A stretch of 64,000 nucleotides of DNA, taken from Bacteroidales bacterium (GTDB lineage Bacteria; Bacteroidota; Bacteroidia; Bacteroidales; JAFGXI01). The DNA is taken from contig JAFGXI010000009.1 in assembly GCA_016936665.1 (NCBI GenBank), positions 86,648-150,647 of the forward strand, read 5' to 3'. This document shows, one piece after another, positions 1 to 64,000 of this stretch. The notes below the pieces were generated by a model, which searched no databases, was not told where the DNA came from, and worked only from the letters and a program-made list of their open reading frames with translations. A program made the translations under genes and the position numbers. Positions within the stretch are counted from its first letter, which is position 1; every line of letters starts with the position of its first letter.

Positions 1-478
1 TTTTTTCGGAAAGTTGCTGTCCAATAACGGTGTTTGTGTGCGGAGGACCATCGGTTAAGATCGCATCTACAGGATAATCTTTTAGATATTTAGTTAAATA
101 TTTTACAGTTGGTTTTATCCATAAAAAACGTGCGTCAGGAATAAATAGGTTGCCTCTAGCCCAGATTGAAAGCTGATCTAATAGCCCTGCATTATTTTGT
201 CTTACATACACCGGATTTGTTTTATCGGCTTGTTTTCGCCCGGTAAATAGCCTGAACAAACCAAAAGGTTCAACGATGGGCAACCTAATCACTTTAACCC
301 CTTCCGGGATATCTTTTTCCAGATTAGGATCGATTTGCGCATAATCGGCGTTTTGAGGCACAACTACTATAGGCTCCCAACCAAAAGCTCGTAAGTACTT
401 AACAAACTTTAAGTTGCGCAACACTCCTACATTGCCAGATGGTGGCCAATAATACGATATGATAAGTACTTTTTTCAA
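1..478 (-). CDS. Glycosyltransferase (GT4-like), N-terminal part; gene runs off the left edge
   Basis: My own reverse translation from a TTG at 478..476 gives (M)KKVLIISYYWPPSGNVGVLRNLKFVKYLRAFGWEPIVVVPQNADYAQIDP...ILTDGPPHTNTVIGQQLSEK. The frame stays open to position 1. The N-terminus is typical of GT4/GT-B enzymes. It is not in the ORF track because it is truncated. Confidence 0.6.
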   Translation of the reverse strand, partial: MKKVLIISYYWPPSGNVGVLRNLKFVKYLRAFGWEPIVVVPQNADYAQIDPNLEKDIPEGVKVIRLPIVEPFGLFRLFTGRKQADKTNPVYVRQNNAGLLDQLSIWARGNLFIPDARFLWIKPTVKYLTKYLKDYPVDAILTDGPPHTNTVIGQQLSEK

Positions 479-501
479 AATTAACTTGGGCTAAACTAAA
501 T

Positions 502-529
502 AAAAAAAGCCAAACATTCGTTTGACTTT
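502..529 (-). terminator. Rho-independent terminator downstream of secG
   Basis: Hairpin AAAGCCAAAC-attc-GTTTGACTTT with one mismatch. On the minus strand it is followed by a U-run, the complement of the A7 tract at 502-508. Confidence 0.55.
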
Positions 530-552
530 ATATGCCTTATAATTGCTTTCAA

Positions 553-888
553 TTATTTTTTCTCTTCTGTTGCAGTTGGAGACGGTAATGCCGGTAATGT
601 TTGCTCTTCCCAGTTGCCTACGCGACTATCTAATCTCGACTGACTACCTTGCGCATCTGTATCAACTCTATTGATAGTCATACTTGTGGCAATGCTTAAT
701 AATACAATTGAAATTGATAAAACCCAAGTTGCTTTTTCTAAGAAATCTGTAGTTTTACGAACTCCTAACATCTGATTAGACGACTGAAAATTAGACGCTA
801 AACCTCCTCCTTTTGAGTTTTGTACTAAAACAATTAGTATCAATAAAACAGCTGCTATTAAGATTAATACTGTAAATAATACTCCCAT
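553..888 (-). CDS. secG: Preprotein translocase subunit SecG
   Basis: 111 aa with two TM helices and the conserved LVQNSKGGGLASNF motif. Confidence 0.85.
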   Translation of the reverse strand: MGVLFTVLILIAAVLLILIVLVQNSKGGGLASNFQSSNQMLGVRKTTDFLEKATWVLSISIVLLSIATSMTINRVDTDAQGSQSRLDSRVGNWEEQTLPALPSPTATEEKK

Positions 889-891
889 AAT

Positions 892-2178
892 TTATATTTT
901 TAATTGTAATTGCTTGATGTTTTCAATTTGACTTGCAAAATAACTATTTTTTTTCGGATATTTCAAACTTAATTTTACATATGCTTCGATGGCTTTTTCG
1001 TAATGCCCCTGCTGTATATAAATTTTTGCCAAAGTCTCAGTCATAAAATCCGATGGCGATGAGTTTTCTATTGTTTTCGAGACTTCATTAATATCATTGT
1101 TTTCTTTCGGACGGATGGTTTTAGGTCGCTTATCTTTTAAAAATTTTTCGATAATCTTTTCTTTATCAATGTGTTCAATTTCTTCATATTCGGGTTTTAT
1201 TGTAATTGGTTTTTTTTGTAAAAAGTTCAACCAATCTTCAAAGGAGTGCTTCTGAGTAGCCGATTTTATTTCACCTTTATTTTCATTTTGGGACTCTTCA
1301 TTAATCGTTTTTACACCGAGTTCACCGGAAAAATACTCAGCAGGAGGTGCCACATAAACCAAGTCTTCAATTTCTTCACTCAACGGAGTATGCTCATCTT
1401 CCCATTTTTGGGTTAGGAAAGCAAAACGATTTTCATCTGGGTTTGTTAATATTTGTTGTTGTTTTTCTACTATATCTTCCTTTTGCTCAAGATTTTCTGA
1501 AGATTTTGCGCTAGCATTATCCTCAACAAAAGTTTGAGAAGATGATTGAATTTCCTTTAAACGTTTGGCTAGTATTTCTGATGGACTTAAAGTTTCGACG
1601 GTTTCTTCTTGCTTATTATTTGTAGTTTCATTTTCTTCGAAAATATCAGTTAAATGAGGTTCTTCATCATTCTCCTGAATAACTAATTCCGCAATTATTT
1701 CGGAATCTACCTGCGTTACAAGCGGTAACTCTTCAGTGTTATCATCTATTTCATAATCTTGTTCTTCCTTTGGTGTAACGACCTTTTTGGATTCCTCTAT
1801 CGCATTAGTCTCAACCTTGATATCTGTATCATCATCAATTATTGGCTCTCCAATTTGAGCTGCTACATCTTTTTTTGCGTGCTCTACAACTTCAATAAGA
1901 ACTGGCGTTTCCTCTGCGTTAGGCAAAGTAACTGTTAATGATTGTATATCGTTTTTAATGTAATACAGCAATTGCCTTCTGTTTTGAATCTGAATGGCAG
2001 ATTGCTTGAGCTGGTCGTTGAAACGAAAATTATTTTGATTATATAAAGCCTTAAGATAAAGAAAATGAGCCGATTGGAAATACGGATATCGTTTTAGTAT
2101 CTCTTGCAAATCTGCAATATGAGATGCATTAAGCGATTCCGGATGGTCGATATATTGCTCAAATTCTTGAATATTCAT
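892..2178 (-). CDS. Hypothetical acidic protein with a C-terminal TPR-like motif
   Basis: 428 aa and rich in E/D/K. The C-terminus AKIYIQQGHYEKAIEAYVKLSLKYPKKNSYF looks like a TPR. It lies 3 nt upstream of secG, which suggests an operon. Confidence 0.5.
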   Translation of the reverse strand: MNIQEFEQYIDHPESLNASHIADLQEILKRYPYFQSAHFLYLKALYNQNNFRFNDQLKQSAIQIQNRRQLLYYIKNDIQSLTVTLPNAEETPVLIEVVEHAKKDVAAQIGEPIIDDDTDIKVETNAIEESKKVVTPKEEQDYEIDDNTEELPLVTQVDSEIIAELVIQENDEEPHLTDIFEENETTNNKQEETVETLSPSEILAKRLKEIQSSSQTFVEDNASAKSSENLEQKEDIVEKQQQILTNPDENRFAFLTQKWEDEHTPLSEEIEDLVYVAPPAEYFSGELGVKTINEESQNENKGEIKSATQKHSFEDWLNFLQKKPITIKPEYEEIEHIDKEKIIEKFLKDKRPKTIRPKENNDINEVSKTIENSSPSDFMTETLAKIYIQQGHYEKAIEAYVKLSLKYPKKNSYFASQIENIKQLQLKI

Positions 2179-2188
2179 ACTTTCTTTG

Positions 2189-2692
2189 TTACCAGTTTGC
2201 GGCAGACTTTAAAAAGATTTTTTCCATCAGTTTCTCTAAGATAGCACGATTCAGTTCTTCCTCCACAGAGGTAAAATCGCTATCGGCGTTGTAATCTTCA
2301 AAGTCGCTAAAGGTTTGACTGTAGCTTTGCTTATCGTCGATGTTGTTTTTAAACTCAACCTGTACACTGATGGTTAAGCGCATCATAGCGGCTTCGTTTT
2401 GCTGAATCGATACTGGAGTTAATGAGTATGCAGAAATGTAACCTTTAAACTCTAAGTCGCCTCCTGAGCTTACTAAACTCAATCCTGCATCGGATGTGAA
2501 TTTATCTTTTAAACTTTCTGTGAAATTTTGACTTAAACCGGGATTAACCAAACTGGATCTGTTATCGAAGTAATCGACCGAAACGGTTTTTACATCTGGC
2601 GATAATGATGCTCCGGTAAACGAATACCCAATTTTACACGACTGCCATGCCAAAACAGACACTAATAATATTAACAATTGCTTTACACGCAT
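2189..2692 (-). CDS. LptE-like LPS-assembly lipoprotein
   Basis: 167 aa. There is a lipoprotein signal with Cys (LAWQSCKIGYSFTGASL). Size and position between the sigma-54 activator and secG fit Bacteroidota LptE-family genes as I recall them. Confidence 0.55.
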   Translation of the reverse strand: MRVKQLLILLVSVLAWQSCKIGYSFTGASLSPDVKTVSVDYFDNRSSLVNPGLSQNFTESLKDKFTSDAGLSLVSSGGDLEFKGYISAYSLTPVSIQQNEAAMMRLTISVQVEFKNNIDDKQSYSQTFSDFEDYNADSDFTSVEEELNRAILEKLMEKIFLKSAANW

Positions 2693-2700
2693 ATTATTGA

Positions 2701-3921
2701 CTATTCTAATTCGTACTCTTTAATTTTTCTATAAAGTGTTCTTTCAGAAATACCCAAATCTTCCGCTGCTAATTTTCGCTTTCCGTTATGTTTATTAAGG
2801 GCTTTAATGATTAACTCTTTTTCTTTATCGGCTAATGATAACGACTCCTCAACAAATTCTTCTGTATCTTCAAATTGATCGATATCCTCCGATAGATAGG
2901 AAATATTTTGCTGATTGGAAATTGGTTTTTGATCGATATAGCTTACCTCTTTATACGAACTATGGTCGCGCATGTCTGCATTCGATGTTGGTTGACCGGA
3001 CATTAATTGAGCCACAACACGTTTTAAGTCAGACATATCATTTTTCATATCGAAAAGGATTTTATATAAAATCTCTCTTTCCGACTTAAATGTTTTCTCG
3101 TCGACAGTACCCTCATTAAAAATGGCTGGCAAACGACTGTTCTCTTGAGGTAAATACTTCAATAGTGTTTCTATTGAAATTTGTCTGTTTTGTTCTATAA
3201 TTGATATTTGCTCTGTAATATTTTTTAATTGTCGGATGTTTCCCGGCCATCGATAAGATTGCAAAGCAACAACAGCTTGATCGTCGAGCCTTAAAACCGG
3301 CATTCTGTATTTTTCGGCAAAATCTGCAGAAAATTTTCTGAACAAAATTGCCACATCCTCCTTTCGTTCTCTGAGAGGAGGAATGATAATAGGAACTGTA
3401 TTAAGCCTGTAATATAAATCTTCTCTGAACTTTCCATTTTTCACTGCTTCTGCAACATTAAGATTCGTTGCAGCAACTACGCGCACATTGGTCTTTTCGA
3501 CTACTGAAGATCCTACTTTCATAAATTCGCCTGTTTCGAGTACACGCAAAAGCCTTACTTGGGTTGATAATGGTAATTCACCAACCTCATCTAAAAAGAT
3601 GGTTCCTCCATTGGCCACCTCGAAATAACCTTTACGTTTATCTACAGCCCCTGTAAACGCCCCTTTTTCGTGCCCAAACAATTCAGAATCGATCGTCCCC
3701 TCTGGGATTGCGCCACAGTTAACAGCAACATATTGTGCATGTTTACGATGACTAAAACTATGAATAATCTGAGGGAATTTTTCTTTACCAACACCACTTT
3801 CGCCTGTTACTAGTACCGACAAATCAGTAGGCGCAACTTGGACAGCAACCTCAATCGCTCTATTAAATGCCGGCGTATTTCCTATAATATCGAATCTTTG
3901 TTTGATACTTTGAATATCCAT
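2701..3921 (-). CDS. Sigma-54-dependent transcriptional activator (AAA+ plus Fis-type HTH, no N-terminal sensor domain)
   Basis: Walker A GESGVGKE, the GAFTGA loop (EKGAFTGA), a Walker B-like FLDEVGEL motif and the C-terminal HTH LGISERTLYRKIKEY. The AAA+ core begins within about 10 residues of the start. Confidence 0.9.
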   Translation of the reverse strand: MDIQSIKQRFDIIGNTPAFNRAIEVAVQVAPTDLSVLVTGESGVGKEKFPQIIHSFSHRKHAQYVAVNCGAIPEGTIDSELFGHEKGAFTGAVDKRKGYFEVANGGTIFLDEVGELPLSTQVRLLRVLETGEFMKVGSSVVEKTNVRVVAATNLNVAEAVKNGKFREDLYYRLNTVPIIIPPLRERKEDVAILFRKFSADFAEKYRMPVLRLDDQAVVALQSYRWPGNIRQLKNITEQISIIEQNRQISIETLLKYLPQENSRLPAIFNEGTVDEKTFKSEREILYKILFDMKNDMSDLKRVVAQLMSGQPTSNADMRDHSSYKEVSYIDQKPISNQQNISYLSEDIDQFEDTEEFVEESLSLADKEKELIIKALNKHNGKRKLAAEDLGISERTLYRKIKEYELE

Positions 3922-4046
3922 AAAACTGAATCATTTAATTTTTTAAATTGATGTTGAACCTTTTATTCGGGTATTTACTAATCTGATAAAAGCAAAGATA
4001 CAATATTTTCATTTTGAGGGAATAAGAACACTGACAAAAAGACAGT

Positions 4047-4081
4047 AAAAAAGCTACTCTCTGTATTGCAAAAAGTAGCTT
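4047..4081 (-). terminator. Rho-independent terminator after 4104..4727
   Basis: AAGCTACT ... AGTAGCTT hairpin. On the minus strand it is followed by a U-run. Confidence 0.55.
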
Positions 4082-4103
4082 CTCTATATCGATTGATTGA
4101 AAT

Positions 4104-4727
4104 CTAATAATAATCTCCGCTTGGTTTTTTGGTCTTAAACGAAGATTTCTGAAACTCGTTCTTTCCTATAAATACGGCAACGCAAGAGCCTTCAGGGTTA
4201 GAATCCATTGGCATAATAACATAAACAAAGGCTCTTTGAGTTTTGCTAACGCGTTCTTTCCATTCGTTTGCTTTTTTATTGTCGAAAATTAAACGTTCGG
4301 CTGCAACACGTTCGCTATTCCAAATTGTATCTACTGTAAAAGATACCGATTCGACAATATAATCTCCTGTTTCGTTGTCGACAATAAAGTCGCCATACTC
4401 ATCCACCTTATAAGTTTTAGAGGTGTCTCTTCTAATTTCGGCGATCGATTTTTCTGTTTTTCTATAAGGTTCAACGATTTTCCAACTAACGCCTTCATGC
4501 TCAGAACAAACAGTAATATGGTATTCTTTATTTCCGTACAATACTGTTTTCACAGGAATTGTGTCGCCCGGGTACATAAATGCAAAAGCCGACTGAGAGC
4601 TGTAATCGTAATCGAGTAATTCTGCATCGCAATAACGATTATATTTATCGCAGCGTTGAGCTTCAGCACTTGTTGAATAAAAAATTGCAATGAGCCCAAG
4701 TATCCATAAATTCTTCATAACTTTCAT
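4104..4727 (-). CDS. Hypothetical secreted protein
   Basis: 207 aa with an N-terminal signal peptide (LIAIFYSTSAEAQ). I recognise no family. Confidence 0.5.
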   Translation of the reverse strand: MKVMKNLWILGLIAIFYSTSAEAQRCDKYNRYCDAELLDYDYSSQSAFAFMYPGDTIPVKTVLYGNKEYHITVCSEHEGVSWKIVEPYRKTEKSIAEIRRDTSKTYKVDEYGDFIVDNETGDYIVESVSFTVDTIWNSERVAAERLIFDNKKANEWKERVSKTQRAFVYVIMPMDSNPEGSCVAVFIGKNEFQKSSFKTKKPSGDYY

Positions 4728-4740
4728 TTTTTTCAGGTTC

Positions 4741-5577
4741 TTATTTTACAATTTGATTTCTTAAAGTTTTCACCTGTTCTTTTACCTCTCCGTATACTTC
4801 TTTGGTCATCAGTCCATCCTCAGACTCTGCCGATTTTTTAAATAACAAATCCAAAGAGTTAAGATCTTTTAGAATGGTATCGGCATATGCGTCGCTAACT
4901 TTAATTGCATTGAAAAATTCAATTAAATTTTCTAATAACAAGCCTTGATCGTTGATTCGCTCAGCAATTCCACTTTCCGGATTGAATTTTTTTACTGTTT
5001 GAGTAGCGATATACAAAGATTCTAACCAACCTCCATATACAATGTATGGCAACACTTCTGTTCTGCCTTGCGATTGTAAAAATGTCAACGTTTTCGAATA
5101 AGAATCGCTGGTGATACGATAAAGAGAGTCGCTGTTTTCAATATTTTTATCTATTCTTTCCAAAATAGATTGATCGAAACCTTCAGTTAAACCTAAATCT
5201 TCAGCTAACTTTTTAGTTGCCGAAAACAAGTTCATAGTTTCTTGGTTTTTATCGTAAACTGTACAATACGCTAAATCGGCAGAGTAAATACCTAAATTGA
5301 GCGATTTCTTTTTGGAATCAACGTATTTATCTACATTCTCGATTGGGTTTAAATGCGTGTTATAAAATGGAGCACCATCTTCCCACATAAACATAAACAT
5401 TTCTACCGGAGAAGGAAGCTGATAAAATTGTTGAGGTATTTTTGTATCGTCAAGCTGGATTTCTTGAATGACGCTTTCATCATCTATTAGTTGGTTCTCA
5501 TCTCCCGAACCACTACAAGCCCAAAAAGCCGAAAAAGCAAATAAGCTTATAAAGTAAAAAATTCGATTGTTTTTCAT
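4741..5577 (-). CDS. Hypothetical lipoprotein
   Basis: 278 aa with a lipobox-like FSAFWACSGSG. Confidence 0.5.
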   Translation of the reverse strand: MKNNRIFYFISLFAFSAFWACSGSGDENQLIDDESVIQEIQLDDTKIPQQFYQLPSPVEMFMFMWEDGAPFYNTHLNPIENVDKYVDSKKKSLNLGIYSADLAYCTVYDKNQETMNLFSATKKLAEDLGLTEGFDQSILERIDKNIENSDSLYRITSDSYSKTLTFLQSQGRTEVLPYIVYGGWLESLYIATQTVKKFNPESGIAERINDQGLLLENLIEFFNAIKVSDAYADTILKDLNSLDLLFKKSAESEDGLMTKEVYGEVKEQVKTLRNQIVK

Positions 5578-5707
5578 GAGTTTTTATTGTTAAATAACAA
5601 ATCAAAATTATCGATTAAATCAATTATTACCAAAATATATTGCGAATCTTTTGTCAAATCTAAATTATTGACTTCAAAAATGTAACTTTGTCGCATAAAT
5701 TAATACT

Positions 5708-6391
5708 ATGAGTTACATCTTAAACATAGAAACATCGACTCATATTTGCTCGGTATCGCTTTCTAAAAACGGGCAATTGATCGAACTTGAAGAAAGCCAT
5801 GAAGACAAAACTCACGCCGAACTTTTAACTGTATTTATCGATGATGTTCTTAAAAGAGCAGGTATAAAGGCCAACGAACTCTCTGCAGTTGCCGTTTGCG
5901 AAGGCCCCGGTTCTTATACGAGCTTAAGAATTGGAGCCTCTGTTGCTAAAGGAATTTGTTATGGTTTAAATATTCCTCTAATTGCCATTCCTTCTTTGAA
6001 AAGTATGGCTTATGGAGCCTCTCAAAAATACCCCGACCAATTACTTTGCCCAATGATTGACGCCCGCAGAATGGAAGTGTACACTGCTCTCTATCGAAAT
6101 ACCCTTGAAATTATGCAAGAAACTCATGCTTTAGTTGTTGACGAAACAAGTTTTTCTGAAATTTTAAAGTCCCAAAAAGTTTTGTTTTTTGGAACAGGAG
6201 CCGAAAAATGCAAACAAACAATTACTCACGAAAATGCTACCTTTGTCAACGACTCTTTTGTTTCTTCTCAACATATGGTTACCTTATCTTACGAAAGTTT
6301 TTTAAACCAATTTTTTGTTGATACTGCATATTTCGAACCATTTTATTTGAAAGAGTTCATTGCCGTAAAGTCGCAAAAATCATTCTTTTAA
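5708..6391 (+). CDS. tsaB: tRNA N6-threonylcarbamoyladenosine biosynthesis protein TsaB
   Basis: ILNIETSTHICSVSL and GPGSYTSLRIGASVAKG motifs in a 227-aa protein. A TAACTTTG -7 box sits at 5683..5690. Confidence 0.85.
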   Translation: MSYILNIETSTHICSVSLSKNGQLIELEESHEDKTHAELLTVFIDDVLKRAGIKANELSAVAVCEGPGSYTSLRIGASVAKGICYGLNIPLIAIPSLKSMAYGASQKYPDQLLCPMIDARRMEVYTALYRNTLEIMQETHALVVDETSFSEILKSQKVLFFGTGAEKCKQTITHENATFVNDSFVSSQHMVTLSYESFLNQFFVDTAYFEPFYLKEFIAVKSQKSFF

Positions 6392-6829
6392 AATATCTTT
6401 ATTTTCGAGTATAAAGTTTTCTAAAGCTAGCATATGCTTAAAGAAAAATTGAAAGATTAACGGCCAATTATCTTTATTTTTAAAGCTTAGATCGTTAAGC
6501 TGATAATAATATCTGTACACATATTTATCGCCGGCGAGAAACAGGTCTTGTTCTTCGAGTTTAAAGTCAGTTTTATCTTTTAATTCATCCTTCAGTAAAT
6601 TAATTTTCTCGATGTAACTATTAGATATTGATTGTCTGAGATCTATTTCGATAGTTGTTAAACACGATTTTTCTTCTAAATCGAATTTTAATTCTATCCC
6701 TTTAATATCTGTTTTATATAGTAACCATTTTTTATCGAGTCCCTTTTTTTGTCTTTTTCGTTGGGAATAAATACCAAACTTAGTCCAGAAATCGACTTTT
6801 AACTGCTTAAATTCTTCTTTAGAATACAT
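6380..6829 (-). CDS. Hypothetical protein
   Basis: 149-aa ORF, convergent with tsaB and overlapping it by 12 nt. No motif recognised. Confidence 0.45.
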   Translation of the reverse strand: MYSKEEFKQLKVDFWTKFGIYSQRKRQKKGLDKKWLLYKTDIKGIELKFDLEEKSCLTTIEIDLRQSISNSYIEKINLLKDELKDKTDFKLEEQDLFLAGDKYVYRYYYQLNDLSFKNKDNWPLIFQFFFKHMLALENFILENKDILKE

Positions 6830-6896
6830 CGGATAAATTAAAAAAAAGACTATCCGCAGAAACTACAGACAGTCTTAATTTATTACTTAAATATTT

Positions 6897-7553
6897 TTAC
6901 AGATCCATTTCTGGTATTTCGCCTTCAACAATAAGCTTACCTTCTGTTTTCGAGACAATTTCCTCTACAGAGACACCCGGAGCTCTTTCTAACAACTTGA
7001 AGCCATCCTGTGTAACTTCGATTAACGCCAAGTCGGTAACAATTTTTTTAACACAACTTACACCTGTTAGCGGCAAAGTACACTTTTTAAGCAGTTTAGA
7101 TTGGCCATCTCTGTCGGTATGAGTGGTTGCTACTATAATATTCTTTGCCGAGGCAACAAGATCCATTGCGCCCCCCATACCTTTGACCATTTTACCAGGT
7201 ATTTTCCAACTGGCAATATCTCCTTTTTCCGAAACCTCAAAAGCACCCAAAACAGTTAAATCGACATGTCCGCCACGAATCATTCCAAAGCTAGTAGCAG
7301 AATCGAAAAAAGCAGCACCCGGAATCGCAGTTACAGTTTGTTTTCCTGCGTTAATCAAGTTAGAGTCGGCTTTTCCTTTTTCAGGAAAAGGACCTATGCC
7401 GAGAAGTCCATTTTCGGATTGTAAAATTACCTCAACACCTTCAGGAATATAATTGGCAACTAAAGTCGGAATCCCAATCCCTAAGTTTACATAAAATCCA
7501 TCTTGTAATTCTCTAGCTATTCTTTTAGCTATACCATTTTTATCTAAAGCCAT
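6897..7553 (-). CDS. scoB: 3-oxoacid CoA-transferase subunit B
   Basis: 218 aa. Contains the SENGLLG motif that carries the catalytic Glu region, and it is adjacent to subunit A. Confidence 0.85.
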
Positions 7554-7574
7554 AATGTTTTAAATTAGAGTTGG

Positions 7575-8267
7575 TTATTGTTTTTCGGTTACAAATTCGA
7601 TTCGTTTTTCAAAAAGCTCGCCTTTGAATACTCTTTGAACAAAAATACCGGGCGTATGAACATGATTAGGATCTATCTCACCAACAGGAACAATTTCTTC
7701 GACTTCTGCAATTGTAATTTTACCCGCAGCAGCCATCATATTATTAAAATTGTTCGCTGTATCGCGATACACTAAATTACCATAAGCATCGGCTTTCCAT
7801 GCTTTAACGATAGCGAAATCGGCTGTAAGAGCATGTTCAAGCAAATGCATTTTACCATTAAACTCGCGTACCTCTTTGCCTTCTGCTACTTCGGTTCCGT
7901 AACCTGCAGGCACAAAAAATGCTGGAATCCCTTCCCCACCGGCTCTTACTCTTTCTGCTAAAGTTCCTTGCGGATTTAACTCTACTTCCAACTCTCCACT
8001 TAATAGTTGACGTTCAAATTCTTTATTTTCTCCTACATAAGAAGAAATCATTTTTTTAATTTGATGTTTTCTTAAAAGCAGACCTAAACCAAAATCATCG
8101 ACTCCTGCATTATTAGAAATACATGTAAGACCAGTTACATCGCTAGCAACCAATGCTTTTAAAGCATTTTCCGGAATACCGCACAAACCAAAGCCTCCTA
8201 ACATAAGCGTCATTCCATTCTCAATGCCTTTTATAGCTTCTTCTGCGCTATTAACAATTTTATTCAT
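7575..8267 (-). CDS. scoA: 3-oxoacid CoA-transferase subunit A
   Basis: [33 protein letters not shown] is a typical subunit A N-terminus. I trimmed the TTG-initiated extension in the ORF track (8306) back to the ATG at 8267. Confidence 0.85.
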
Positions 8268-8516
8268 TATTTGGAATATTAGTAGTTTAAAATTCAATGG
8301 TACCAAAGTTATTTAAAAAATAAGATATATGGATGTTTTAAACCTTTTAAACTATACTAAAAGATCTGATTTAATGCTTAATAATTTGTATTTCAAATAC
8401 TTACATCAATTGCTGTAATAAATGATTAATTTTACCACTTATTAGAGAATATCGACCAAATATAAATCCATATATCCCGACAGCATATTAACTGAATAAA
8501 ATGAGAAATTAGTCTT

Positions 8517-8524
8517 TATCTTTG
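8517..8524 (+). promoter_or_regulatory. Candidate Bacteroidota -7 promoter box (TATCTTTG) with no ORF downstream
   Basis: Matches the TAnnTTTG consensus. The next 190 nt contain no ORF of 60 aa or more and end in a terminator. Confidence 0.3.
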
Positions 8525-8530
8525 AAATGT

Positions 8531-8715
8531 GTTTTTTGAAATGAATGAATGCAATTGTCAGCAGTAGTTGTTCTTTAAAAAATGTGAGGATGTCCTTTTT
8601 CATAGCAGTTTCCAATTAAAGCCTCACGTTAATAGTCCGTCAAACCAAACAGATAACAAATTTAGGCTGACAACTAACAAAAGCAATCCACCGCAGGGTT
8701 GCTTTTGTGTTTTTA
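8531..8715 (+). ncRNA. Candidate small RNA or cis-regulatory leader, family unknown
   Basis: Nested complementary segments TTGTCAGC (8555-8562)/GCTGACAA (8666-8673) and GTGAGG (8584-8589)/CCTCAC (8622-8627). They are followed by the hairpin AGCAATCC-accgca-GGGTTGCT and then TTTTGTGTTTTT (8681-8715). Confidence 0.3.
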
Positions 8716-8764
8716 AAGTATTTAATAATCTGTATATTTAACCTTAGATTTCTACATTTATTCC

Positions 8765-8772
8765 TACTTTTG
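8765..8772 (+). promoter_or_regulatory. -7 promoter box (TACTTTTG) for methionine gamma-lyase
   Basis: TAnnTTTG match 20 nt upstream of the ATG at 8792. Confidence 0.4.
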
Positions 8773-8791
8773 TTTCCAAAATATTAATACA

Positions 8792-9976
8792 ATGGATACA
8801 AAAAAATTAGGCTTCGACACCAAATTGGTTCATGCCGGCGATTTCGCAGATGCACACGGTAGTGCAGTAACTCCAATTTATCAAACATCGACTTTTGCTT
8901 TCAAAAATGCCGACCATGGTGCGGATCTATTTGCAGGTAAAGAAAAAGGTTTTATATACACTCGTATTGGTAACCCCACCATTGACGCTCTAGAAAACAA
9001 ATTGGCAGAATTAGAAAATGGTTATAGAGGTATTGCCGTTGCTTCTGGAATGGCTGCTGTCACTACTGTATACACTGCTATACTTAAATCAGGTGACCAT
9101 ATGGTAAGCACAGGTGCTGTATATGGCCCTAGTCGCGCAGTAATGGAAAGTATTTTTTCCGATTATAATGTCGAATCGACTTATACCGATACTTCGGTTA
9201 TTGAGAACATCGAAAAAGCAATCCGTCCAAATACAAAATTGTTATATTTAGAAACACCGGCTAATCCAACAATTCAACTAACGGACATAAGAAAAGCATG
9301 TGAATTGGCTCATAAACACAATATTTTAGTCTGTGTTGATAATACTTTTTCAAGTCCTGTACTTCAAAAGCCATTAGACCTTGGTGCCGACATTGTTTTA
9401 CATTCTCTAACTAAATTTATAAATGGTCATGCAGATATTGTTGGAGGAGCAGTAATCGCCAAAGACGTTGACGTGTACAATAAATTGCGCAAATCTATGA
9501 TTTACATGGGTGGCAACATGGATCCACATCAAGCTTACTTGGTTATTCGTGGTGTTAAAACACTTTCGTTACGTGTAGAAAGAGCCCAAGAAAACGCGCA
9601 AAAAGTCGCTGAGTTTTTAGAAAACCACCCAAAAGTTGAATGGATAAAATATCCGGGTTTAAAATCGTTTGCTCAACACGAACTCGCTAAAGAGCAAATG
9701 ACTGGCTTTGGTAGTATGATAAGTTTTGGTGTTAAAGGCGGTTTAAAAGGTGGTAGAATTGTTATGGACAACGTCCATTTGGCAATGTTAGCCGTTTCTT
9801 TGGGTGGTGTAGAAACATTGATTCAACACCCTGCATCTATGACTCATGCAGGTTTATCAAAAGAAGATCGTTTAGCCGCTGATATTACCGACGAACTTGT
9901 TCGTTTCTCTGTTGGAATTGAAAATGTAGAAGATATTATTGCCGATTTAGATCAGGCTTTAAACAAAATATCTTAA
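8792..9976 (+). CDS. Methionine gamma-lyase / Cys-Met metabolism PLP-dependent enzyme
   Basis: 394 aa. PLP-lysine context HSLTKFINGHADIVGG, with family-wide similarity (TPIYQTSTF, YTRIGNPT). Confidence 0.8.
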   Translation: MDTKKLGFDTKLVHAGDFADAHGSAVTPIYQTSTFAFKNADHGADLFAGKEKGFIYTRIGNPTIDALENKLAELENGYRGIAVASGMAAVTTVYTAILKSGDHMVSTGAVYGPSRAVMESIFSDYNVESTYTDTSVIENIEKAIRPNTKLLYLETPANPTIQLTDIRKACELAHKHNILVCVDNTFSSPVLQKPLDLGADIVLHSLTKFINGHADIVGGAVIAKDVDVYNKLRKSMIYMGGNMDPHQAYLVIRGVKTLSLRVERAQENAQKVAEFLENHPKVEWIKYPGLKSFAQHELAKEQMTGFGSMISFGVKGGLKGGRIVMDNVHLAMLAVSLGGVETLIQHPASMTHAGLSKEDRLAADITDELVRFSVGIENVEDIIADLDQALNKIS

Positions 9977-10031
9977 GTATAAAAAATTAGTTTAATTTCT
10001 CGATTAAATCCTGAGTTAAACCATTTATTAT

Positions 10032-10070
10032 AAAAGCATTCGCTAAAACTGGCGAATGCTTTTATTTATT
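10032..10070 (+). terminator. Rho-independent terminator after methionine gamma-lyase
   Basis: AAAAGCATTCGC-loop-GCGAATGCTTTT perfect 12-bp stem followed by a T-rich tail. Confidence 0.75.
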
Positions 10071-10153
10071 TATAATTACCAAATCAGCCTGATTAATTTC
10101 TATAATCAGATTCAAATAAAAATTATATTTTAGCTCAAATTATTTTAAAAACA

Positions 10154-11935
10154 ATGGGACAAACATTCGTAGAAAAAGTTTTAGGAGCCAAAACAGGCAC
10201 TATCGTTTTCAAAAAGCCTGATATCGTACTAACACACGATAATACAGCAAGTATAAAAAACACTTTCGAAAAAATGGGAGGCGTAAGAGTCGCTGACCCT
10301 AATCAATTATTAATTGTTTTAGATCATAATGCCCCTCCAACTTCAGCTAAGTTAGCAACACAATATCAAACTGTAAGAGATATTGTAAAAGAACAGGGCG
10401 TCGAAAAATTTTATGATGCAGGTAGAGGAATTTGTCATCAGATAATGTCTTACCATGCCGAACCTGGGATGATCATTGTCGGTAGCGATAGCCACACATG
10501 TACTGCGGGAGCCTTTAATGCTTTGGCCGCTGGAATTGACAGAACAGAAGCTGCCGGAATATGGAAACGTGGCGAAACGTGGTTTAGAGTGCCCGAAACT
10601 ATGAAAGTCACTCTAAAAGGCCAACTCAAACCTAATGTGTATGCTAAAGATATTTCTTTATGGATTATTGGGATGATTGGTTCTGATGGGGCAAATTATA
10701 TGTCGATCGAATACCACGGCGATGGCGTTAAAAGTCTATCTATAGCAGACCGTATGACTTTAGCAAATTTAGCTTCAGAAATGGGCGCTAAAAACGCTGT
10801 ATTTCCTCCAGATGAGGTATTATCTGCCTTTTACGGCGGACAACTACCTTTCCAACCCGTTTGGGCCGATGAAGATGCTGAATATATTAAATCCATAGAG
10901 ATTAACTTAGACGAGTTATTCCCATTGGTTGCAGCTCCTCATCATGTCGATAATGTAAAGGCTCTCTCCGAAGTTCAAGGTACCGAACTGCATGAAGGTT
11001 TAATTGGAACGTGTACCAACGGAAGATTGGAGGATTTAAGAATCGCTGCCGAAGTTTTAAAAGGTAAAAAAGTAAAAGACGGTTTTCAATTGTTAGTAAC
11101 ACCTGCCTCCAGAGAAATTTATCAGCAAGCAATAAAAGAAGGTTTAGTTGAAATTTTTATAGAAGCCGGAGCAAACATTCTATCACCTTCCTGTGGGCCA
11201 TGCTTAGGTACAGGACAAGGCATCCCTGCCGATGGCTACAATGTCATCTCTACAGCTAATCGTAATTTTAAAGGTCGGATGGGAAATCCAAACTCTAGCG
11301 TTTATTTGGCATCTCCAGCCGCAGTTGCAGCTTCAGCCATAACCGGTGTTATAACTGATCCGAGAGGCATTATAGCAAACGATGTTTATCCTTATCAGAA
11401 ACCACAAACCAACACATTAGAAATTGTAGAGAATGACAACCGTAAATCGAATGGTGTTTGGAATTACAAAGATGCCGACAATCTAAATACCGATCAAATG
11501 TTTGCCGGAAATTTAACATATCAAGTACTCAGCTCGGATGCTGAAGCAATTATGCCTCATTTATTTGCCGGCTTTGATCCAAATTTTTCAAAGAATTTAT
11601 TGTCGGGCGATGTTGTTATTGCCGGCGACAACTTTGGATGTGGAAGTTCTAGAGAGCACCCGGCTGTTGGTTTGGCTCATGCCGGTGTTAAAGCCGTAAT
11701 TGTGAAATCTACCAATAGGATTTTCTACCGTTCGTGCATCAATCAAGGTTTAGCTCTAATTGTAAACCCAAAAATAGTTGACGCTTATAATATTGGAGAC
11801 AAGGTAGATATCAAATTTGAAGCTGGTGAAATTATTATCAATAATAAAGTTTATAAATTCGCACCACTTCCCGATAAATTAATGCAAATCATCAATAAAA
11901 AAGGTTTAGTGAATTGGATTAAATCCGAAGCTTAA
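10154..11935 (+). CDS. Aconitase-family hydro-lyase with fused LeuC-like large and LeuD-like small domains
   Basis: 593 aa. Fe-S ligand contexts GSDSHTCTAG, GTCTNGRLEDL and SPSCGPCLGTG lie in the N-terminal ~415 aa. A swivel-domain motif GDNFGCGSSREHPA lies in the C-terminal ~160 aa. Confidence 0.8.
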   Translation: MGQTFVEKVLGAKTGTIVFKKPDIVLTHDNTASIKNTFEKMGGVRVADPNQLLIVLDHNAPPTSAKLATQYQTVRDIVKEQGVEKFYDAGRGICHQIMSYHAEPGMIIVGSDSHTCTAGAFNALAAGIDRTEAAGIWKRGETWFRVPETMKVTLKGQLKPNVYAKDISLWIIGMIGSDGANYMSIEYHGDGVKSLSIADRMTLANLASEMGAKNAVFPPDEVLSAFYGGQLPFQPVWADEDAEYIKSIEINLDELFPLVAAPHHVDNVKALSEVQGTELHEGLIGTCTNGRLEDLRIAAEVLKGKKVKDGFQLLVTPASREIYQQAIKEGLVEIFIEAGANILSPSCGPCLGTGQGIPADGYNVISTANRNFKGRMGNPNSSVYLASPAAVAASAITGVITDPRGIIANDVYPYQKPQTNTLEIVENDNRKSNGVWNYKDADNLNTDQMFAGNLTYQVLSSDAEAIMPHLFAGFDPNFSKNLLSGDVVIAGDNFGCGSSREHPAVGLAHAGVKAVIVKSTNRIFYRSCINQGLALIVNPKIVDAYNIGDKVDIKFEAGEIIINNKVYKFAPLPDKLMQIINKKGLVNWIKSEA

Positions 11936-11963
11936 AAAAATATCACATAAAGTTTTCATAATT

Positions 11964-12000
11964 AAATAGGCTGTACACGATAGTATGGCCTATTTTAATT
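11964..12000 (+). terminator. Terminator hairpin after the aconitase-family gene, overlapping the 3' end of mazG
   Basis: AAATAGGCTGTAC ... GTATGGCCTATTT stem with G-U pairs, followed by TTTTAATTTT. Confidence 0.45.
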
Positions 12001-12316
12001 TTGGATTGTTTATATGTCGTTCCTTATCTCTATTGGTTTTCTTTTCGATGTTTTTATTCAATGCATCTTCTAGGTCAACACCGGTCTGATTTGCTAAACA
12101 GATTAGCACCCATAAAACGTCAGCCATTTCGTCTGAAAGACTTAGCGATTGTTCTGTTGATTTAAAAGATTGATCGCCATATTTCCTAGCCATAATACGA
12201 GCTAATTCTCCAACTTCCTCAGTTAAAATAGCCATGTTTGTTAACTCGCTAAAATAGCGAACTCCATATTGTTTAATCCATTGGTCGACTTGCTCTTGTG
12301 CTTGTTTTATAGTCAT
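11990..12316 (-). CDS. mazG: MazG-like nucleotide pyrophosphohydrolase
   Basis: 108 aa with EEVGELARIM and DEMADVLWVLICLAN metal-binding EExxE/D-type helices. Confidence 0.8.
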   Translation of the reverse strand: MTIKQAQEQVDQWIKQYGVRYFSELTNMAILTEEVGELARIMARKYGDQSFKSTEQSLSLSDEMADVLWVLICLANQTGVDLEDALNKNIEKKTNRDKERHINNPKLK

Positions 12317-15300
12317 CGTTTTATTACTAATTTTTGATTACGAGTTCCGACCGTAACTATGTAGATTCCCTCATCTAAATCGCTTACATCAACCTTTTGG
12401 TTTTGATGATTGTCTATATATTCTTGCTGTATTAATTTGCCAAGCATATTGTAAATTTTAATGTTCTCGACACTTTTATCGATATATGATAACTCTATCG
12501 ACTGATTGGCAGGATTTGGAATTATCGAAAACTGATTTGATTCTTTCGAGTCTACATGGTCTACCAAAGAACAGCTAATTTGAGCTTCCCAGCCCAAGCC
12601 TTCAACATAATCGTCGGAATGAAATTTAAAGGTTAAAGCTCCATCTAAATTATTAATCCCACTTACATAGCCTGGCGATTCTGAGCCACAGAATTTTCCT
12701 ATTAAAGGTGCAGCAGTTGAAGCGCCATCGTAAATACTCAAATAGTCATAATTACAATCGCTTTCATATTCTAAATCAAAATAAAGAAACGATAACTCAA
12801 TGAACGAATTCTCATTTTCGGGGTAGATGGTTATCGTATAATCTGAGCCTGAAGGATAATTCTCGGTGTACCCAGGGTCGAAGAACGTGCCTGAACATAA
12901 ATATAAATCATCATCATCATCCATTACATAACGGCACTCGTTATTAATTTCTAAATAATTTTCTTCGGTAACCGAACCCGAACCAGACCCATTGGTTGCT
13001 GTAAGTGAAATGCTATATAAACCTGCATTTTGAAATACGATTATTGGATTTTGCGATTCGGCATTTGTTCCCAAAACGTATGTAAAATTCGATGGACTGA
13101 TAGACCATAACCATTGCGTTGGATTTTTTGTTGAATGATCAATCAAATAAATAGTATCCGTTAAACATGCTACGGTTTGGCTAGCTTCGAAAACAGCCAC
13201 TGGTTGAGGATCGGCAAACGCATCTGTTGTGAATAACCCTCTTCCATAAGTTGCTACAGCCACCATTTTATCGGAAGTTCTATATTTTATTTGATCGCAA
13301 CGAACATTTGCTAATCCAGTATTTACAGGCTCCCATATTGTCTGTGTAGTTATGTCGTCGATAGACCAAACGCCTGTTTCGGTAGCTAACATAATTTGAT
13401 TAGTGTTTTCCGGATTATATAATCCCCATCGAATTGGCATATCAGGTAAATTATGCTCAATATTACTCCATGTGGTTCCTCCATTTCTTGTTTCCCAAAC
13501 AGAGCTAATTCCATAATTCGAATAAGTAACTAAAATTTGGTTTTCCGAAGATCCTAATTCAACAGACGAAATATAAGCCGAAGGTAATTGTTGATTTGGA
13601 TCTAGATTTGTTGAGCTAGGAGCATCCTGAGCGTTAATAATCTTAAAAACATCGCCATAACTGGTTCCTACAAAAATAACATCTGTTTGGAATGGCGAAA
13701 CTTTCACGGCAGAAATTCTACCGGAATTTAAACCGCCAGAAATTGGCAAGTATTCGCCATCGGCACCATCAACCAGAATTCTTGAGACATATATTGAATC
13801 CTTTCTTGTAGAAGCATATAACACCTTTTCTTCGCTATCGTAATCTGCCGGGTTAATAAAGTAACCATCTGATGTTGAGGGGTAATAACTAAAGCTGTTT
13901 CCTCCATTGGTGGATAATCTCCAATTGTTGTACACATAGGAAGTTATTTGATATTGCGAATTTGCTTGATCGATAAAACAAAAGCCGCCATCGCCACCTG
14001 TAACTCTAACTGTGTTACCTAATCCACTTGTATTAAAGCGGTGAGTGCCGTTATCTTGGGCTCCTGCCAACATATAGTTAGAGCCACTCTCATTTTCTAT
14101 TGCAGTTCCATAAAACTGAGTAACATTATAACCATTGTTAAGGTGGTTTGTTGTCCAATCATAAGTATCGGCATCTTCTATTAAAAAAACACCCCCATCG
14201 CAACCAACAAGCATTTTTGAGGCGTCGTTCGGTACAAAAGCAAAAATATGCTGATCTGCATGAACATATGGCAAGCATCCTCCAGTCCAGTAACTTACAG
14301 CTTCCCACGAATTTCCACCATCCATAGACATATGCCAGTCTATTCCTCCTGCGTATAAAACATCTTCATCTTGCGGGTGGACCGCTAAGATTAAATCGTA
14401 CCACGCTTGACCTCGTGTATAGTCGTAATATGTTGAAGGGGAACAAGATTGCTCTAAATACATTGGGATATTTAATTCTTGCCAGCTTGTTCCTGCATTA
14501 TCACTTGAAGCCATCCAAGAAACTGCGGTTCCTACAGAAGCTACTGCATAAATTTTTAAAGGATTACTTGGAGCAACGGCCAATTCTATTCTTTCTTGAA
14601 CAGAAAACTGAGGAGTAATATCGGTCCAAGTGTTACCATTGTTTATCGACTTATAAATAAATCCCTCCGTGCCATTTTTCCCCAAACTTGCATAAAGATA
14701 ACCATTGCCGGCTTTTTCTATATCTCCAAAATAGCCTTCCATTAAAGTTGTCCAATTTGTACCATGATTGTCGGAAACCATAAGCCCATAACTTGTTGCA
14801 GCTAAAACTCTACCTGTTTCTGTTACAATAATTTTTTGCACATTATAAAACATATCGTTGTTCGTACTCGAAATCTGAGACCAAGTCTGCCCAGAATTTG
14901 TGCTAATCCAAATCCCTAGACCTCTAACCGATTTGCTGGTCCATCCTTCCCCTGTTCCTGCGTAAAATACGGTAGTATTGGAGGGGTCGCTCGCCAATGT
15001 AGAAACAGCAATATTGTCCCAAAAATCGTTGACATTTTGCCATTGTCCATTGTTTAACGCATCGGTATTATACCATAATCCGCCGGTAATTCCAGCTGCC
15101 CATACTTTGTGATTATTCGTATAATTAGGATCGAACATAATCGCTCTAGTACGCCCTCCTACGTTATTAGGCCCTCTCTCTGTCCAAATCACATCGTCGA
15201 TGGCGCTTTTTTGCATGCTCAAAGATTTAGTATAATCCATAGCGAAGCGCAAGCGATCTTTAGGGACTTGTTGCGTATGGGGGTCTTTTGTTTTTTCAAT

Positions 15301-15450
15301 TTCGAATTGAATAGCTTCTTCCGGTTTGTCGAATGGCACTTGTTGCCAATAGATTTGTTGTTCGTTACGAGCTTTCAAATGGTTTTTTGTCCATTGAGAA
15401 AATGATGATATACTAATCATCATAATAGATGCTAAAAATAAATGCCTCAT
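12313..15450 (-). CDS. T9SS-secreted BNR/sortilin-like repeat protein with PKD-like and CUB domains
   Basis: At least 7 SxDxGxTW-type BNR motifs (STNSGQTWSQ, SDNHGTNWTT, SINNGNTWTD, SDNAGTSWQE, SMDGGNSWEA, TRNGGTTWSN and others). A CUB-like domain spans aa 859-967 (12571..12897; ...CNYDYLSIYDG...GKFCG...). The C-terminal ~85 aa form a type-A T9SS sorting domain (IKIYNMLGKLI...GIYIVTV). I moved the start to the ATG at 15450 (MRHLFLASIMM...); the track start at 15471 is a TTG. Confidence 0.8.
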   Translation of the reverse strand: MRHLFLASIMMISISSFSQWTKNHLKARNEQQIYWQQVPFDKPEEAIQFEIEKTKDPHTQQVPKDRLRFAMDYTKSLSMQKSAIDDVIWTERGPNNVGGRTRAIMFDPNYTNNHKVWAAGITGGLWYNTDALNNGQWQNVNDFWDNIAVSTLASDPSNTTVFYAGTGEGWTSKSVRGLGIWISTNSGQTWSQISSTNNDMFYNVQKIIVTETGRVLAATSYGLMVSDNHGTNWTTLMEGYFGDIEKAGNGYLYASLGKNGTEGFIYKSINNGNTWTDITPQFSVQERIELAVAPSNPLKIYAVASVGTAVSWMASSDNAGTSWQELNIPMYLEQSCSPSTYYDYTRGQAWYDLILAVHPQDEDVLYAGGIDWHMSMDGGNSWEAVSYWTGGCLPYVHADQHIFAFVPNDASKMLVGCDGGVFLIEDADTYDWTTNHLNNGYNVTQFYGTAIENESGSNYMLAGAQDNGTHRFNTSGLGNTVRVTGGDGGFCFIDQANSQYQITSYVYNNWRLSTNGGNSFSYYPSTSDGYFINPADYDSEEKVLYASTRKDSIYVSRILVDGADGEYLPISGGLNSGRISAVKVSPFQTDVIFVGTSYGDVFKIINAQDAPSSTNLDPNQQLPSAYISSVELGSSENQILVTYSNYGISSVWETRNGGTTWSNIEHNLPDMPIRWGLYNPENTNQIMLATETGVWSIDDITTQTIWEPVNTGLANVRCDQIKYRTSDKMVAVATYGRGLFTTDAFADPQPVAVFEASQTVACLTDTIYLIDHSTKNPTQWLWSISPSNFTYVLGTNAESQNPIIVFQNAGLYSISLTATNGSGSGSVTEENYLEINNECRYVMDDDDDLYLCSGTFFDPGYTENYPSGSDYTITIYPENENSFIELSFLYFDLEYESDCNYDYLSIYDGASTAAPLIGKFCGSESPGYVSGINNLDGALTFKFHSDDYVEGLGWEAQISCSLVDHVDSKESNQFSIIPNPANQSIELSYIDKSVENIKIYNMLGKLIQQEYIDNHQNQKVDVSDLDEGIYIVTVGTRNQKLVIKR

Positions 15451-15526
15451 TAATCTGTGTTCTTTTTGCAAAAATAAAGATAGTACGCCTAATAGACTAA
15501 ATTCTATAAAAATAGTTGCATAAAAA

Positions 15527-15546
15527 AGGCTACCATATGGCAGCCT
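15527..15546 (-). terminator. Terminator hairpin after the GT3-GT35 gene
   Basis: GGCTGCCA-ta-TGGTAGCC hairpin. On the minus strand it is followed by UUUUUUAUG. Confidence 0.55.
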
Positions 15547-15570
15547 CTCTAAATTTTCTGACGATTTTAA

Positions 15571-18500
15571 TTAAAGCCATTTTAAAACGCCAGAGTCTTG
15601 TTGATATTCTAAACTATCGCAAACAGGGAACATTCTAATGCCATAATTAATTCTACCTACTTCGTTTGGTTTAATTTTAGCTCTGAAGGTAATCTTACTT
15701 TCATCTTTTTTGTAAACATTAAAGTTGACAATTTCTACATTGTCGTTGTCTTCTATAAAAGGATAAGTAATAACCACCTGCAAACCAATTTCTTCCGGCT
15801 TAACATCGTTAAGATCTAATACCACTTCGATATGGGTATCGACACCTGCTTTTAAAATCTTTTGATCGTTTGTTGTTGAGCAAATTTTAAGGACTTTAAT
15901 CTGTTCGAATCTTTCTGCAATTGTATTCTTCCATTCTACAAGCATTTTTAGGGCTTCGAACTGATTATCTTTTAATGCTGTAGATCGTTTATAAAGCTTA
16001 TTATAAAATCTTTCATAGTAATCGTTCATCATTCTTTTCGTTGTAAACTGAGAAGCAACTTTAGAAATAGAGTTTTTAATAAAAGAAACCCATTCTACTG
16101 GGACATCCTCTTTATTGCGTTTGTAGTATTTTGGAATGATTTCGTTTTCTAGCAAATAGTATATAGTAGAAGAATCGAGTTGGTTTTGCATTCCTTGATC
16201 TTGAAACGATTTTTCTTCGCTTAACGCCCAACCTGCTTTTTCCTGATATCCTTCCATCCACCAACCATCAAGAACAGAGAAATGAAGACCTCCATTCATC
16301 ACTGCTTTCATACCGCTGGTTCCAGAAGCTTCCAATGGTCTTGTAGGGGTGTTTAACCAAATATCTACGCCTTGGACTAACTTTCTGGCCAACTCCATGT
16401 CGTAATTTTCGACAAATAGTATTTTCCCTACAAATTCAGGCTGCTTCGAAATTAACACAATTTGTTTAATCAAATCTTGACCCGGCTTGTCGTTGGGATG
16501 AGCTTTGCCGGCAAATACAAACTGAACAGGCTGTTTAGGATTGTTTACGATCTTACTTAACCTTTCTATATCTGAAAATAACAAAGCAGCTCGTTTATAG
16601 GTTGCAAATCGTCGTGCAAAACCAATTGTCAACACATTACTGTCTAATTTATTAATAATGTCGACCATTGTTTTAGGATTATCGTAACGCTGTATCCAGT
16701 TTTCGCGCACTCTTTCTTTCAGATATTCGATTAATTTTATGCGGTGTTTATTTCGTGTATCCCATATTTTAGCGTCATCAATATCGTAAATTTTATCCCA
16801 CAATTCTTGATGATCTTGATGGTCGATTAATTGATTGTTTGACACTTTTGCATATAAACTCTTCCAATATTTCGAAGTCCAAGTTGGGAAATGGACTCCA
16901 TTGGTGACGTAGCCAACAGGAAGTTCTTGTTTAAAATAGCCTTTCCAAAGGTTATTAAACATCTCTTTTGTAACTTCGCCATGTAACCAACTAACTCCGT
17001 TTACCTCTTGCGATAAGTGCGTTGCAAGGTTGCTCATAGAAAATTTAAAATCTGTTTTTTCGGCTTTTCCTAAAGCAAAAAACTCATCCCAAGAAATGCC
17101 ATAACTTTCGTGATAGTATGACAAATATCTTCGCATTAGATTTTCTTCGAACACATCGTGACCAGCCGGAACAGGTGTGTGAGTTGTAAATAAACTAGTG
17201 GAACGTACAAGTTCAACGGCTTGTTGATAAGTGAAATAGGATTCGTACATCAGTTTATTAATACGCTCAAGACCAATAAATGCCGCATGACCTTCATTTA
17301 GATGATATAAATCGGCGTCTATTTTAATAGCTCGAAGAGCTGTAATTCCACCTATACCTAGTACTATTTCTTGTTTTAACCTATTTTCGTTATTGCCGCC
17401 ATATAAGTAGTGTGTAATTTCTCTATCTTCAGCAAGATTATCTTCGAAATCGGTGTCGAGTAAATATAATATGATTCTTCCTACATGGGTTTTCCAAAGT
17501 TTAATTTTTAGTTCTCGTCCGGGAAGATTTACACTAATAATTACTTGGTCGCCTTCTTCGTTTTTAACCTTGCTAATTGGCATTTCGGATAATAACTGTG
17601 CTTCGTATTTAGACAATTGCTCTCCGTTGTTAGTGATGGCTTGTTTGAAATATCCGTATTTATAAAGTAAGCCAACGCCCACCATGTTCACGTTACTATC
17701 GCTCGCCTCTTTCAAATAGTCACCGGCAAGAATCCCAAGACCTCCAGAAAAAATTTTTAAAGCATCATGGAAACCAAATTCCATACTAAAATATGCTATT
17801 TGAGGTCCTTTTGCATTTTTCTTTTCGTCGAGATATGCGTTGAAGGTGTTGACTAATTGATGGTATTTTTCTACAAATACTTTGTCTTTTGCTAACTTTT
17901 CGAAGGTTGAATAAGGTAAACTGTTGAGAAACTTCTTAGGGTTATAATTAACTTCGATCCATAAATTTTTATCGATATCCTTAAAAATATCTGTATGATG
18001 AAAATTCCAAGACCACCATAAATTATCAGCCATTTCGAATAAACCGGAGAAGTCTTCGTAAACATTACTTTCGACTTCAAAAGAACGCCAATTTGGCTCC
18101 AAATTCATTTCGATATTCTCCTCTACTTTGACTTCTGCGAGTTCATAAATATCGTCCGGATTAAACCTTTTAGATTGATGGTCTAGTGCAATATCGTACG
18201 CTTTTAAGTAGTAATCTATTAAATTAGTCCATAATGCCGTTTGCGAAACTTTTTCTGCATTAATACGATTTTCTTTTACGTCGGCTTGGCCTAATTGACT
18301 ATAGTTAAGAACATATTTAGAAATTGCGTTAACAATATCGTTGTCATTGTCGTCGGTGCGGTTAATCACTTTAACGGCATTAGTTTCTGAGTAATGACTT
18401 TGCTGTACCCATTTTCCAAATCCTGCAAGTGAGGTTGTTACTGTAGGAACGTTGAATGCTAAACTTTCTAATGGAGTGTAGCCCCATGGTTCGTAATACG

Positions 18501-19785
18501 ATGCAAATACGCTTAAGTCGAAAGCCGAAAGCAAATCGTAATATTTTAAATTAAACACGCCATCGTTGCCATTCAAATAAGACGGTACAAAAACAATCTT
18601 AACTTTTTTACTTTTGAAATTAGAAAACCGGTATTCGTCCAATTTTCGAATTATTGGATCGTGCTGAGGGTCGAGCAACTGATGGGTTAAAAACTCTTGT
18701 TCCATATGGTATGGCAAGCCATTGTGAATGGCGTCGAATATACCGTTAATAGGGCCATATATACCGGCAGGAACCATAATAAAAGCAAAAACATTTCGGT
18801 TTAGGTTATCTTCTTTTTCGAGTAGCATTAAAGCATCTAAAAACAAGTCGATTCCTTTATTTTTATACTCGTAGCGACCGCTAGTCACTATTTTCAAATC
18901 GTCGTCTTGTGGTTCTTGACCGGTAACAACTTTTGCCGCTTTATAAAGTATATTTTTAGCCGATTGTTTTCTTTCTTCCCAAGTTTCGTCTTTAGGAATT
19001 AAAAATTCATCGAATCCGTTTGGTGTTACTATATCGACTTTTGTTCCAAGTAAGTTTTCACTTTCTTTTGCAGTGATATCGCTAACCGTAGTATAAACAT
19101 CGGCATGTTGTCCGGATAGTTTTTCGAGCGAAAATTTGGCCGAAATATTAAATTGTTTGGCTATTTCTTTGCCTTGATACTGACTTTGATTGGTATATAG
19201 CGGCCACCCATTTCCTGCTATCGATCGTCCTAATGCAGTTGCATGTGTGGTAAAAGCCGTACTTATATAGGGTGCATATTCTTTTAAAAACAATATTCCT
19301 GCGCCTGTCATCCATTCGTGAAAATGAGCAATAACTTTTGATTTTTTAAGTTGGTAAAATCTAACAAAGTCTTTTATCAACATACCGGCAGAATAGCCAA
19401 ACATTGCAGGTTCTACATAATCCCATCCCCCCGAAAGAGAATCTAACTTATAAGACTCCCAAAAATGAGCAAAGATCTCGTTTTTATAGTTAAAGTAAGG
19501 GGTAAAATCGACAAGTATTACGATTGGTTTTGATGGAATATTCCAAAATCCGGTACGTACTTTAATTTTATTGTCGCCTAAGTTTTTTTTCCACTCGCTA
19601 AATAAGTTTTTATCTTCGATAAACTCATCGTTTTTTTGCTCTCTCCACACATCAGGCCCGATCAGAATAAAGTGATCGTTTAAGCGATCTTTCAAGGATT
19701 TTGCTTTGGTTGCTAATACCGTATGGATACCCCCAACTTTGTTGCAAATCTCCCAACTGGTTTCAAAAATGTAATCTGCTTTCAT
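15571..19785 (-). CDS. Fusion protein: GT3 glycogen synthase (aa 1-~535) plus GT35 alpha-glucan phosphorylase (aa ~575-1404)
   Basis: The N-terminus MKADYIFETSWEICNKVGGIHTVL is the eukaryote/Bacteroides-type glycogen synthase signature. The C-terminal half starts with NLWWSWN, the N-terminal region of alpha-glucan phosphorylases, and contains the PLP-lysine motif EASGTSGMK. It is one uninterrupted 1404-codon frame. Confidence 0.85.
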   Translation of the reverse strand: MKADYIFETSWEICNKVGGIHTVLATKAKSLKDRLNDHFILIGPDVWREQKNDEFIEDKNLFSEWKKNLGDNKIKVRTGFWNIPSKPIVILVDFTPYFNYKNEIFAHFWESYKLDSLSGGWDYVEPAMFGYSAGMLIKDFVRFYQLKKSKVIAHFHEWMTGAGILFLKEYAPYISTAFTTHATALGRSIAGNGWPLYTNQSQYQGKEIAKQFNISAKFSLEKLSGQHADVYTTVSDITAKESENLLGTKVDIVTPNGFDEFLIPKDETWEERKQSAKNILYKAAKVVTGQEPQDDDLKIVTSGRYEYKNKGIDLFLDALMLLEKEDNLNRNVFAFIMVPAGIYGPINGIFDAIHNGLPYHMEQEFLTHQLLDPQHDPIIRKLDEYRFSNFKSKKVKIVFVPSYLNGNDGVFNLKYYDLLSAFDLSVFASYYEPWGYTPLESLAFNVPTVTTSLAGFGKWVQQSHYSETNAVKVINRTDDNDNDIVNAISKYVLNYSQLGQADVKENRINAEKVSQTALWTNLIDYYLKAYDIALDHQSKRFNPDDIYELAEVKVEENIEMNLEPNWRSFEVESNVYEDFSGLFEMADNLWWSWNFHHTDIFKDIDKNLWIEVNYNPKKFLNSLPYSTFEKLAKDKVFVEKYHQLVNTFNAYLDEKKNAKGPQIAYFSMEFGFHDALKIFSGGLGILAGDYLKEASDSNVNMVGVGLLYKYGYFKQAITNNGEQLSKYEAQLLSEMPISKVKNEEGDQVIISVNLPGRELKIKLWKTHVGRIILYLLDTDFEDNLAEDREITHYLYGGNNENRLKQEIVLGIGGITALRAIKIDADLYHLNEGHAAFIGLERINKLMYESYFTYQQAVELVRSTSLFTTHTPVPAGHDVFEENLMRRYLSYYHESYGISWDEFFALGKAEKTDFKFSMSNLATHLSQEVNGVSWLHGEVTKEMFNNLWKGYFKQELPVGYVTNGVHFPTWTSKYWKSLYAKVSNNQLIDHQDHQELWDKIYDIDDAKIWDTRNKHRIKLIEYLKERVRENWIQRYDNPKTMVDIINKLDSNVLTIGFARRFATYKRAALLFSDIERLSKIVNNPKQPVQFVFAGKAHPNDKPGQDLIKQIVLISKQPEFVGKILFVENYDMELARKLVQGVDIWLNTPTRPLEASGTSGMKAVMNGGLHFSVLDGWWMEGYQEKAGWALSEEKSFQDQGMQNQLDSSTIYYLLENEIIPKYYKRNKEDVPVEWVSFIKNSISKVASQFTTKRMMNDYYERFYNKLYKRSTALKDNQFEALKMLVEWKNTIAERFEQIKVLKICSTTNDQKILKAGVDTHIEVVLDLNDVKPEEIGLQVVITYPFIEDNDNVEIVNFNVYKKDESKITFRAKIKPNEVGRINYGIRMFPVCDSLEYQQDSGVLKWL

Positions 19786-19799
19786 CCCTTAAAATTTAA

Positions 19800-20984
19800 T
19801 TATTTATTGATTCGAGTAATAAAGTCGCTTAACACGTTCATGAAATTAATGTACGCGGCATATGGTGTTTGGTAAGGATTAAAATATTTGTGAACATCGC
19901 CATCGGAGAACCATTTAGTACACATATAATAAAAATGGTCGCTGGTTTGTAGATAAAGCCAATCTTTTAACAGTTTTTCATCGCCAAGTTCCTTGAGCTT
20001 ATCTTCTAACTCGTACAATTTATCGAAGGCATCGTATTGTAAGTCGTTTCCTAACCAAGCCGTCAAGTCTCTTTCTTCGTCGGCCCAAGATATTTCGTAA
20101 GGTACATCTAAAGGAGAAACGACATCGTAATGTTTTACGACTTGATTTGGGGTTAAAAACTTGAAATCGGTATGTTTTAATACTTGCTCCGGTAAAGCCC
20201 TCATAAATTCGAATATACCAGAGTCTGCCCATTGGTGCTCGCCAAAAGTTTCGTAATCCATAAAAAGGTTAATTACCTCGTTGTCGGATTGCAAAGCAGA
20301 GTTGAGCCAGTCGGTATATTTATCGACTGTTAATGGCCACTGATCCCATGCTGAGTTGGAAAAACGGAAGGCGATATCGTCGCTTAAGGTATAGTTTTTA
20401 AGTAATAATTTTAATTTTGGGTTTATTACATTCGCATACAAATAGTTTGGGCTTTTCCATCCTAAAATATGTTTAGCTCCTTCTGTTATCATTCCTTTAT
20501 AACCCATATTATGCACCATCTCTCCAATTCTGTTTGAGTAAATGAGCTCTGTATTTCTGAAAACAGTGGGTTTTTGTTTAAAGTGTTGCTCTATTTTTTT
20601 TCTATGCTCACTTACTTGATGCTCAAATTCCGGCTTGCTTTTAAGCGCAGATAATGAGTGTGCATAGGTTTCTGATAAAAACTCTACTTGACCGGTTTCT
20701 GCCAATGCGATAAAGCTATCTAAGACTTCTGGTGCATACTGTTCGATCTGATCGATAAATACCCCGGATAATGAAAAACTGACTTTAAAATCTTTTCCGT
20801 ATTGTTTTATCAAGTCTAGTAATAAAGCATTGGTTGGAAGGTAACATTTTTGTGCAACCTTCTTAAGTATTGTTCTGTTTGAATAATCGTCGAAATAATC
20901 GTGGTCGCCTCCTATATCGAAGAAACTATATTTTTTTAGTCGGAATGGTTGATGAACTTGAAAATAGAAACAAATAGATTTCAT
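19800..20984 (-). CDS. Glycoside hydrolase family 57 protein
   Basis: N-terminus ICFYFQVHQPFRLKKY together with FMDYETFGEH. Confidence 0.75.
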   Translation of the reverse strand: MKSICFYFQVHQPFRLKKYSFFDIGGDHDYFDDYSNRTILKKVAQKCYLPTNALLLDLIKQYGKDFKVSFSLSGVFIDQIEQYAPEVLDSFIALAETGQVEFLSETYAHSLSALKSKPEFEHQVSEHRKKIEQHFKQKPTVFRNTELIYSNRIGEMVHNMGYKGMITEGAKHILGWKSPNYLYANVINPKLKLLLKNYTLSDDIAFRFSNSAWDQWPLTVDKYTDWLNSALQSDNEVINLFMDYETFGEHQWADSGIFEFMRALPEQVLKHTDFKFLTPNQVVKHYDVVSPLDVPYEISWADEERDLTAWLGNDLQYDAFDKLYELEDKLKELGDEKLLKDWLYLQTSDHFYYMCTKWFSDGDVHKYFNPYQTPYAAYINFMNVLSDFITRINK

Positions 20985-20989
20985 GATAA

Positions 20990-22270
20990 TTATAGTAATG
21001 AGTTGTATACTTGAATAACATTATATGCTGCATTTTCCCACTTCAAATGGTCAATTTCTGTTTTGCCATAGGTTTTAAACATTTTGGAAATACCATCGTA
21101 GTGCAAAAGAGCGTGAATAGAGTCTGCCATAGCGTCGATATCCCAAAAATCGATTTTGATGGCATGATTTAAAATTTCCGATACCCCCGATTGTTTCGAG
21201 ATAATAACAGGAACCTGACTTCTCATTGCTTCAAGAGGAGATATCCCAAATGGTTCTGAAACAGAAGGCATCACATAAACATCGCTAATAGAAAAAAGCT
21301 TGTTGACCATTTCGGGTTTTAAAAATCCAGCAAAATGGAATCGATCGCCCATTCTTAATTTTGCGACCCTTTCTATTGATCTATGCAACATATCGCCTGT
21401 TCCGGCCATGACAAACCTAACATTTTTGTCCTTTTGTAATACTTTTTTTGCAGCTTCAATAAAATATTCCGGTCCTTTCTGGAAAGTGATCCTTCCCAAA
21501 AATGTAACTATTTTTTCGTCGAAATGTTTTGTAATGTTAAATTCTTCGAGTTCGACCGGTTCAACAGCATTGTGTACTGTAAAAACTTTACTTGGATCGA
21601 TACCATATCTTTCGATTACAATTTGTTTGGTTAAATGACTTACAGTAATCACTCTATCCGCCTCTTGCATCCCTTTTTGTTCGATATCGAATACCGTTTG
21701 ATTGACGTGCTCTCCACTTCTATCGAATTCTGTAGCATGTACATGAACAACTAAAGGTTTTCCACTGGCTTGCTTTGCAGCAATTCCGGCAGGGTAAGTA
21801 AGCCAATCGTGTGCATGAATAATATCAAACTCATGGTCTTTAGCAATTGTTCCGGCTACAATGGCATACCTTGTAACTTCGGTAATAAGATCGGCTCCAT
21901 ATTTACCCGAAAATGTAAAATGAGTTTCGAACGCTTCTTCTTTAATGTGTTCTTGACTTATTTTAAAAGATTGTTGAATATATTTTTCAAAAATTTGCGG
22001 ATCGAGATAAGGTAGTAAAGTTGAATCGATTTGTAGATAAGTAATGTTTTTCCAAAACTCATCGAAGGATTTTCGCGTCTGAAAAATTGTTACTTTTTCT
22101 GCATCTGTTAATTCAACATAGGTTTTGTCTTCGTCGCCGAACAATTTTGGTACGACAAAAATAACTTCTGCCTTATGTTTAGAAAGTCCTTTAGTTAATC
22201 CATAGCAGGCGGTACCCAAGCCTCCGGTAATGTGAGGAGGAAACTCCCAGCCAAACATGAGTATTTTCAT
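20990..22270 (-). CDS. Glycosyltransferase (GT4/GT5-like, glycogen-locus associated)
   Basis: MKILMFGWEFPPHITGGLGTACYGL, a C-terminal MPSVSEPFGISPLEAM E-x7-E region, and the locus context. Confidence 0.75.
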   Translation of the reverse strand: MKILMFGWEFPPHITGGLGTACYGLTKGLSKHKAEVIFVVPKLFGDEDKTYVELTDAEKVTIFQTRKSFDEFWKNITYLQIDSTLLPYLDPQIFEKYIQQSFKISQEHIKEEAFETHFTFSGKYGADLITEVTRYAIVAGTIAKDHEFDIIHAHDWLTYPAGIAAKQASGKPLVVHVHATEFDRSGEHVNQTVFDIEQKGMQEADRVITVSHLTKQIVIERYGIDPSKVFTVHNAVEPVELEEFNITKHFDEKIVTFLGRITFQKGPEYFIEAAKKVLQKDKNVRFVMAGTGDMLHRSIERVAKLRMGDRFHFAGFLKPEMVNKLFSISDVYVMPSVSEPFGISPLEAMRSQVPVIISKQSGVSEILNHAIKIDFWDIDAMADSIHALLHYDGISKMFKTYGKTEIDHLKWENAAYNVIQVYNSLL

Positions 22271-22366
22271 TGGTTCAAATTTGTGTCGATGTTCGATTAA
22301 TAGTTTACTTTTCTATAAGGTCAAAGTAATATACACTGTGGTCGAACATGTTCCGTTTCATTAAAG

Positions 22367-24322
22367 TTACTTATGGTTATTTCTTAAATCGTTTATAATA
22401 GATTTTATTCTTAAAAGTTCTGCCACACTCCATGCTTGAGAGATCGTTCCTCCATATTGATGTGGAGGATCTCCATCGTATACTTCGGACACTGTACCTA
22501 AACCATGTTCAAGCATATCGGGTTCAAAATTTTTATAGATCTGCTCTACAAAATTGATTGCAGATTCGCCAGAATAAACTTTCAAATAAGCATCGACAAA
22601 TCCTCCTAATAGCCAAGGCCAAACTGTACCTTGGTGGTATGCTCTGTCTCTTTCTTCTTGATTGCCTTTGTATTGGCCTTTGTATTGCTTGTTTCTGGGT
22701 GTTAGTGTTCGCAAGCCTTTAGGCGTGAGTAACTCTGACTTTACTTTATCAACAACACATTTAAAGCGATCTTCCTCTAAAATAGCATATGGCAAGCTAA
22801 CTGCAAAAATCTGATTTGCTCTTTGATTAAAGTTAACATCTTCGAAATTAACAAAGTCGGCCACTCTTCTTTGCATATCGTCCCAAAAAATGGTATTAAA
22901 TGTCGCTTTTGCTTTTGATGCAATGTTTTGAAGCTCTTCGGCTAGTTCTTTTTGCTTATTTAAGACTGCTAACTCAGCTGTGAATAATAACGCGTTATAC
23001 CATAAAGCATTAATTTCCACAGCATAACCGGTTCTGGGCGTAACGGGTTCTCCAAAAACAACGGCATCCATCCATGTTAACCCATGTTTACTATCGCCAC
23101 CGTAGATTAACCCGTTGTCGTGCAATGCAATATTATAGTGTGTTCCTCTTTTAAAGGTGTTAATGATACTTAACATACTATCTGAGAAGAGTTTCCAAAT
23201 GGCTTTTGCATCATTATTTTTAGAGTAATATTGCTGAATACTCCAAAAATACCAAAGCGGGGCATCTATAGAATTATAACTGGCAGCATTATCTGCTCCA
23301 ATGTTTGGAAACAAACCATCTTTAATTTGTGAGCTCATACTTTTAAGCACTTCCAAGCATGTTTTATTATCGCCTATAGCACAAGTTAATCCGGGCAAAG
23401 CAATAAATGTGTCTCTTCCCCATCGGCCAAACCAAGGGAAGCCTGCAATAATCTCGGTATGTTTGTTTTGTACAATAAATTGTTTAGCAGCATGAGTTAA
23501 ACAATTGTCGAGGTCGTTTCTTGGAATTCGTTTTTTAAGTTCAGACTGGTATTTGAGCTTTAGCCCTTTTGTTTTTATTTCTTGTAGCCCGGCGGCTATG
23601 ATAACAGTTTCTCCCTTTTTAATATCGAACTCAAACATTCCCGGCATTAGTAAATCCTCTTGGTATTCGTAACCTCTTGCTTGTTCTTCTTGGTATTCTA
23701 CCTTATAATACCAATTAGGGAAATGTACATACTCTACTTTTTTTGAAGCTTGAATGTACAAACTGTCGTATGCAGGATACAACTTAAATTCGGAACCATT
23801 TTCTCTTGATTTAAAACCTGTATTTACTTCAAAATTAGCATGACTCAATTGATGAAAATTACGAAATGCTAAAAATGGTTTTACTTGTAGCTTTGTAGAG
23901 CTATGTGCTTCTTCCAAAGTATAACAGATTAGTATAGTTGGTTCGTTTTCAATTAATAAATACTCCTTTTTAAGAATTACCCCTCCGACTCTATAAATAG
24001 TGTGAAAATTAGGTTCTGCTTTGAACTCCTTGATGTATTTATGCCCTTTGGGCTCAAATACACCTCCATGATATTTTCTGATACCTAAGTTAAATGCCTT
24101 TCCATTTTGAATGACAGTTTCGTCGACCGATGATAAAAAAACATGTCTGTCTTGATCGATTTGAGGTTGAGGCGCAACTAGTAGACCATGATATTTTCTT
24201 GTGTTGCAACCAATAATAGTGGTGGATGCGTACGAACCAGACCTGTTCGAACGGATAATTTCTTTACTTAAAGAGTACGATAAGTTTATCAATTGACTTT
24301 TGTTAAGGTCAAGAAAGCTCAT
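22367..24322 (-). CDS. Glycogen debranching enzyme (amylo-alpha-1,6-glucosidase family)
   Basis: 651 aa with FPWFGRWGRDTFIALPGL and AYHQGTVWPWLLG motifs. Confidence 0.8.
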   Translation of the reverse strand: MSFLDLNKSQLINLSYSLSKEIIRSNRSGSYASTTIIGCNTRKYHGLLVAPQPQIDQDRHVFLSSVDETVIQNGKAFNLGIRKYHGGVFEPKGHKYIKEFKAEPNFHTIYRVGGVILKKEYLLIENEPTILICYTLEEAHSSTKLQVKPFLAFRNFHQLSHANFEVNTGFKSRENGSEFKLYPAYDSLYIQASKKVEYVHFPNWYYKVEYQEEQARGYEYQEDLLMPGMFEFDIKKGETVIIAAGLQEIKTKGLKLKYQSELKKRIPRNDLDNCLTHAAKQFIVQNKHTEIIAGFPWFGRWGRDTFIALPGLTCAIGDNKTCLEVLKSMSSQIKDGLFPNIGADNAASYNSIDAPLWYFWSIQQYYSKNNDAKAIWKLFSDSMLSIINTFKRGTHYNIALHDNGLIYGGDSKHGLTWMDAVVFGEPVTPRTGYAVEINALWYNALLFTAELAVLNKQKELAEELQNIASKAKATFNTIFWDDMQRRVADFVNFEDVNFNQRANQIFAVSLPYAILEEDRFKCVVDKVKSELLTPKGLRTLTPRNKQYKGQYKGNQEERDRAYHQGTVWPWLLGGFVDAYLKVYSGESAINFVEQIYKNFEPDMLEHGLGTVSEVYDGDPPHQYGGTISQAWSVAELLRIKSIINDLRNNHK

Positions 24323-24433
24323 AATTAGATTTTTTTTGCAATGATAGACTTATTTTTCAGATGAAGAGTTAAGTTTACATTAAGTTCTAAGTTACGCTTA
24401 TACGCTTAGAAATTTGAAAAGTTGTTTTTTATC

Positions 24434-25276
24434 TTAGAAATAGTATCCTAACTTTTTCATTACAGACACATTCTTTTCGTAAAATTCTAAAGCCAGCGTT
24501 TTTGGAATATAATTTTGCCATGCCCCGCTTTTCCCAGATCTGAAAAACTTTGATGATTTAATAGGTTTTTCTCTAAAACCATTTTGGTCTTCTTGAGTTT
24601 TTAGCTGATTAAAACTAGAATGTTTTATTGATGATAATAATTTTTCTTCTTCCAAGGAAATATCACAGAATTCTACTATTGACTTGAACATTTCTTCGGG
24701 TCGATCTAACAGATCTTCGTATCGAATTAGCAAGCGTGGAATTGGAGCATTTTCCCAAGATAAATAATGATTAGACCAAGTATCTAATACCTGTCTTAAT
24801 TGATTGGTTAATTTTTTTTTATTACTTGCCAGTGTCTTTTTATGGTTATTTAAGTTTTGAATACTTTTTTCTATTGAAATATTTGAATGAAAAGCAAAAG
24901 ATACTGCTACATCTAAAGGATGCCTTACAATATGAATTACCCCTTTTGAGATTTCGGTAGGAAATATTGGAAGATTATTATCATTTAAGCTATATGCGTC
25001 ATGCGTTTTAATAAACTTTATACGATTTTCTTCCTCACTCATTTTTATATAAACATGAGGTCTTAAATTATCAATTTCCTCAGTTTTTAAATCTGAAGAC
25101 AAAACAGCAGAATAACGATCGAAAACTTTTCTTGAACTTGAAATTGTACTGCTTTTAATTTTGTTTATATCAACTGGTTGCAAACTTTTTGATAAGTAGT
25201 TAGCCAGAAAAATTCTCACCCAAGTATTACCCGATTTTGGATAAGAAACCAACCATATTAGATTTTTACTAAGCAT
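24434..25276 (-). CDS. PAPS-dependent sulfotransferase
   Basis: 5'-PSB motif YPKSGNTW (25220..25240), a 3'-PB-like IVRHPLDVAVSF, and a C-terminal FFRSGKSGAWQNY. The start ATG shares one nucleotide with the TGA of the upstream kinase gene (TGATG). Confidence 0.8.
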   Translation of the reverse strand: MLSKNLIWLVSYPKSGNTWVRIFLANYLSKSLQPVDINKIKSSTISSSRKVFDRYSAVLSSDLKTEEIDNLRPHVYIKMSEEENRIKFIKTHDAYSLNDNNLPIFPTEISKGVIHIVRHPLDVAVSFAFHSNISIEKSIQNLNNHKKTLASNKKKLTNQLRQVLDTWSNHYLSWENAPIPRLLIRYEDLLDRPEEMFKSIVEFCDISLEEEKLLSSIKHSSFNQLKTQEDQNGFREKPIKSSKFFRSGKSGAWQNYIPKTLALEFYEKNVSVMKKLGYYF

Positions 25277-26172
25277 CAGTCTAAAACTACACTTTCTGCA
25301 TAGAAATTAAAAGAAGACAACAACTTGATATTCGAAGACCGCTCTAATGTTATTAATTTTATTTGTTGTGCTAAGTGCTGTAAAACTTTAAAAACGATTT
25401 CTGTCTTACCAATAGCTATAGGGAATACAGGTCTGTATATTTGAGATTGTAATGCTTTTAGTTTATCGAAGCCTTGTAATTCGGAGTTTGAGAAATGATT
25501 TGAATTTTTACTACTTAAAACTATTATTTTTTTAACAGGTATCGCATAATTATAAAAATGATCAATCTGTTGCAAACGAAATTTAGATATTCCCGGCCTA
25601 ACAGAATCTTCATTACTTATATCAATTCCATATTCTTCTACAACATCTTCCCATATTTTTGATGATGGATATGAAGGGTGGACATTTACTTTCCCTTCTT
25701 TTACAAACAAAGCAGACACATCGTCTGATAACATCTTATATCCTAATTCGACGAAATGTTGTAATAAAGTAGTTTTACCCGCACCAGAAATACCAGAAAT
25801 TAAAACAGCCTCACCTTTATACTCGAATGCAGATGCATGAAAAGGAACAATTTCTTTTTGCAATAAGAGAGCAGCCATTGCTGAACCCAACAAAAATAAT
25901 TCTATCTCTCTATTTTTTGCATCTTTACATACGTCAATAATTATTGTTGATGCATTTTCTATAAGGTAGTTCCCAACATTTTCTACTTTAAGTAGAAACT
26001 GGTGATCGTTGCTTTCAAAGTTGATTCCTTTATAACCAATATTTGCAAGAGTCTTAGGGACGCTATTTAGTACCACATCAACATCGAAAACTCCCTCATC
26101 AGGGCAAGATATTCCTTGAAGAGGGAGTTCTGATCGGATAATTAATCCGTATACTTTATAATAATTTTGCAT
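25276..26172 (-). CDS. HPr-kinase-like P-loop kinase (RiPP/lasso-associated type)
   Basis: 298 aa. The N-terminus YYKVYGLIIRSELPL, the P-loop GISGAGKTT (25768..25794) and LSDD all resemble the HprK C-terminal-domain-like kinases found in lasso clusters, as I recall the family. It starts 6 nt after the PorP/SprF stop. Confidence 0.7.
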   Translation of the reverse strand: MQNYYKVYGLIIRSELPLQGISCPDEGVFDVDVVLNSVPKTLANIGYKGINFESNDHQFLLKVENVGNYLIENASTIIIDVCKDAKNREIELFLLGSAMAALLLQKEIVPFHASAFEYKGEAVLISGISGAGKTTLLQHFVELGYKMLSDDVSALFVKEGKVNVHPSYPSSKIWEDVVEEYGIDISNEDSVRPGISKFRLQQIDHFYNYAIPVKKIIVLSSKNSNHFSNSELQGFDKLKALQSQIYRPVFPIAIGKTEIVFKVLQHLAQQIKLITLERSSNIKLLSSFNFYAESVVLD

Positions 26173-26178
26173 TGCGTC

Positions 26179-27102
26179 TTACCATTTGTACGCACTCTTA
26201 TTAGTGTTTCCAAACTGATAAATAAATATTAACTCGTGTGAACCCTGACTTACATTACCGATATCGGAAAGTGTTATGTCGTAGGCATAACCAAATTTAA
26301 TTTTATCTTTTTGTACACCAACAGAAATGATAATGTCATTCGGGTCGAAAGCAAAATCTGAACGATAACCTAGTCCTAACCAAACAAAGTCTTTATAAGT
26401 TGTTTTTACGTTTAAATCCCACTGACCTTTGTTAGCTTCAATATATTTAAGTAATAAAGAAGGTTCTAATTTAAAATCTGATCCTAACTCAAAAATATAA
26501 CCTCCATGCAAATAATAATGACGGACTTGTCTATTATCAAACATATCGTTCATTAAGCTAACTCTTCTTCCAAAAAGTTGAAAAGAAGAAATACCAGCAT
26601 AATAATTTTTTGCATAGAAATAAATACCAAAGTTAGCATCGGGGACAATAAGCTTTTCGGAACCATTTAGCAATACTTGGTCGTTTGCATCTTCAACATT
26701 TTCAAGCTGACCTCTATCTAAATAAAACTGATATAAAGAGCCCGACAAACCAAAGCCGATTTTCATTTCATCGTTTAATTTAAGGTGATAAGCATAACTC
26801 AAATTCAAACCCGATTTGCTGATTGAGCCTGTTGAATAGTTGAAAATTTTTGCACCAACACCTCCTAAATCTTCACTAATTTTCATGTGAAAAGTTAAAA
26901 ACTGAGAAGATGGAGCGTTATCAATTCCTGTCCACAAACGCTTATATCCAAGAAAGATAGGCATAGATTCGTCGGATCCAACATAACCTGGATTTACTAA
27001 ATATTTGTTTTCAACAGTTTGCGAAAATGAACCCATTTGTTGCGCTCTTATTGAACTTAGGGCTACCGTTAAAACTATGATGATAAGAACTAATTTTTTC
27101 AT
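26179..27102 (-). CDS. PorP/SprF-family T9SS outer-membrane protein
   Basis: 307 aa. Signal peptide followed by AQQMGSFSQTVENKYLVNPGYVG, the family N-terminal motif, with a beta-barrel-like alternating pattern. It lies directly downstream of a type-B CTD cargo gene, which is the usual pairing. Confidence 0.8.
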   Translation of the reverse strand: MKKLVLIIIVLTVALSSIRAQQMGSFSQTVENKYLVNPGYVGSDESMPIFLGYKRLWTGIDNAPSSQFLTFHMKISEDLGGVGAKIFNYSTGSISKSGLNLSYAYHLKLNDEMKIGFGLSGSLYQFYLDRGQLENVEDANDQVLLNGSEKLIVPDANFGIYFYAKNYYAGISSFQLFGRRVSLMNDMFDNRQVRHYYLHGGYIFELGSDFKLEPSLLLKYIEANKGQWDLNVKTTYKDFVWLGLGYRSDFAFDPNDIIISVGVQKDKIKFGYAYDITLSDIGNVSQGSHELIFIYQFGNTNKSAYKW

Positions 27103-27154
27103 ATTATAATGTTTTTAGTTTTGTTATTTTCAGTAACAAAACTTATTCATAGTA

Positions 27155-30100
27155 TTATTTTAATAAAGTTATTGAGCCAGACTGAGCATTATTGCCATCT
27201 TTCAAATCTATCACGTAATAGTAAACTGCAGCAGGCAACTCTTTTCCATTGCTAGTACCATCCCATACTTCGGCATAGCCTATCGATTCAAAAACTAAAT
27301 TACCCCACTCGTTGAAAATTTTAATAGTACAGTCAGGAAATTTATCGATGTTTTCGATAGTCCAATAATCATTTACACCATCGGCATTAGGCGTAAAGAC
27401 ATCCATAGGGGTAATAATCTCTTTATTGGCCTCAAGTGTATAACTTGCTGTTGCACTACAGTTATTATAGTCGATTACAGTAAGGTTATAAACTCCTGAG
27501 TTAATACTCATCAAATCTTGTGTTAAACCGTTTGTTCCCCAGTTAAACGAGTAAGGTACTGTTCCGCCTTCCATCATTATGCTAATAGAACCATCATAAG
27601 CATCTGTTTTAGATTCGTTGGTAACAACGCCTGAAATGATAATTGAGTCTGGTTGAGATAATATTACACTATCAATATAAGTTCCACATTGATCCATAAC
27701 GGAATATTTATAAATTCCTATTGGTAAACTATCTATATATAGATCTGAATGCGAGAAGTTATTCCAAGAGAAAGTATAAGGCTCAATACCTTGGGTAATT
27801 GTAATTGAAATGGTTCCATTGGAATCGTTATAACAAAGAGGTTCTGTGTAAACCGCTTCCACCATTAATGTAGGTAAATTAGAAACATATACAGAATCAA
27901 CCACTGTGTCTTGACACATATCTACCACACTCACAAAATGCATTCCTACACTAAGATCATTCACATTCATTGCGTTATTGCCATTACTCCAAGCATATGT
28001 GTATGGCATTAAACCTCCGTTAACATCGACTTGTGTTTGACCATTGGAGCCTGATGCACATAGCAATGTGATACTATGGTCTTGAAGAGTAGCTTGTAAG
28101 ATAGCAGTACTTATAATTTCAACAGAGTCAATCATTAGCATATTACAAGCATCTGTAATTGTAACATAATGCATACCCGACCATAGAGAATCCACATAAT
28201 TTGTGTCTAACATCGAACTTGTTCCCCAGTTATAATGAACCGGAGCAACTCCGTTAGCAACAACCACATCAATAAAACCTAAACTATCTCCGGAACATTG
28301 CTCTGAGGTATTAGTAAATGAATATGTTAAAACCGGTAAATGATTTATCTCTACAGAATCAATTGTGCTTCCACATACATCGCTAACTGTAACGTACTGC
28401 GTACCAACAGGCAAGTCAGAAGCAATATTGCTTGTACTTGCACTATTCGACCAAGCAAAAGTATAGGGCTGAACGCCTCCGGTCGCAATTAACGAAGCTT
28501 GTCCATCGGCAGAACCAATACAAGATGCATCGGACATATGTTCGGCAAATGCTATTAATTTGGGGAAGTAATTAAACAAAATTGAATCTACAATTTGTGT
28601 TCCGCATTGGTCTGTTACAGTTACGTATTCTGTTCCTACAGATAAATCGTGAGCTATAGAGCCAGTACTTGAGGATGAGCTCCAAGTAAAAACGTAAGGC
28701 ATTACGCCACCATTTGCAACAACAGTTGCAGAGCCATTCGAGCTTGTATCGCACAACAAACTGCCGATATGATTAGTAAAGCCTGCAACAAGTAGCGCAT
28801 TTTCTCCAATTACTATTGAATCGGTAACAGACCCACATGCATCGGTAACTGTAATATAGTATGTATTTGCTGGTAAATTGCTAACCGTATCGTTTGTCGA
28901 AATTGGAGCTCCAGCACTTGGTAGAGTATCCCAAACATATGAATACATTCCAGAACCATTAGTTACAACAACAACAGCTTCTCCATTGCTCGAATTACAA
29001 GTTTCATAACTTGAGAATAATTGAACATCCATAGATGGAGTAACGCCAATTTCAACAGAATCAATTTTAGTTCCACAAGCATCAGTGACTGTTACATACT
29101 GCATTCCCTCTTGTAGTAGATACGCAATTGTTGTATCAAGCTCACCGGAAGACCACGCAATTGAATAAGGTTGAACACCTCCAACAACAAAAACAGATGC
29201 AGAGCCATCTGCATTTCCGGAGCATGTAACATCAGTATTTTCAGAAATACTAGCATACATAACAGGTAGATTCACAACATTTACAGAATCTACTATACTG
29301 ATACAACCATCAGTAACAGTAATGTGATGTAAGCCTATTGCTAAATCTGAAGCGATATAATCGGTACTTGTAGAATTTTCCCATTGATATGTTATTGTAC
29401 TATATCCATTTTGAGTATTCATCCAAGCTTCGCCATCCATACCCCCTGGGCAAGCTATAATAGTATTATGAGTACTTATTGTAGATGTTAAGGTTGGAAT
29501 ATGATCTACAACAATAGTATCTAGAACTTGAGTACCACATGCATCAGTAACAGTAACAACGTGAGTCCCGACTAATAAATCGTATGCTATAGAATCCACA
29601 AAAGATCCTACCGAAGCAGACCATTGATACACGTATGGGCGTTGACCTAAACTTGCTAACACAGTAGCACTTGGCAAAGTATCATAAAAACAGTTTAAAG
29701 TCACTCGATCTGTTAAAGAACTTACAAGTAGAGGATCATTGTCTAAAATTACTGAATCAACATAAACACAACCTTTTTCTGAAGTTGCAGTGAGAGTATA
29801 TTGGCCTACACCTAAGTTTGATATAGTTTGGCTTGTTTCAAGAGTATTCCATAACCATTCGAAGCTGTATCGAACCGTATCAGCAGTAGCACTCGTATCT
29901 GAAAACACATAGGCTGTTACAGAGCCATCGTTACTGCTTGGACAAGATGTCAAATCTGTAACAAATCGAATATCAAAATCATTACACAATTTATGTTTAG
30001 CAATAAAAGCATCTGAAAAGGATGATGTAGTAATACCTAATGTTGTGTCATTACCATAATCAGAATCAAAAGTTAATGGATCCGAATAGTACGTACCTGC

Positions 30101-31429
30101 TATAAATAAATTAAAATTATTGTCCACATATGCCGTTACACTTTGATCATCTGCAGTCCCATAAACTTGATCTGCATATATTGGGTCTGCATTATTATCT
30201 GTAAAAATGTAAAGTACATCTGTGGTTGCAGGAGCAGTTGAGCTCAATGTTTCCGATCCTATATTGATGTCTCCACTAAAGCCTCCGGCAAATAAAATAT
30301 TATTACCATGATATGTAGTAAAGTTAATTTGATTAGTTCCGTCGCCTTCGAACACATGAGAGTTTACATACTCGCCATTAAAATCGTATTTTAAAATAAA
30401 AATATCACTATTTGCTCCAACAATAGGTGTTGATACCGGTGTGGAGGATTCAAAAGTCAAGTTTGTACTATTAGTATATCCTCCTGCAAAATACCCATCC
30501 GGAGTAACAACACTGCTAGAAATATAGTCTAAGCTTGTTCCGTGGATACTTCTAGACCAAATTTCATTAAAGTTTAAATCTGTTTTGTACAAGAAAGCAT
30601 CCTGGTCGCCCGAGGCAGAGGCAGTTAACAAACTTGTTCCTAGTTGAACTTGGTCGGTGAACTTTCCTGCCATATAGTAACTATTGTTGAAGTACTTAAT
30701 ACTAACAATGTTTCCTGCTCCCGTCGTATTAGGGAAAGAGAGATGCTCGTTATCGATATAGTTTCCATCTAAATCCATACTGGCAATAAATACACCCTTC
30801 CCTGTCCCCGAAGTAGCGTTGATAGTCGCTGTTGCTGATCCGATTGGACCAAAATTACAATCTGTAGCAAACCAACCGCTATAAATAATTCTATTTAAAG
30901 AGGGATCTATAGTTATTGCTCCAGAAACACTTCCTTTTGTCCCCCAAGCGGCATTTTGTGCCCAAACTAAATCTCCATCGGAAGTATATTTAGCAACAAA
31001 CACATCGAACAAGCCCGTATTTGTAAGCGTAACAGTATTGGCAGGAGAAGGAAAAGAACAATCGCTCGATTTAAAATCGCCAAGGATATAAATATTGTTA
31101 TTGTCGTCGAATGTAATTGCTTTTGGCACATCTTTTCCTGCACTTTGGATAAAACGCATCCACAATGGATTTCCATCAGGATCGAATTTTGCTAAAAACA
31201 AATCGTCATCTCCGGCAGAAGCAACCACTTGGGTTTCGTCGGTAATTAGAATAATTTCACTTGTGAAAAACCCGAAAGTATAAATATTGTTATCATTGTC
31301 AATAGTAGATTCTATTATCCCAATGTTACTATTTGCACCTCTAATGGCTCTTGCCCATGTCCACTCTTGCGCATAAGAGTTTTGCAAAAAGCTGAGCGTA
31401 ATACTCAAAATAATAAGAATGTATTTCAT
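27155..31429 (-). CDS. T9SS type-B cargo: giant adhesin-like protein (beta-propeller-type repeats, ~11 SprB/HYR-like repeats, gliding-motility-associated C-terminal domain)
   Basis: 1424 aa with a signal peptide. The N-terminal third has SBBP-like repeats (DGNPLWMRF, DGDLVWAQN). It ends in VFTPNADGVNDYWTIENIDKFP...VYYYVIDL, a CHU_C / type-B sorting domain at roughly 27158..27427. Confidence 0.85.
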   Translation of the reverse strand: MKYILIILSITLSFLQNSYAQEWTWARAIRGANSNIGIIESTIDNDNNIYTFGFFTSEIILITDETQVVASAGDDDLFLAKFDPDGNPLWMRFIQSAGKDVPKAITFDDNNNIYILGDFKSSDCSFPSPANTVTLTNTGLFDVFVAKYTSDGDLVWAQNAAWGTKGSVSGAITIDPSLNRIIYSGWFATDCNFGPIGSATATINATSGTGKGVFIASMDLDGNYIDNEHLSFPNTTGAGNIVSIKYFNNSYYMAGKFTDQVQLGTSLLTASASGDQDAFLYKTDLNFNEIWSRSIHGTSLDYISSSVVTPDGYFAGGYTNSTNLTFESSTPVSTPIVGANSDIFILKYDFNGEYVNSHVFEGDGTNQINFTTYHGNNILFAGGFSGDINIGSETLSSTAPATTDVLYIFTDNNADPIYADQVYGTADDQSVTAYVDNNFNLFIAGTYYSDPLTFDSDYGNDTTLGITTSSFSDAFIAKHKLCNDFDIRFVTDLTSCPSSNDGSVTAYVFSDTSATADTVRYSFEWLWNTLETSQTISNLGVGQYTLTATSEKGCVYVDSVILDNDPLLVSSLTDRVTLNCFYDTLPSATVLASLGQRPYVYQWSASVGSFVDSIAYDLLVGTHVVTVTDACGTQVLDTIVVDHIPTLTSTISTHNTIIACPGGMDGEAWMNTQNGYSTITYQWENSTSTDYIASDLAIGLHHITVTDGCISIVDSVNVVNLPVMYASISENTDVTCSGNADGSASVFVVGGVQPYSIAWSSGELDTTIAYLLQEGMQYVTVTDACGTKIDSVEIGVTPSMDVQLFSSYETCNSSNGEAVVVVTNGSGMYSYVWDTLPSAGAPISTNDTVSNLPANTYYITVTDACGSVTDSIVIGENALLVAGFTNHIGSLLCDTSSNGSATVVANGGVMPYVFTWSSSSSTGSIAHDLSVGTEYVTVTDQCGTQIVDSILFNYFPKLIAFAEHMSDASCIGSADGQASLIATGGVQPYTFAWSNSASTSNIASDLPVGTQYVTVSDVCGSTIDSVEINHLPVLTYSFTNTSEQCSGDSLGFIDVVVANGVAPVHYNWGTSSMLDTNYVDSLWSGMHYVTITDACNMLMIDSVEIISTAILQATLQDHSITLLCASGSNGQTQVDVNGGLMPYTYAWSNGNNAMNVNDLSVGMHFVSVVDMCQDTVVDSVYVSNLPTLMVEAVYTEPLCYNDSNGTISITITQGIEPYTFSWNNFSHSDLYIDSLPIGIYKYSVMDQCGTYIDSVILSQPDSIIISGVVTNESKTDAYDGSISIMMEGGTVPYSFNWGTNGLTQDLMSINSGVYNLTVIDYNNCSATASYTLEANKEIITPMDVFTPNADGVNDYWTIENIDKFPDCTIKIFNEWGNLVFESIGYAEVWDGTSNGKELPAAVYYYVIDLKDGNNAQSGSITLLK
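27455..29986 (-). repeat. About 11 tandem ~75-aa coding repeats (SprB-like: C..S.DG.....v.GG..PY.f.W)
   Basis: Recurring motifs RPYVYQWS, ITYQWENS, QPYSIAWS, MYSYVWDT, MPYVFTWS, QPYTFAWS, MPYTYAWS, EPYTFSWN and VPYSFNWG. Each is followed by ...YxVTVTDxCG. Confidence 0.8.
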
Positions 31430-31448
31430 ATTGTAATTTTTTTAGTTT

Positions 31449-31616
31449 TTAAGAACCTGAATAATCCTCAGTTGTGTTATTAACATCCCCAGATAACGTC
31501 TTGGAAATCGATAGTATATTAAGCTCCGGCGTTTTCCAATTTAATTTGTTTATAAGCTCTTCATCAACTTCTTGAATTTGCTTTATGTCTTTGTTTTCTG
31601 AACCTTTTAAATTCAT
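31449..31616 (-). CDS. Candidate lasso-type RiPP precursor peptide (55 aa)
   Basis: Manual translation gives MNLKGSENKDIKQIQEVDEELINKLNWKTPELNILSISKTLSGDVNNTTEDYSGS, from ATG at 31616 to TAA at 31451..31449. The leader has W(-15)xxP(-12)xL(-10)...T(-2). The core is SGDVNNTTEDYSGS, with Glu9 as the only acidic residue at a ring-competent position. A -7 box sits at 31650..31657. The ORF is divergent from the cyclase gene. Confidence 0.6.
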   Translation of the reverse strand: MNLKGSENKDIKQIQEVDEELINKLNWKTPELNILSISKTLSGDVNNTTEDYSGS

Positions 31617-31649
31617 ATATATTAGACTTTAGTGTTTGTACAAAAGGAA

Positions 31650-31657
31650 CAAATTTA
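31650..31657 (-). promoter_or_regulatory. -7 promoter box (TAAATTTG on the minus strand) for the precursor operon
   Basis: TAnnTTTG match about 33 nt upstream of the precursor ATG. Confidence 0.4.
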
Positions 31658-31669
31658 TATAATTTTAGT

Positions 31670-31677
31670 TATTTTTG
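31670..31677 (+). promoter_or_regulatory. -7 promoter box (TATTTTTG) for the cyclase gene
   Basis: TAnnTTTG match 27 nt upstream of the ATG at 31705. It lies back-to-back with the precursor promoter in an 88-bp divergent region. Confidence 0.4.
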
Positions 31678-31704
31678 TTAATAATAGATAGTAATTTATT
31701 CTGA

Positions 31705-33348
31705 ATGGTTGCCTTAATATGGTCTAAAATTGATTTAGATGCCGAAATATTTGATTTAATACATACTAATCATCAATTAAAAATTTATTTATTGTGGGTT
31801 AAAGAGTCAATTTCAGAAAAAATTGAAATAAAAGACACAAGCCTCCAATATGAATATAAAACGCATATATCTTCTCCATCAGGCATACACTCTATAACTG
31901 CTGACTTACTTAAAAATAGTTGCCAAATTTATAGAGGGGCAAATAGTCAAATACCAATTTACTATTATAAAAACGAGAACATCGCTTTAGTATCTAACAG
32001 CCTGAATGTTTTTTCGAAACTACCTGTTAATCTTACAATTAACTATAAATGGATTGCTTGTGGTCTTTCCGGAATTGCACCCGAAGCCCATGAGACTTAT
32101 TACGAATCGGTAAAAAAACTCCGTCCTGGTTCAGGTTTGCAATTGAGCAACTGGGAATTTTGCATTTCTGATTTAAAAAAAGATACTGATTATCAATTCG
32201 ATAATTTAGAACATGCGCTTTCTCAAACCGTTTTAAAATATATTGGGATCAATAATGGCTGTGAATTAAGTGGTGGGTTGGACTCTTCGGCAATTGCGGG
32301 TTGGTTATCGCACCATGTAAGTGGCAAACAAATTGTTTTAAATGCCTTTAATCAAGGTTTAAAACCGGGAATTCAAAAGCAGTTTTTTCCGTATGTTGAT
32401 GAAAGAAATTTTGCAAAGCTTGTTGAGCTATTCCACAAAAACCTTAAGATTAATATTGTTGATAGCTTCGAGAACAATTTGATTGATGATATCAAACTTG
32501 CAGGCTCCATACTAGCCTCACCTGCATTGAACAGCTTAAGTTATTTTAATATACAACTGTTTCGCGATGCTCGACGATTAAACGTATCTACATTATTTTC
32601 AGGTTTTGGAGGCGACGAAGCGATAAGTGCAAGAACATATCAATACCCTCAGTTTCTAATTTCTCAGCACCAATGGAAAGAATTACTCCAACTTTCGAAA
32701 AAAAATCCAATTTATATTTCGAAATCCATCATTAAATATTTTGTAAAAAAACCTAAATCGATCCCTGCTTGGAAATTTGAAAAATGGGATAATACATTAA
32801 TCACAAACGAACTAAAAAACAAAACCAAGTTCGAACCGTATTTTTTTAACAATTCATCAAAACTTGCTGAAAACTTTGAACAATTCTTATTAAATAAAAT
32901 CAATCATCCTGCCGTAAAATTGAGAGTAGAAGAAAACAGCAGTGTTGCGCGTCATTTTGGAATCGACTATGCTTATCCGCTTTTAGACGAGCAATTAATC
33001 TATTATTACTTAAATATTCCTGATTATAAAAAATTTAATATCAACCCCGATCGACACTTATTTCGACAAGCCATAAGCAAAGTGGTGCCCCCCGAAATTA
33101 AAAACAGAACAGACAAAACCTCTGCTACAATTCCGAATGTGTATTATCGTCTTTTAAATGAAAAAGAAAATATTATCGAAATTATTCACCAAGCAAAACA
33201 AACGGAAATGGCACAAATAATAAATCTCGAAAAAATGCTACTTCTGTTGAAGAGAGCAGAACTAAAAAATAAAGGCATCCATAATGGAAGATTAGATTTA
33301 AAAAATCTGTTTTTCGCATTAGGACTAATTTTATTCGAAAAAAATTAG
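31705..33348 (+). CDS. Asparagine-synthetase-like protein, lasso-peptide cyclase type (no glutaminase Cys)
   Basis: 547 aa. A PP-loop SGGLDSS sits at aa 189-195 (32269..32289). The N-terminus MVALIW lacks the Cys2 of true AsnB. A later FSGFGGDE motif is present. Size and context fit McjC-like cyclases. Confidence 0.7.
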   Translation: MVALIWSKIDLDAEIFDLIHTNHQLKIYLLWVKESISEKIEIKDTSLQYEYKTHISSPSGIHSITADLLKNSCQIYRGANSQIPIYYYKNENIALVSNSLNVFSKLPVNLTINYKWIACGLSGIAPEAHETYYESVKKLRPGSGLQLSNWEFCISDLKKDTDYQFDNLEHALSQTVLKYIGINNGCELSGGLDSSAIAGWLSHHVSGKQIVLNAFNQGLKPGIQKQFFPYVDERNFAKLVELFHKNLKINIVDSFENNLIDDIKLAGSILASPALNSLSYFNIQLFRDARRLNVSTLFSGFGGDEAISARTYQYPQFLISQHQWKELLQLSKKNPIYISKSIIKYFVKKPKSIPAWKFEKWDNTLITNELKNKTKFEPYFFNNSSKLAENFEQFLLNKINHPAVKLRVEENSSVARHFGIDYAYPLLDEQLIYYYLNIPDYKKFNINPDRHLFRQAISKVVPPEIKNRTDKTSATIPNVYYRLLNEKENIIEIIHQAKQTEMAQIINLEKMLLLLKRAELKNKGIHNGRLDLKNLFFALGLILFEKN

Positions 33349-33463
33349 ATTACATACCATTAGCTAAGGGGTTCTTAATAATTTTTTATATTTTTTATAA
33401 ACTTACCCTCTATTTTTTCACATACAATATTATTATTTTTTATTTTTGTGAAAAATTTAGATC

Positions 33464-35644
33464 ATGGCAACACTTCGTTTTAACGCATTAGAAAAAGTAA
33501 TCTCTCGACAAGCAAAAGAAATTACAACTCCTTCGACTAAACCGTCGCAATATTTCTCAGAAATGGTATTTACTCGTGCTAAGATGCAGGAATACTTATC
33601 AAAAGAAGCCTATCAGAATGTGATGGATGCTAATGAAAAAGGTTGTAAAATTGACCGAAGAATTGCCGAGCAAATAGCAGCAGGCATGAAAGCTTGGGCC
33701 ACCGACAAAGGAGCTACACACTATACTCACTGGTTTCACCCATTGAACGGCGCAACGGCCGAAAAACACGATGCTTTTTTTGAGCCTACAGAAAATGGAG
33801 GAGCAATTGAAAAGTTTACAGGATCGTTGCTTGTCCAACAAGAGCCTGACGCTTCTAGTTTTCCGAACGGAGGAATTAGAAACACATTCGAAGCAAGAGG
33901 TTATTCGGCTTGGGATCCTACTTCTCCAGCATTTGTAATGGGGAAAACACTATGTATTCCGACCATCTTTGTATCCTATACCGGAGAAGCTTTAGATTAT
34001 AAAACACCATTATTGAAGTCTTTACATCAGCTAAATAAAAATGCTGTAGAAGTCGCGCAATATTTCGATAAAAACGTCACGAAAGTTATTGCGAACTTAG
34101 GATGGGAACAGGAATACTTTTTAGTAGACGAAGCATTATATTACGCCAGACCAGACTTAGCTCTTACTGGGAGGACTTTAATGGGACATGCCTCAGCAAA
34201 AGATCAACAATTAGAAGATCATTACTTTGGTTCTATCCCTGAACGCGTTGCTGCTTATATGAAAGATTTTGAGATGGAGGCACTTAGATTAGGAATTCCT
34301 GTTAAAACTCGTCATAACGAGGTTGCCCCAAATCAATTTGAATGTGCGCCTGTTTATGAAGAAGCCAATCTTGCTGTCGATCATAACCAATTGATTACTG
34401 AAATAATGAACAAGGTTGCGCTTCGTCATCACTTTAGGGTATTAATGCACGAGAAACCTTACAAAGGCGTAAACGGTTCGGGTAAACATAACAATTGGTC
34501 TATGTCAACCAATACAGGTGTGAATTTATTATCGCCAGGAAAAAATCCTAAAGCAAACTTGCAGTTCTTAACATTTTTAGTAAACACCGTGATGGCTGTT
34601 TACAAGCATTCGGATTTGCTAAGAGCCAGTATCGTTTCGCCGGGCAACGAACACAGACTTGGAGCCAGCGAAGCACCACCATCAATTATATCTATCTTTT
34701 TAGGAAAACAATTATCGCTACATTTGGATGAAATAGAGCAAAGAGTTCCTAATTCAAGTAAAATGTCGGCCGACGAAAAAACAGAATTAAAACTTGACAT
34801 AGGAAAAATTCCTGAAATATTACTCGATAACACCGATCGTAACAGAACATCACCTTTTGCATTTACAGGAAACAGATTCGAGTTCAGAGCTGTTGGATCC
34901 AGCGCAAACTGTGCTTCGCCAATGATTGTATTAAATTCGATTGTTGCAAAACAACTTAAAGACTTTAAGACAGAGGTAGATCAAATCATTGAAACAGGCG
35001 TGAAAAAGGACGAAGCTATTTTTAGAGTTTTGAAATCGTATATTATTGAGTCAAAAGCAATTCGCTTCGAGGGTAATGGTTACAGCGATGAATGGGTTAA
35101 AGAAGCCGAAAAAAGAGGACTTACTAACATTAAAGAAATGGTTAATGCCATTCATTCTTTTGTGAGCCCTGAGTCGATTGCTTTGTTTGAAGAGTTGAAC
35201 GTATTAAACAAAAGAGAACTTGAAGCTCGATTAGAAATTCGACAAGAAATTTTTATTAAGAAGATTCAAATAGAGTCGAGAGTTTTAGGCGATTTAGTAT
35301 TAAATCATGTGATTCCTACAGCCATAAAATATCAAAATATTCTAATTGAGAACGTTAAAGGATTAGAATCTTTGTCTATTAAAATTAGCCGTTCTTCGCA
35401 AACTAAAATGTTAGAAAAATTATCTCTACACATCAATAGTGTTGAAGAAATGGTTGAAGAAATGGTTGAAGCTCGCAAAAAGGCCAATGCTATAGAAAAC
35501 ATGGAAGATAAAGCCAAAGCATACAATGTGGAAGTAAAACCATTTCTAGAGAAAATTAGATATCATATCGATAAACTAGAGCTTATTGTTGACGATGAGA
35601 TGTGGCCATTACCTAAATACAGAGAGTTGCTTTTTATGCGTTAA
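33464..35644 (+). CDS. glnN: Glutamine synthetase type III
   Basis: 726 aa, the length and architecture typical of Bacteroides-type GSIII (NEVAPNQFECAP, HEKPYKGVNGSGKHNNWS). A TATTTTTG box sits at 33441..33448. Confidence 0.85.
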   Translation: MATLRFNALEKVISRQAKEITTPSTKPSQYFSEMVFTRAKMQEYLSKEAYQNVMDANEKGCKIDRRIAEQIAAGMKAWATDKGATHYTHWFHPLNGATAEKHDAFFEPTENGGAIEKFTGSLLVQQEPDASSFPNGGIRNTFEARGYSAWDPTSPAFVMGKTLCIPTIFVSYTGEALDYKTPLLKSLHQLNKNAVEVAQYFDKNVTKVIANLGWEQEYFLVDEALYYARPDLALTGRTLMGHASAKDQQLEDHYFGSIPERVAAYMKDFEMEALRLGIPVKTRHNEVAPNQFECAPVYEEANLAVDHNQLITEIMNKVALRHHFRVLMHEKPYKGVNGSGKHNNWSMSTNTGVNLLSPGKNPKANLQFLTFLVNTVMAVYKHSDLLRASIVSPGNEHRLGASEAPPSIISIFLGKQLSLHLDEIEQRVPNSSKMSADEKTELKLDIGKIPEILLDNTDRNRTSPFAFTGNRFEFRAVGSSANCASPMIVLNSIVAKQLKDFKTEVDQIIETGVKKDEAIFRVLKSYIIESKAIRFEGNGYSDEWVKEAEKRGLTNIKEMVNAIHSFVSPESIALFEELNVLNKRELEARLEIRQEIFIKKIQIESRVLGDLVLNHVIPTAIKYQNILIENVKGLESLSIKISRSSQTKMLEKLSLHINSVEEMVEEMVEARKKANAIENMEDKAKAYNVEVKPFLEKIRYHIDKLELIVDDEMWPLPKYRELLFMR

Positions 35645-35725
35645 TATTATTTGAAAAATTTAATTCCACTAGAGTTAAAAACTTTTATAATTTTATCAGT
35701 CTAAAATTTAAAATATATAATAATT

Positions 35726-36043
35726 ATGGCAATACATGTTACAGATGCCGATTTCGAATCGGTAGTAATCAATTCGGATGTTCCAGTTGTTGTTGACTTA
35801 TGGGCTGAATGGTGTGGGCCTTGCCGCATGATCGCTCCGATAATTGAAGAAATGACATCGGAATATGAGGGACGAGCAAAAATGGTAAAAGTCGATATCG
35901 ACTCCAACCCACAAACACCTGTTAATTACGGTGTTAGAAATATCCCAACAGTTCTTTTCTTTAAAGGAGGCCAAGTTGTCGATAAACAAGTTGGGGCCGT
36001 TCCAAAAAGTGTTTTTGTTGACAAACTAGAGAAATTACTCTAA
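35726..36043 (+). CDS. trxA: Thioredoxin
   Basis: 105 aa with the WAEWCGPCRM active site. Confidence 0.9.
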   Translation: MAIHVTDADFESVVINSDVPVVVDLWAEWCGPCRMIAPIIEEMTSEYEGRAKMVKVDIDSNPQTPVNYGVRNIPTVLFFKGGQVVDKQVGAVPKSVFVDKLEKLL

Positions 36044-36054
36044 TTTGCCAAAAT

Positions 36055-36086
36055 GAAATAAAAAAGCTGCCTGAATAGGCAGCTTT
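36055..36086. terminator. Bidirectional terminator between trxA and the convergent 1641-aa gene
   Basis: AAAGCTGCC-tgaata-GGCAGCTTT perfect 9-bp stem with an A-run on the left, so the minus strand reads a U-run. Confidence 0.7.
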
Positions 36087-36129
36087 CAAAAGCACATGAG
36101 AAGTGCTTTACTAACCACAAACTACTACT

Positions 36130-39100
36130 TTATTTTCTTATAACTAACTTAACGCTGTATATATTGTCATTTTCAGATAATTTAACATTGTACATTCCTG
36201 CAACAATCGAATAATCGGTTATACTGAACTCTTCTCCTTCGAAATTAACTCTCACTGCATCAGAATAAATTGCCTTTCCGGTATTATCCGTAATATTCAA
36301 AATATATTTCCCTTCAGGCACATTTGCCTTAATTACTATCTCGTTTGATCCTGTTTGGAATGCAACAATACCAAACATTTTTTCCGACTGACAATCTACA
36401 GAAGTCATTGGGTGATACTCTGTTTTCCCATCGAAATCTACTTGCAAAAGTCTATAATATGATTTTCTACCATCGTTTGTATAATCTTCGTAAGTATATT
36501 TTGTTTCTACGTTACTATTTCCTGTACCTTCTATCTGAGCAATAAATTCATATTGATTTAAATCGTAACTTCTTTCAAGAACAAAATAATTGTTGTTGGT
36601 TTCTGTAGATGTAATCCAATCCACTTTTACAAAGTCATCATTGCAAGTAGCATTGAAACTTAAGAGTTCTACTGGCAAAGGCCATCCTGTATCTTTATGG
36701 ATATAGAAGGTTGAAAAACTTGTAACCTCGACTTCTGCATAATAACCCGAACCAATTGGACTAACAGAAAATGTAGCAGCTGGCATCAACATACAATTCG
36801 ACCATGTTCCGGAATCATCACACTTTGTAACTGTTAAATCGTTAACCGATAATATTGTCGGATCTGCCGCTTGCAGTGCAACGAATTCGGCATCGGTAAA
36901 ATAAATTCTTACTGTTGCTGCCCCTTGAATAGAAGGTGTAATTCTAACCACTCGAGGCAAATAGGCTTGAGAATTATAATATTGAACAGCTCCGTAGATT
37001 GTAGCTTCCGCTTCGGTATCGAATAGACTAGTTCCTCCGGCAGCATCAAAAACAGAGGCTATTATTTCGTTGCTATTCGACTCGTTTACAATATAAACCC
37101 AATTATCCGGACTTTCTATGTTACATTCTCCAGATACGCCTGTGCTACTAACAATAGATGCAGGAATAGAAGGTCCACTCACCGTTACAGTCGTTGTAGT
37201 TGTACAACCAAAGGCATCTTCGATGGTTACATCGTAGTCACCTGCAGATAAATCCATAATTGTAGAAGTATTTTCGCCAGAATCCCAATTATATGTAAAA
37301 ATACCTGCTTGTGGAATACCTAAACCATCGACGGCTAATGCAGTAGCTTGTCCATCGTTGTTACCATAACAAGACACAGCTAAACTGTTATCATCAGGGT
37401 GTAAATCACTAATCCCTGCATATACAACTGCTCTTGACGTTGGGCATGCACTTGCTCCACCGGCAGATATTGAAACATCATTAATATACCAACCTGTACT
37501 GCCTACAGAAGCATCGGATGTAAAAACAAATGCGATTTCTAATGTGTTTGCTGTTGAAACATCTATTGGCCCTGTATGGGCAGAATACGCAGATGAAGAC
37601 CCGTAATACAGAGGCATACTAGATGAAGAACTACAAGCATTCCATAAGGGTTCATTATATTGTCCATCGTTACCGGAATAACTACCCGATGCCGGAGTAA
37701 ATTGTACCCACGCACCACCGTCTAATCGGTAAGCAACATAGCCATGGTCGCAACACGATTCTGTAACAAATTTATGAGTATAAGAAAGGGTTACCGATCC
37801 AGCCCAAGTAGAAACATCAATTATTGGAGAGTTAATTATTTGAGAAGAATTGCTGGTTGGATCTACAGCAAACATAGTTCCATTTCCGCCATCGGTCGCC
37901 CATACCCAATTATATGAGCCAATACATGGCGCTGTGGTAGACCATCCTTCTAAATCCGAATCGAAAGTAAAGTTAACATCAGAAAATGAAGGAACTACTT
38001 CTGCTACATAAAAAGAATCTGGAGCCCATAAATTTGAAATATCATAAGAGCTTCCTGTATTCACCAAGGTTCCACCTGTTGCAGCATCGTACCACTCTAA
38101 TGTTCCAACACCATTAGCCAACAAAGTAACAGGGTCGCCGGGAACACAAGCATGATCGTCGTTTACATTTGGTGTACCAATAATGTGTATATGAACTTGC
38201 GCAGTATCTGAGTTACCAAAACCCAAACCATCGTCAATAATAACAGTATAAGTGGTGCTAGCACCCGGTGATACATCTGCTGCCGGATCTAAATCGGTCG
38301 GGCCATAAGACCACGTAACAGTTTGTCCGTCGGTAGGACAAGAAATTTCTACATTATCTAAGCCCCAATGGTCAAATACAAAATCTGTTACTTGTTCTTG
38401 ATGAAATCTAAATTTGGTAGCTGAAGAAGCGGCTAGATCAGGTACATCGAAACAATAGTTGCCCCAACTAACAAAATCGGACGATATGTTTTCAGCAACA
38501 CTGGTTCCTGAACCTACGAATGAGTTTGAAGGGTATTGCGAACCATCCGGGCTAAAATAAGTAATGTCTGTCCATGTTGCGCCATCATCTGTCGACCACT
38601 GTAAAGAGACGCCTTCATCTTCTTCGTCAGGTCCTTCGCAAGGTGTCGCATTGCCTTGAACAGCCATCACAAAATCGAAACAAATCTGGCATTCTTCCGA
38701 AATAGAATAAGGTTGAGTTATTAAATCGCGAGGGAAAGTGGCGGCATCGCCAATCCATAAATAGGACGTTCCATCTTCGGAAGCAATACAAGGGTTATCG
38801 AATGCGGGATTAGCATTAGATTCCCATCCAACTCCCATTGATCCATCATCAAAATTATTATCCATTAAATAACTGCAACTACCAACTGCAGCAATATCTA
38901 CAGATGTTCCTGCACAGATATTAAGTGTATCGTAAATGCCATCGGCTGTAGCCTCTATATGGCAAGGCTGACCAACAACAACGGTCACTGTATCGCATGC
39001 AGAAAAACAAGAGCCATTATCTACTGCAGCATAAAAAGTAGTTGTAATTAGTGGAGAAACATCGATATTTGTTCCTGTACCAAGCAAAGCCCCTTGGCAA

Positions 39101-41055
39101 TCTGCCTCGAACCAAGTTAATGTTCCACCTGCATAACCACCTGTTAGTGTTGAGGTTTCTCCAGCTAAAATCGCACCAGGGAAAGCAGCAATTGAAGGAG
39201 CATTGGGCGTTGATAACATTGTAACGCTGACATCGTCTCTATTACTGGCACATGAGCCTGTAGAGAATGTTAAAGTTGCATCGGCATACCCTGCTGTTTC
39301 TGTTGTTCCTCCAAACTGACCTGAGCCTTCGTAATGAAAATACCATCTGTTCTCCCAAGGCGAAACCGTAAATGATGCCATATCCGACAAATTAGTAAAA
39401 GCACCAGCTACACTGGTTGTACCATCGCTCAAGTTTAATCTTACCAATTGATCGGTACTATTGTTAGCATACACCACACTGTAATTGCAGTTATCGTACT
39501 CTGCAACTCCCCAAGTCGCCCAGTTTTCTGAAGTTGATTTTCCGGGCGATGCCACTACACCAAAGTCTGTAACTTGACCTGTTGGTAAATCGATTCTCCA
39601 AAAATTATTGCTAGTTCCATCTTGCAATATCACAAAACCGTAACCGGCATATATTCCTGCATCGGTAACCGTATTGTTTAATGCAATAGCCGACGATAAA
39701 TTAATCGTAACACCATCCCATGCTAAATCTTCATTAAGTAATCTTAACTGAGTAACGTTATATCCTGAAAAAGATGATCCATCGACAGAGGCTGAACCAT
39801 TGTAAATCTCATATAATTGACCTGTTTCTAGATCGCTAAACAAACCGTCTTTTCTGGTTAAAACAGTAGCTGTAAGTAAAGATAACGGCAAATCCAAACG
39901 AGCTGTATTATTGTCTCCAACAACATATAAATAATCCTGAGTTATTGCTATACCTCCTCTGTCATCACCTGTTGCTGTATTATGATCGACAACATAGTAG
40001 TTCGTGTTTAAATAGGAAGCTCTAAATTCTCCTTGATTAACGGCCTCTACATAATAAGTAGCATCTGCAACAAGATTAATATCGTACGATTGACCGGTAT
40101 GGAGGAGGTTTCCTCCTGTTGAAGCGTCATACCAATTATAGTCTAAACAATCGTCGCCATAGGCAACTAATGTTACATTGCCTCCACAAAGTGAGGTGTC
40201 GTTGATAGAAGGTGTAGAAGGCTGAGATTCGACAGATACTGTTACACTTCCTGCTCCAGTCGACCAACAAGATTGACCAGCATCGTATGCTCTTAAATAA
40301 TATGTTCCAGAAGTTGTTACATTAAATGGGGAGCTAGAATTGCTCATATCAGTACCCGAAGCCGATGTCTGCCAAAACCAAGTAATGCCCGCTGCAGGTG
40401 ATCCTGTAAAAGACAAATCCCTAGGACCACAAGTGTTTGCCGATGCCGTAGGATTAGCAGGATTGGCAGGAGGTGTACACAACTGAGTTCCAACAACTGT
40501 AAAATCGTCTATATTCCATCCTTTATAAGTTACAGAACCATCTGTTGTTCCGATTCCAAATCTAACTTGAAAATTAGCATTGCCGTCTGCATAAGCGCTT
40601 ACACTATAAATTAAATTAGTCCATGCAGATTCTGAATAAGAACCCCCATTCGCCCAAACCGATTGCCACGAGGAACCATTGTAAACCTGAATATACAAGT
40701 GATCGTAACTACTACTTTCGCAACCTGAATGGCTCCAAAAGTTAAGACTTACAGAGGTATAGTTTGAACAATCTATTACCGGAGAAACCAGCCAATAAGT
40801 TGTAGATAAACTGTTAGGATAACTGGAATTAATGTATGTTCCAATGATATAATTATCGCTAGTTGCTGTATGATCAGCTGTAGGATTTGCAGCTCCACTA
40901 GAAGCTGCTCCTCCGGAAGTAGCATTACTTCGTGCCCATCCTCCACTTCCATACCCTGTCCAACCTAAATCGGTTGAAAAGTCGTCTGAAAAGACCGTTT
41001 GAGAATATGATTCAAACGAAAAAATAAGAATTACAAAAATGATAAAAGACCTCAT
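36130..41055 (-). CDS. Giant T9SS type-A cargo protein (jelly-roll/MAM-like, Ig-like and one SprB-like repeat)
   Basis: 1641 aa with a signal peptide. Repeated modules of the form GWxxxxxxxWxxxxxxGG...F.WxxxxCESS..D.L.V. It ends in a type-A sorting domain (KYILNITDNTGKAIY...GMYNVKLSENDNIYSVKLVIRK). Confidence 0.75.
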   Translation of the reverse strand: MRSFIIFVILIFSFESYSQTVFSDDFSTDLGWTGYGSGGWARSNATSGGAASSGAANPTADHTATSDNYIIGTYINSSYPNSLSTTYWLVSPVIDCSNYTSVSLNFWSHSGCESSSYDHLYIQVYNGSSWQSVWANGGSYSESAWTNLIYSVSAYADGNANFQVRFGIGTTDGSVTYKGWNIDDFTVVGTQLCTPPANPANPTASANTCGPRDLSFTGSPAAGITWFWQTSASGTDMSNSSSPFNVTTSGTYYLRAYDAGQSCWSTGAGSVTVSVESQPSTPSINDTSLCGGNVTLVAYGDDCLDYNWYDASTGGNLLHTGQSYDINLVADATYYVEAVNQGEFRASYLNTNYYVVDHNTATGDDRGGIAITQDYLYVVGDNNTARLDLPLSLLTATVLTRKDGLFSDLETGQLYEIYNGSASVDGSSFSGYNVTQLRLLNEDLAWDGVTINLSSAIALNNTVTDAGIYAGYGFVILQDGTSNNFWRIDLPTGQVTDFGVVASPGKSTSENWATWGVAEYDNCNYSVVYANNSTDQLVRLNLSDGTTSVAGAFTNLSDMASFTVSPWENRWYFHYEGSGQFGGTTETAGYADATLTFSTGSCASNRDDVSVTMLSTPNAPSIAAFPGAILAGETSTLTGGYAGGTLTWFEADCQGALLGTGTNIDVSPLITTTFYAAVDNGSCFSACDTVTVVVGQPCHIEATADGIYDTLNICAGTSVDIAAVGSCSYLMDNNFDDGSMGVGWESNANPAFDNPCIASEDGTSYLWIGDAATFPRDLITQPYSISEECQICFDFVMAVQGNATPCEGPDEEDEGVSLQWSTDDGATWTDITYFSPDGSQYPSNSFVGSGTSVAENISSDFVSWGNYCFDVPDLAASSATKFRFHQEQVTDFVFDHWGLDNVEISCPTDGQTVTWSYGPTDLDPAADVSPGASTTYTVIIDDGLGFGNSDTAQVHIHIIGTPNVNDDHACVPGDPVTLLANGVGTLEWYDAATGGTLVNTGSSYDISNLWAPDSFYVAEVVPSFSDVNFTFDSDLEGWSTTAPCIGSYNWVWATDGGNGTMFAVDPTSNSSQIINSPIIDVSTWAGSVTLSYTHKFVTESCCDHGYVAYRLDGGAWVQFTPASGSYSGNDGQYNEPLWNACSSSSSMPLYYGSSSAYSAHTGPIDVSTANTLEIAFVFTSDASVGSTGWYINDVSISAGGASACPTSRAVVYAGISDLHPDDNSLAVSCYGNNDGQATALAVDGLGIPQAGIFTYNWDSGENTSTIMDLSAGDYDVTIEDAFGCTTTTTVTVSGPSIPASIVSSTGVSGECNIESPDNWVYIVNESNSNEIIASVFDAAGGTSLFDTEAEATIYGAVQYYNSQAYLPRVVRITPSIQGAATVRIYFTDAEFVALQAADPTILSVNDLTVTKCDDSGTWSNCMLMPAATFSVSPIGSGYYAEVEVTSFSTFYIHKDTGWPLPVELLSFNATCNDDFVKVDWITSTETNNNYFVLERSYDLNQYEFIAQIEGTGNSNVETKYTYEDYTNDGRKSYYRLLQVDFDGKTEYHPMTSVDCQSEKMFGIVAFQTGSNEIVIKANVPEGKYILNITDNTGKAIYSDAVRVNFEGEEFSITDYSIVAGMYNVKLSENDNIYSVKLVIRK

Positions 41056-41092
41056 AAAGCAGTAGAATTTGTGTTTTTGGTTGTAGTTGTTT

Positions 41093-41467
41093 TTACTTTA
41101 TTCCTTTATAAGTAAAATTATGTACTTCAATAGATTGAATGCGTTTCTTTTTAGAAGCCAATTCATCGCTTGATAACTCGCGAGAAATGGTAATTTGCTT
41201 ATTTTCTTTCGCATCAATAAAGGCAGTCTTATGAATCATTACACTTTCTGTCTCTGAATAAAACACTTTAACATCCCACGATATCTCCATGGCATTTAAA
41301 GAAGAATTGTTTACTCTAAAAACTACATCGCTATTGTTTTCATTAAAAGAGTAGACTACTTGTGTTCCTTCAATTTGTTTAACAACAACTTCTTTAACAA
41401 TTTTACTCTGTGCTGATAATGAAAATGTAAAAGACAATAAGACAATAAAAAGTAATAATCTGTACAT
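41093..41467 (-). CDS. Small secreted hypothetical protein
   Basis: Signal peptide MYRLLLFIVLLSFTFSLSAQ. I moved the start to the ATG at 41467. It lies 37 nt upstream of the 1641-aa gene. Confidence 0.5.
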   Translation of the reverse strand: MYRLLLFIVLLSFTFSLSAQSKIVKEVVVKQIEGTQVVYSFNENNSDVVFRVNNSSLNAMEISWDVKVFYSETESVMIHKTAFIDAKENKQITISRELSSDELASKKKRIQSIEVHNFTYKGIK

Positions 41468-41620
41468 TGTGTTTGTTTGTTTGCAGTTATGCAAGCAAGA
41501 TACAACGCCATACGGTCATTTTACAACTTTATTTGCTATAGTTTGATGTATAAGCTTATCAGTATGGTCAATGTAATATATAATGCAAGTGGTATTGATA
41601 AACGGCTAATTTTCTTTGAT

Positions 41621-41660
41621 AAAAAAAGCTACCGACCCTTAACGATCGGTAGCTTTTTAT
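41621..41660. terminator. Bidirectional-type terminator after the 1971-aa gene
   Basis: AAAGCTACCGA-loop-TCGGTAGCTTT 11-bp stem flanked by an A7 run and a T5 run. Confidence 0.7.
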
Positions 41661-41681
41661 TTTAAAGAGGTATTTGTTAAT

Positions 41682-44600
41682 CTATTCGATATTTAATTTT
41701 GATACAAAGTAATTATTTGCATTATAAATACTTACAATATAAATTCCTTGACTTAAATGAGCGTTTAAACCCAACACTTGCGAGGCATGAGAAACTTGAT
41801 TTATTTTTTGAACTAAAACAACCCTACCCAGCTGGTCGTATAATTTAACAGTATATTCACCTATCGGAATAATTGTTTCGACTTGAATTTCGTCTTGCTC
41901 AGTTTGATATGACTTCACAAAGTAAGATAGATCATCTTTAGAGCATTGACAGGATTTTACGTTATAAATTGTTTGTTTACCATCCAAATCCAATTCTTTT
42001 AACCTATAATACTCAACTGAGGCATCGAATTGCTCGTCTCTTACTTGGTACTTTTTAGGATATGCTTGATAAAAGTCTGGTTGAATTACTTCTATTTCTT
42101 TGTAATTCTTGGCATCTATACTTTTTTCAATAACATACTCTTTTAACGAAACTTCGGAGGCAACTTGCCAAGAAATAGATTTAGCCTGACTGTTACAATC
42201 AACTCTAAAATCGATCAGTTCTATCGGTAATGGGAAGTCTCCAATTCCGATTGCAAAATCAGAAAATGAACTTATTCCGTACCTTGAGGCATAACCATCG
42301 GATAACATTCTACCTGCACCTCCATTGGCGTTTAATGAACCTATGCTTTCTCCATACCATTCAGACGCTAAATCGGATGTGTGATTGCGTTTTAGAAGTC
42401 CAAACTGGTTGTCAGCCAATCCTGTAAATGCATTACCAATTGGAATTCCTAAACCGTCGAACCCTTGCCCATCATCTACAGTTAAAAATATATCGTACGA
42501 ACCTCCCGATGGTTGAGCATTAGGTATTATTTCCCACATGCCTTCTGTGCTCACCGAGACGTATGGTGTTCCAAAATCTATAGCTCGTGTAGGGTCGAGT
42601 GAGCCAAAATTGTTAAAACTACTATAAAAATGAATATCTAAGTAGGAACTGCCTGATAAGTTGTGATTTTGCAAATCAGCTAAAGCATATCTGTTCGATA
42701 CTCCAACCGGGAAATGGTATAAATTAGTATTATTTGCAATGTAGGCTCTTAAGTTTCCATTGATGTAACTAGAATAATTCCCTTGTGTAATTGCGCTACC
42801 AGAGGTATTGAGCACTTCTAGCTTGTATGTACTAGTGTGAATAATACCGTTTGTGAAAGTAATTGTACCAGCAGTGTTAATTCTTATATCGCTGTTTAAA
42901 TTTAATCCTGCACCAGAATTATTCATTGTAACATTGTGCCAAGTCATGACAGAACCAGGACTGTAGGCTTGCGCTGCATTTCCATTAAATACTAGTGTAC
43001 TGTTTGTAATGCCTGTAAAACTAGTAGAACCGGATGCATTATTAAAATCGCCTCCTAAAGTCAATTTAAGATCATTTAAGTTAAAAACACTTGTTGAATT
43101 AGTGGTTGTAAAATCTCCTGTAACTTCTATATCCTGATTAGTCAATACACTTCCTGAGGATTTGGTCACAGTGAAATTATCGAAAGCCGAAGCCCCCTGC
43201 AAACTACCATCTAAGGTTTGAACCCCAGAGCCCATCCATATTACGGTTGAGCCCGGACTTGCATTTAAAATCCCTGAATTGGTATAGTCTCCATAAACTT
43301 CGAAAGTTTGAGTCGGGTCGATAGTTAAATTTGAACCTCCGCTAATAGTAAGCGATTTCACTCTTGCATTATCACCATTATTAGGATCTACAACATCGAT
43401 TACCGGTTGATAAACTGAAGATGCGATGACGTTAGCATCTATATTTTCATCTGGATAATAGGCACAATCACCCCAGTTCATAGGATCGTACCAAGATGTG
43501 GAATTACCACCTCCCGTCCAAGTTAAACTTGTAGGAACTCCTCCGGGAATTGTAATAGGAGAACTTCCTAAGTCTAAATCGAAACCAGAAGTGCTATTCG
43601 AAAAGTTTTGTACAACTAAAAAATACTCTTCTCCCGCCAATACGTCTAATTGTGCTTCGAAAGCAGCTCCAAAGCCACTGTAAGCAGCAGGAGCTGTTCC
43701 ATCGGAAGTGCTGTACATACCGGTAACTCCTAAATAGCTATAATTACATCTTACAGGAGCCGCAGTTCCATTGGCTATCTCTTCACAAGTTACCGCAGAG
43801 CTCCCTACCATTTGATATAATAAAAAGTCATAATCGGTTTCATCCGAACCATCCCAATCGTTAGGAACAAGCGTAAAGTCAAGAACACCATCCACACCTA
43901 TTTGTATATGGTACCATACTGCACCTCTTTCTCCACTCGTACAATCGTTACTTCCGTCGAAATCGCAATAATTTCCAATTGCCTGAAAACCGGGATCTCC
44001 AACTGCAAAATGACTGTCGCAAACAGGAATTGCATTATCCACACCGCAATCTTGCCCATAAACTATAGGTAGTCCTGCCGAACCATCTGAAATGGTAATA
44101 TTAAAATTACCAACATCATCATTTTCTCCATCAACTACAACATAATAAGTATTGCCGGAAGTAAGACCACTCACAGTAAAACGAGAGTTTTGATAGCTAT
44201 AATCACAAGTTGGGGCATCTTGATTGCAATCTACATACGTTAAATTATCGCATGTTCCGGAGTAAATAGCAAGCTGTGTACTTGCTATGGTTCCCAAGAT
44301 TGTTGAAATTGCAACTGAACCAGAAACTGGTGCTGTAAACGTATACCACAGTGTATTTCTTGTTCCAGTTGTCCAACACGATGGTACAGATGAGGGCTCA
44401 TTGGCATCATTCGAGCATTGGTTATTTCCAGATGCGCTAGAGCCAATGGCAATAAATTCCGCATTACAAGGTTCGTCGTTTGCTGAGACATCTGACGTAT
44501 TGGTTGTAAACGAATATACGGTACATGAGCTTGCATTTCCCGCAGCATTGTATGGAATAATTTGCCAGTAATAAGTGGTTGCCGGAGATAAAACTGTATA

Positions 44601-47597
44601 ATATGACTGATCTGTTCCTAAATCCAAGTGGTTTTCTATATTGGTTGGCGGATTATCTGTACCCAAATTTAAGTAGTAGCCTTCAGCAGCTTGACCTGTT
44701 GTTGGGGAATCCCACGACAATTCTGTATTAACACACAAATTTGAACTACCATCTGAAGGAGACAAATTAGTTGCGCAATTTGGAGGTATAGTTGGTACAG
44801 AACTACTAATGGTAATATTATCTATTGCTATTGGAGGTTGTGTTCCCGATGACGCGTCGTTTTTCCACTGAAATACAATTCTTTTCGTTGTTCCTGCATA
44901 TGCTCCATTTAAGCTTATGCTTTCCGATAACCAACCTGAACTAAAGTTGTACCATGTATCTCCGACTAAATATGTTGAGCTGTTAGTTGTTCCAGCAACA
45001 GGTGTTACTGATGTCGGCTCTACATAAACTTTTAAATTATCATAATCACTAGTTGTTCCTTCTCCTTCGCAATGCCAATCGAAATTTATTGAAATAACTG
45101 TTTGTCCTGCAGGGAAAGTATAATCGAAATAAAGATGAGAATAGGTTGAAGTACCTATAGAATATGCGTTACTCGAACCATCGTTTGTGATATAAGCACA
45201 GCGAGAACCTCCATTGTTAATAGCTGTACCAACAATCCAGTAGTTAGGAGTACCATTGGCCGAAGTAAACCCATTGCCTGATAAATCTGTAGCCGATTCG
45301 AACGTACCATCCCAAGTTAATGCATCAATTATCTTTCTATTTCCGGTAGGGTTTGTTGTGGAAGGTGTATGAGCAACTGAAGATACTGTAACTGACGTAC
45401 ATTGTGCATCAATATAATTATTTATTGTTGCACCCGATGGAACATCGTAGGTTAACCAAAAATAATTTGTTCCATTAGATAATGTTGATGTACCTGTTAT
45501 TGTAAATGCACCACTTGGTGCAGCAACTACAGAACCAATTTGAGTAGTAGTTGTAAAAGTTCCAGATGTACCGGTGCTCCATAATCTTGCATTTGTTATA
45601 TCTGTTGAAGGAGCTGTTGTTCCGGTAGTATTAAAAGAAAATGAAGTTGCAGACAAAGCACTTGAATATCCGGATGTAACAATCTGAACACAAACAACTT
45701 CTTGGTTAGTTGAATTTCTGTGTACATCTGATGTATTTGGCTGTGTTGTAGTACATGAGCTAAAAGCCATAGGAGTTCCAGCATTTACAATAAATGTATA
45801 ATCCTCACCCTCTCCACTAGACGTTACGCCGCAAGCTTCTGGTGATGAGTCGAGATATTCTGCTACTATTCTCATTCTTGTACTACCCGTACTCGCACCT
45901 GTAGGTACTGTAATGGATCCCGAGTAAATAGATGCATAAGAACTGGAAACATAAATCTCCTCATTAGCGTCATCAAAATCACCATCTTGATTCCAATCCA
46001 CCCACACGCCAAAACCAAAAGTATAAGACGATGAACTACCAAAACTTGCGGAATAATTGACTGAACCTCCTATAGTTTGGGTTACCGTTTGAGCTGTAAA
46101 ATCGCCATATCCGCCACTCGAAAAGCCTGAAGCATTGTTTGTTATATTAGTTGCTCCGCCTGTAGTGGCAAAATTATCGATATAATAGGATGACGATGAG
46201 CCTGATACATCGCAATAAACCATATCAATTGGTCGATTTCCTGCTGGGTTAGTTACGGTTGGTGTTCTAGCTGTTCCGCCAACAGTTACTGACGTACACT
46301 GAGCATCAACTACATCTCCAATAACACCACCAGTTGGGATATCGTATGTCAACCAGAAATAATTTGTGCCTTCTGATAAAGTAACACTGCCTGTAAACGA
46401 AAATGTTCCATTTGGATTGGCCACAACCGTTCCAACTTGTGTTGTTGTTGCAAAAGTGCTACTGGTTCCTGTACTCCATAATTTTCCATTTGTAATATCT
46501 GTTGCCGGAGCCGTTGAGCCCGTAGTATTAAAAGTAAAAGAGGTCGCTGATAGTGGACTTCCTGCACCAGTAGTTACTACTTGCAATCCTACTATTTCAT
46601 TGCTGGTTGAGTTAACACCTACATTTGAAGTGTTTGTTTGTGTCGTTGTTGAAGAAACATAAGTCATTGGAGATAATACAACACATGACCTGGAAATAGT
46701 AAATGTACCTGTAGTTGTTGATGAAGTCGACCAATTAGCAATATAAACATAATAATCTAAGCCAACGGTTGTCGTAAATGTGTAGGTTTCTGTACCGCCC
46801 GAAAGAGCAACATCTCTGCATGTAATATTCGTTAGTGATCCGCAGCTTCCACTAAATATAACCATTTCATGATCGAAAACAGCTGTAGATGATATTGTAG
46901 TTTCATTACCATCTCCCGTAAAAGTATACCAAACTCCATACGCGCTAGCGCATCCTGAAGGGTCGGTGTTTGAAGTTGTGTTTACTGTTGTTCCTGCTAA
47001 ACTTGTGGTTCCACATGGCAATGCTGTTGCATTAGTACATAAATCGTTTGCAGGAGCAGAGGAGGTATATGTAACGATTATTTCAACTCTGTATACAGAC
47101 AAATTACCAGAATTAGGTCTATATGTTTCTAACCTACAATCTAAATTTTGTACATCTGACCATGACCAAGTTCCTGGAGCACTTCCATCTAAAGTAATAT
47201 TAAAAGAAGAACCATAAGCTGCTGTCGAATAATTTCCTACAGCATCATTATAATTTCCTCCTGCAGTCGCCCCATTGAAATATGGTATTAAACGAGGCAC
47301 TACATTACTGGTTGTCTGAGAACTCGTCCAATTGTTTTGATGATAAGCTCTAAGTTCAACTTTTGTAATCGTTCCAAGATTAGTGCCCGAACATGTATTT
47401 GAATTTAAGTAAAGATAGTCCCCATTTTCATTATCTGCACCTAAAGTAGACGTTGAACCATCTACAACATTTGCAGGATTAGAATCCCAGCTACCAGGAT
47501 TACTGGTGTTGTAACCATTGAAATAATACGTAACCGTACTCTGAGAAAACCCTAGTAAACTTAACGCTATTAGAATAAATAATAAATGTTTTTTCAT
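41682..47597 (-). CDS. Giant T9SS type-A cargo protein (GEVED, FN3-like and repeated Cys-containing beta-sandwich domains)
   Basis: 1971 aa with a signal peptide. A GEVED-type motif SSGEGEDYTF is present, along with an FN3-like segment (ATTYYWQIIPYNAAGNAS). It ends in a sorting domain (YTVKLYDQLGRVV...GIYIVSIYNANNYFVSKLNIE). Confidence 0.75.
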   Translation of the reverse strand: MKKHLLFILIALSLLGFSQSTVTYYFNGYNTSNPGSWDSNPANVVDGSTSTLGADNENGDYLYLNSNTCSGTNLGTITKVELRAYHQNNWTSSQTTSNVVPRLIPYFNGATAGGNYNDAVGNYSTAAYGSSFNITLDGSAPGTWSWSDVQNLDCRLETYRPNSGNLSVYRVEIIVTYTSSAPANDLCTNATALPCGTTSLAGTTVNTTSNTDPSGCASAYGVWYTFTGDGNETTISSTAVFDHEMVIFSGSCGSLTNITCRDVALSGGTETYTFTTTVGLDYYVYIANWSTSSTTTGTFTISRSCVVLSPMTYVSSTTTQTNTSNVGVNSTSNEIVGLQVVTTGAGSPLSATSFTFNTTGSTAPATDITNGKLWSTGTSSTFATTTQVGTVVANPNGTFSFTGSVTLSEGTNYFWLTYDIPTGGVIGDVVDAQCTSVTVGGTARTPTVTNPAGNRPIDMVYCDVSGSSSSYYIDNFATTGGATNITNNASGFSSGGYGDFTAQTVTQTIGGSVNYSASFGSSSSYTFGFGVWVDWNQDGDFDDANEEIYVSSSYASIYSGSITVPTGASTGSTRMRIVAEYLDSSPEACGVTSSGEGEDYTFIVNAGTPMAFSSCTTTQPNTSDVHRNSTNQEVVCVQIVTSGYSSALSATSFSFNTTGTTAPSTDITNARLWSTGTSGTFTTTTQIGSVVAAPSGAFTITGTSTLSNGTNYFWLTYDVPSGATINNYIDAQCTSVTVSSVAHTPSTTNPTGNRKIIDALTWDGTFESATDLSGNGFTSANGTPNYWIVGTAINNGGSRCAYITNDGSSNAYSIGTSTYSHLYFDYTFPAGQTVISINFDWHCEGEGTTSDYDNLKVYVEPTSVTPVAGTTNSSTYLVGDTWYNFSSGWLSESISLNGAYAGTTKRIVFQWKNDASSGTQPPIAIDNITISSSVPTIPPNCATNLSPSDGSSNLCVNTELSWDSPTTGQAAEGYYLNLGTDNPPTNIENHLDLGTDQSYYTVLSPATTYYWQIIPYNAAGNASSCTVYSFTTNTSDVSANDEPCNAEFIAIGSSASGNNQCSNDANEPSSVPSCWTTGTRNTLWYTFTAPVSGSVAISTILGTIASTQLAIYSGTCDNLTYVDCNQDAPTCDYSYQNSRFTVSGLTSGNTYYVVVDGENDDVGNFNITISDGSAGLPIVYGQDCGVDNAIPVCDSHFAVGDPGFQAIGNYCDFDGSNDCTSGERGAVWYHIQIGVDGVLDFTLVPNDWDGSDETDYDFLLYQMVGSSAVTCEEIANGTAAPVRCNYSYLGVTGMYSTSDGTAPAAYSGFGAAFEAQLDVLAGEEYFLVVQNFSNSTSGFDLDLGSSPITIPGGVPTSLTWTGGGNSTSWYDPMNWGDCAYYPDENIDANVIASSVYQPVIDVVDPNNGDNARVKSLTISGGSNLTIDPTQTFEVYGDYTNSGILNASPGSTVIWMGSGVQTLDGSLQGASAFDNFTVTKSSGSVLTNQDIEVTGDFTTTNSTSVFNLNDLKLTLGGDFNNASGSTSFTGITNSTLVFNGNAAQAYSPGSVMTWHNVTMNNSGAGLNLNSDIRINTAGTITFTNGIIHTSTYKLEVLNTSGSAITQGNYSSYINGNLRAYIANNTNLYHFPVGVSNRYALADLQNHNLSGSSYLDIHFYSSFNNFGSLDPTRAIDFGTPYVSVSTEGMWEIIPNAQPSGGSYDIFLTVDDGQGFDGLGIPIGNAFTGLADNQFGLLKRNHTSDLASEWYGESIGSLNANGGAGRMLSDGYASRYGISSFSDFAIGIGDFPLPIELIDFRVDCNSQAKSISWQVASEVSLKEYVIEKSIDAKNYKEIEVIQPDFYQAYPKKYQVRDEQFDASVEYYRLKELDLDGKQTIYNVKSCQCSKDDLSYFVKSYQTEQDEIQVETIIPIGEYTVKLYDQLGRVVLVQKINQVSHASQVLGLNAHLSQGIYIVSIYNANNYFVSKLNIE
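45330..46667 (-). repeat. Internal duplication of a ~147-aa module within the 1971-aa protein, with copies separated by the GEVED region
   Basis: aa 311-457 (MTYVSSTTTQTNTS...GTNYFWLTYDIPTGG...DAQCTSVTVGG...NPAGNRPI) against aa 610-756 (MAFSSCTTTQPNTS...GTNYFWLTYDVPSGA...DAQCTSVTVSS...NPTGNRKI). Confidence 0.8.
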
Positions 47598-47600
47598 AGC

Positions 47601-48146
47601 CTATTTCTCCTTAATGTATGTTTCGTAAAATGCAATTCTTGCTTTTCGGTTAGCGACTGCATCTTCTTTTGGGTTTCCGGTATTGATAATTCTAGGATAG
47701 TTAGGATGGTTTACAGCCCATTTTTCCAAGGCCATTTTGTAAGCTTTAGCATCAGCTTCACTTTCTGCTTTAGGCTTCTTTGGTTTGGAAGGATACTCAA
47801 GAATAGGATTTTTTATTTGATCGATAAACAACTTCCATTCTTGATAAGTAAATACTTTTAAATCTTCGGCAAAGTTGGGATTCGATTTATTCCACTCTTT
47901 TATTAATCGTGTTTTTTGATAATCTTCTATATCTTCGGAAAACAAAAACTCATCAGGATAATTTTTATACTGAACCAAATAATGATAAACTTCTGATCGA
48001 AATTTTAAATCATCAAATACTTGATTTCCTGTATTGTAATACTTTGGGTATGTAGCTTTTTGTGAATCTAAAGTCGCATTATTTTGAGCTAACGACCATA
48101 GGCTATAAAACGCCATTATCATCCCTAAAAGAACTCTCAATCTCAT
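47601..48146 (-). CDS. Small secreted hypothetical protein with a repeated P(K/R)..NTGN motif
   Basis: 181 aa with a signal peptide. Contains YPKYYNTGNQVFDD and YPRIINTGNPKEDA. Its stop lies 3 nt before the start of the 1971-aa gene. Confidence 0.5.
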   Translation of the reverse strand: MRLRVLLGMIMAFYSLWSLAQNNATLDSQKATYPKYYNTGNQVFDDLKFRSEVYHYLVQYKNYPDEFLFSEDIEDYQKTRLIKEWNKSNPNFAEDLKVFTYQEWKLFIDQIKNPILEYPSKPKKPKAESEADAKAYKMALEKWAVNHPNYPRIINTGNPKEDAVANRKARIAFYETYIKEK

Positions 48147-48373
48147 AGCACGTGTAGTTTGTGTTAATATCGCTTAAATTTAAAGGTTTTATCTAACATT
48201 ATCAATATGTTAATAAGATGTTAACACCTTTAAAGCTTCAATGCTCATGCGAAATTGGCTAATCAACGTATAATAGTGACAAAAAGGCTTAAACTAACGA
48301 CAAATTCTTTATGTTGCAAAACATGTATTTTGTTAATTATTGATGCCTTGATATTTATGCTCAGTTTTCAACT

Positions 48374-50866
48374 TTAGTCGAACGACATCTGAACTACAGT
48401 TATTCCTGCGCCTCCAAGTTCGAGCAAATCGTCGGAAAAGTTTTGTACACACTCGTGCGCTTTTAAGAGTTGTCGTATAGCTACTTTTAGGGCTCCGGTG
48501 CCGGTTCCGTGGAGTATTTTCAACGATTTTGTCTCGGTACTCACCGCATCGTCTAAGAATTTCTGAATAGACGCTAAAGCCTCATCTACTCTTTGCCCCC
48601 TAACATCGATATGAGCCGAAAAATGCAACTTTTTGGACATACTGTCGCTGAATACATTAATGTTTGTACTTGTTTTTGGTAGCAACTTTTTCTTAAACTC
48701 TGTATTGCTTACTAGGATAAGCTTGTTTAAATCGATTTGCATTTGCATTTGTCCAACCGAAATGGTTGCTTTTTTATGTTGCAATTCTAAAACTTCGCCG
48801 TAAGTATCACTATCTTTAATTCGTACTTTTGCACCGATTTGAATGATTTTGTCTTGTTCCTCTTTTTTGGGTGTCGACTGAGGAATAGTTCTTTTAGGTT
48901 TTTTTTCTTCCGTTCGTTTTCTTAGCTTTTCGATTTTCTTAAGTAACTGATCTTCGTTTTCGGCTTGTTTTTTAGCCAAAATTTCTTCCTTAAATTCATC
49001 AAATTCTTTACGAATAGCTTTGGTTTGTTCTTTTTCGGCTTGTGCTTGTTTAATATCTCTAATGGTCTGTTCTACTTTTTTATTTACTTCGTCCAGAATC
49101 GCTTTAGCTTCTTGTTGTGCTTCTTTTAATGCTAGCTTTTTACTTTTTTCGAGCTGTTCTTTTGTAATGGTCAATTCCTCTACTAAACGATCCATTTCTT
49201 TTTCGTTCTGACGGATTTTCGCTCTTTTATCGCTCCAATATTTTTTATCGCGAAGTACTTCCCTTAAGTGTTTATCGAAGTCGACTTGCTCGTGACCTAC
49301 TTTTTCGGATGCCGACAGTAGAACTTCTTCGGGCAAACCTATTTTTCTTGCCATTTCGAATGCAAAAGAACTTCCGGCTTGATTTAATTCGAGTTCGTAC
49401 AAAGGTTGCATTTTTTGGTGATCGAACAACATGGCTGCATTAACCAATCCAACCCTCGAAACGGCTATATGTTTTAAATTTGAGTAATGTGTTGTGATGA
49501 CCCCATACACTCCGATATCGCTTAGTTTTTCGAGCACAGCTTCGGCAATAGCCCCCCCTAATATTGGCTCTGTTCCTGTTCCAAATTCGTCGATTAAAAT
49601 TAAAGTAGAGGAGTCGCCAAATTTTAAGAAATGTTTCATATTAAGCAAATGAGAGCTATAAGTACTCAAGTCGTTATCCATCGATTGCTGATCGCCAATA
49701 TCGATAAATATTTTGTTGAAAATACCCATTTCTGTAGCTCCACCAACTGGTAACAGATAAGCATATTGTAGCATTAATTGAAGTAAACCAACAGTTTTCA
49801 AAGCCACCGATTTTCCTCCTGCATTTGGGCCCGAAATAACTACTAAGTTCTGATTTTGTTCGAGTCTCAAATTTAATGGAACCACTTCTCGTGATTGTTT
49901 TTGAAATGTCATCCATAAAATAGGATGTCTGGCTTTTTGCAAACGGATATTTGGTTGCTCGTAAATAGCGGGTTTTATTGCCTCCATTTCAAAAGCAAGT
50001 TTGGCTTTGGCGTTGTACAAATCGAGCCATGCTATTAGATCGTAAGCTTGAATTAAGTCGTCGGCATAAGGGCGAATTTTATCGGTTAAATCAGCTAAAA
50101 TTGCATCTATTTCGATGCTTTCTCTTCGTTCAAGCTCAACAATCTCGTTGTTTAACTGAATAACCTCTTGTGGTTCAATATAAGCTGTTTTGCCAGTTGC
50201 CGACACATCGTGAACCCAACCATTGATTTTTCTTTTATGTTGAGAATCTATAGGAATGAGTAAACGACCATTGACAATCGTTACCGATAAATCGGCTTCT
50301 AGCCAGCCCGATTGTTTAACTTTAGAATAAACTCGATGTATAGTGGTACTTACTTCTGCCTGTCTAACTCTGAGCGCTTTTCTAATTGATTGTAATTCTT
50401 GCGAAGCATTATCTTTAATTTCGCCTTTTTTCGAAAGGACGCGTTGTATCTGCTCGCTCACATATGCATGTAGCACTAGACCTTTTAGAAAATCTTTAAG
50501 TTGATGATAAGTTTGCATAGACTCATGTTCCATGGCCTGTTGTACAGATTTTCCTACCTCCAAGAAGGTCTTTAAGCTAAGCAAGTCCTCGATATCCATA
50601 TATGCGTTATCGACCTTGAGTTTCTGAAATAAACGATTTAAAGGTTCGAAATGTGACAATGGGAAATTTTGATTTAGAGTTCGAATAGCTCTAAGCTCGT
50701 CGATCATTTGTAAAACTTTTAGCAACTCGTCTAATTGAGTGTAAAAGGGCATTTGTGCAATTTTTTCTTGGCCAGCAAAAGTTAAACATCGTTTAATGGT
50801 CCATTGCCTTATTTGGTCGAAGCCTAAACGTTCTTCAATATTATCGGGGTATTGCGTTATCATCAT
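48374..50866 (-). CDS. mutS2: Endonuclease MutS2 (MutS domain V plus Smr)
   Basis: 830 aa. Walker A GPNAGGKS, a central K/E-rich coiled coil, and a C-terminal Smr domain (IDVRGQRVDEAL...LKILHGTGTGALK). Confidence 0.9.
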   Translation of the reverse strand: MMITQYPDNIEERLGFDQIRQWTIKRCLTFAGQEKIAQMPFYTQLDELLKVLQMIDELRAIRTLNQNFPLSHFEPLNRLFQKLKVDNAYMDIEDLLSLKTFLEVGKSVQQAMEHESMQTYHQLKDFLKGLVLHAYVSEQIQRVLSKKGEIKDNASQELQSIRKALRVRQAEVSTTIHRVYSKVKQSGWLEADLSVTIVNGRLLIPIDSQHKRKINGWVHDVSATGKTAYIEPQEVIQLNNEIVELERRESIEIDAILADLTDKIRPYADDLIQAYDLIAWLDLYNAKAKLAFEMEAIKPAIYEQPNIRLQKARHPILWMTFQKQSREVVPLNLRLEQNQNLVVISGPNAGGKSVALKTVGLLQLMLQYAYLLPVGGATEMGIFNKIFIDIGDQQSMDNDLSTYSSHLLNMKHFLKFGDSSTLILIDEFGTGTEPILGGAIAEAVLEKLSDIGVYGVITTHYSNLKHIAVSRVGLVNAAMLFDHQKMQPLYELELNQAGSSFAFEMARKIGLPEEVLLSASEKVGHEQVDFDKHLREVLRDKKYWSDKRAKIRQNEKEMDRLVEELTITKEQLEKSKKLALKEAQQEAKAILDEVNKKVEQTIRDIKQAQAEKEQTKAIRKEFDEFKEEILAKKQAENEDQLLKKIEKLRKRTEEKKPKRTIPQSTPKKEEQDKIIQIGAKVRIKDSDTYGEVLELQHKKATISVGQMQMQIDLNKLILVSNTEFKKKLLPKTSTNINVFSDSMSKKLHFSAHIDVRGQRVDEALASIQKFLDDAVSTETKSLKILHGTGTGALKVAIRQLLKAHECVQNFSDDLLELGGAGITVVQMSFD

Positions 50867-50964
50867 TCTATTGCAAATTTAAGGATTTTCTTCGATTACA
50901 GATGATAATGATTTTGAACGCAATATTTTAGAGTATTATTTTAATTTTTCTCGAAATATATCTT

Positions 50965-50972
50965 TAAATTTG
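50965..50972 (+). promoter_or_regulatory. -7 promoter box (TAAATTTG) for tRNA-Leu
   Basis: TAnnTTTG match ending 11 nt before the tRNA 5' end. Confidence 0.45.
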
Positions 50973-50983
50973 CAATCCCTTTT

Positions 50984-51067
50984 GCCCAGGTGGTGGAATT
51001 GGTAGACACGCCAGCTTGAGGGGCTGGTGGCCATTAGGCCGTGCAAGTTCGAGTCTTGTTCTGGGCA
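50984..51067 (+). tRNA. tRNA-Leu (anticodon GAG)
   Basis: Acceptor stem GCCCAGG / TCTGGGC. D-arm GGAATTGGTAGAC. Anticodon stem-loop CCAGC-TTGAGGG-GCTGG. A long variable arm (class II) and a T-arm GTTCGAGTC. Discriminator A. No encoded CCA. Confidence 0.9.
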
Positions 51068-51077
51068 CAAAAAAACT

Positions 51078-51107
51078 CCCGATTGATTTATCTCAGTCGG
51101 GTTTTTT
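51078..51107 (+). terminator. Rho-independent terminator after tRNA-Leu
   Basis: CCCGATTGA-tttatc-TCAGTCGGG hairpin followed by TTTTTT. Confidence 0.75.
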
Positions 51108-51233
51108 GTTTTATATTTAATTAATATAACCCGTTGTGCATTTAGCAATTAGAATCTTATCTGTGAATAAATTGCAATCTTTACTGTCCTGTTGTTTTTA
51201 ACAGAATCTATACCTTTGTGTAAAATTGTACTC

Positions 51234-53522
51234 ATGTCTCAATCAATTGCAGATCATTTAAATCATATACAACAAGAAGCCGTTGCTACTTTAAAAGGCC
51301 CCACATTAATTGTAGCCGGAGCCGGTTCGGGTAAAACTAGGGTGTTAACCTATAAAATCGCCAATTTATTGTACCAAAGTATACCCGCCTATCAGATATT
51401 AGCTTTAACCTTTACCAATAAAGCGGCAGGAGAAATGAAGCAAAGAATAGGCAGTGTAGTAGGACAAGACAAAGCCGCTCAGCTTTGGATGGGGACTTTT
51501 CATTCCATATTTGCTAAAATTTTACGTTTCGAATCGCAGCACTTAGGCTATTCATCCAGATTTACGATCTACGATACCGACGATGCAAAAAGTCTTTTAC
51601 GTTCGATTGTAAAGCAGCTAGGTTTAAAAAAAGATCAATACCCAGAAGGTGAACTTCTGAATAAAATTTCTTCGGCCAAGAACAATCTTATAACTGCTAA
51701 CGCATACATGGGTATAGATTCTTACATGAAGCGTGACGAAGCACAGCGAAAACCGGAAACTTTTCGCATGTACCAAATGTACGAGCAAAAATGCAAACAG
51801 GCCGATGCTATGGATTTTGACGATTTATTGCTCAAAACCAACCTACTGTTCCGCGATTTCCCTGAAATATTACAAAAATACCAAGAGCGCTTTCGTTTTG
51901 TCTTAGTCGATGAGTATCAAGACACCAACTACGCTCAGTATTTAATTGTAAAAAAGTTGTCTGCTTTGCACAAAAATATAACTGTAGTGGGCGACGATGC
52001 TCAAAGTATTTACGCCTTTCGTGGCGCTAAAATTGAAAATATACTCAACTTTAAAAACGATTATCCTGAGCATAAAATTTTCAAACTAGAACAAAATTAT
52101 CGTTCGACACAAAACATTGTCAATGCGGCCAATGCAATCATCAAAAACAATCAAAAACAGATCGAAAAAAACCTATTTTCCACAAATGATTTAGGAGAGC
52201 TGGTTCAAGTTAAAAAAGTAAATACAGATACCGAAGAAGGTTTTGTTGTTGCGCAAAATATTGCCGAACAAAGAATGGCTAAACAGCTTAATTACTCGGA
52301 CTTTGCTATTCTTTACCGAACCAATATGCAATCGAGAATAATGGAAGAGGCTTTGCGAAAAAAGAACATTCCTTATAAAATATATGGTGGCTTTTCGTTC
52401 TATCAGCGTAAAGAGATTAAAGATTTACTGGCCTACTTTAGAGTTGTGACAAATCCAAAAGATAACGAAGCTGTAAAACGAATAATTAACTATCCGGCAC
52501 GAGGTATTGGTAAAACAACCATCGATAAACTAGAAGCAGTTGCTAATGCAAGTCAAATGTCGATTTGGGAAGTTTGTACCCGAGCACAAGAGTTAAACGA
52601 TATAAACCAAGGAACAAAATCGAAATTGTTAGGTTTCGTATCGTTAATCACCAGTTTTATCGAAAAATCTGAAGAAGAAGATGCCTACCAAGTGGCCAAT
52701 TATATTGCGAATAATACCGGAATACTAAAACAGTTGCACGAAGAAAATACACCGGAGGCCGTCAGCCAACACGAAAATATTTTGGAACTGCTTAACGGGA
52801 TAAAAGATTATGCAGCGATTTTAGCAAAAGAGGAGGAATTAGAAGTGCTAACCCTCGACAGATATCTAGAAAATATTGCCTTAATGACTTCTCAAGACAA
52901 CGAAAAAGAAGAGGATTTCGATAAAGTTACTTTAATGACCATCCACTCGGCTAAAGGCTTAGAATACAAAAGTGTTCATATTGTAGGAGTAGAGCAAGAT
53001 TTATTTCCTTCGATGATGGCTAAAAACCATCCGCTGGATTTAGAAGAAGAGCGCCGTCTTTTCTATGTGGCTATGACTCGCGCCGAGCACTATCTGACCA
53101 TTAGTTATGCCATGAACCGCATGAAATATGGTCAGTTTAACAACACCGGGCCAAGTATGTTTATTCATGAATTGAACGAAGAATTTGTGAATTTACCGGA
53201 ACAGCAATCGTTTGGCAAATTTCAGAAAAACCAATCATTTTTTAATTCAAAGCCTCAGTTTAACAGCGGTTCCGGCTTGTCGAACACATCGTTTAGAAGA
53301 GGTAAATTAAAATCTGTTAGTACCGCTAGCGGAACTGATTTTAAAGCAAGTCCGGCATCCGAGCTAAAAGCAGGTATGCGTGTAGAACACGAACGATTTG
53401 GGCAAGGTAAAATCTTGCAAATCTCGCAAAATGCAGGTAACTTGGTTGCCACTGTTTTTTTTGAAGGCAGTGGGCAAAAACAACTATTGCTTAAATTTGC
53501 TAAACTGAAACGTTTAGATTAA
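51234..53522 (+). CDS. UvrD/PcrA/Rep-family ATP-dependent DNA helicase
   Basis: Walker A AGAGSGKT, DEYQDTN, QNYRST and a TIHSAKGLEY motif. I moved the start to the ATG at 51234 (MSQSIADHLN). Confidence 0.9.
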   Translation: MSQSIADHLNHIQQEAVATLKGPTLIVAGAGSGKTRVLTYKIANLLYQSIPAYQILALTFTNKAAGEMKQRIGSVVGQDKAAQLWMGTFHSIFAKILRFESQHLGYSSRFTIYDTDDAKSLLRSIVKQLGLKKDQYPEGELLNKISSAKNNLITANAYMGIDSYMKRDEAQRKPETFRMYQMYEQKCKQADAMDFDDLLLKTNLLFRDFPEILQKYQERFRFVLVDEYQDTNYAQYLIVKKLSALHKNITVVGDDAQSIYAFRGAKIENILNFKNDYPEHKIFKLEQNYRSTQNIVNAANAIIKNNQKQIEKNLFSTNDLGELVQVKKVNTDTEEGFVVAQNIAEQRMAKQLNYSDFAILYRTNMQSRIMEEALRKKNIPYKIYGGFSFYQRKEIKDLLAYFRVVTNPKDNEAVKRIINYPARGIGKTTIDKLEAVANASQMSIWEVCTRAQELNDINQGTKSKLLGFVSLITSFIEKSEEEDAYQVANYIANNTGILKQLHEENTPEAVSQHENILELLNGIKDYAAILAKEEELEVLTLDRYLENIALMTSQDNEKEEDFDKVTLMTIHSAKGLEYKSVHIVGVEQDLFPSMMAKNHPLDLEEERRLFYVAMTRAEHYLTISYAMNRMKYGQFNNTGPSMFIHELNEEFVNLPEQQSFGKFQKNQSFFNSKPQFNSGSGLSNTSFRRGKLKSVSTASGTDFKASPASELKAGMRVEHERFGQGKILQISQNAGNLVATVFFEGSGQKQLLLKFAKLKRLD

Positions 53523-54013
53523 TGCCTTTCAGTATTTATTCCTTTTTCTTCGAATTGCTTAATCATTTTTTCGAATTGAACAGCCATGTAATGCGAGCTT
53601 AATTCAAAATCGAACTGATGCTTATTATTATCAGTTATAAATGCTATAAATTGACGATTATTCTTTACAGATAAGCCTTCATCAACAGTAAGCCCTCCGC
53701 TATATAAAATTTGATTTACTTCTGAAATAGGAATTTGTTCTATAATTTTCTTATTAACACCTATAATCGAAACGTTATTTCCATCTATTTCCATAGTTCG
53801 ACGACCAATTAAACCAGTGAGTTTATTTTTAAACTGCAAGATTGACGTAGCGATGATGAAATACAACAATAATATCAGGAGGCCAACATAATAAGGCCAC
53901 TTAACCCATGTACTCATAAAAACAGAAAGCGAAATTGCAACGATTGTGTATATAGAAAACAAACGTTTAATTCTGTAGTATTCCTGTCCTTCAATTAATT
54001 TAGCTTTAAACAT
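53519..54013 (-). CDS. Hypothetical membrane protein
   Basis: 164 aa with two predicted TM helices followed by a soluble domain. Confidence 0.45.
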   Translation of the reverse strand: MFKAKLIEGQEYYRIKRLFSIYTIVAISLSVFMSTWVKWPYYVGLLILLLYFIIATSILQFKNKLTGLIGRRTMEIDGNNVSIIGVNKKIIEQIPISEVNQILYSGGLTVDEGLSVKNNRQFIAFITDNNKHQFDFELSSHYMAVQFEKMIKQFEEKGINTERH

Positions 54014-54016
54014 TCT

Positions 54017-54532
54017 TTAAGCTTTTAAATTCAAATTTGAAATTCCTTCTTTAAATTTCCCTTGCTGTCCACTTCCGGGAAATGGAATCATAAAATCGTT
54101 TAGTATATTAAATCCTTTCGATTTCATAGTTTCGTAATTGACTTTAAAAACTCCCGAGCTTAACAAAACGAACTTTGTATTTGCTTTATAACGATCTAAA
54201 CGATTTAACAAATCTGCTTGATGTTCTAAAATAACAGCTTCTTTGTTTTTTGTTCCTTTAGGGATGGCGACTGAAACACTTTCTTCTAAAAAATAACCAG
54301 CCTCAGCAAAACGAAAAAGCATTTCCTCTTTGCGTTTTCTTAGTTCCTTGGTATCTATCTTTTCCAAATCTGGAAACACAGCTCTAATAACATGCAAAAA
54401 CAAGCTATCACCCTTTGGGACATCTTCAAAATAAAAAAAGTGTCCTTCTTTACAGGGTGGTGCTTCAGCTAAAAAAATAAGTTTTACTCGCTCCGGCCTG
54501 TATTTTTCGCGCGCTTCTTGAACTTTATTCAT
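54017..54532 (-). CDS. Hypothetical protein, with only a weak resemblance to UDG-fold proteins
   Basis: 171 aa. FLAEAPP and PFPGSGQQ resemble UDG-superfamily motifs A and B only loosely. There is a 4-nt ATGA overlap with the upstream dehydrogenase gene. Confidence 0.4.
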   Translation of the reverse strand: MNKVQEAREKYRPERVKLIFLAEAPPCKEGHFFYFEDVPKGDSLFLHVIRAVFPDLEKIDTKELRKRKEEMLFRFAEAGYFLEESVSVAIPKGTKNKEAVILEHQADLLNRLDRYKANTKFVLLSSGVFKVNYETMKSKGFNILNDFMIPFPGSGQQGKFKEGISNLNLKA

Positions 54533-55476
54533 GCTAAAATTTTAGTTTGATTTATAACTTTATCGGCCATCACTTTCGATAATTTATAATAGGCTTCGTC
54601 GGTCCAACCTGCAATGTGTGGGGTTAATATCACTTTATCCGAGTGCAGTAAGTATTGTAGTGGCTCCGGTGTCGATACAGCAAATAAAGATTCGAAAGTC
54701 GAATTTTCATATTCCAGTACATCTAAACAAGCGCCTGTTACCCGTCCGGCTTCGATCGATTTTACCAAATCGCCAGTATGCACACACTCCCCACGCGCAG
54801 TATTGATCAGAACAATTGGTTTTTTGAACTTGTTTAAGAAATAAGTATCCACCAAATAACGTGTTTCCTTAGTTAAAGGTACATGTAAAGATAAAATATC
54901 GGCCTCGTTAAAGACACGCGCCATATCTGCTTCTTCTACATAAGCATCCGAAAATCCGGTTTTATGTTTATCGTATGCTATGACCGATTTTGCAAAACAT
55001 GAAATCCTTTTTGCAAATGCTCCTCCCATATTCCCATAACCGATAATCCCCACAGTTTTATCGGATAATTCTGTGCCCCAGTTCGATTCTCTATCCCATT
55101 TCCCTTCCCTTAATTCTCGATGCGCTTTGGGTATTTTATTCAACAAATTCAGCAACATCCCAACAGCATGTTCCCCCACGGCGTCGCGGTTGCCTTCCGG
55201 CGAGTTTAAACAAACGACACCTTTGGTTTTGGCATATTCAACATCAATATTTTCTAATCCGGCACCTACTCTACCAATTATCTTAAGATGAACGCCTTTG
55301 TCGATTTCTTCTTTTAAAATTTTAAATTTTGAACGAATTATTAGTATCTGATAATCTGCAATTATTTTATCGAACTTTGTTTTTTCAATTTTCGGGAGAT
55401 AATCAAAATCAATGCCTGCCAACTTAAATTGTTGGAACAAAACATCGTGTACTTTATCAATAATCAATGCTTTCAT
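54529..55476 (-). CDS. D-isomer-specific 2-hydroxyacid dehydrogenase (SerA-like)
   Basis: NAD-binding GIIGYGNMGGAFAKR and a catalytic region LTPHIAGWT. The start is either 55476 (MKALIIDK) or 55500. Confidence 0.8.
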   Translation of the reverse strand: MKALIIDKVHDVLFQQFKLAGIDFDYLPKIEKTKFDKIIADYQILIIRSKFKILKEEIDKGVHLKIIGRVGAGLENIDVEYAKTKGVVCLNSPEGNRDAVGEHAVGMLLNLLNKIPKAHRELREGKWDRESNWGTELSDKTVGIIGYGNMGGAFAKRISCFAKSVIAYDKHKTGFSDAYVEEADMARVFNEADILSLHVPLTKETRYLVDTYFLNKFKKPIVLINTARGECVHTGDLVKSIEAGRVTGACLDVLEYENSTFESLFAVSTPEPLQYLLHSDKVILTPHIAGWTDEAYYKLSKVMADKVINQTKILA

Positions 55477-55542
55477 AAACCGTTCTGAAACTTTCTTCAA
55501 AACTAAGTATTAATAACTAAATAAGCCAAATAGAAGGTGAAG

Positions 55543-55576
55543 CAATCATGACAAAAAAAAGCAATCTATCAATTGA
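55543..55576 (-). terminator. Rho-independent terminator after the aspartase-fusion gene
   Basis: AAGCAATCT-loop-AGATTGCTT hairpin. The minus strand reads a U-run. Confidence 0.7.
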
Positions 55577-55606
55577 AAGATTGCTTTCTTATACCGTGTA
55601 TAGCGC

Positions 55607-57457
55607 CTAACTTAACATATGCGATTGAAGCATGTTTTCGGGCTTTAAAGCTTCTTCTAGCGCTTCTTTAGTCATTAAATTTTGTTCTAACACTAAATCG
55701 TACACGCTTCTGTTATCTTTTAAAGCTGTTTTAGCCAAGGATGAACAAATTTCGTAACCTAATATAGGGTTAAGTGCTGTTACAATTCCAATGCTATTGG
55801 CCACATATCCTTTACAAACTTCTTCGTTGGCAGTAATGCCGGAAACGCATTTGTAATTGAGAGTCTTCATGCCATTAATGAGCATATCAATATTTTCGAA
55901 TAAACTTTGAATAATTACCGGTTCCATAACATTCAACTCCAACTGCCCGGCTTCCGAAGCCAAATTAACAGTTAAATCGTTGCCTATCACTTTAAATGCG
56001 ATTTGATTCACCACTTCCGGAATCACCGGGTTTACTTTTCCGGGCATGATTGACGAGCCCGGTTGCATAGGAGGTAAATTTATTTCGTTAAATCCGGCAC
56101 GTGGCCCTGATGACAACAAACGTAAATCGTTCGATATTTTCGATAACTTAATCGCCAAGCGTTTAATGGCTGACGAGAACATAATAAATGCGCCTGTGTC
56201 TTGGGTAGCTTCTACTAAGTTTGATGCTAAGACAACATTCAAGCCTGTAATTTCTTTTAAATGGCGAGTCACCAAAGCACTGTATCTTGGGTCTGCATTG
56301 ATACCGGTTCCGATAGCAGTTGCTCCCATGTTTATTTCTAAGAACAAGTTTGCGTTTTGCTCGATGCGTTGAACTTCTTCTTCTAAAGTAACCGCCCAAG
56401 CTTCGAATTCCTGGCCAAGAGTCATAGGCACGGCATCTTGCAACTGAGTTCTTCCCATTTTAATAATGTGCGAAAACTCTTCTCCTTTTTTTCTGAAGGC
56501 TTGAATTAAATCTTCGAGCACCGGCAAAATCTTGGTTTTTGAATTAACCAATGCTATTTTTACTGATGTAGGATAGGCATCGTTTGTCGATTGCGATAAA
56601 TTAACATGATTGTTTGGATGGCAATATTCATATTCGCCTTTTTGATGTCCTAAAATTTCTAAGGCTCTATTAGCAATCACTTCATTAGCATTCATATTGG
56701 TAGAAGTTCCTGCTCCACCTTGAATCATATCTACAACAAAATGATAATGGTATTTACTGTCTGTAATTTCGTCGCAGGCTTGAACAATAGCATTTTTTAT
56801 TTCTTCTTTCAGTAAACCTAAATCGAAGTTGGCTAAAGCCGCGGCTTTTTTAACATATGCCAAAGCATCTATTATTAAAGGATAATAATTTAATGTGATG
56901 CCACTGATATTGAAATTTTCTACTGCTCGTAGAGTTTGTACTCCATAATATTGATCGTCGGGCACTTCGCGCTCGCCCAATAAATCGTGTTCCAACCTTG
57001 TTTTGCCAGATAAATATTGCCCTGCCGAATGAATCGATTTTGCGTTGGCGTAGCGCATTCTGCGCGAAATGACTTCGGATATAACAGAAAACACCTTCAG
57101 GGTGATAGCTCCGTTCTCGTGAAAAAATGTTTGTGCTAAAGAAAACACTTCCGATGGTTTTACAGCTTGTGCAGAGGTAGAATGTTTTACATCTTCTCCC
57201 AACGATCCCTCACCAAAGAAGTCGCCTGCATTAAAATTCACCAAACGATTTTCGTTGCCATAGCTGTCTTTTTTTGTTAATGTAACTTCGCCCGATTTTA
57301 AAATAAAGATGCGATCTCTCGGGCTGTCTTCTTTAAATAAAAAATCACCGGAGTTAAACTGGCACTCTTTAACACGTTCGGAAACCAATAAAAGTTCTGC
57401 AGGAGTAAGGCTCTTGAATAGTTCTACAGATTCAAGAAAAGCAATATTTTGTTTCAT
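55607..57457 (-). CDS. aspA: Cyclic-nucleotide-binding-like domain (aa ~5-135) fused to aspartate ammonia-lyase (aa ~152-616)
   Basis: N-terminus FKSLTPAELLLVSERVKECQFNSGDFLFKEDSPRDRIFILKSGEV...GDFFGEGSL, a cNMP/CAP effector-domain fold. The C-terminal part has TRLEHDLLGEREVPDDQYYGVQT and the fumarate-lyase signature GSSIMPGKVNP. Confidence 0.8.
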   Translation of the reverse strand: MKQNIAFLESVELFKSLTPAELLLVSERVKECQFNSGDFLFKEDSPRDRIFILKSGEVTLTKKDSYGNENRLVNFNAGDFFGEGSLGEDVKHSTSAQAVKPSEVFSLAQTFFHENGAITLKVFSVISEVISRRMRYANAKSIHSAGQYLSGKTRLEHDLLGEREVPDDQYYGVQTLRAVENFNISGITLNYYPLIIDALAYVKKAAALANFDLGLLKEEIKNAIVQACDEITDSKYHYHFVVDMIQGGAGTSTNMNANEVIANRALEILGHQKGEYEYCHPNNHVNLSQSTNDAYPTSVKIALVNSKTKILPVLEDLIQAFRKKGEEFSHIIKMGRTQLQDAVPMTLGQEFEAWAVTLEEEVQRIEQNANLFLEINMGATAIGTGINADPRYSALVTRHLKEITGLNVVLASNLVEATQDTGAFIMFSSAIKRLAIKLSKISNDLRLLSSGPRAGFNEINLPPMQPGSSIMPGKVNPVIPEVVNQIAFKVIGNDLTVNLASEAGQLELNVMEPVIIQSLFENIDMLINGMKTLNYKCVSGITANEEVCKGYVANSIGIVTALNPILGYEICSSLAKTALKDNRSVYDLVLEQNLMTKEALEEALKPENMLQSHMLS

Positions 57458-57583
57458 CTGCTATAAATATTTTGACAATTTTTGAAATGTATTTTTACTT
57501 TGAAATAATTAGCAATATTACATCAATTCTTTTGAATTTATCGCTCGGAGGTTGTTTTTTAAGACGCTAAAAACGACGAGTAT

Positions 57584-58276
57584 TTACTCGTTCATATACT
57601 TGTAACCCACCCCTTTAACCGTTTGAATTTTCTCGTTACCTATCGCCTCTCTGAGTTTTCTGATATGAACATCGATAGTACGATCGCCAACAATGACATC
57701 GGAACCCCAAATATGCATATAAATCTGATCGCGACTAAATACTTTTCCTGGTGTGGATGCCAACATATATAAAATTTCAAATTCTTTTTTCGGTAGTTTT
57801 AGTTCCTGTTTATTCAAGAACACCAAATAGCTCGATCGGTCTATTTCCAAATTGCCAAGCACAAGCGTACCATCTTCGCTAATATTCGTATTTGAACTCG
57901 AAAACCGCTTTAGCAACGCTTTTACACGACTCATTAATAATTTGGGTTTTATAGGCTTGGTAATATAATCGTCGGCACCGGCGTCGAAACCGGCAATTTG
58001 TGAATAATCTTCGCCTCGGGCGGTTAGAAAAGCAATAACTGTTTGGTCGAGTTTTGGATTGTTTCTCATTCGCTCGCATAATTCTATGCCATCCATTTCC
58101 GGCATCATAACATCGAGAATTATTAAATGTGGTGTAAATGCTTCTACCTTCTTTAACGCTTCCTGCCCATTTATAGCCGAATGTACATTATACCCTTCCT
58201 TTTCGAGATTATACACCATGAACTCAACAATGTCGTTGTCGTCGTCCACTACTAAAATGCCAAAAGGATTTTCCAT
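57584..58276 (-). CDS. OmpR/PhoB-family response regulator
   Basis: Receiver domain (DDDNDI..., LIILDVMMPEMDG, K at ITKP) plus a winged helix (TIDVHIRKLR...VKGVGYKY). No histidine kinase gene is adjacent. Confidence 0.9.
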   Translation of the reverse strand: MENPFGILVVDDDNDIVEFMVYNLEKEGYNVHSAINGQEALKKVEAFTPHLIILDVMMPEMDGIELCERMRNNPKLDQTVIAFLTARGEDYSQIAGFDAGADDYITKPIKPKLLMSRVKALLKRFSSSNTNISEDGTLVLGNLEIDRSSYLVFLNKQELKLPKKEFEILYMLASTPGKVFSRDQIYMHIWGSDVIVGDRTIDVHIRKLREAIGNEKIQTVKGVGYKYMNE

Positions 58277-58294
58277 AGCACCAAACTTTGAAAG

Positions 58295-59965
58295 TTAATT
58301 TTCAGAATGTAAAATAACAAACTTCTGAGTGACTATCAAACCCTCTTTAATCACTTTTAAAACATATATTCCACTTGGTAAGCTATGAACATCTATGTTT
58401 TTTATATCGGGGCTGTCTGAGCTATGCTGCTCTAGCATTTTCGTTCCATTAATACTGTAAACTATAATATCTGCATTGGATAATGTTGAAAGATCTACGT
58501 CTCCGATTTTTAAATATTTATCGGCAGGAACCGGATATAAGGTAAATTGGTCAAAAGATATTTTTGCTCCACATTCTAAAACTTCGTTTCCCGAAATTCC
58601 AGGCCAAGATTCTACATCGAGCTGTAGCGGATCTAACCATGGTTTTAGACATTGAACAGGATTGCTTCCATTATCGTCCCAATGTTTAGAAAATTTCCCG
58701 TAAAAATCGGGACTAGATTCATTCATTCCATCGCAGTACGACGAACCGGTGGCAAGCGTTCCTATTATCTGGCCGAAGTTATTGAATAATGGAGAGCCGG
58801 ACGAACCACCCTCAGTAATCCCATAACCATTTTCTGTTTCAGTCCAAAAGGTTTGCCAATACAAGTCGTTGGTAAAACCTCCCATTGCATCGGTTGAAAG
58901 TAAAGGTTTAGTGTATGTCGATATCTTTTTTATATCGCCATAAGGGTGATGAATGCACACGCCTTCTGTTTCGATTTTATCTTTTTCTTCTGCATTCCAT
59001 CCTGCGTAAAATATGTTCCAAACACTAGGTATAGAATCGTTGAGTTGTAATAATCGGAAGTCGGAACCGCTAGCCCCTGAGCGTTCGGCATAGGCTAAGT
59101 TCTCACATCCTGTTAAACTTAAATAGTCGATATTCGATTCTGAACTGGGAGAATTGCAATCCTCCGATTGATATAAAAAATCGAACTTCCAGTACGAAAA
59201 ATCGCTTACGCTTGAATTTTCGCCACAATGAGCTGCGGTAAGCACATATGGTGTATGGTCATTCGCAGTATTATTAACTACAGCGCCAGAACAATAAAAA
59301 TACCTTGTGCCACTTTGTATTAATATCCTAACCACAGATTGCGCTTCGTTGCACCAGCCTTCGCCCTCGCTACAGGCGAAATTTACTTCGCAATCGGTCG
59401 ATTGACCAAATCCTGGCCCACTTCTGTTTTCCGTTTGAAAATAATTTAATAGCCCAGATATGCTAAGTTCCAAATCGCCATTGCAGGTTGCATCGCAATT
59501 AAGCTCAATAATCAGCTTAGATCCAACAACTTGCTGAGATATGAATTGCGATTTAATAAAACCGGTTTGCTTGCCATCGAAAAGCCAAAAATTGTTTTGT
59601 TCGTTCGGTGCATATAAAAAAAGCTTAGCACCCGCCGGCAATACCATTTTCTCGATTTTAAGCGCTAAGGCCTCGGCTTGCCCTGCATCGAATTCGAAAC
59701 ACTGAAGACGATTTCCGTTTGTTTTTATAGAATCTTTCCAATGCCAGACTTCGTTCTCGAATTTTTGCAATACTGCAACATCTAAATTTTCTCGGCTGTT
59801 GATGGATTCTGATTGTTCTTTTATCGTTTTAAGTTGATAGCTAGTTGTATAATCCGATTTTGTTTGGAGCATATAAAACGAAAAAGGTGCATCGTGAGTG
59901 AGCACCTGAGCTACAAGCCCGTATAGACTGAGCCAAAACATTGTAAACAATGCACCTTTTTTCAC
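58295..59965 (-). CDS. Secreted S1-family (trypsin-like) serine endopeptidase with a T9SS type-A sorting domain
   Basis: His motif LTAAHC and Ser motif GGSSGSPLF. The C-terminus YPVPADKYLKI...IIVYSINGTKM...GIYVLKVIKEGLIVTQKFVI is a sorting domain. Confidence 0.8.
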   Translation of the reverse strand: MKKGALFTMFWLSLYGLVAQVLTHDAPFSFYMLQTKSDYTTSYQLKTIKEQSESINSRENLDVAVLQKFENEVWHWKDSIKTNGNRLQCFEFDAGQAEALALKIEKMVLPAGAKLFLYAPNEQNNFWLFDGKQTGFIKSQFISQQVVGSKLIIELNCDATCNGDLELSISGLLNYFQTENRSGPGFGQSTDCEVNFACSEGEGWCNEAQSVVRILIQSGTRYFYCSGAVVNNTANDHTPYVLTAAHCGENSSVSDFSYWKFDFLYQSEDCNSPSSESNIDYLSLTGCENLAYAERSGASGSDFRLLQLNDSIPSVWNIFYAGWNAEEKDKIETEGVCIHHPYGDIKKISTYTKPLLSTDAMGGFTNDLYWQTFWTETENGYGITEGGSSGSPLFNNFGQIIGTLATGSSYCDGMNESSPDFYGKFSKHWDDNGSNPVQCLKPWLDPLQLDVESWPGISGNEVLECGAKISFDQFTLYPVPADKYLKIGDVDLSTLSNADIIVYSINGTKMLEQHSSDSPDIKNIDVHSLPSGIYVLKVIKEGLIVTQKFVILHSEN

Positions 59966-59981
59966 TTATGCTATATCAAAA

Positions 59982-60533
59982 TTATGCATCAATACTAACA
60001 TGCGCCCAGTTTTCGCCTTTTCTAATTCGGTTTAACTGTGTTTGAGTAATACCAAATTTTCTGGCTAAACGAGCATAAACTACATCTTCGGCCAATAATG
60101 CTTTTTTAATTTCCTTCACGTTATCTGTGGTTAATTTAGAATTATAAACCATGCCACGTTTGTAATTCGGATTGGCTTTTTGATGCTCCATTAATGTATC
60201 GCGTGTTACCCATTCTAAATTATCCGAAGCGTTATGGTGCTTCACATAATCTTTATGAATGACGTGTTTATGGCGTTTAGTAGGTTGTTTAACGAAGGTT
60301 TCTGCAACTAAACGATGCATCGACTTGGTAATTTGCTTGCCTTTATCTATGGCTCTAAAAGAAAAAATTCGGTAGCCCTTGCAGTTCGAACCGGTAATAT
60401 ATTGCCAGTCTCCTGTTCTTTTATGAGTTCTTCTGATTCTTCCTTGATCAGAAATCTCAAATTTTTGTTCTTTGGTTAAACCATCAAAATAAAGTGGTTT
60501 CCACACCTCTTTGTCATTCTTCATTTTGTACAT
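59982..60533 (-). CDS. NUMOD4/HNH-type endonuclease-like protein with a C-terminal HTH
   Basis: WKPLYFDG...YEISDQGRIRR (NUMOD4-like), GYRIFSF...HRLVAETFV...HKDYVKHHNASDNLEWVT (HNH_3-like), and a C-terminal FGITQTQLNRIRKGENWAHV. Confidence 0.65.
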   Translation of the reverse strand: MYKMKNDKEVWKPLYFDGLTKEQKFEISDQGRIRRTHKRTGDWQYITGSNCKGYRIFSFRAIDKGKQITKSMHRLVAETFVKQPTKRHKHVIHKDYVKHHNASDNLEWVTRDTLMEHQKANPNYKRGMVYNSKLTTDNVKEIKKALLAEDVVYARLARKFGITQTQLNRIRKGENWAHVSIDA

Positions 60534-60653
60534 TTTTTAGATTGATTCCTACACCAAAGTAATAAATTAATTTTTTAAAATGCAATGAAAAAAATTTTTA
60601 TCCGTTAATGTACGATTAAAAACAAAAAAAATTCTATCTGAATTGGTTGTCGC

Positions 60654-61166
60654 TTATAAAGTTGAATATTGGTACTGCCATTCAGGATCTTGAATATCTT
60701 TAATCAGGTCAAAGCATTTTTGTCCGTAAATAAAATCTGAAATACTCTTATTGAAACCATATTTTTTAAGAAACTCCAGTTGCCCTCTCGATGGTTTCAT
60801 GAGCCATGCCGCCCACCCTTCAGTGTCTTCGCGACGTTCGTAAGGATACTCTGCATACTTCAGTTTCCACAACATTTCTACATTGCGAGCATCGACTTGT
60901 AAAGTTTTCCAGTAATTGATTTTTTCGGGATTGGCTTTGGATTCTTCCTCTCCCGCAGCTTGTAAAAAGAAACTTATTTTGGTAATATAAGTAATAGTTT
61001 TGCTTCCATCGGGTGCAATTTTTATTATACCAAAGCGAAGTAGATCGCCACTACCACTATCGAAAAGACGTAACCCTAAGTAATACTCCGATTCTTTTTG
61101 TTGCGCAACCATCAACAAAGAAAAACCTAAAAAAAGTCCTAGCAGAGCTCTTTTAATTAGAATCAT
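60654..61166 (-). CDS. Hypothetical secreted protein
   Basis: 170 aa with a signal peptide. Confidence 0.45.
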   Translation of the reverse strand: MILIKRALLGLFLGFSLLMVAQQKESEYYLGLRLFDSGSGDLLRFGIIKIAPDGSKTITYITKISFFLQAAGEEESKANPEKINYWKTLQVDARNVEMLWKLKYAEYPYERREDTEGWAAWLMKPSRGQLEFLKKYGFNKSISDFIYGQKCFDLIKDIQDPEWQYQYSTL

Positions 61167-61291
61167 GCGATAAGTATGATTATTTTGATAGCTAAAATTA
61201 CAAAAAATGAACTTTGAAACAACAAGGTTGTCGTAAAATGCTTAGTCGAAAAATAAAATAATGGCCTACAAATTTGTATTTTTGTACGATC

Positions 61292-61948
61292 ATGACTTTT
61301 GATCAGATACAACAACATATTGAAACCTACCGAGCCGAGGGGAAAAAGCTATTTGTAACTTCTTCTTTTCAAACGCATAGTATTGTTTTATTGCACATCG
61401 TTAGCAGGATCGATAATCGCATTCCGATTTTCTTTATCAACACCGGTTTTTTATTTCCTGAAACAGTCATTTTTAAAGACCAAATTGCTAAAGCTTTTAA
61501 TTTAAATATAATAGATGCAAAGTCGTCGGTGCCTAAGAGCCAGCAAAAAGATAATTTTGGACAACTTTTGTTTGCTTCTGACCCCGATTATTGTTGTTAT
61601 TTGAATAAAATCCAACCATTAGACCCAATTTTAGCTGAGTACGATGTTTGGATAAATGGCGTTCGGGCAGATCAAACAGAAGTTCGGAAAGCGATGAACA
61701 TTGAAGAACTATCAAAATTTGGCACTGTTCGATTTCATCCTATGCTCGATTGGACTAAGCAAGATATTTATGCTTACATTCGCGAACACAAGTTACCTAA
61801 ACATCCGTTAGACGAAAAAGGATATTTGAGTATTGGATGCGAACCATGCACTCGTAAAATGGTTTTAGGCGACGAAAGAGCCTCACGATGGTTTGGGTTA
61901 AACAAAACAGAATGTGGTCTGAACACAGAACTTGTCCAAAAAAAATAA
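61292..61948 (+). CDS. cysH: Phosphoadenosine phosphosulfate (PAPS/APS) reductase
   Basis: SSFQTHSIVLLH, the GCEPCTR motif and a C-terminal KTECGLN. I moved the start to the ATG at 61292. A TATTTTTG box immediately upstream implies a very short leader. Confidence 0.85.
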   Translation: MTFDQIQQHIETYRAEGKKLFVTSSFQTHSIVLLHIVSRIDNRIPIFFINTGFLFPETVIFKDQIAKAFNLNIIDAKSSVPKSQQKDNFGQLLFASDPDYCCYLNKIQPLDPILAEYDVWINGVRADQTEVRKAMNIEELSKFGTVRFHPMLDWTKQDIYAYIREHKLPKHPLDEKGYLSIGCEPCTRKMVLGDERASRWFGLNKTECGLNTELVQKK

Positions 61949-61968
61949 GCACCGAAAACAATATTTGT

Positions 61969-62889
61969 ATGAACGTATTAATTACCGGAGGCGCCGGATA
62001 TATTGGAACTGAATTGGTTAAAGCCCTCAATAAAAATCCAAAAATCGACGAAATTGTGATTTACGATAACTTGTGGAAAGATCAATACAATTTATTCATA
62101 CATTCCGGTATTAAGAAAGGAAAAGTTAGGTTTGTACGTGCCGAGATTCTAGATTCCCGACAGCTTGCCTCTGCTTTAAAAGGCATTGATATCGTGTATC
62201 ATTTAGCGGCTCATGTCGATTCTAAACTGGTAAATGCCAACCATCATCTATACGAACAAATCAACAATTGGGGAAACGCCGAGCTTTCTTATGCAATAGA
62301 CGATAGTCGGGTAAAAACAGTGATTAACGCCAGCAGTATAGCCGTTTATGGCAGTGAGCCCGAAAGAATAAACGAGATTAATAACCCACATCCAAAAACA
62401 TTTTATGGTACATCGAAGTTAAGAGGCGAAGCCCATTTAATGCGTTTGCAAGACAACCGAAAGGTGTTAAACCTTAGAATTGGCAACGTGTATGGATATG
62501 GTACTTCGCTTCGAGTAGATTCATTTATTAATCAGTTTGCCTTCTCTGCTGCCTTCGAGAATCGCATTAAAATAATGGGTAGTGGCGATCAGAAAAGAGG
62601 AATTATACATATCGATAGTTTGATTGATATTTTATCAGAAATTCCTTTCTCAAATATTGAAACAGGGACATACAATGTGCTCGAACAAAGCCTAAGTGTT
62701 TCGGATGTAGCCGACGAGTTTAAGAAATTAATTCCAGAAATGGAAATGTTGTTCATTAATCAACATTTAGATTTACGAAACATCGATGTAGCTCCAAATG
62801 CTTCGGTTAATCGATTAATAAAAAAAGACCGAAGCCAGCTAGGATTACAACTTAACGAGTTTATAGAACACTTATTTTCTTCCAAATAA
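61969..62889 (+). CDS. NAD-dependent epimerase/dehydratase (extended SDR)
   Basis: MNVLITGGAGYIGTEL and a catalytic YGTSK. I trimmed the track ORF (61888) to the ATG at 61969 so it no longer overlaps cysH. Confidence 0.8.
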   Translation: MNVLITGGAGYIGTELVKALNKNPKIDEIVIYDNLWKDQYNLFIHSGIKKGKVRFVRAEILDSRQLASALKGIDIVYHLAAHVDSKLVNANHHLYEQINNWGNAELSYAIDDSRVKTVINASSIAVYGSEPERINEINNPHPKTFYGTSKLRGEAHLMRLQDNRKVLNLRIGNVYGYGTSLRVDSFINQFAFSAAFENRIKIMGSGDQKRGIIHIDSLIDILSEIPFSNIETGTYNVLEQSLSVSDVADEFKKLIPEMEMLFINQHLDLRNIDVAPNASVNRLIKKDRSQLGLQLNEFIEHLFSSK

Positions 62890-62893
62890 AGGC

Positions 62894-64000
62894 ATGAATC
62901 CAACTGTCGGCGACTGGCTGTTAAGCTATTACAAGCATTTTAACAACGAGGTAGACAACACATCTTTTGTACTTGACGAGAATAATCTGTATCAAGAATT
63001 AATAAAAAGCCCCTTAGTTTTTGGTGTTGCCTACATCGAACAAAATTATGTTCATCCCGATTTTGACAAGTGGAATTTTAGGTCGCAGTTTAAAATAGTA
63101 TTCAGTTATTGGTTGTTTAAAATCGCATCGTATCAAATACGAATCTCGAACAACCAACAATCACCGATTGACTATTGTTTAGAAAATTTACAGCTCAAAA
63201 ACATTTCCGATTTAGAAACATGGATTGAGCAGATTTGCAAAGTACCCAACAAGCGGTTTATTACTCATGCCAACGATACTCATGTGTGGGCTTTTTTGTG
63301 GTTGCTAGATTGGTATTATCGACCTGTACAAAAATTAGATAAAACTGAGATCCAGAATAAAATTATTCAAAGTATGATTTTAGCGGCACTATCTAATAAC
63401 GATGTGAGTACTGTCGAACATAAACTGATAGAACGCTATATTGAGCATTCGTCTATCGAAAAAGATCGGCAACAAGTTTTGAATAAATATCTTACTGAAA
63501 AAATAATTTTCGATAAACCCAATTACCAAAATGAACCATATATTATTCGAAAGATAGCATACGATTTATCGCTTTTAGCTTTAATGACCGACTACGAAAT
63601 TGAAGAAAGTGAGCTAACATACATCAATCAGTTAGCCGATCAGTTAAACATCGACTTAAAAGCACAATATGCAACCTTTTCAATAATTCAGCATCTGCAT
63701 TTAAACTGCTCGCATCAGTTACCATACATGCAAAAAACCTATTCGCTTAATGCAATTAAGCACACGGTGAGTTATAATTTTAAGTACATTGTTAAGAAGA
63801 ACGCTTCTATGATCGTCAACGAAATAAAAGAGAGCAAAGAATTGTTGAGTTTGCTGAGAAAATCGGTCGATGAAAATTTAAGCGAAGAGGAACGTAAGAA
63901 ATTAAAAGCACAAGCGGTCGATTTACTGAAAACGATTCCTTCTTTAGCTATTTTTATGATTCCGGGTGGTTCGATATTATTACCTATTATATTGAAAATT
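62894..64000 (+). CDS. LETM1-like domain protein (partial; continues past the right edge)
   Basis: My own translation from the ATG at 62894 (MNPTVGDWLLSYYKHF...) stays open for 369 codons to the window end. The C-terminal part SKELLSLLRKS...LSEEERKKLKAQAVDLLKTIPSLAIFMIPGGSILLPIILKI matches the LETM1-like motif seen in Flavobacteria. Confidence 0.55.
   Translation, partial: MNPTVGDWLLSYYKHFNNEVDNTSFVLDENNLYQELIKSPLVFGVAYIEQNYVHPDFDKWNFRSQFKIVFSYWLFKIASYQIRISNNQQSPIDYCLENLQLKNISDLETWIEQICKVPNKRFITHANDTHVWAFLWLLDWYYRPVQKLDKTEIQNKIIQSMILAALSNNDVSTVEHKLIERYIEHSSIEKDRQQVLNKYLTEKIIFDKPNYQNEPYIIRKIAYDLSLLALMTDYEIEESELTYINQLADQLNIDLKAQYATFSIIQHLHLNCSHQLPYMQKTYSLNAIKHTVSYNFKYIVKKNASMIVNEIKESKELLSLLRKSVDENLSEEERKKLKAQAVDLLKTIPSLAIFMIPGGSILLPIILKI

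Follow-up and report, generated by a model that had tools for sequence, protein, structure and literature searches.

A lasso-type locus in a Bacteroidales genome that combines an HprK-like kinase, a PAPS-type sulfotransferase and a type IX secretion adhesin

Introduction

Lasso pathways all need the two leader-processing proteins B1 and B2. Where a lasso cluster encodes a kinase, the enzyme phosphorylates the C-terminal Ser of the linear precursor (PMC8498205), and in pseudomycoidin, from Bacillus pseudomycoides, a nucleotidyltransferase goes on to modify the phosphorylated C-terminal Ser (PMC8498205). Both sulfotransferases and nucleotidyltransferases have previously been noted in some kinase-type lasso clusters (PMC8498205, PMC4289311). 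The cluster family described here is widespread and had already been noticed.

We analysed one such locus in a 64-kb window, the whole stretch of DNA under study, from a Bacteroidales MAG in NCBI, where the precursor and the kinase are carried as hypothetical proteins. The locus was set beside 164 related loci, and their genes, gene order, homology and conserved motifs were compared.

Results

Layout of the locus and its relatives

The precursor, cyclase, kinase and sulfotransferase genes named in a first-pass annotation of this DNA were all present, with the motifs that it had given (Table 1). Its description of three enzyme genes surrounding the precursor held for the cyclase, which adjoins the precursor in divergent orientation across the 88-bp gap, but not for the kinase and sulfotransferase, which are found 5.3 kb further down the same operon. 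This operon runs from the precursor through an SprB-repeat/CHU_C adhesin and a PorP/SprF gene to the kinase and the sulfotransferase. All six ORFs of the locus were intact, and its three enzymes, cyclase, kinase and sulfotransferase, retain their catalytic residues. The GC content of the kinase/sulfotransferase segment was lower (0.31 versus ~0.36), and there was no export gene at the locus.

Table 1. Features of the locus, with positions numbered from the first letter of the window.
Feature	Coordinates	Strand	Basis
PAPS-type sulfotransferase, 280 aa	24434..25276	-	Pfam Sulfotransfer_1
HprK-like P-loop kinase, 298 aa	25276..26172	-	Walker A, family profile
PorP/SprF-family outer-membrane protein, type IX secretion, 307 aa	26179..27102	-	Pfam, NCBIfam
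SBBP/SprB-repeat surface protein, 1424 aa, CHU_C	27155..31429	-	Pfam, NCBIfam
Precursor peptide gene, 55 aa	31449..31616	-	ORF
Divergent intergenic region, precursor operon versus cyclase, 88 bp	31617..31704	.	
Asn-synthetase-like lasso cyclase homologue, 547 aa	31705..33348	+	Pfam Asn_synthase

Homologues of each of the precursor, cyclase, kinase and sulfotransferase were found in ~50–90 loci, and those loci also encode PqqD and a transglutaminase-like B2. B1 and B2 of locus L004 both exceeded the NCBIfam lasso cut-offs (99.9 versus 80 and 71.1 versus 33, respectively). The four genes for precursor, cyclase, kinase and sulfotransferase each have a homologue in such bona fide lasso loci. The six-gene order of the window was kept in one relative (L001), although its cyclase and kinase are only 32% and 40% identical, respectively, to those of the window.

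The minus strand of the intergenic region contains TAAATTTG (31657-31650), which fits TAnnTTTG, the −7 promoter consensus of Bacteroidetes. We regard it as a candidate promoter and a lead only. A sigma-70 scan for promoters performed no better than on shuffles.

The cyclase and the absence of B1 and B2

As the first-pass annotation had described, the Asn-synthetase homologue lacks an N-terminal Cys (it begins MVALIW) and has the PP-loop SGGLDSS at residue 189; further motifs are SGFGGDE at 299 and DKTSATIP at 470. Pfam matched Asn_synthase only, and not GATase, while the highest-scoring NCBIfam model was that for lasso cyclases, NF033535, whose cut-off of 525 bits lies far above the 95 obtained. 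The cyclase has an intact synthetase domain and retains all 25 of the columns that are invariant among 28 homologues; its N-terminal domain is ~70–100 residues shorter than in canonical relatives. In an NJ tree the window cyclase nested inside the cyclases from canonical lasso loci, within a clade of seven loci whose cyclases are all short (547–590 aa). This clade is deep, its members being only ~30% identical, and the window cyclase is its most divergent member, with YRGAN where relatives show RDxLG.

A search with hmmsearch --max of all ORFs of at least 25 aa in the 64-kb window gave no match to PqqD/B1, B2 or NTP_transf_5 better than E=0.7, and nothing in the window resembled a PqqD-like B1/RRE or fused B protein better than E=2. 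Neither B1 nor B2 was seen in a partial Pfam scan, which took in ~34 of the larger window ORFs, or among the genes called in 10 kb upstream. The HMM used for PqqD recovered PqqD in 52 other loci, and the PqqD of L004 passes NCBIfam NF033536. The window alone cannot yield a lasso peptide, since it encodes neither the RRE protein B1 nor the leader peptidase B2; their absence and the shortened N-terminal domain of the cyclase had both been overlooked in the first pass.

None of the seven loci in the clade of the window cyclase carries PqqD, B2 or NTP_transf_5, and a second clade without B1 and B2 comprises L048, L058, L069 and L042. Three Bacteroidales loci (L009, L018 and L033) carry a cyclase and NTP_transf_5 only, and five loci without a kinase (L007, L016, L048, L058 and L069) keep the C-terminal Ser of the core. 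Dispersed trans-acting genes therefore seem to be common in the group.

The precursor and its predicted core

The translated precursor ends in ...TTEDYSGS, so that its core ends in Ser, as had been claimed. The leader carries the motifs W-K-T-P-E-L ... K-T-L, and the predicted core, SGDVNNTTEDYSGS, follows ...SKTL, with Thr at −2, Ser at 1, an invariant Gly at 2, Glu at 9 and Ser at the C-terminus. The predicted cleavage site would lie after Thr(−2)-Leu(−1). All features of the lasso-precursor layout (a leader, a penultimate Thr, a small residue at position 1 and Asp/Glu at 7–9) were found in the window precursor, and the layout of its core is common to 46 related cores. The core is short, at 14 aa, and extends only five residues past the predicted 9-residue ring.

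The precursors were aligned as the window sequence and 47 relatives, with 46 cores tallied. Against an HMM built from 48 related small ORFs the window precursor scored E=7e-15, and it was sub-threshold for the curated NCBIfam paeninodin-family model NF033524 (21.6 bits, where 27 are required). Of ten related precursors, eight gave no match at all to that model and the other two reached just 13–14 bits. The W..P leader motif, Thr −2, Gly 2 and Glu 8–9 were kept in all seven loci of the B1/B2-less clade.

The kinase and the sulfotransferase

The kinase has the expected Walker A motif, GISGAGKTT, at residue 127, and its proposed HprK-like identity was borne out by the family profile, which matches HPr kinase structures in the PDB (E=9e-9). 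Pfam Hpr_kinase_C was matched by 18 of 25 family members; the window protein alone reached just E=1e-3 and gave weak NCBIfam matches to HprK_rel_A and ScmC. It keeps all seven residues that are invariant among the 25 family members (H112, G127, S129, G132, K133, W174 and K197). The gene begins 6 bp after PorP/SprF, and the TGATG junction reported between kinase and sulfotransferase is present in the DNA as gacTGATGctt, a one-base overlap with the kinase stop codon. A terminal Ser is found in 37 of the 46 related cores, in agreement with published lasso kinases (PMC8498205), and the C-terminal Ser of the precursor, already named in the first pass, is well supported as the predicted target.

The sulfotransferase matches Pfam Sulfotransfer_1 over positions 4–254 of 255 (E=4.8e-29). 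Its motifs YPKSGNTW (12), KTH (90), RHPLDVAVS (118) and RSGKSGAW (246) are assigned to PAPS binding and catalysis on the basis of known SULT structures, and the elements expected of a PAPS sulfotransferase (5'-PSB loop, 3'-PB motif, catalytic His and GxxGxW) are present. Relatives in the PDB are Teg12, SULT1 and StaL, and Sulfotransfer_3 is matched weakly and only in part. These similarities assign the enzyme to the cytosolic Sulfotransfer_1/Teg12/StaL type; the TPST-type family is not the one that it matches best.

Co-occurrence of the kinase and sulfotransferase across genomes had been set beforehand as a test that could refute the first-pass proposal, which withstood it: the two were found together in 64 of the 164 related loci. 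The sulfotransferase directly follows the kinase in 60 of these 64, usually with overlapping genes, and it almost never occurs without one (64 of 66 sulfotransferase loci also carry the kinase). The pair is standard in one lasso family that spans several phyla. The pairing had been thought unusual; it is instead the norm in this family, and has been in the literature since 2014–2016 (PMC4289311, PMC8498205). A cysH gene in the window had been offered as evidence of PAPS metabolism. Its identity stands (NF002537, 222.8 bits versus a cut-off of 154), but PAPS synthesis is not implied, because the reductase consumes PAPS or APS.

The adhesin operon

Missing from the first-pass annotation were the adhesin and PorP/SprF, type IX secretion genes that lie inside the operon and are conserved partners of the precursor. 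The adhesin starts 19 bp past the precursor stop codon. It combines a probable signal peptide and an N-terminal SBBP beta-propeller region (~480 aa) with SprB repeats and, at the C-terminus, the type B sorting domain CHU_C. Pfam matched SprB in six stretches and CHU_C at E=3.7e-27, and NCBIfam matched the T9SS type B sorting domain TIGR04131 (70.5 bits versus a cut-off of 35) and the SBBP propeller; the N-terminus, MKYILIILSITLSFLQNSYA, resembles a signal peptide as judged by eye. The PorP/SprF gene starts 52 bp downstream and takes the same place in L001, L007 and L016, and its product matches Pfam PorP_SprF at E=1e-68 and NCBIfam TIGR03519 at 251 bits (cut-off 90.55). PorP/SprF is the usual cognate partner of type B CTD cargo, and the three marks of such cargo (sorting domain, probable signal peptide and adjacent PorP/SprF) are all found here.

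In 29 other loci, the protein encoded after the precursor is 25–44% identical to the N-terminal 480 aa of the adhesin, and the homologues carry PF06739. An SBBP/SprB-family adhesin lies directly after the precursor in 34 of the 55 loci that have a precursor. The conservation of this linkage across Bacteroidales implies a functional tie of peptide and adhesin. No paper in the literature searched connected lasso peptides to T9SS or SprB.

Discussion

The reading that we favour, with a probability of about one half, is that this is a partial, 'satellite' kinase-associated lasso locus with B1 and B2 encoded elsewhere, which makes a C-terminally phosphorylated, possibly sulfated peptide linked to an adhesin. 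We infer each chemical step as follows. Expression of the operon would give the 55-aa precursor, co-transcribed with the SBBP/SprB-repeat type IX secretion adhesin and PorP/SprF, and the HprK-like kinase would place a phosphate on the C-terminal Ser hydroxyl of the linear precursor. The translationally coupled PAPS-type sulfotransferase may then sulfate some hydroxyl of the C-terminal region, not specifically Tyr. A B1/B2 pair encoded elsewhere in the genome would cut the leader after Thr(−2)-Leu(−1), and the divergent Asn-synthetase homologue would use ATP to close a Ser1-Glu9 isopeptide ring. Supply of B1 and B2 in trans is an assumption, made on a search of the 64 kb and of 10 kb upstream, and any interaction of the peptide with the adhesin would be putative. 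Several observations count against this reading. The cyclase falls far below the NF033535 cut-off and the precursor below that of NF033524; the core is short, and there is no export gene and no B1/B2 in the 64 kb or 10 kb upstream. No characterised sulfated lasso peptide was found in the literature searched, which agrees with the earlier remark that such peptides are essentially uncharacterised. Loss of B1/B2 also tracks the short cyclase N-terminal domain, which could mean a changed mechanism.

A changed mechanism might be a B1/B2-free pathway, in which the short cyclase itself recognises the leader and an unrelated housekeeping protease cuts it, or another amide or isopeptide link is made. 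The product would be lasso-like or branched. The minimal unit would need only cyclase, precursor and adhesin; the kinase and the sulfotransferase would be optional. We consider this unlikely. It would account for the loss of PqqD, B2 and NTP_transf_5 with uniformly short cyclases in seven of seven clade loci, for the intact catalytic residues of so old a clade (~30% identity), for the second B1/B2-less clade (L048, L058, L069 and L042), and for L007, where a minimal cyclase, precursor, SprB and PorP unit stands among housekeeping genes. However, the W..P..L leader motif, its spacing to Thr(−2) and the Gly2/Glu9 geometry are as in the canonical loci that carry B1 and B2, as expected if B1/B2 recognition continues; no lasso cyclase is known to function without B proteins; and the examples all come from MAG/metagenome contigs, so that B1 and B2 may sit elsewhere. 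It is distinctly unlikely that the locus is a relic that has lost B1, B2 and the nucleotidyltransferase and makes no ring, with at most a linear precursor phosphorylated or sulfated, or with the small ORF now serving only expression of the adhesin operon. Six intact ORFs, the retention of every invariant residue in the cyclase, kinase and sulfotransferase and of each ring-forming position in the precursor, and the six-gene order preserved in L001 at 32% (cyclase) and 40% (kinase) identity all argue against decay, although essential genes are missing, the window cyclase is the most divergent of its clade (YRGAN for RDxLG, 95 bits, no GATase match) and the GC content of the kinase/sulfotransferase segment is lower (0.31 versus ~0.36).

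The first-pass annotation had proposed O-sulfation of Tyr11 in its acidic E-D-Y context, in the manner of TPST or RaxST, together with phosphorylation of Ser14. The window core does contain E-D-Y, most related cores have a Tyr somewhere, and the closest solved relatives of the enzyme include phenol/aryl sulfotransferases, as well as Teg12 and StaL, which sulfate phenols of glycopeptides. The position is not conserved, however: among the nearest relatives, the residue after E-D is Thr in L001 and L003 and Ser in L004, and six sulfotransferase loci (L034, L035, L038, L051, L067 and L078) have no Tyr in the core at all. The strong Pfam match, moreover, is to Sulfotransfer_1, that to Sulfotransfer_3 being weak and partial. 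With the Ser conserved and the Tyr not, there is good support for C-terminal phosphorylation but not for Tyr sulfation, and we hold the Tyr11 proposal to be distinctly unlikely.

A wider and rather improbable reading takes cyclase, precursor and SBBP/SprB adhesin as one unit, B1/B2-free in the window clade, in which a phosphorylated or sulfated lasso or lasso-like peptide would act as ligand, modulator or partner of a mobile cell-surface adhesin. If so, lasso peptides would gain a cell-surface or gliding role, not an antibiotic one, and a remodelled cyclase without dedicated B1/B2 would be a new minimal biosynthetic route. On this reading the sulfotransferase, almost always accompanied by the kinase, could also act on the phosphorylated C-terminus, and that would be new chemistry.

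Returning to the favoured reading, of a partial lasso locus served from elsewhere in the genome, its nearest characterised counterparts are of the paeninodin type (PadeK of Paenibacillus dendritiformis and proteobacterial kinase clusters such as that of Sphingobium yanoikuyae), to which we compare it by published description. They share an HprK-like kinase, an Asn-synthetase-type cyclase, a core ending in Ser, a W/Y..P leader motif and Thr at −2. The window differs in having no B1, B2 or ABC exporter, a precursor below the NCBIfam paeninodin cut-off, a shortened cyclase N-terminal domain, and an operon that includes a type IX secretion adhesin and PorP/SprF. As in pseudomycoidin, a kinase is predicted to phosphorylate the C-terminal Ser ahead of a second enzyme that would depend on this step (PMC8498205); unlike pseudomycoidin, that enzyme in the window is a PAPS-type sulfotransferase, and no nucleotidyltransferase is found there. 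That the sulfotransferase, seen almost only in loci with the kinase, acts on the phosphorylated C-terminus is purely conjectural. With RaxX/RaxST and TPST the window has in common a ribosomal peptide near a sulfotransferase and a core Tyr beside acidic residues, but its enzyme scores best in Sulfotransfer_1 and the Tyr is unconserved among relatives that bear the enzyme.

Closer still are canonical Bacteroidales loci (for example L004, L008, L010, L011 and L029), none of them characterised, in which kinase, sulfotransferase, PqqD, B2, precursor and SprB-family adhesin lie on one strand and the cyclase and NTP_transf_5 are divergent. They share with the window a homologous precursor, cyclase, kinase, sulfotransferase and SBBP/SprB adhesin, with the precursor directly followed by the adhesin and the cyclase divergent. 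The window clade differs from them in the loss of PqqD, B2 and NTP_transf_5 and in a cyclase ~70–100 aa shorter, and in the window the kinase and sulfotransferase have shifted to the operon end, behind PorP/SprF. The adhesin itself resembles the gliding adhesin system SprB/SprF of Flavobacterium johnsoniae in its SprB repeats, CHU_C type B domain and adjacent PorP/SprF. Unlike SprB, it is much shorter, has an SBBP propeller and is encoded in one operon with a RiPP precursor.

Gene content of the island

As delimited by the ORFs of the window and their Pfam and NCBIfam matches, the island at 24434-33348 contained six genes, five on the minus strand and a divergent cyclase gene, flanked by glycogen-metabolism genes on one side and a type III glutamine synthetase on the other. 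The source is a 219-kb contig of a Bacteroidales MAG at NCBI, with proteins MBN2668428-MBN2668433 and locus tags JXR60_04290-04305 in this part; its annotation lists the precursor ORF and the kinase as 'hypothetical protein' and the cyclase as 'asparagine synthase'. The first-pass annotation had placed three enzyme genes (cyclase, kinase and sulfotransferase) around the precursor. These genes, all the motifs cited for their products and the TGATG overlap of the kinase and sulfotransferase genes were found, but the four-gene picture had to be extended to six; the observation was thus largely correct but incomplete, and its interpretation is partly supported. The call of a cysH gene, cited as a sign of PAPS metabolism, was confirmed with NCBIfam. 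The reductase uses up PAPS or APS, however, so that the gene is no proof of PAPS production.

Genes of the island, with positions in the window
Feature	Position	Strand	Remarks
Precursor small ORF, 55 aa	31449-31616	-	First gene of the minus-strand series
Adhesin, 1424 aa	27155-31429	-	19 bp after precursor; signal-peptide-like N-terminus, SBBP beta-propeller, SprB repeats, CHU_C type B sorting domain
PorP/SprF outer-membrane protein	26179-27102	-	52 bp after adhesin gene
P-loop kinase, 298 aa	25276-26172	-	6 bp after PorP/SprF gene
Sulfotransfer_1 protein, 280 aa	24434-25276	-	One-base overlap with kinase gene (gacTGATGctt)
Asn-synthetase homolog (cyclase), 547 aa	31705-33348	+	Divergent from precursor ORF, 88 bp between

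Beside the island lies a compact glycogen cluster, in which a 1404-aa ORF (15571-19785) joins glycogen synthase-like and glycogen phosphorylase-like domains (Pfam Glycogen_syn, Phosphorylase and DUF3417) and adjoins GH57, GT4/GT5 and GDE genes. GC content over the kinase and sulfotransferase genes (window 24001-26000) was 0.31 as compared with ~0.36 for the window, which may hint at separate acquisition of the pair. On the minus strand at 31650-31657, 34 nt ahead of the start codon of the precursor, TAAATTTG is a candidate promoter element that fits the Bacteroidetes -7 consensus TAnnTTTG; a clear -33 TTTG was not seen. A promoter and terminator scan gave counts equal to those in shuffled sequence and was uninformative.

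Membership of the lasso family

The cyclase homolog had 88 detectable relatives, the closest with only 34% identity. Loci around these relatives were compared (80 from genomes, 80 from metagenomes and a few obtained by exact look-up), their genes being annotated by HMMs whose seeds came from the window and L004, a canonical Bacteroidales lasso locus. About 25 Bacteroidales MAG loci shared one canonical order: kinase, sulfotransferase, PqqD (the PqqD-like RRE protein, B1), transglutaminase-like leader peptidase (B2), precursor and a SprB-family protein on one strand, with the cyclase and a nucleotidyltransferase (NTP_transf_5) divergent. In L004, PqqD and B2 passed the cut-offs of the NCBIfam lasso models (99.9 versus 80 bits and 71.1 versus 33, respectively) and the top match of the cyclase, with 394 bits, was the lasso cyclase model. 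Judged by these matches, the canonical loci are genuine lasso loci. The set of kinase, sulfotransferase, PqqD, B2 and cyclase, lacking the adhesin, was also present in MAGs labelled Erythrobacter, Pelobacter, Desulfobacteraceae, Acidobacteria, Verrucomicrobiota and others. PDB sequence searches returned AsnB-type enzymes and HPr kinases only, and no solved lasso cyclase or lasso kinase structure.

Across 48 related precursors, the leader has W-x-x-P and a Thr at -2 in common, and the core an invariant Gly at position 2 and a Glu at 8-10, usually 9. On sequence grounds, we put at about 85% the probability that the precursor, cyclase, kinase and sulfotransferase of the window are homologs of lasso-locus parts. 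Taken by itself, the window falls outside the definition of a lasso locus.

A clade of short cyclases lacking B1 and B2

Home-made HMMs run with filters off against every ORF of at least 25 aa gave no match to PqqD/B1, B2 or NTP_transf_5 in the window (best E = 0.7), and a Pfam scan of ~34 of the larger window ORFs, including most of those of B1 or B2 size, revealed none of them. Among the genes called in the 10 kb upstream of the window there was likewise no B1 or B2; a full-length AsnB-type synthase alone turned up there, as part of a teichoic-acid-like polysaccharide cluster. This 605-aa protein has intact GATase domains and is encoded at 13061-14878 of L089, which derives from a Logan assembly of this organism, ~6 kb before the window start, among glycerophosphotransferase and cytidylyltransferase polysaccharide genes; most probably it has no connection with the lasso locus and is a normal amidotransferase.

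When 86 cyclases were placed in a neighbour-joining tree, that of the window clustered with those of L003, L001, L086, L088, L007 and L016. PqqD/B1, B2 and NTP_transf_5 were absent from all seven loci of this clade, whose cyclases are 547-590 aa long, as compared with ~620-690 aa in canonical loci, and have mostly or wholly lost the Pfam GATase signal. Since all seven share these absences and short cyclases, the lack of B1 and B2 is not an accident of assembly. L001 has the exact six-gene order of the window despite only 32% cyclase and 40% kinase identity, while L007 consists of cyclase, precursor, adhesin and PorP only, with housekeeping genes on its flanks. A metagenome scan for closer relatives of the clade gave only L090, which is L001 again. 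A second clade without B1 and B2 (L048, L058, L069 and L042) has full-length cyclases. The assembly GCA_002754915.1 (contigs PDWI01...) carries three distinct loci of short cyclase, precursor and giant adhesin (L086, L088 and L001), all without B1 and B2; its contig numbering suggests a metagenome-like assembly, and the three may not share one genome.

Even so, every invariant cyclase residue and all leader and ring features of the precursor are kept throughout the window's clade. The simplest reading is that the genes are dispersed and that B1 and B2 would be supplied in trans from another locus, an assumption. Six loci from Bacteroidales MAGs (L009, L018, L033, L006, L039 and L044) hold the cyclase and NTP_transf_5 alone, and up to 10 kb around them had no precursor, kinase, sulfotransferase or B gene; scattering of the lasso genes may thus be frequent in these genomes. 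A processing route that needs neither B1 nor B2 is a live rival to supply in trans, and so is a decaying relic of a lasso locus. A deep clade that has cyclase and precursor and lacks B1 and B2 offers a natural test of whether the leader-processing proteins act in trans or are dispensable.

Association with a type IX adhesin

In 34 of 55 precursor-bearing loci (about 34 Bacteroidales loci), the stop codon of the precursor is followed at a distance of 10-70 bp by a gene for SprB-repeat type IX secretion (T9SS) cargo. The N-terminal 480 residues of these adhesins are mutually homologous; in 29 loci they are 25-44% identical to those of the window's adhesin. They correspond to the SBBP propeller (PF06739), a domain often seen in type IX cargo, which spans residues of about 22-480 in the window's adhesin. 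Other SprB-repeat proteins encoded in these loci are without it. Examples besides that of the window are L004 2263-6597, L008 752-5329 and those of ~30 further loci. A PorP/SprF gene follows the adhesin when the sorting domain is of type B, as in the window. This placement is conserved, at the site where other lasso clusters have an exporter, and it indicates that peptide and adhesin are functionally linked. The strict position of the SBBP/SprB gene after the precursor suggests that the peptides may work jointly with a surface adhesin instead of being exported as antibiotics. In the literature searched, no paper brought up lasso peptides and T9SS or SprB together. Ligation of the peptide to the adhesin by the cyclase was considered and rejected, since the ATP-dependent enzyme is cytoplasmic and the adhesin, which carries a signal peptide, is exported.

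The window encodes several other large surface or secreted proteins, with CUB and Por_Secre_tail (12313-15471), Ig_7 and reelin-like (36130-41055), GEVED, BNR-associated and T9SS-associated GBD (41682-47597) and trypsin-like protease and Por_Secre_tail (58295-59965) domains; the SBBP/SprB N-terminal domain linked to the precursor was absent from all of these.

The kinase-sulfotransferase pair and its target

The window kinase alone gave weak matches (Hpr_kinase_C, E = 1e-3; HprK_rel_A, E = 9e-7). A profile of 25 family members aligned with HPr kinase structures over the H-G...G-x-S-G-x-G-K-S...D-D core (E = 9e-9), 18 of the 25 matched Pfam Hpr_kinase_C, and the seven columns invariant in their alignment are all kept in the window kinase. 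The sulfotransferase belongs to the cytosolic Sulfotransfer_1 type and has PAPS-binding and catalytic motifs; among solved structures, its relatives are Teg12, StaL and SULT1 enzymes.

The kinase was present in 90 of 164 loci and the sulfotransferase in 66, with both in 64; in 60 of these the sulfotransferase gene lay directly 3' of the kinase gene on the same strand, usually with an overlap of 1-8 nt. The pair thus recurs in other genomes; its failure to do so would have counted against the first-pass annotation. Within the family the pairing is usual, and its claimed rarity is unsupported. It had been remarked on in a 2014 paper on lasso genome mining (PMC4289311) and in a 2021 review (PMC8498205), the role of the sulfotransferase being left open in both. 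No description of a sulfated lasso peptide was found in the literature searched. Kinase and sulfotransferase form a tightly coupled, multi-phylum module. The adhesin or a polysaccharide as the target was rejected, the pair being found also in adhesin-less lasso loci of Proteobacteria, Acidobacteria and Desulfobacterota. In five loci of Desulfobacterota, Acidobacteria and Pelobacter MAGs (L031, L037, L043, L050 and L074), there is, besides the kinase-coupled ~290-aa sulfotransferase, a second protein of ~550 aa that matches the sulfotransferase HMM and whose gene directly precedes that of the cyclase; L037 holds two lasso loci inside 12 kb.

Published work places phosphorylation by lasso kinases on the C-terminal Ser of the precursor while this is still linear (PMC8498205). 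In line with this, 37 of 46 cores end in Ser, so that the proposed role of the window kinase, phosphorylation of this residue, is well supported by comparison; the Ser is also retained in kinase-less loci. Sulfation of the Tyr in E-D-Y fared less well: this Tyr is not conserved, the motif reading E-D-T, E-D-T and E-D-S in the nearest relatives, and six sulfotransferase-bearing loci have no Tyr in the core, so that Tyr O-sulfation is unsupported as the chemistry of the family. The near-exclusive occurrence of the sulfotransferase with the kinase suggests that it may work on the same C-terminal region or follow phosphorylation. Together, the data favour the C-terminal Ser region over the Tyr as the target of the pair, which limits the experiments called for.

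The locus departs from the known lasso kind in its absence of B1 and B2, its shortened cyclase and the T9SS adhesin in its operon. The putative sulfotransferase step may be likened to that in pseudomycoidin, where a nucleotidyltransferase acts after phosphorylation or at the C-terminal region.

Follow-up and report, generated by a model that had tools for sequence, protein, structure and literature searches.

The locus under study is intact. It belongs to a Bacteroidales-wide family of lasso-type RiPP clusters whose core consists of a precursor (A), a cyclase (C) and a T9SS propeller protein, and not of an A-B-C-D set. The window, as used here, is the whole 64-kb stretch of DNA that was analysed. 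We give the complete explanation, meaning family membership together with the mode of working proposed below, a probability of about 65%. That the functional linkage between the peptide locus and its adhesin is conserved we regard as highly probable. The searchable literature yielded neither a paper linking lasso peptides with type IX secretion nor a description of a T9SS cargo/PorP pair linked to a RiPP precursor, and the conserved adjacency suggests that a modified peptide and a cell-surface protein are partners in a way not yet described.

Five minus-strand genes follow one another in the 5' to 3' direction: the precursor (31449..31616), the adhesin (27155..31429), a PorP/SprF-family protein (26179..27102), an HprK-like peptide kinase (25276..26172) and a PAPS-type sulfotransferase (24434..25276). 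The spacers measure 19 nt (precursor/adhesin), 52 nt (adhesin/PorP) and 6 nt (PorP/kinase), and the kinase and sulfotransferase genes overlap by 1 nt. Gene coordinates, spacers and identities at the peptide locus were all re-verified as first given using the ORF list and the window; the positions and spacers of the original prediction matched this list exactly, and the dense same-strand gene string that it described was borne out. Its statement that no ORF of 60 aa or more is unaccounted for between 24.3 and 33.5 kb also held, the leftovers being only nested in or antisense to large genes. Absent from that prediction was a lasso cyclase homologue (31705-33348, plus strand), divergent from the precursor, which forms part of the locus.

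The 55-aa precursor peptide matches the paeninodin family at 21.6 bits (1.3e-4), short of the cut-off of 27, and the HMM of its own family at 1e-18. Its leader contains W27-x-x-P30, followed by nine residues and then T40 at position -2; the W-x-x-P agrees with the RRE-type motif claimed previously. The predicted core, SGDVNNTTEDYSGS (31452-31493), would form a Ser1-Glu9 ring and has Ser at its C-terminus. For a threaded lasso, the predicted five-residue tail behind the nine-residue ring is very short. Thr(-2) is found in 47 of 49 family precursors, Gly2 in 46, Glu9 in 35 and the C-terminal Ser in 40; the window precursor retains G2, E9 and the C-terminal Ser. The cyclase, a lasso-type macrolactam synthetase of 547 aa, matched Asn_synthase (4e-25) and the NF033535 lasso cyclase model (3e-27, below its curated cut-off). 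Its PP-loop (S189-GGLDS) is intact and every family-invariant residue is retained. Compared with canonical relatives, its N-terminal GATase-like domain is shortened by about 90 aa. An AF2 model (pLDDT 82) matches the two-domain AsnB/beta-lactam synthetase fold and includes a low-confidence segment at residues 33-60.

The kinase (K, 298 aa) gave weak Hpr_kinase_C and TIGR04352 matches, with all HprK-like profile matches falling below cut-off, and possesses a Walker A motif (G127-ISGAGKT). Its AF2 model (pLDDT 84.6) matches the PEPCK/HprK fold, and no RRE-like domain was seen in this model. It is 30-33% identical to kinases of canonical C-A-K-B1-B2-D lasso clusters, and the C-terminal Ser of the precursor is its predicted target. 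The sulfotransferase (S, 280 aa) matched PF00685 (Sulfotransfer_1) at 5e-29, with the motifs PKSGNTW (5'-PSB) and RHPLDVAVS (3'-PB), and shares 47-62% identity with counterparts in relatives lacking B1 and B2, compared with 39-48% in relatives that have them. The identities first proposed for both enzymes are upheld by the PEPCK/HprK fold and the Sulfotransfer_1 match.

The adhesin, a T9SS type B surface protein of 1424 aa, comprises a signal peptide (31370-31429), an SBBP-type beta-propeller (about 29990-31369), about 11 SprB repeats of about 77 aa (about 27425-29962; 3e-46) and a CHU_C/type B CTD (27158-27406; CHU_C/TIGR04131, 4e-27/1e-19), all on the minus strand. No hydrolase domain was present among the detected domains. 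The propeller domains have a strongly acidic character (median pI 4.4, net charge about -28); as the peptide is itself anionic, simple electrostatic binding is not supported. The neighbouring PorP/SprF-family outer-membrane beta-barrel (307 aa) matched PF11751 (1e-68) and TIGR03519 (251 bits against a cut-off of 90), and is the best-conserved gene of the cassette (49-76% identity among relatives lacking B1 and B2). The SprB, CHU_C/TIGR04131 and PorP_SprF matches confirm the earlier naming of both proteins. Type B CTD proteins bind their own PorP-like partner (PMC9143113), which is the basis of the adhesin-PorP pairing; by analogy, the PorP/SprF protein is the putative cognate anchor or secretion partner of the adhesin. 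Several further T9SS cargo genes lie in the window.

A TAnnTTTG element, TAAATTTG (31650..31657, minus strand), was read from the sequence with its 5' base 41 nt upstream of the precursor ATG. This element, which we take to be the Bacteroidetes-type -7 promoter motif, precedes the precursor ATG by 29-48 nt in the window and all seven relatives tested, and is found 20-70 nt upstream in 16 of 40 family precursors (2.6% expected by chance). The adhesin and PorP genes also contain it in their 3' ends, at chance level. No terminator-like site was found at any junction of the precursor-to-sulfotransferase string, and a significant hairpin is absent from the precursor/adhesin junction (z = -0.63), as had been claimed. 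The adhesin/PorP spacer contains an AU-rich 10-bp hairpin without a U-tail (27117..27143, minus strand; -8.1 kcal/mol, z = -3.2), which none of 200 shuffles equalled in folding. This hairpin, missing from the original prediction, could be an attenuator or an RNA-stability element. On balance we favour a single transcription unit from precursor to sulfotransferase, with the hairpin and the TAnnTTTG copies in the adhesin and PorP 3' ends leaving room for sub-operonic transcription.

Pfam analysis of 42 large window ORFs, a set without three ORFs of 170-333 aa at 60.6-62.9 kb, found no B1, B2 or ABC exporter. Six-frame phmmer searches of the window with B1/B2 from canonical relatives gave a best E of 0.09, and those with three ABC exporters returned nothing at E <= 0.01. 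Both approaches thus bear out the claimed absence of B1, B2 and D from the window and, with no ABC transporter within 64 kb, the peptide has no visible export route.

A comparison with relatives had been proposed originally. Among contigs encoding a kinase 43-49% identical to that of the window, the order adhesin, PorP, kinase, sulfotransferase is kept in 12 of 12 wherever sequence exists, and the divergent cyclase and the precursor are additionally seen in three complete contigs (L001, L012/L021 and L016). Different housekeeping flanks surround this order (Fe-hydrogenase; GS-III; a MAM/Cleaved_Adhesin protein; GDE; MazG; an amino-acid permease). A cyclase-profile scan of Bacteroidales genomes revealed 80 loci, 38 of which encode a homologous SBBP beta-propeller/SprB-repeat T9SS protein; all family members are MAGs or metagenomic contigs. 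B2 is also found at 32 of these 38 loci, most of which carry kinase, sulfotransferase, B1, B2 and nucleotidyltransferase genes, and none has an exporter beside the cyclase. The suggestion of a genuine, undescribed link between the peptide and a T9SS adhesin is strongly supported as a conserved linkage (38 of 80 loci), this support extending to the linkage and not to its biochemical side.

Using the precursor HMM, an A gene was located directly upstream of the adhesin, within 150 nt in 36 of 48 cases; the others are mostly ORF-calling overlap artefacts or non-Bacteroidales loci. Wherever sequence of a Bacteroidales relative is available, a homologous propeller adhesin comes after the precursor in essentially all cases; one Bacteroidales locus, L067, has K-S-B1-A and no adhesin. 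Adjacency of precursor and adhesin is the family rule, so it was wrong to view the adhesin as an anomaly separating the precursor from its enzymes. This adjacency outlasts both changes of gene order and a switch of CTD type (17 type A loci; 14 type B, 12 of these with PorP). Adhesin divergence follows that of the cyclase (Spearman rho = 0.61), and the adhesin also co-diverges with the kinase and sulfotransferase. Minimal clusters between housekeeping flanks (L024, L039, L077 and L094) contain only C, A and the adhesin, with or without PorP. Cyclase, precursor and adhesin make up the minimal conserved set.

The commonest form of the cluster has two divergent arms, one with kinase, sulfotransferase, B1, B2, precursor and adhesin (then PorP if the CTD is of type B), the other with cyclase and nucleotidyltransferase. 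The window belongs to a B-less clade, monophyletic in the cyclase tree, whose members are closer to it than B-containing loci in all five proteins. Relative to the common form, B1, B2 and the nucleotidyltransferase (N) are gone, the cyclase N-domain is truncated, and the kinase and sulfotransferase genes stand behind PorP. At least eight distinct members of the clade retain the same intact gene set. The presence of the adhesin in essentially all relatives, its co-divergence and its persistence through rearrangement and CTD swaps argue for loss of B1, B2 and N as opposed to gain of the adhesin. Thus, the adhesin is ancestral and not inserted, B1, B2 and N having presumably been lost from a cluster that already contained it. 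The B-less state is likely to be a derived, selected condition.

Two of the original explanations treated the arrangement as accident or ruin. Insertion of an unrelated T9SS cargo cassette between precursor and tailoring genes would suit the window's other cargo genes and the frequent occurrence in Bacteroidota of a self-contained module made up of type B CTD cargo and a neighbouring PorP-like gene (PMC9143113). It is contradicted by 38 genome loci and 12 metagenomic contigs in which a homologous propeller protein comes after the precursor, B1/B2-bearing clusters and type A CTD clusters without PorP included, and by the co-divergence of adhesin, cyclase, kinase and sulfotransferase. Moreover, the propeller HMM matched none of the window's other T9SS proteins, and such accidental linkage retains scarcely any probability. 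Decay of a canonical lasso locus, with drifting genes and a precursor that is no longer matured, is also very improbable. It would account for the missing B1, B2, nucleotidyltransferase and exporter, for a window cyclase just 31-34% identical even to other cyclases of the B-less clade, and for the truncated cyclase N-domain with its low-confidence segment 33-60. However, the reduced gene set is intact in members that are highly diverged, frameshifts are absent from the window, and SGGLDS, GISGAGKT, PKSGNTW, RHPLDVAVS and the family-invariant cyclase residues are present, as are the conserved precursor residues. The AF2 models of cyclase and kinase are confident, and a truly fragmented family member (L070) looks quite different.

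More plausible, at rather less than an even chance, is that the genes for B1, B2 and perhaps an exporter lie elsewhere in the genome and that their products work in trans, an arrangement compatible with a real adhesin link. Their local absence would then reflect arrangement, not mechanistic novelty. The leader W-x-x-P-x9-T, exactly as in B-containing clusters, is found in all B-less members; since W-x-x-P and Thr(-2) are the normal handles of B1/B2, the B proteins may still act in this way. Lone cyclase plus nucleotidyltransferase pairs, without K, S, B or A within 5-10 kb, exist (L029, L037 and L042), and some MAGs hold two clusters (L083/L088 and L021/L054), but L054, which is the second cyclase of MAG JAMOQL01, groups with the B-less clade as well. 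B1 and B2 were found neither in the window nor in the flanks of eight B-less loci, and a B2 profile gave 76 matches among 5.8 billion proteins, none of them on the 219-kb source contig. The only same-study candidate (P0126/L102) belongs to a compositionally different organism (GC 41.6% versus 36.4%; tetranucleotide r = 0.83 versus 0.98). Furthermore, the cyclase N-domain is shortened specifically in the B-less clade, as expected upon loss of partner proteins. We consider it unlikely that the linkage is regulatory or architectural only, with the adhesin exploiting a strong precursor promoter or a shared cue and never touching the peptide. The promoter motif directly upstream of the precursor, the very short or overlapping adhesin spacers, the acidity common to propeller and peptide and the want of a visible export route all fit such a case. 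Yet promoter sharing rarely outlasts repeated rearrangement, replacement of the CTD type and loss of all other accessory genes, and the most reduced clusters are left with the C-A-adhesin triad. The adhesin is missing from Bacteroidales clusters whose cyclase has an ABC exporter beside it (L090, L097 and L099), suggesting alternative fates of the peptide.

In our preferred reading, that of a conserved peptide-adhesin partnership, the Bacteroidetes-type promoter directly upstream of the precursor would drive one transcript through to the sulfotransferase. In the cytoplasm, the kinase would phosphorylate the C-terminal Ser of the linear precursor, and the sulfotransferase would place a sulfate on some hydroxyl of the peptide. 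The leader would be removed after Thr(-2)-Leu by a cellular protease, as for pseudomycoidin, or by a B2 encoded elsewhere, and the cyclase would link Ser1 to Glu9. The product would be a lasso or lariat peptide of 14 residues, very small and highly anionic. The adhesin would use Sec to cross the inner membrane and the T9SS to cross the outer one, and would be held at the surface by its PorP/SprF partner. Peptide and distal propeller may then act jointly at the cell surface, the propeller serving as receptor or display scaffold, or both addressing the same external target; direct contact between the two is a tentative and somewhat doubtful proposal.

Paeninodin-type phosphorylated lasso clusters have the order padeC-A-K-B1-B2-D (Zhu et al. 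2016, reviewed in PMC8498205); their kinase modifies the C-terminal Ser of the linear precursor, and sulfotransferase and nucleotidyltransferase genes have been noted nearby in Firmicutes (PMC8498205). The window shares with them Thr(-2), x1-Gly2, an acidic ring-closing residue 9 and a C-terminal Ser, as well as an Asn-synthetase-like cyclase and the HprK-like kinase at the identity given above. Unlike them, it has no B1, B2 or ABC exporter, a propeller adhesin and PorP stand between precursor and kinase, the cyclase N-domain is shortened, the core measures 14 aa versus 23, and the host is a member of the Bacteroidales. Precedents for lasso formation without B1/B2 are pseudomycoidin, with leader removal by a cellular protease, and a B-less C-A-K cluster of Stanieria cyanosphaera; C-terminal phospho-modification has been proposed to help hold the fold (PMC6993621). 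Neither cluster is linked to T9SS cargo. The psm cluster, unlike the window, encodes B proteins and no surface protein; its PsmN-like nucleotidyltransferase (NTP_transf_5) recurs in B-containing Bacteroidales relatives, whereas the window has a sulfotransferase instead.

In astexin-type proteobacterial lasso clusters, a beta-propeller isopeptidase and a TonB-dependent receptor replace the exporter. The propeller partner there is thought to recognise the folded peptide, and is part of a prolyl-oligopeptidase-type hydrolase acting within the cell envelope. The window likewise combines the absence of an ABC exporter with a conserved beta-propeller-containing partner, but its propeller forms the distal end of a repeat protein that is displayed by the T9SS and looks non-catalytic. 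The adhesin propeller profile also matches the CylK beta-propeller in the PDB (7ron, 7fh6; E = 2e-48) via the repeated SBBP blade motif D-x-F-L-A-K-Y-x-x-x-G-x-x-x-W. This match is limited to the blade repeat; none of the detected adhesin domains corresponds to the N-terminal Ca-binding domain that CylK requires for its alkylation chemistry, and a catalytic role of the adhesin therefore does not follow from the likeness.

As in SprB/SprF of Flavobacterium johnsoniae and PG1035/PorP of Porphyromonas gingivalis, type B CTD cargo in the window lies directly next to a PorP/SprF-family gene, and the adhesin, which shares SprB repeats with SprB, would be expected to be anchored at the surface by its PorP-like partner (PMC9143113). 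In contrast to both pairs, the adhesin carries an N-terminal SBBP propeller that is peculiar to these RiPP loci, and a gliding function is not implied. SprB is also much larger than the 1424-aa window adhesin.

The precursor gene (31449-31616) heads a string of five tightly packed genes on the minus strand. It encodes a 55-aa peptide with a below-threshold match to the paeninodin family, and is followed by an adhesin gene with SprB repeats and a type B T9SS sorting domain (27155-31429), a PorP/SprF gene with profile matches well above curated cut-offs (26179-27102), a kinase gene whose P-loop product matches HprK-like profiles weakly (25276-26172) and a sulfotransferase gene (PF00685; 24434-25276). 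The ORF list and translations gave spacers of 19, 52 and 6 nt, then a 1-nt overlap. Together with the profile searches they bear out the arrangement described in the original prediction, whose observation was confirmed as a whole. Its gene list was nevertheless incomplete: the five minus-strand genes stood, but a divergent cyclase gene (31705-33348), encoding an Asn-synthetase-like lasso cyclase homologue, had been left out. The locus lies between two housekeeping genes, one for a glycogen debranching enzyme and the other for a type III glutamine synthetase. Rfam and tRNA scans gave no match near the locus.

Scans for sigma-70 promoters and intrinsic terminators returned counts equal to shuffle expectation and no site at the junctions. 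As such scans are uninformative for Bacteroidetes, an analysis of the motif TAnnTTTG, which we take to be the Bacteroidetes -7 promoter consensus, was adopted. In the window and in 7/7 relatives tested this element precedes the precursor ATG by 29-48 nt; across the family it occurs 20-70 nt upstream of 16 of 40 precursors, against 2.6% expected by chance. The 52-nt spacer between adhesin and PorP holds a junction detail absent from the original prediction, an AU-rich 10-bp hairpin without a U-tail (27117-27143, minus strand; z = -3.2), which could modulate the adhesin:PorP expression ratio. Judged from the sequence, the genes from precursor through sulfotransferase could plausibly form one transcription unit.

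The peptide has the layout of a lasso precursor: W27-KT-P30 in the leader, nine residues, T40-L41 and then a core running S1...E9. The predicted core, SGDVNNTTEDYSGS, consists of a Ser1-Glu9 ring and the tail DYSGS, and its S1, G2 and E9 parallel the register of paeninodin (A1-G2...D9). NF033524 (paeninodin family) matched the window precursor at 1.3e-4, below its cut-off, and the family HMM at 1e-18. Among 49 family precursors the P-to-T spacing is constant at nine residues; Thr(-2) is present in 47, Gly2 in 46, a C-terminal Ser in 40 and Glu9 in 35, the remainder having Glu8 or Glu10. Core position 1 is variable (G/S/N/D/T/Q/V), Gly at position 2 being the invariant residue, and Tyr is not conserved. 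In five members the sole suitably placed acidic residue is at position 10. The cleavage register may alternatively place Thr at -3 and make the invariant Gly core residue 1, in which case the rings of all members become 7-9-membered, matching the known range. With the Ser1-Glu9 ring the window product is predicted to be a lariat, its 5-residue tail being unusually short for a threaded topology.

The window cyclase is recognisable as a lasso macrolactam synthetase (PF00733, 4e-25), and scored 95 bits against NF033535, below the 525-bit exception cut-off. SGGLDS (PP-loop SGGxDS) is located at residue 189, every family-invariant residue is retained, and the AF2 model (pLDDT 82) matched the AsnB/beta-lactam synthetase fold. 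The kinase carries the Walker A sequence GISGAGKT and scored weakly against curated HMMs, below cut-off. Its AF2 model (pLDDT 84.6) returned PEPCK and HprK/P as Foldseek matches; this P-loop HprK/PEPCK fold, homologues in lasso clusters and a Ser-ending precursor mark it as an HprK-like lasso kinase. A hidden RRE in its N-domain was ruled out, the model and Foldseek search revealing only an all-beta PEPCK/HprK fold. The sulfotransferase scored 102 bits against PF00685 (cut-off 22) and possesses PKSGNTW (5'-PSB) and RHPLDVAVS (3'-PB). With these motifs kept and the AF2 folds as expected, the window enzymes look functional. Kinase, sulfotransferase and nucleotidyltransferase neighbours are already known from Firmicutes lasso clusters, and paeninodin kinases act on the linear precursor (PMC8498205). 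By analogy with the latter, we infer that the C-terminal Ser of the precursor would be the kinase target.

The adhesin begins with a signal sequence, MKYILIILSITLSFLQNSYAQ, read directly, and ends in a sorting domain (CTD) matching CHU_C (94.7 bits) and TIGR04131 (70.5 bits), both above cut-off, as in type B cargo (TIGR04131/PF13585). Its adjacent partner is the PorP/SprF gene 52 nt downstream (PF11751, 232 bits; TIGR03519, 251 bits). As a rule, type B cargo has an adjacent cognate PorP/SprF gene, and retention of type B proteins on the surface by a PorP-like partner has been reported (PMC9143113), which explains the presence of the PorP gene. The window adhesin is thus expected to be a T9SS-secreted, surface-anchored cargo. 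Relatives whose CTD is of type A lack this gene, anchorage to anionic LPS taking its place.

All cluster adhesins start with a signal peptide followed by a homologous domain of ~460 aa, the profile of which matched the CylK beta-propeller (E = 2e-48) by virtue of the recurring SBBP blade motif. The likeness is confined to the blade repeat and gives no ground for proposing CylK-like catalysis. SprB repeats are optional, the shortest members (714-884 aa) consisting of propeller and CTD, which leaves the propeller as the conserved element. An electrostatic fit between propeller and anionic peptide was dropped as support, since the propellers are themselves strongly acidic (median pI 4.4).

The absence from the window of B1 (the PqqD-like RRE, PF05402), B2 (the transglutaminase-like Cys protease that serves as leader peptidase, PF13471) and an exporter held up. 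Pfam scans of 42 large window ORFs, a set that excludes three ORFs of 170-333 aa at 60.6-62.9 kb, detected no B1, B2 or ABC transporter. Six-frame phmmer searches of the 64-kb window found neither B1 or B2 from canonical relatives nor any of three kinds of ABC exporter. No B2 was found in any B-less relative, and a B2 profile had no match on the 219-kb source contig, part of a Bacteroidales MAG. The only trans-encoded B2 candidate with matching source labels (P0126) was discarded: it lies in a full B-containing cluster, and GC and tetranucleotide composition assign that cluster to another organism. The lack of B1 and B2 has precedent: for pseudomycoidin, precursor and cyclase alone suffice in E. 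coli and B. subtilis, where host proteases remove the leader, and a cyanobacterial cluster of cyclase, precursor and kinase without B genes has been reported (PMC6993621). Leader removal without a cluster-encoded B2 would similarly fall to a cellular protease or to a B2 encoded elsewhere. The conserved leader motif suggests that it is still read by something, which counts against wholly B-independent maturation.

Gene order was compared in relatives of the window. Kinase homologues are scarce, only nine being detectable among 5.8 billion proteins. The five closest (45-49% identity) and eight metagenomic contigs obtained by a kinase-profile search show the order adhesin, PorP, kinase, sulfotransferase as far as each contig extends, and the complete loci L001, L012 (= L021) and L016 add the precursor and the divergent cyclase. 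Conservation of the order, raised as a check in the original prediction, was thereby established. No B1, B2 or exporter was found in these kinase-bearing loci. The flanks differ: a Fe-hydrogenase (L001/L012), a MAM/Cleaved_Adhesin T9SS protein with MazG (L016), an amino-acid permease (L010) and a Sortilin/CUB-MazG-aconitase block (L002) that lies 9 kb further off in the window. The three distant kinase homologues examined by context (P0008 and P0009 among them; 30-33%) reside in canonical clusters of cyclase, precursor, kinase, B1, B2 and ABC exporter. A genome scan of representative bacterial species with two kinase-derived patterns found nothing; the kinase-bearing B-less form is either not in those genomes or was overlooked by the two patterns.

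In the window, the Sortilin/CUB T9SS protein-MazG-aconitase block (10154-15471) is separated from the lasso/adhesin cassette by a glycogen-metabolism block (15571-24322), whose genes include a GH57 gene, a GT4 glycogen synthase-like gene, the debranching enzyme and a 1404-aa fusion of glycogen synthase, DUF3417 and glycogen phosphorylase (15571-19785). In L002 the Sortilin/CUB-MazG-aconitase block comes directly after the sulfotransferase, so relatives differ by insertion or deletion of the glycogen block.

When 90 cyclases were arranged in a neighbour-joining tree, the B-less loci grouped in one clade (the window, L001, L016, L020, L021, L054, L024 and L039). Its cyclases measure 547-590 aa against 600-690 aa in the others, the shortening being due to a ~90-aa deletion in the N-terminal GATase-like domain. 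The window proteins resemble those of this clade more than those of B-containing clusters, with identities of 40-49% vs 27-37% for the kinase, 47-62% vs 39-48% for the sulfotransferase, 49-76% vs 41-46% for PorP and 27-52% vs 25-32% for the propeller.

One of the closest cyclase homologues (P0016) is encoded in a 4.6-Mb Bacteroidales genome. On one strand its locus (L018) carries kinase, sulfotransferase, PqqD, Transglut_core3, a 49-aa precursor and an SprB-repeat protein whose CTD is of type A; the other bears the cyclase together with an NTP_transf_5 gene. A cyclase-profile scan of a collection covering 185,579 bacterial and archaeal species, each by a single genome, yielded 80 loci, which were annotated with HMMs built from genes already in hand. 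A homologue of the adhesin N-domain was present in 38, of which 32 also contained B2. The CTD was type A without PorP in 17 cases and type B in 14, PorP being next to it in 12 of the latter. The precursor HMM placed the A gene immediately before that of the adhesin, with a gap of <150 nt in 36 of 48 cases; most of the other 12 were ORF-calling artefacts or Desulfobacterota, Firmicutes-like or actinobacterial loci, and one Bacteroidales exception (L067) has kinase, sulfotransferase, B1 and precursor without an adhesin. No adhesin-type locus had an exporter beside the cyclase; three Bacteroidales loci with an ABC exporter in that position (L090, L097, L099) have no adhesin. The most reduced loci, flanked by housekeeping genes, comprise cyclase, precursor, adhesin and PorP (L024, L039) or cyclase, precursor and adhesin (L077, L094). 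Judging from the adhesin-type loci, these minimal clusters included, what stays invariant in the family is the trio of precursor, cyclase and propeller adhesin. Pairwise divergence of adhesin and cyclase was correlated (rho = 0.61), comparably with kinase (0.79) and sulfotransferase (0.71).

These data bear on two explanations offered for the nested adhesin/PorP pair. Insertion of a cargo/PorP cassette into an older lasso cluster is contradicted by an adhesin behind the precursor across the Bacteroidales family. Decay of the cluster would account for the missing genes, and is at odds with intact motifs, invariant residues and folds and with a reduced gene set kept by at least eight distinct members of the B-less clade. 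We conclude that the adhesin/PorP pair is an ancestral, selected part of the Bacteroidales lasso-type locus family, and that the window sub-family is derived rather than decayed, having dispensed with cis-encoded B1, B2 and nucleotidyltransferase.

Lasso peptides are usually seen as A-B-C(-D) systems making secreted antibiotics or enzyme inhibitors, and we know of none with a role in adhesion, recognition or capture at the cell surface. Such a role is suggested here, the propeller adhesin being the most faithfully kept partner of precursor and cyclase in Bacteroidales, ahead of leader peptidase, RRE and any exporter. Our best guess is that peptide and adhesin act jointly at the cell surface; direct binding of peptide to propeller is doubtful. 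The full reading, which we hold tentatively (probability about 0.3), is of an obligate two-component extracellular system of lasso-type peptides and T9SS-displayed SBBP-propeller proteins in Bacteroidales. A hypervariable, phospho-/sulfo-decorated mini-lasso would be the ligand and the co-encoded propeller its cognate surface receptor or display scaffold, serving kin-specific adhesion, signal capture or the binding of a shared (possibly cationic/mineral) target; in the window sub-family the cyclase would mature the peptide without a dedicated leader peptidase or RRE.

A literature search returned no paper joining 'lasso peptide' with 'type IX secretion', nor lasso with SprB. A BAGEL4 RiPP survey of 1,136 Bacteroidales genomes gave a single LasC region, in Paludibacteraceae, without analysis (PMC10352776). 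Genome-mining rules that demand B or D genes overlook these loci. The pairing is testable and of interest to both RiPP and T9SS specialists: the natural set of B-less clusters opens lasso cyclase function without B1/B2 to test, and the T9SS field gains a family of cargo proteins whose candidate partner is a small molecule.

Several further observations concern the family. One sub-clade with short adhesins of propeller and type A CTD only (L032, L045, L047, L063, L065, L074, L079) has a conserved fused ABC-2 transporter of ~1020 aa (ABC_tran and ABC2_membrane, extended by 260 aa at the N-terminus) 2-7 kb past the nucleotidyltransferase, a possible exporter for this sub-clade. In L029, L037 and L042 (cyclase at ~5.1-11.5 kb of the locus) cyclase and NTP_transf_5 form isolated pairs, the 5-10 kb of upstream sequence lacking genes for kinase, sulfotransferase, B1, B2, precursor and adhesin; the family can thus be split over two loci. 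Two cyclase paralogues (~639 and ~555 aa) lie tail to tail beside CHU_C-type CTD proteins in L038 (8695-13045) and L050 (4420-8264), where no B, kinase or sulfotransferase genes were detected. In the B-containing locus L070 (1452-12509), sulfotransferase, cyclase and adhesin are each split into several ORF fragments; in contrast to the intact window locus, this copy is either genuinely decaying or broken up by indel errors, its MAG being a long-read one. Small DUF559/MTES_1575 endonuclease-like genes and a 23S_rRNA_IVP gene in or beside several clusters (L102, 6142-6492 and 9400-9780; L024, 9172-9651; L039, 9116-9547) hint that mobile or selfish elements are present in the vicinity.

Elsewhere in the window, other T9SS cargo is represented by Por_Secre_tail proteins at 12313-15471 and 58295-59965. 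Two more giant putative surface proteins of 1641 and 1971 aa (36130-41055 and 41682-47597), with a 133-aa ORF without Pfam match between them, contain Ig_7 'CHU_C-associated', Reelin subrepeat, GEVED, BNR_assoc_N and T9SS-associated GBD domains; the cluster propeller HMM matched neither. At 55607-57457 a class II fumarase (Lyase_1 and FumaraseC_C) bears an N-terminal cyclic-nucleotide-binding domain, an unusual fusion.

Follow-up and report, generated by a model that had tools for sequence, protein, structure and literature searches.

A putative lasso-type RiPP precursor gene paired with a macrolactam synthetase gene and followed by a type IX secretion adhesin gene in a Bacteroidales genome

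In clusters of the paeninodin/pseudomycoidin type, an HprK-like kinase phosphorylates the C-terminal Ser of a lasso peptide, a nucleotidyltransferase homologue adds a hexose, and a sulfotransferase is sometimes present (PMC9266682; PMC8498205). Leader elements of the W/Y-x-x-P-x-L type and a Thr are read by B1 and B2 in the systems that have been studied (PMC5067487; PMC10368454). Paeninodin is cleaved at T-M/A-G, the slash marking the cut (PMC5067487), and the spacing from leader motif to cleavage site varies between families, the motif lying at -17/-14/-12 in BsfA (PMC10368454). Pseudomycoidin, from Bacillus pseudomycoides (psm), was made without B1 and B2; a B-less A-C-K cluster in Stanieria cyanosphaera was mentioned along with it, and bulky C-terminal groups were proposed as the lock on the threaded form (PMC6993621). 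The Bacteroidota were flagged as underexplored for lasso peptides, according to a passage of PMC7533575 that cites Tietz et al. (2017).

The window analysed here is a stretch of 64,000 nucleotides (64 kb) on a 219-kb contig of a Bacteroidales MAG. The ORF under study, gene A in Table 1, encodes the peptide MNLKGSENKDIKQIQEVDEELINKLNWKTPELNILSISKTLSGDVNNTTEDYSGS (translation of the window) and is carried in the NCBI annotation as hypothetical protein JXR60_04305. The original prediction, made from the DNA letters and a list of ORFs, described it as an unlisted lasso precursor; the ORF exists with the identical translation, and "unlisted" holds for the track supplied to that reader but not for NCBI, where it was already annotated. 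The ORF is probably the A gene of a paeninodin/pseudomycoidin-type lasso-like RiPP from a reduced Bacteroidales cluster (probability about 0.7). The comparisons described below support the view that it encodes the precursor of a lasso-type RiPP paired with its own macrolactam synthetase, and largely support its place among the lasso precursors of the paeninodin type (C-terminal phospho-Ser), in a branch confined here to the Bacteroidales. The original lasso reading therefore stands in part: a RiPP precursor with a macrolactam synthetase partner is supported, with a paeninodin family as its sole curated match, but the cluster around it is non-canonical. The lasso-type assignment is sound as regards the way the system works, but with two defining genes, B1 and B2, searched for in the 64 kb and not found, the cluster cannot be called a canonical one.

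Table 1. Features of the predicted lasso-type locus, with positions in the window.
Feature	Coordinates	Strand	Remarks
Precursor gene A	31449..31616	-	55 codons + TAA stop; weak NF033524 lasso_PadeA_fam match; conserved homologues beside cyclase homologues
Leader M1-L41 (paeninodin register)	31494..31616	-	W27 31536-31538, P30 31527-31529, L32, T40 31497-31499
Core S42-S55 (SGDVNNTTEDYSGS)	31452..31493	-	G43 31488-31490, E50 31467-31469, Y52, S55 31452-31454
Divergent intergenic region, 88 bp	31617..31704		TAAATTTG 31650-31657(-) before A; TATTTTTG 31670-31677(+) before C
Macrolactam synthetase C, 547 aa, Asn-synthetase-like, shortened N-terminal domain	31705..33348	+	Pfam Asn_synthase (PF00733) E 3.7e-25
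T9SS surface adhesin, 1424 aa	27155..31429	-	starts 19 nt past A's stop codon; Pfam SprB, CHU_C, SBBP
PorP/SprF-family outer-membrane shuttle	26179..27102	-	starts 52 nt past adhesin; PorP_SprF E 1e-68; TIGR03519 251 bits
HprK-like P-loop kinase K, 298 aa	25276..26172	-	6-nt gap after PorP/SprF; weak Hpr_kinase_C, HprK_rel, ScmC matches
PAPS-type sulfotransferase ST, 280 aa	24434..25276	-	overlaps kinase stop codon by 1 nt; Sulfotransfer_1 E 4.8e-29

The leader holds the recognition element W27-K-T-P30-E-L32 and, further on, T40. Given cleavage after ...KTL, these residues stand at W(-15), P(-12), L(-10) and T(-2), as the original prediction had placed them. W27, P30 and T40 occupy invariant or nearly invariant columns in alignments A1, A3 and A4, and the pattern W..P(x9)T is present in 140 of 143 further relatives. 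Conservation of such small ORFs next to cyclase homologues had been proposed as a check on the prediction and was found in every locus with enough sequence, where homologous ORFs of 40-70 aa adjoin the cyclase homologue; the nearest cyclase relatives (31-34% identical) each have an ORF of 49-56 aa at the same divergent position. A profile built from six such peptides retrieved 24 small proteins, and 63 distinct precursors were found beside cyclase homologues in 96 loci annotated with custom HMMs. An exhaustive family-profile search of 1.84 billion representative proteins yielded 244 clusters (50% identity, E <= 1e-3), nearly all of whose proteins are 38-70 aa in length. An alignment-based rescan of the GTDB genomes gave 80 loci; an earlier scan of these genomes with a single cyclase protein gave no match, which indicates that the genome of the window is absent from the GTDB collection used.

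The only curated family matched by the precursor is NF033524, paeninodin family lasso peptide (E 1.3e-4), at 21.6 bits and under the curated cutoff of 27 bits; 12 of 36 relatives match it too (E <= 0.01; best E-value 1.1e-4). The coding pattern was another proposed check, and the leader of two close loci (L003 and L014) gave a dN/dS of 0.107. The leader is evidently under purifying selection and the core hypervariable, as is usual for RiPPs. In the same two loci the spacer between A and C is ~98% identical (L003:1647-1900 vs L014:3229-3473). Between them the core-encoding 3' third of the precursor gene has diverged strongly and differs by a 9-nt indel, which points to local diversification of the core or to its exchange as a cassette. 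As a coding sequence, the ORF is evidently far beyond chance.

The predicted core contains the acidic residues D3, E9 and D10, so that E9 is the sole one at positions 7-9, as originally stated. This residue, E50 of the peptide, is position 9 counted from Ser42 and position 8 counted from Gly43. G43 and E50 are invariant alignment columns, with Gly43 present in 63/63 and 138/140 relatives, and the C-terminal Ser, which is Ser55 in the window peptide, is found in 54/63 and 100/140. By homology to paeninodin the window peptide would be cut as T-L/S-G and form a Ser1-Glu9 macrolactam. The original prediction of that ring agrees with the paeninodin register but names one of two registers; in the other the leader extends to include S42 and the ring is Gly1-Glu8. 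What we take to be the paeninodin core gives m/z 1209.50 (2+ ion), in agreement with the published 1209.5. Counted from the first core position of the paeninodin register, the distance to the conserved Glu varies across the family between 8, 9 and 10 residues, which implies either cleavage one residue later (Thr at -3; Gly1-Glu8 here) or 10-residue rings in some members. To our knowledge, neither Thr(-3) cleavage nor 10-residue lasso rings have been reported so far. An acidic residue at ring position 7-9 occurs in 62/63 and 140/140 members in the Gly register and in 53/63 and 134/140 in the paeninodin register, which leaves 9/63 and 6/140 members without any acidic residue at 7-9 in the latter. 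The ring register is therefore ambiguous: Ser1-Glu9 is the paeninodin register, and Gly1-Glu8 alone would give 7-9-residue rings family-wide. Cores of the window clade are 14-17 aa long. Five residues follow Glu50 in the window peptide, a tail at or below the length of the shortest characterised threaded lassos known to us, so that a threaded form of the predicted product is putative.

The Asn-synthetase-like gene C lies 88 bp from A, the gap originally given. The TAnnTTTG box claimed for A is likewise present, 34 nt before its ATG (TAAATTTG), and both this box and the one before C may act as promoters. TAnnTTTG occurs 97 times in the window vs 88 +/- 10 expected; because the motif is not enriched, the box taken alone says little about A. 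The best NCBIfam match of C is the lasso cyclase NF033535, at 95 bits and far under the 525-bit cutoff. The ELSGGLDSS and SGFGGDE motifs are intact and the PP-loop motif is kept, and C is homologous to the cyclases of canonical clusters. Since C is shorter than its relatives, it carries no fused recognition domain. A and the divergent C, a macrolactam synthetase gene beside its precursor gene, are conserved partners.

Gene A heads a minus-strand run of five tightly packed genes, followed by those for the T9SS adhesin, PorP/SprF, the HprK-like kinase (K) and the sulfotransferase (ST), with C divergent. The tight spacing suggests that A through ST form one operon, and no terminator-like site was found between A and the adhesin gene. 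The adhesin consists of a signal peptide, a 7-bladed SBBP beta-propeller (~aa 21-480), ~11 SprB repeats and a CHU_C type-B C-terminal domain (aa 1342-1422, E 3.7e-27). Its N-terminal 480 aa form a beta-propeller in the AF2 model (pLDDT 87), and the best match among solved structures is the CylK propeller. A protease or recognition element in the adhesin N-terminus was considered and rejected, as Pfam finds SBBP only and the model has no peptidase fold; custom B1 and B2 HMMs also gave no match to the adhesin, against a B1 or B2 hidden within it. Among 49 loci with enough sequence, 44 have an adhesin gene behind A in the same orientation (44 of 46 when Bacteroidota loci are counted), at a median gap of ~19 nt. 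It is absent in the three non-Bacteroidota loci counted (L064, L081 and L088), and other such relatives gave no adhesin match. In all related loci the adhesins are homologous from residue 1; that of the window is 41-46% identical to those of three window-clade loci (L003-L005), 31% to that of L001 and 24-27% to those of canonical clusters. The possibility that the adhesin and PorP genes are an insertion was rejected on the orthology of the adhesin, its recurrence after A and a PorP/SprF 56% identical to the orthologue in L001. The two genes between A and the kinase/sulfotransferase pair are evidently conserved cluster members, and the adhesin is inherited together with A and probably transcribed with it.

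Cargo with a type-B C-terminal domain needs a cognate PorP/SprF shuttle (PMC12618676). In the window a PorP/SprF gene stands directly downstream of type-B cargo, and its product is presumed to be the cognate shuttle of the adhesin. The kinases of canonical clusters share 30-40% identity with K along its entire length; K keeps the GISGAGKT P-loop and is presumed to act on the C-terminal Ser. An HprK-like kinase in the cluster and a Ser at the end of the precursor, here Ser55, are marks of the paeninodin type. ST is 47% identical to the cluster sulfotransferases of other loci, and among solved structures TEG12 and the SULT1 aryl sulfotransferases come closest to it. Tyr as the general sulfation site was rejected, as core Tyr and sulfotransferase presence show no consistent link across loci. 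The non-Bacteroidota relatives L064, L073, L081 and L094 (from Desulfobacteraceae, Pelobacter, Acidobacteria and Desulforapulum) have a second, much longer ORF of ~560 aa directly upstream of the cyclase gene (e.g., L073:7843-9546) with a weak sulfotransferase-profile match; L073 has two cyclase and three kinase genes.

Three further proteins encoded in the window have a T9SS sorting tail: a trypsin-like protease, a CUB/BNR protein and a GEVED/BNR protein of 1971 aa. A fourth, of 1641 aa, has CHU_C-associated Ig_7 domains. The four genes lie at 12313-15471, 36130-41055, 41682-47597 and 58295-59965, all on the minus strand. With other T9SS cargo genes in the window, the adjacency of A and the adhesin gene is uninformative alone, and it is the conservation across genomes that carries weight. 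A 1404-aa fusion of a glycogen-synthase domain, DUF3417 and an alpha-glucan phosphorylase domain, at 15571-19785(-), belongs to a glycogen block that also encodes GH57, GT4/GT5 and a debranching enzyme (19800-24322). In a 616-aa protein encoded at 55607-57457(-), a class II fumarase/aspartase-type lyase is preceded by a cyclic-nucleotide-binding domain at the N-terminus. A 183-aa, homing-endonuclease-like NUMOD4-motif protein at 59982-60533(-) adjoins a 170-aa ORF without a family match (60654-61166, minus strand).

Neither PqqD (B1), the Transglut_core3 protease (B2) nor an ABC exporter was found by Pfam among the ORFs of >=90 aa in the whole 64 kb. Searches of the window by tblastn with two Bacteroidales B2 proteins gave nothing better than E 0.98, those with Bacteroidales B1 proteins gave no match, and none of its stop-to-stop ORFs of >=30 aa matched custom HMMs for B1 or B2 at E <= 1e-3. 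For these 64 kb of the MAG, then, the B/B2 peptidase and the RiPP recognition element (B1 or N-terminal B) of lasso systems are both missing. The original prediction treated the lack of B1 and B2 as a practical detail; it is evidently a clade-level trait instead. About ten loci are B-less (the window, L001, L003, L004, L005, L014, L016, L017, L020 and L045), with no B1, B2 or NTP_transf_5 on the assembled stretches, which for L016 amount to only 1.7 kb. They form one monophyletic clade in a neighbour-joining tree of 90 cyclases, at least five of the clusters sit between different flanking genes, and the assembly GCA_002754915.1 contains three of them. Cyclases of this clade are without ~50 residues of the N-terminal domain and have long branches. 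The leader recognition motif is equally conserved in the B-less clade and in clusters containing B1 and B2, which argues that some protein still reads it. Loci L020 (9746-16940) and L045 (9737-16153) are minimal, with cyclase, precursor, adhesin and PorP/SprF genes on a single strand and no kinase or sulfotransferase, and their precursors are still Ser-terminated. Their flanks are housekeeping genes (a cytidylyltransferase-like gene, Rrf2 and DUF559; in L020 also a FAD-binding flavoprotein and ATP synthase subunit a).

Under the reading preferred here, the leader (W27-x-x-P30-x-L32 ... T40) would be removed, and C would adenylate the side chain of Glu50 and join it to the new N-terminal amine, that of Ser42 (9-residue ring) or Gly43 (8-residue ring). 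K would phosphorylate the C-terminal Ser55, as PadeK and PsmK do, and ST would add sulfate, with Tyr52 as one candidate site. The leader would most likely be cut by a protease not dedicated to the cluster, as in pseudomycoidin, and B1/B2 encoded elsewhere are nearly as likely. Because only five residues follow the ring, any threaded form may be held in place by a bulky, anionic modification at the C-terminus. Counted against this explanation are the bit scores of precursor and cyclase relative to their cutoffs (21.6 vs 27 and 95 vs 525), a five-residue tail below the length in all characterised threaded lassos known to us, the lack of an exporter in the 64 kb and the retention of the leader motif.

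That retained motif bears on the possibility of a canonical lasso pathway with split genes, in which B1, B2 and perhaps an exporter are encoded elsewhere and process the precursor in trans. A B1/B2 pair in trans is a serious rival, because the W-x-x-P-x-L and Thr elements stay invariant in the B-less clade and because orphan C-N pairs in related Bacteroidales genomes indicate that split arrangements occur in this family; the search for B1 and B2 also covered 64 kb of the MAG. The odds are nevertheless against it, given an absence common to a whole cyclase clade with varied flanks, its threefold occurrence in one assembly, shortened and long-branched cyclases that fit altered partner constraints, and pseudomycoidin, which shows that B1/B2 can be dispensed with. 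A further question is whether the product is threaded at all or is a branched-cyclic (lariat) phospho/sulfo-peptide whose tail is too short to trap. With five residues after Glu50, clade cores of 14-17 aa and no B1/B2 to pre-fold the substrate, an unthreaded product has a substantial chance, somewhat short of even, and pseudomycoidin made without its kinase and nucleotidyltransferase was not threaded, according to a passage of PMC6993621. Tyr52 and a modified Ser55 could plug the ring, however, and the cyclase family is a maker of threaded products. Threaded lassos of 13 aa also exist, huascopeptin presumably being one.

Decay after the loss of B1, B2 and N, with A and C making nothing, would account for the three genes missing relative to the relatives and for the shortened cyclase N-terminal domain. 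It is very improbable in view of an A ORF intact in every clade member, the constraint on its leader (dN/dS 0.107), the kept catalytic motifs of C and P-loop of K, and a reduced set that persists over deep divergence (cyclases 29-34% identical). Still less credit is due to the view, which the 19-nt distance and the lack of an intervening terminator might suggest, that the small ORF either arose by chance or regulates the adhesin gene as an upstream ORF, and has no connection with the Asn-synthetase-like gene. Hundreds of members retain the motifs of a lasso leader, the invariant Gly and Glu, and Ser at the C-terminus, and relatives of A stand directly after B1-B2 genes; the comparative data effectively refute this reading. 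An ncRNA or attenuator at A was also rejected, there being neither a credible Rfam match nor a terminator ahead of the adhesin gene.

The reduced cluster of a lasso-like RiPP is best described as new in being a B-less lasso-type cluster coupled to a T9SS adhesin; the lasso type itself is known. We know of no characterised lasso peptide from the Bacteroidota. A coherent clade that keeps A and C and drops two proteins long thought universal would be a natural system for testing whether maturation can proceed without B1/B2, as the pseudomycoidin work suggested. The near-universal adhesin gene a few nucleotides behind A ties RiPP biosynthesis to type IX secretion and gliding adhesins, and cleavage register and ring size could be tested cleanly in this family by mass spectrometry. 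Mining tools that require B genes may miss the B-less clade, a concern that the pseudomycoidin authors voiced for B-less clusters (PMC6993621). A more speculative, and on balance unlikely, account is that the lasso pathway was reshaped in this Bacteroidales clade into a minimal module comprising the precursor, its cyclase, the T9SS adhesin and PorP/SprF. Maturation would then proceed without a dedicated recognition element or leader peptidase, the peptide would work with the propeller/SprB protein (as ligand or cofactor, or through dependence in display or release), and ~7-14% of members would break the lasso rule by Thr(-3) cleavage or 10-residue rings.

Most Bacteroidales relatives have the gene order [PorP]-adhesin-A-B2(Transglut_core3)-B1(PqqD)-ST-K, with C and NTP_transf_5 divergent, and distant relatives too lie in canonical clusters with genes for PqqD, a Transglut_core3 protease, an HprK-like kinase, a sulfotransferase and NTP_transf_5. 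The canonical Bacteroidales clusters (e.g., L007, L011, L012 and L021-L039), whose gene set matches the known paeninodin/pseudomycoidin type, share with the window the precursor family, orthologous C, K and ST, and an orthologous SBBP/SprB T9SS protein directly downstream of A. Unlike the window, they have retained PqqD, Transglut_core3 and NTP_transf_5, the majority of their adhesins end in a type-A C-terminal domain and lack a PorP gene, and their cyclases are ~620-650 aa with a full GATase-like N-terminal domain, which is shortened in the window. Orphan pairs of cyclase and NTP_transf_5 genes occur in Bacteroidales MAGs (L028, L029, L031, L035, L041 and L048; e.g., L048:9581-12648), with no precursor, B1, B2, kinase or sulfotransferase gene within up to 10 kb; the L048 pair is preceded by LpxK, a PNP_UDP_1 phosphorylase and an MFS transporter and followed by DUF6272 and SiaC. 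The SprB/SprF pairs of Flavobacterium johnsoniae resemble the adhesin and shuttle of the window in having a large SprB-repeat protein with a type-B C-terminal domain and a PorP/SprF-like gene directly after it. A literature search for links of such pairs, T9SS or Bacteroidales with a lasso peptide, RiPP precursor or cyclase found nothing relevant.

The window shares with paeninodin of Paenibacillus dendritiformis (padeCAB1B2D plus a kinase gene) the aromatic-x-x-P-x-L element, a Thr near the cleavage site, T-x-x-G where leader and core meet, an acidic ring acceptor at about core residue 8-9, a Ser-terminated peptide and an HprK-like kinase in the cluster; Firmicutes clusters of this type can likewise carry a sulfotransferase. 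It differs in the absence of B1, B2 and the ABC exporter, in a core of 13-14 aa vs 23 aa in paeninodin, in a score under the NF033524 cutoff, in its Bacteroidales MAG host and in the T9SS adhesin and PorP/SprF genes within the operon. The likeness to pseudomycoidin lies in a cyclase that can act without B1/B2 and in a C-terminal Ser that is the target of a kinase. Genes for B1, B2 and a nucleotidyltransferase are still part of the psm cluster, whereas at the window all three are absent as a clade trait, and a sulfotransferase and the T9SS adhesin module are present instead.
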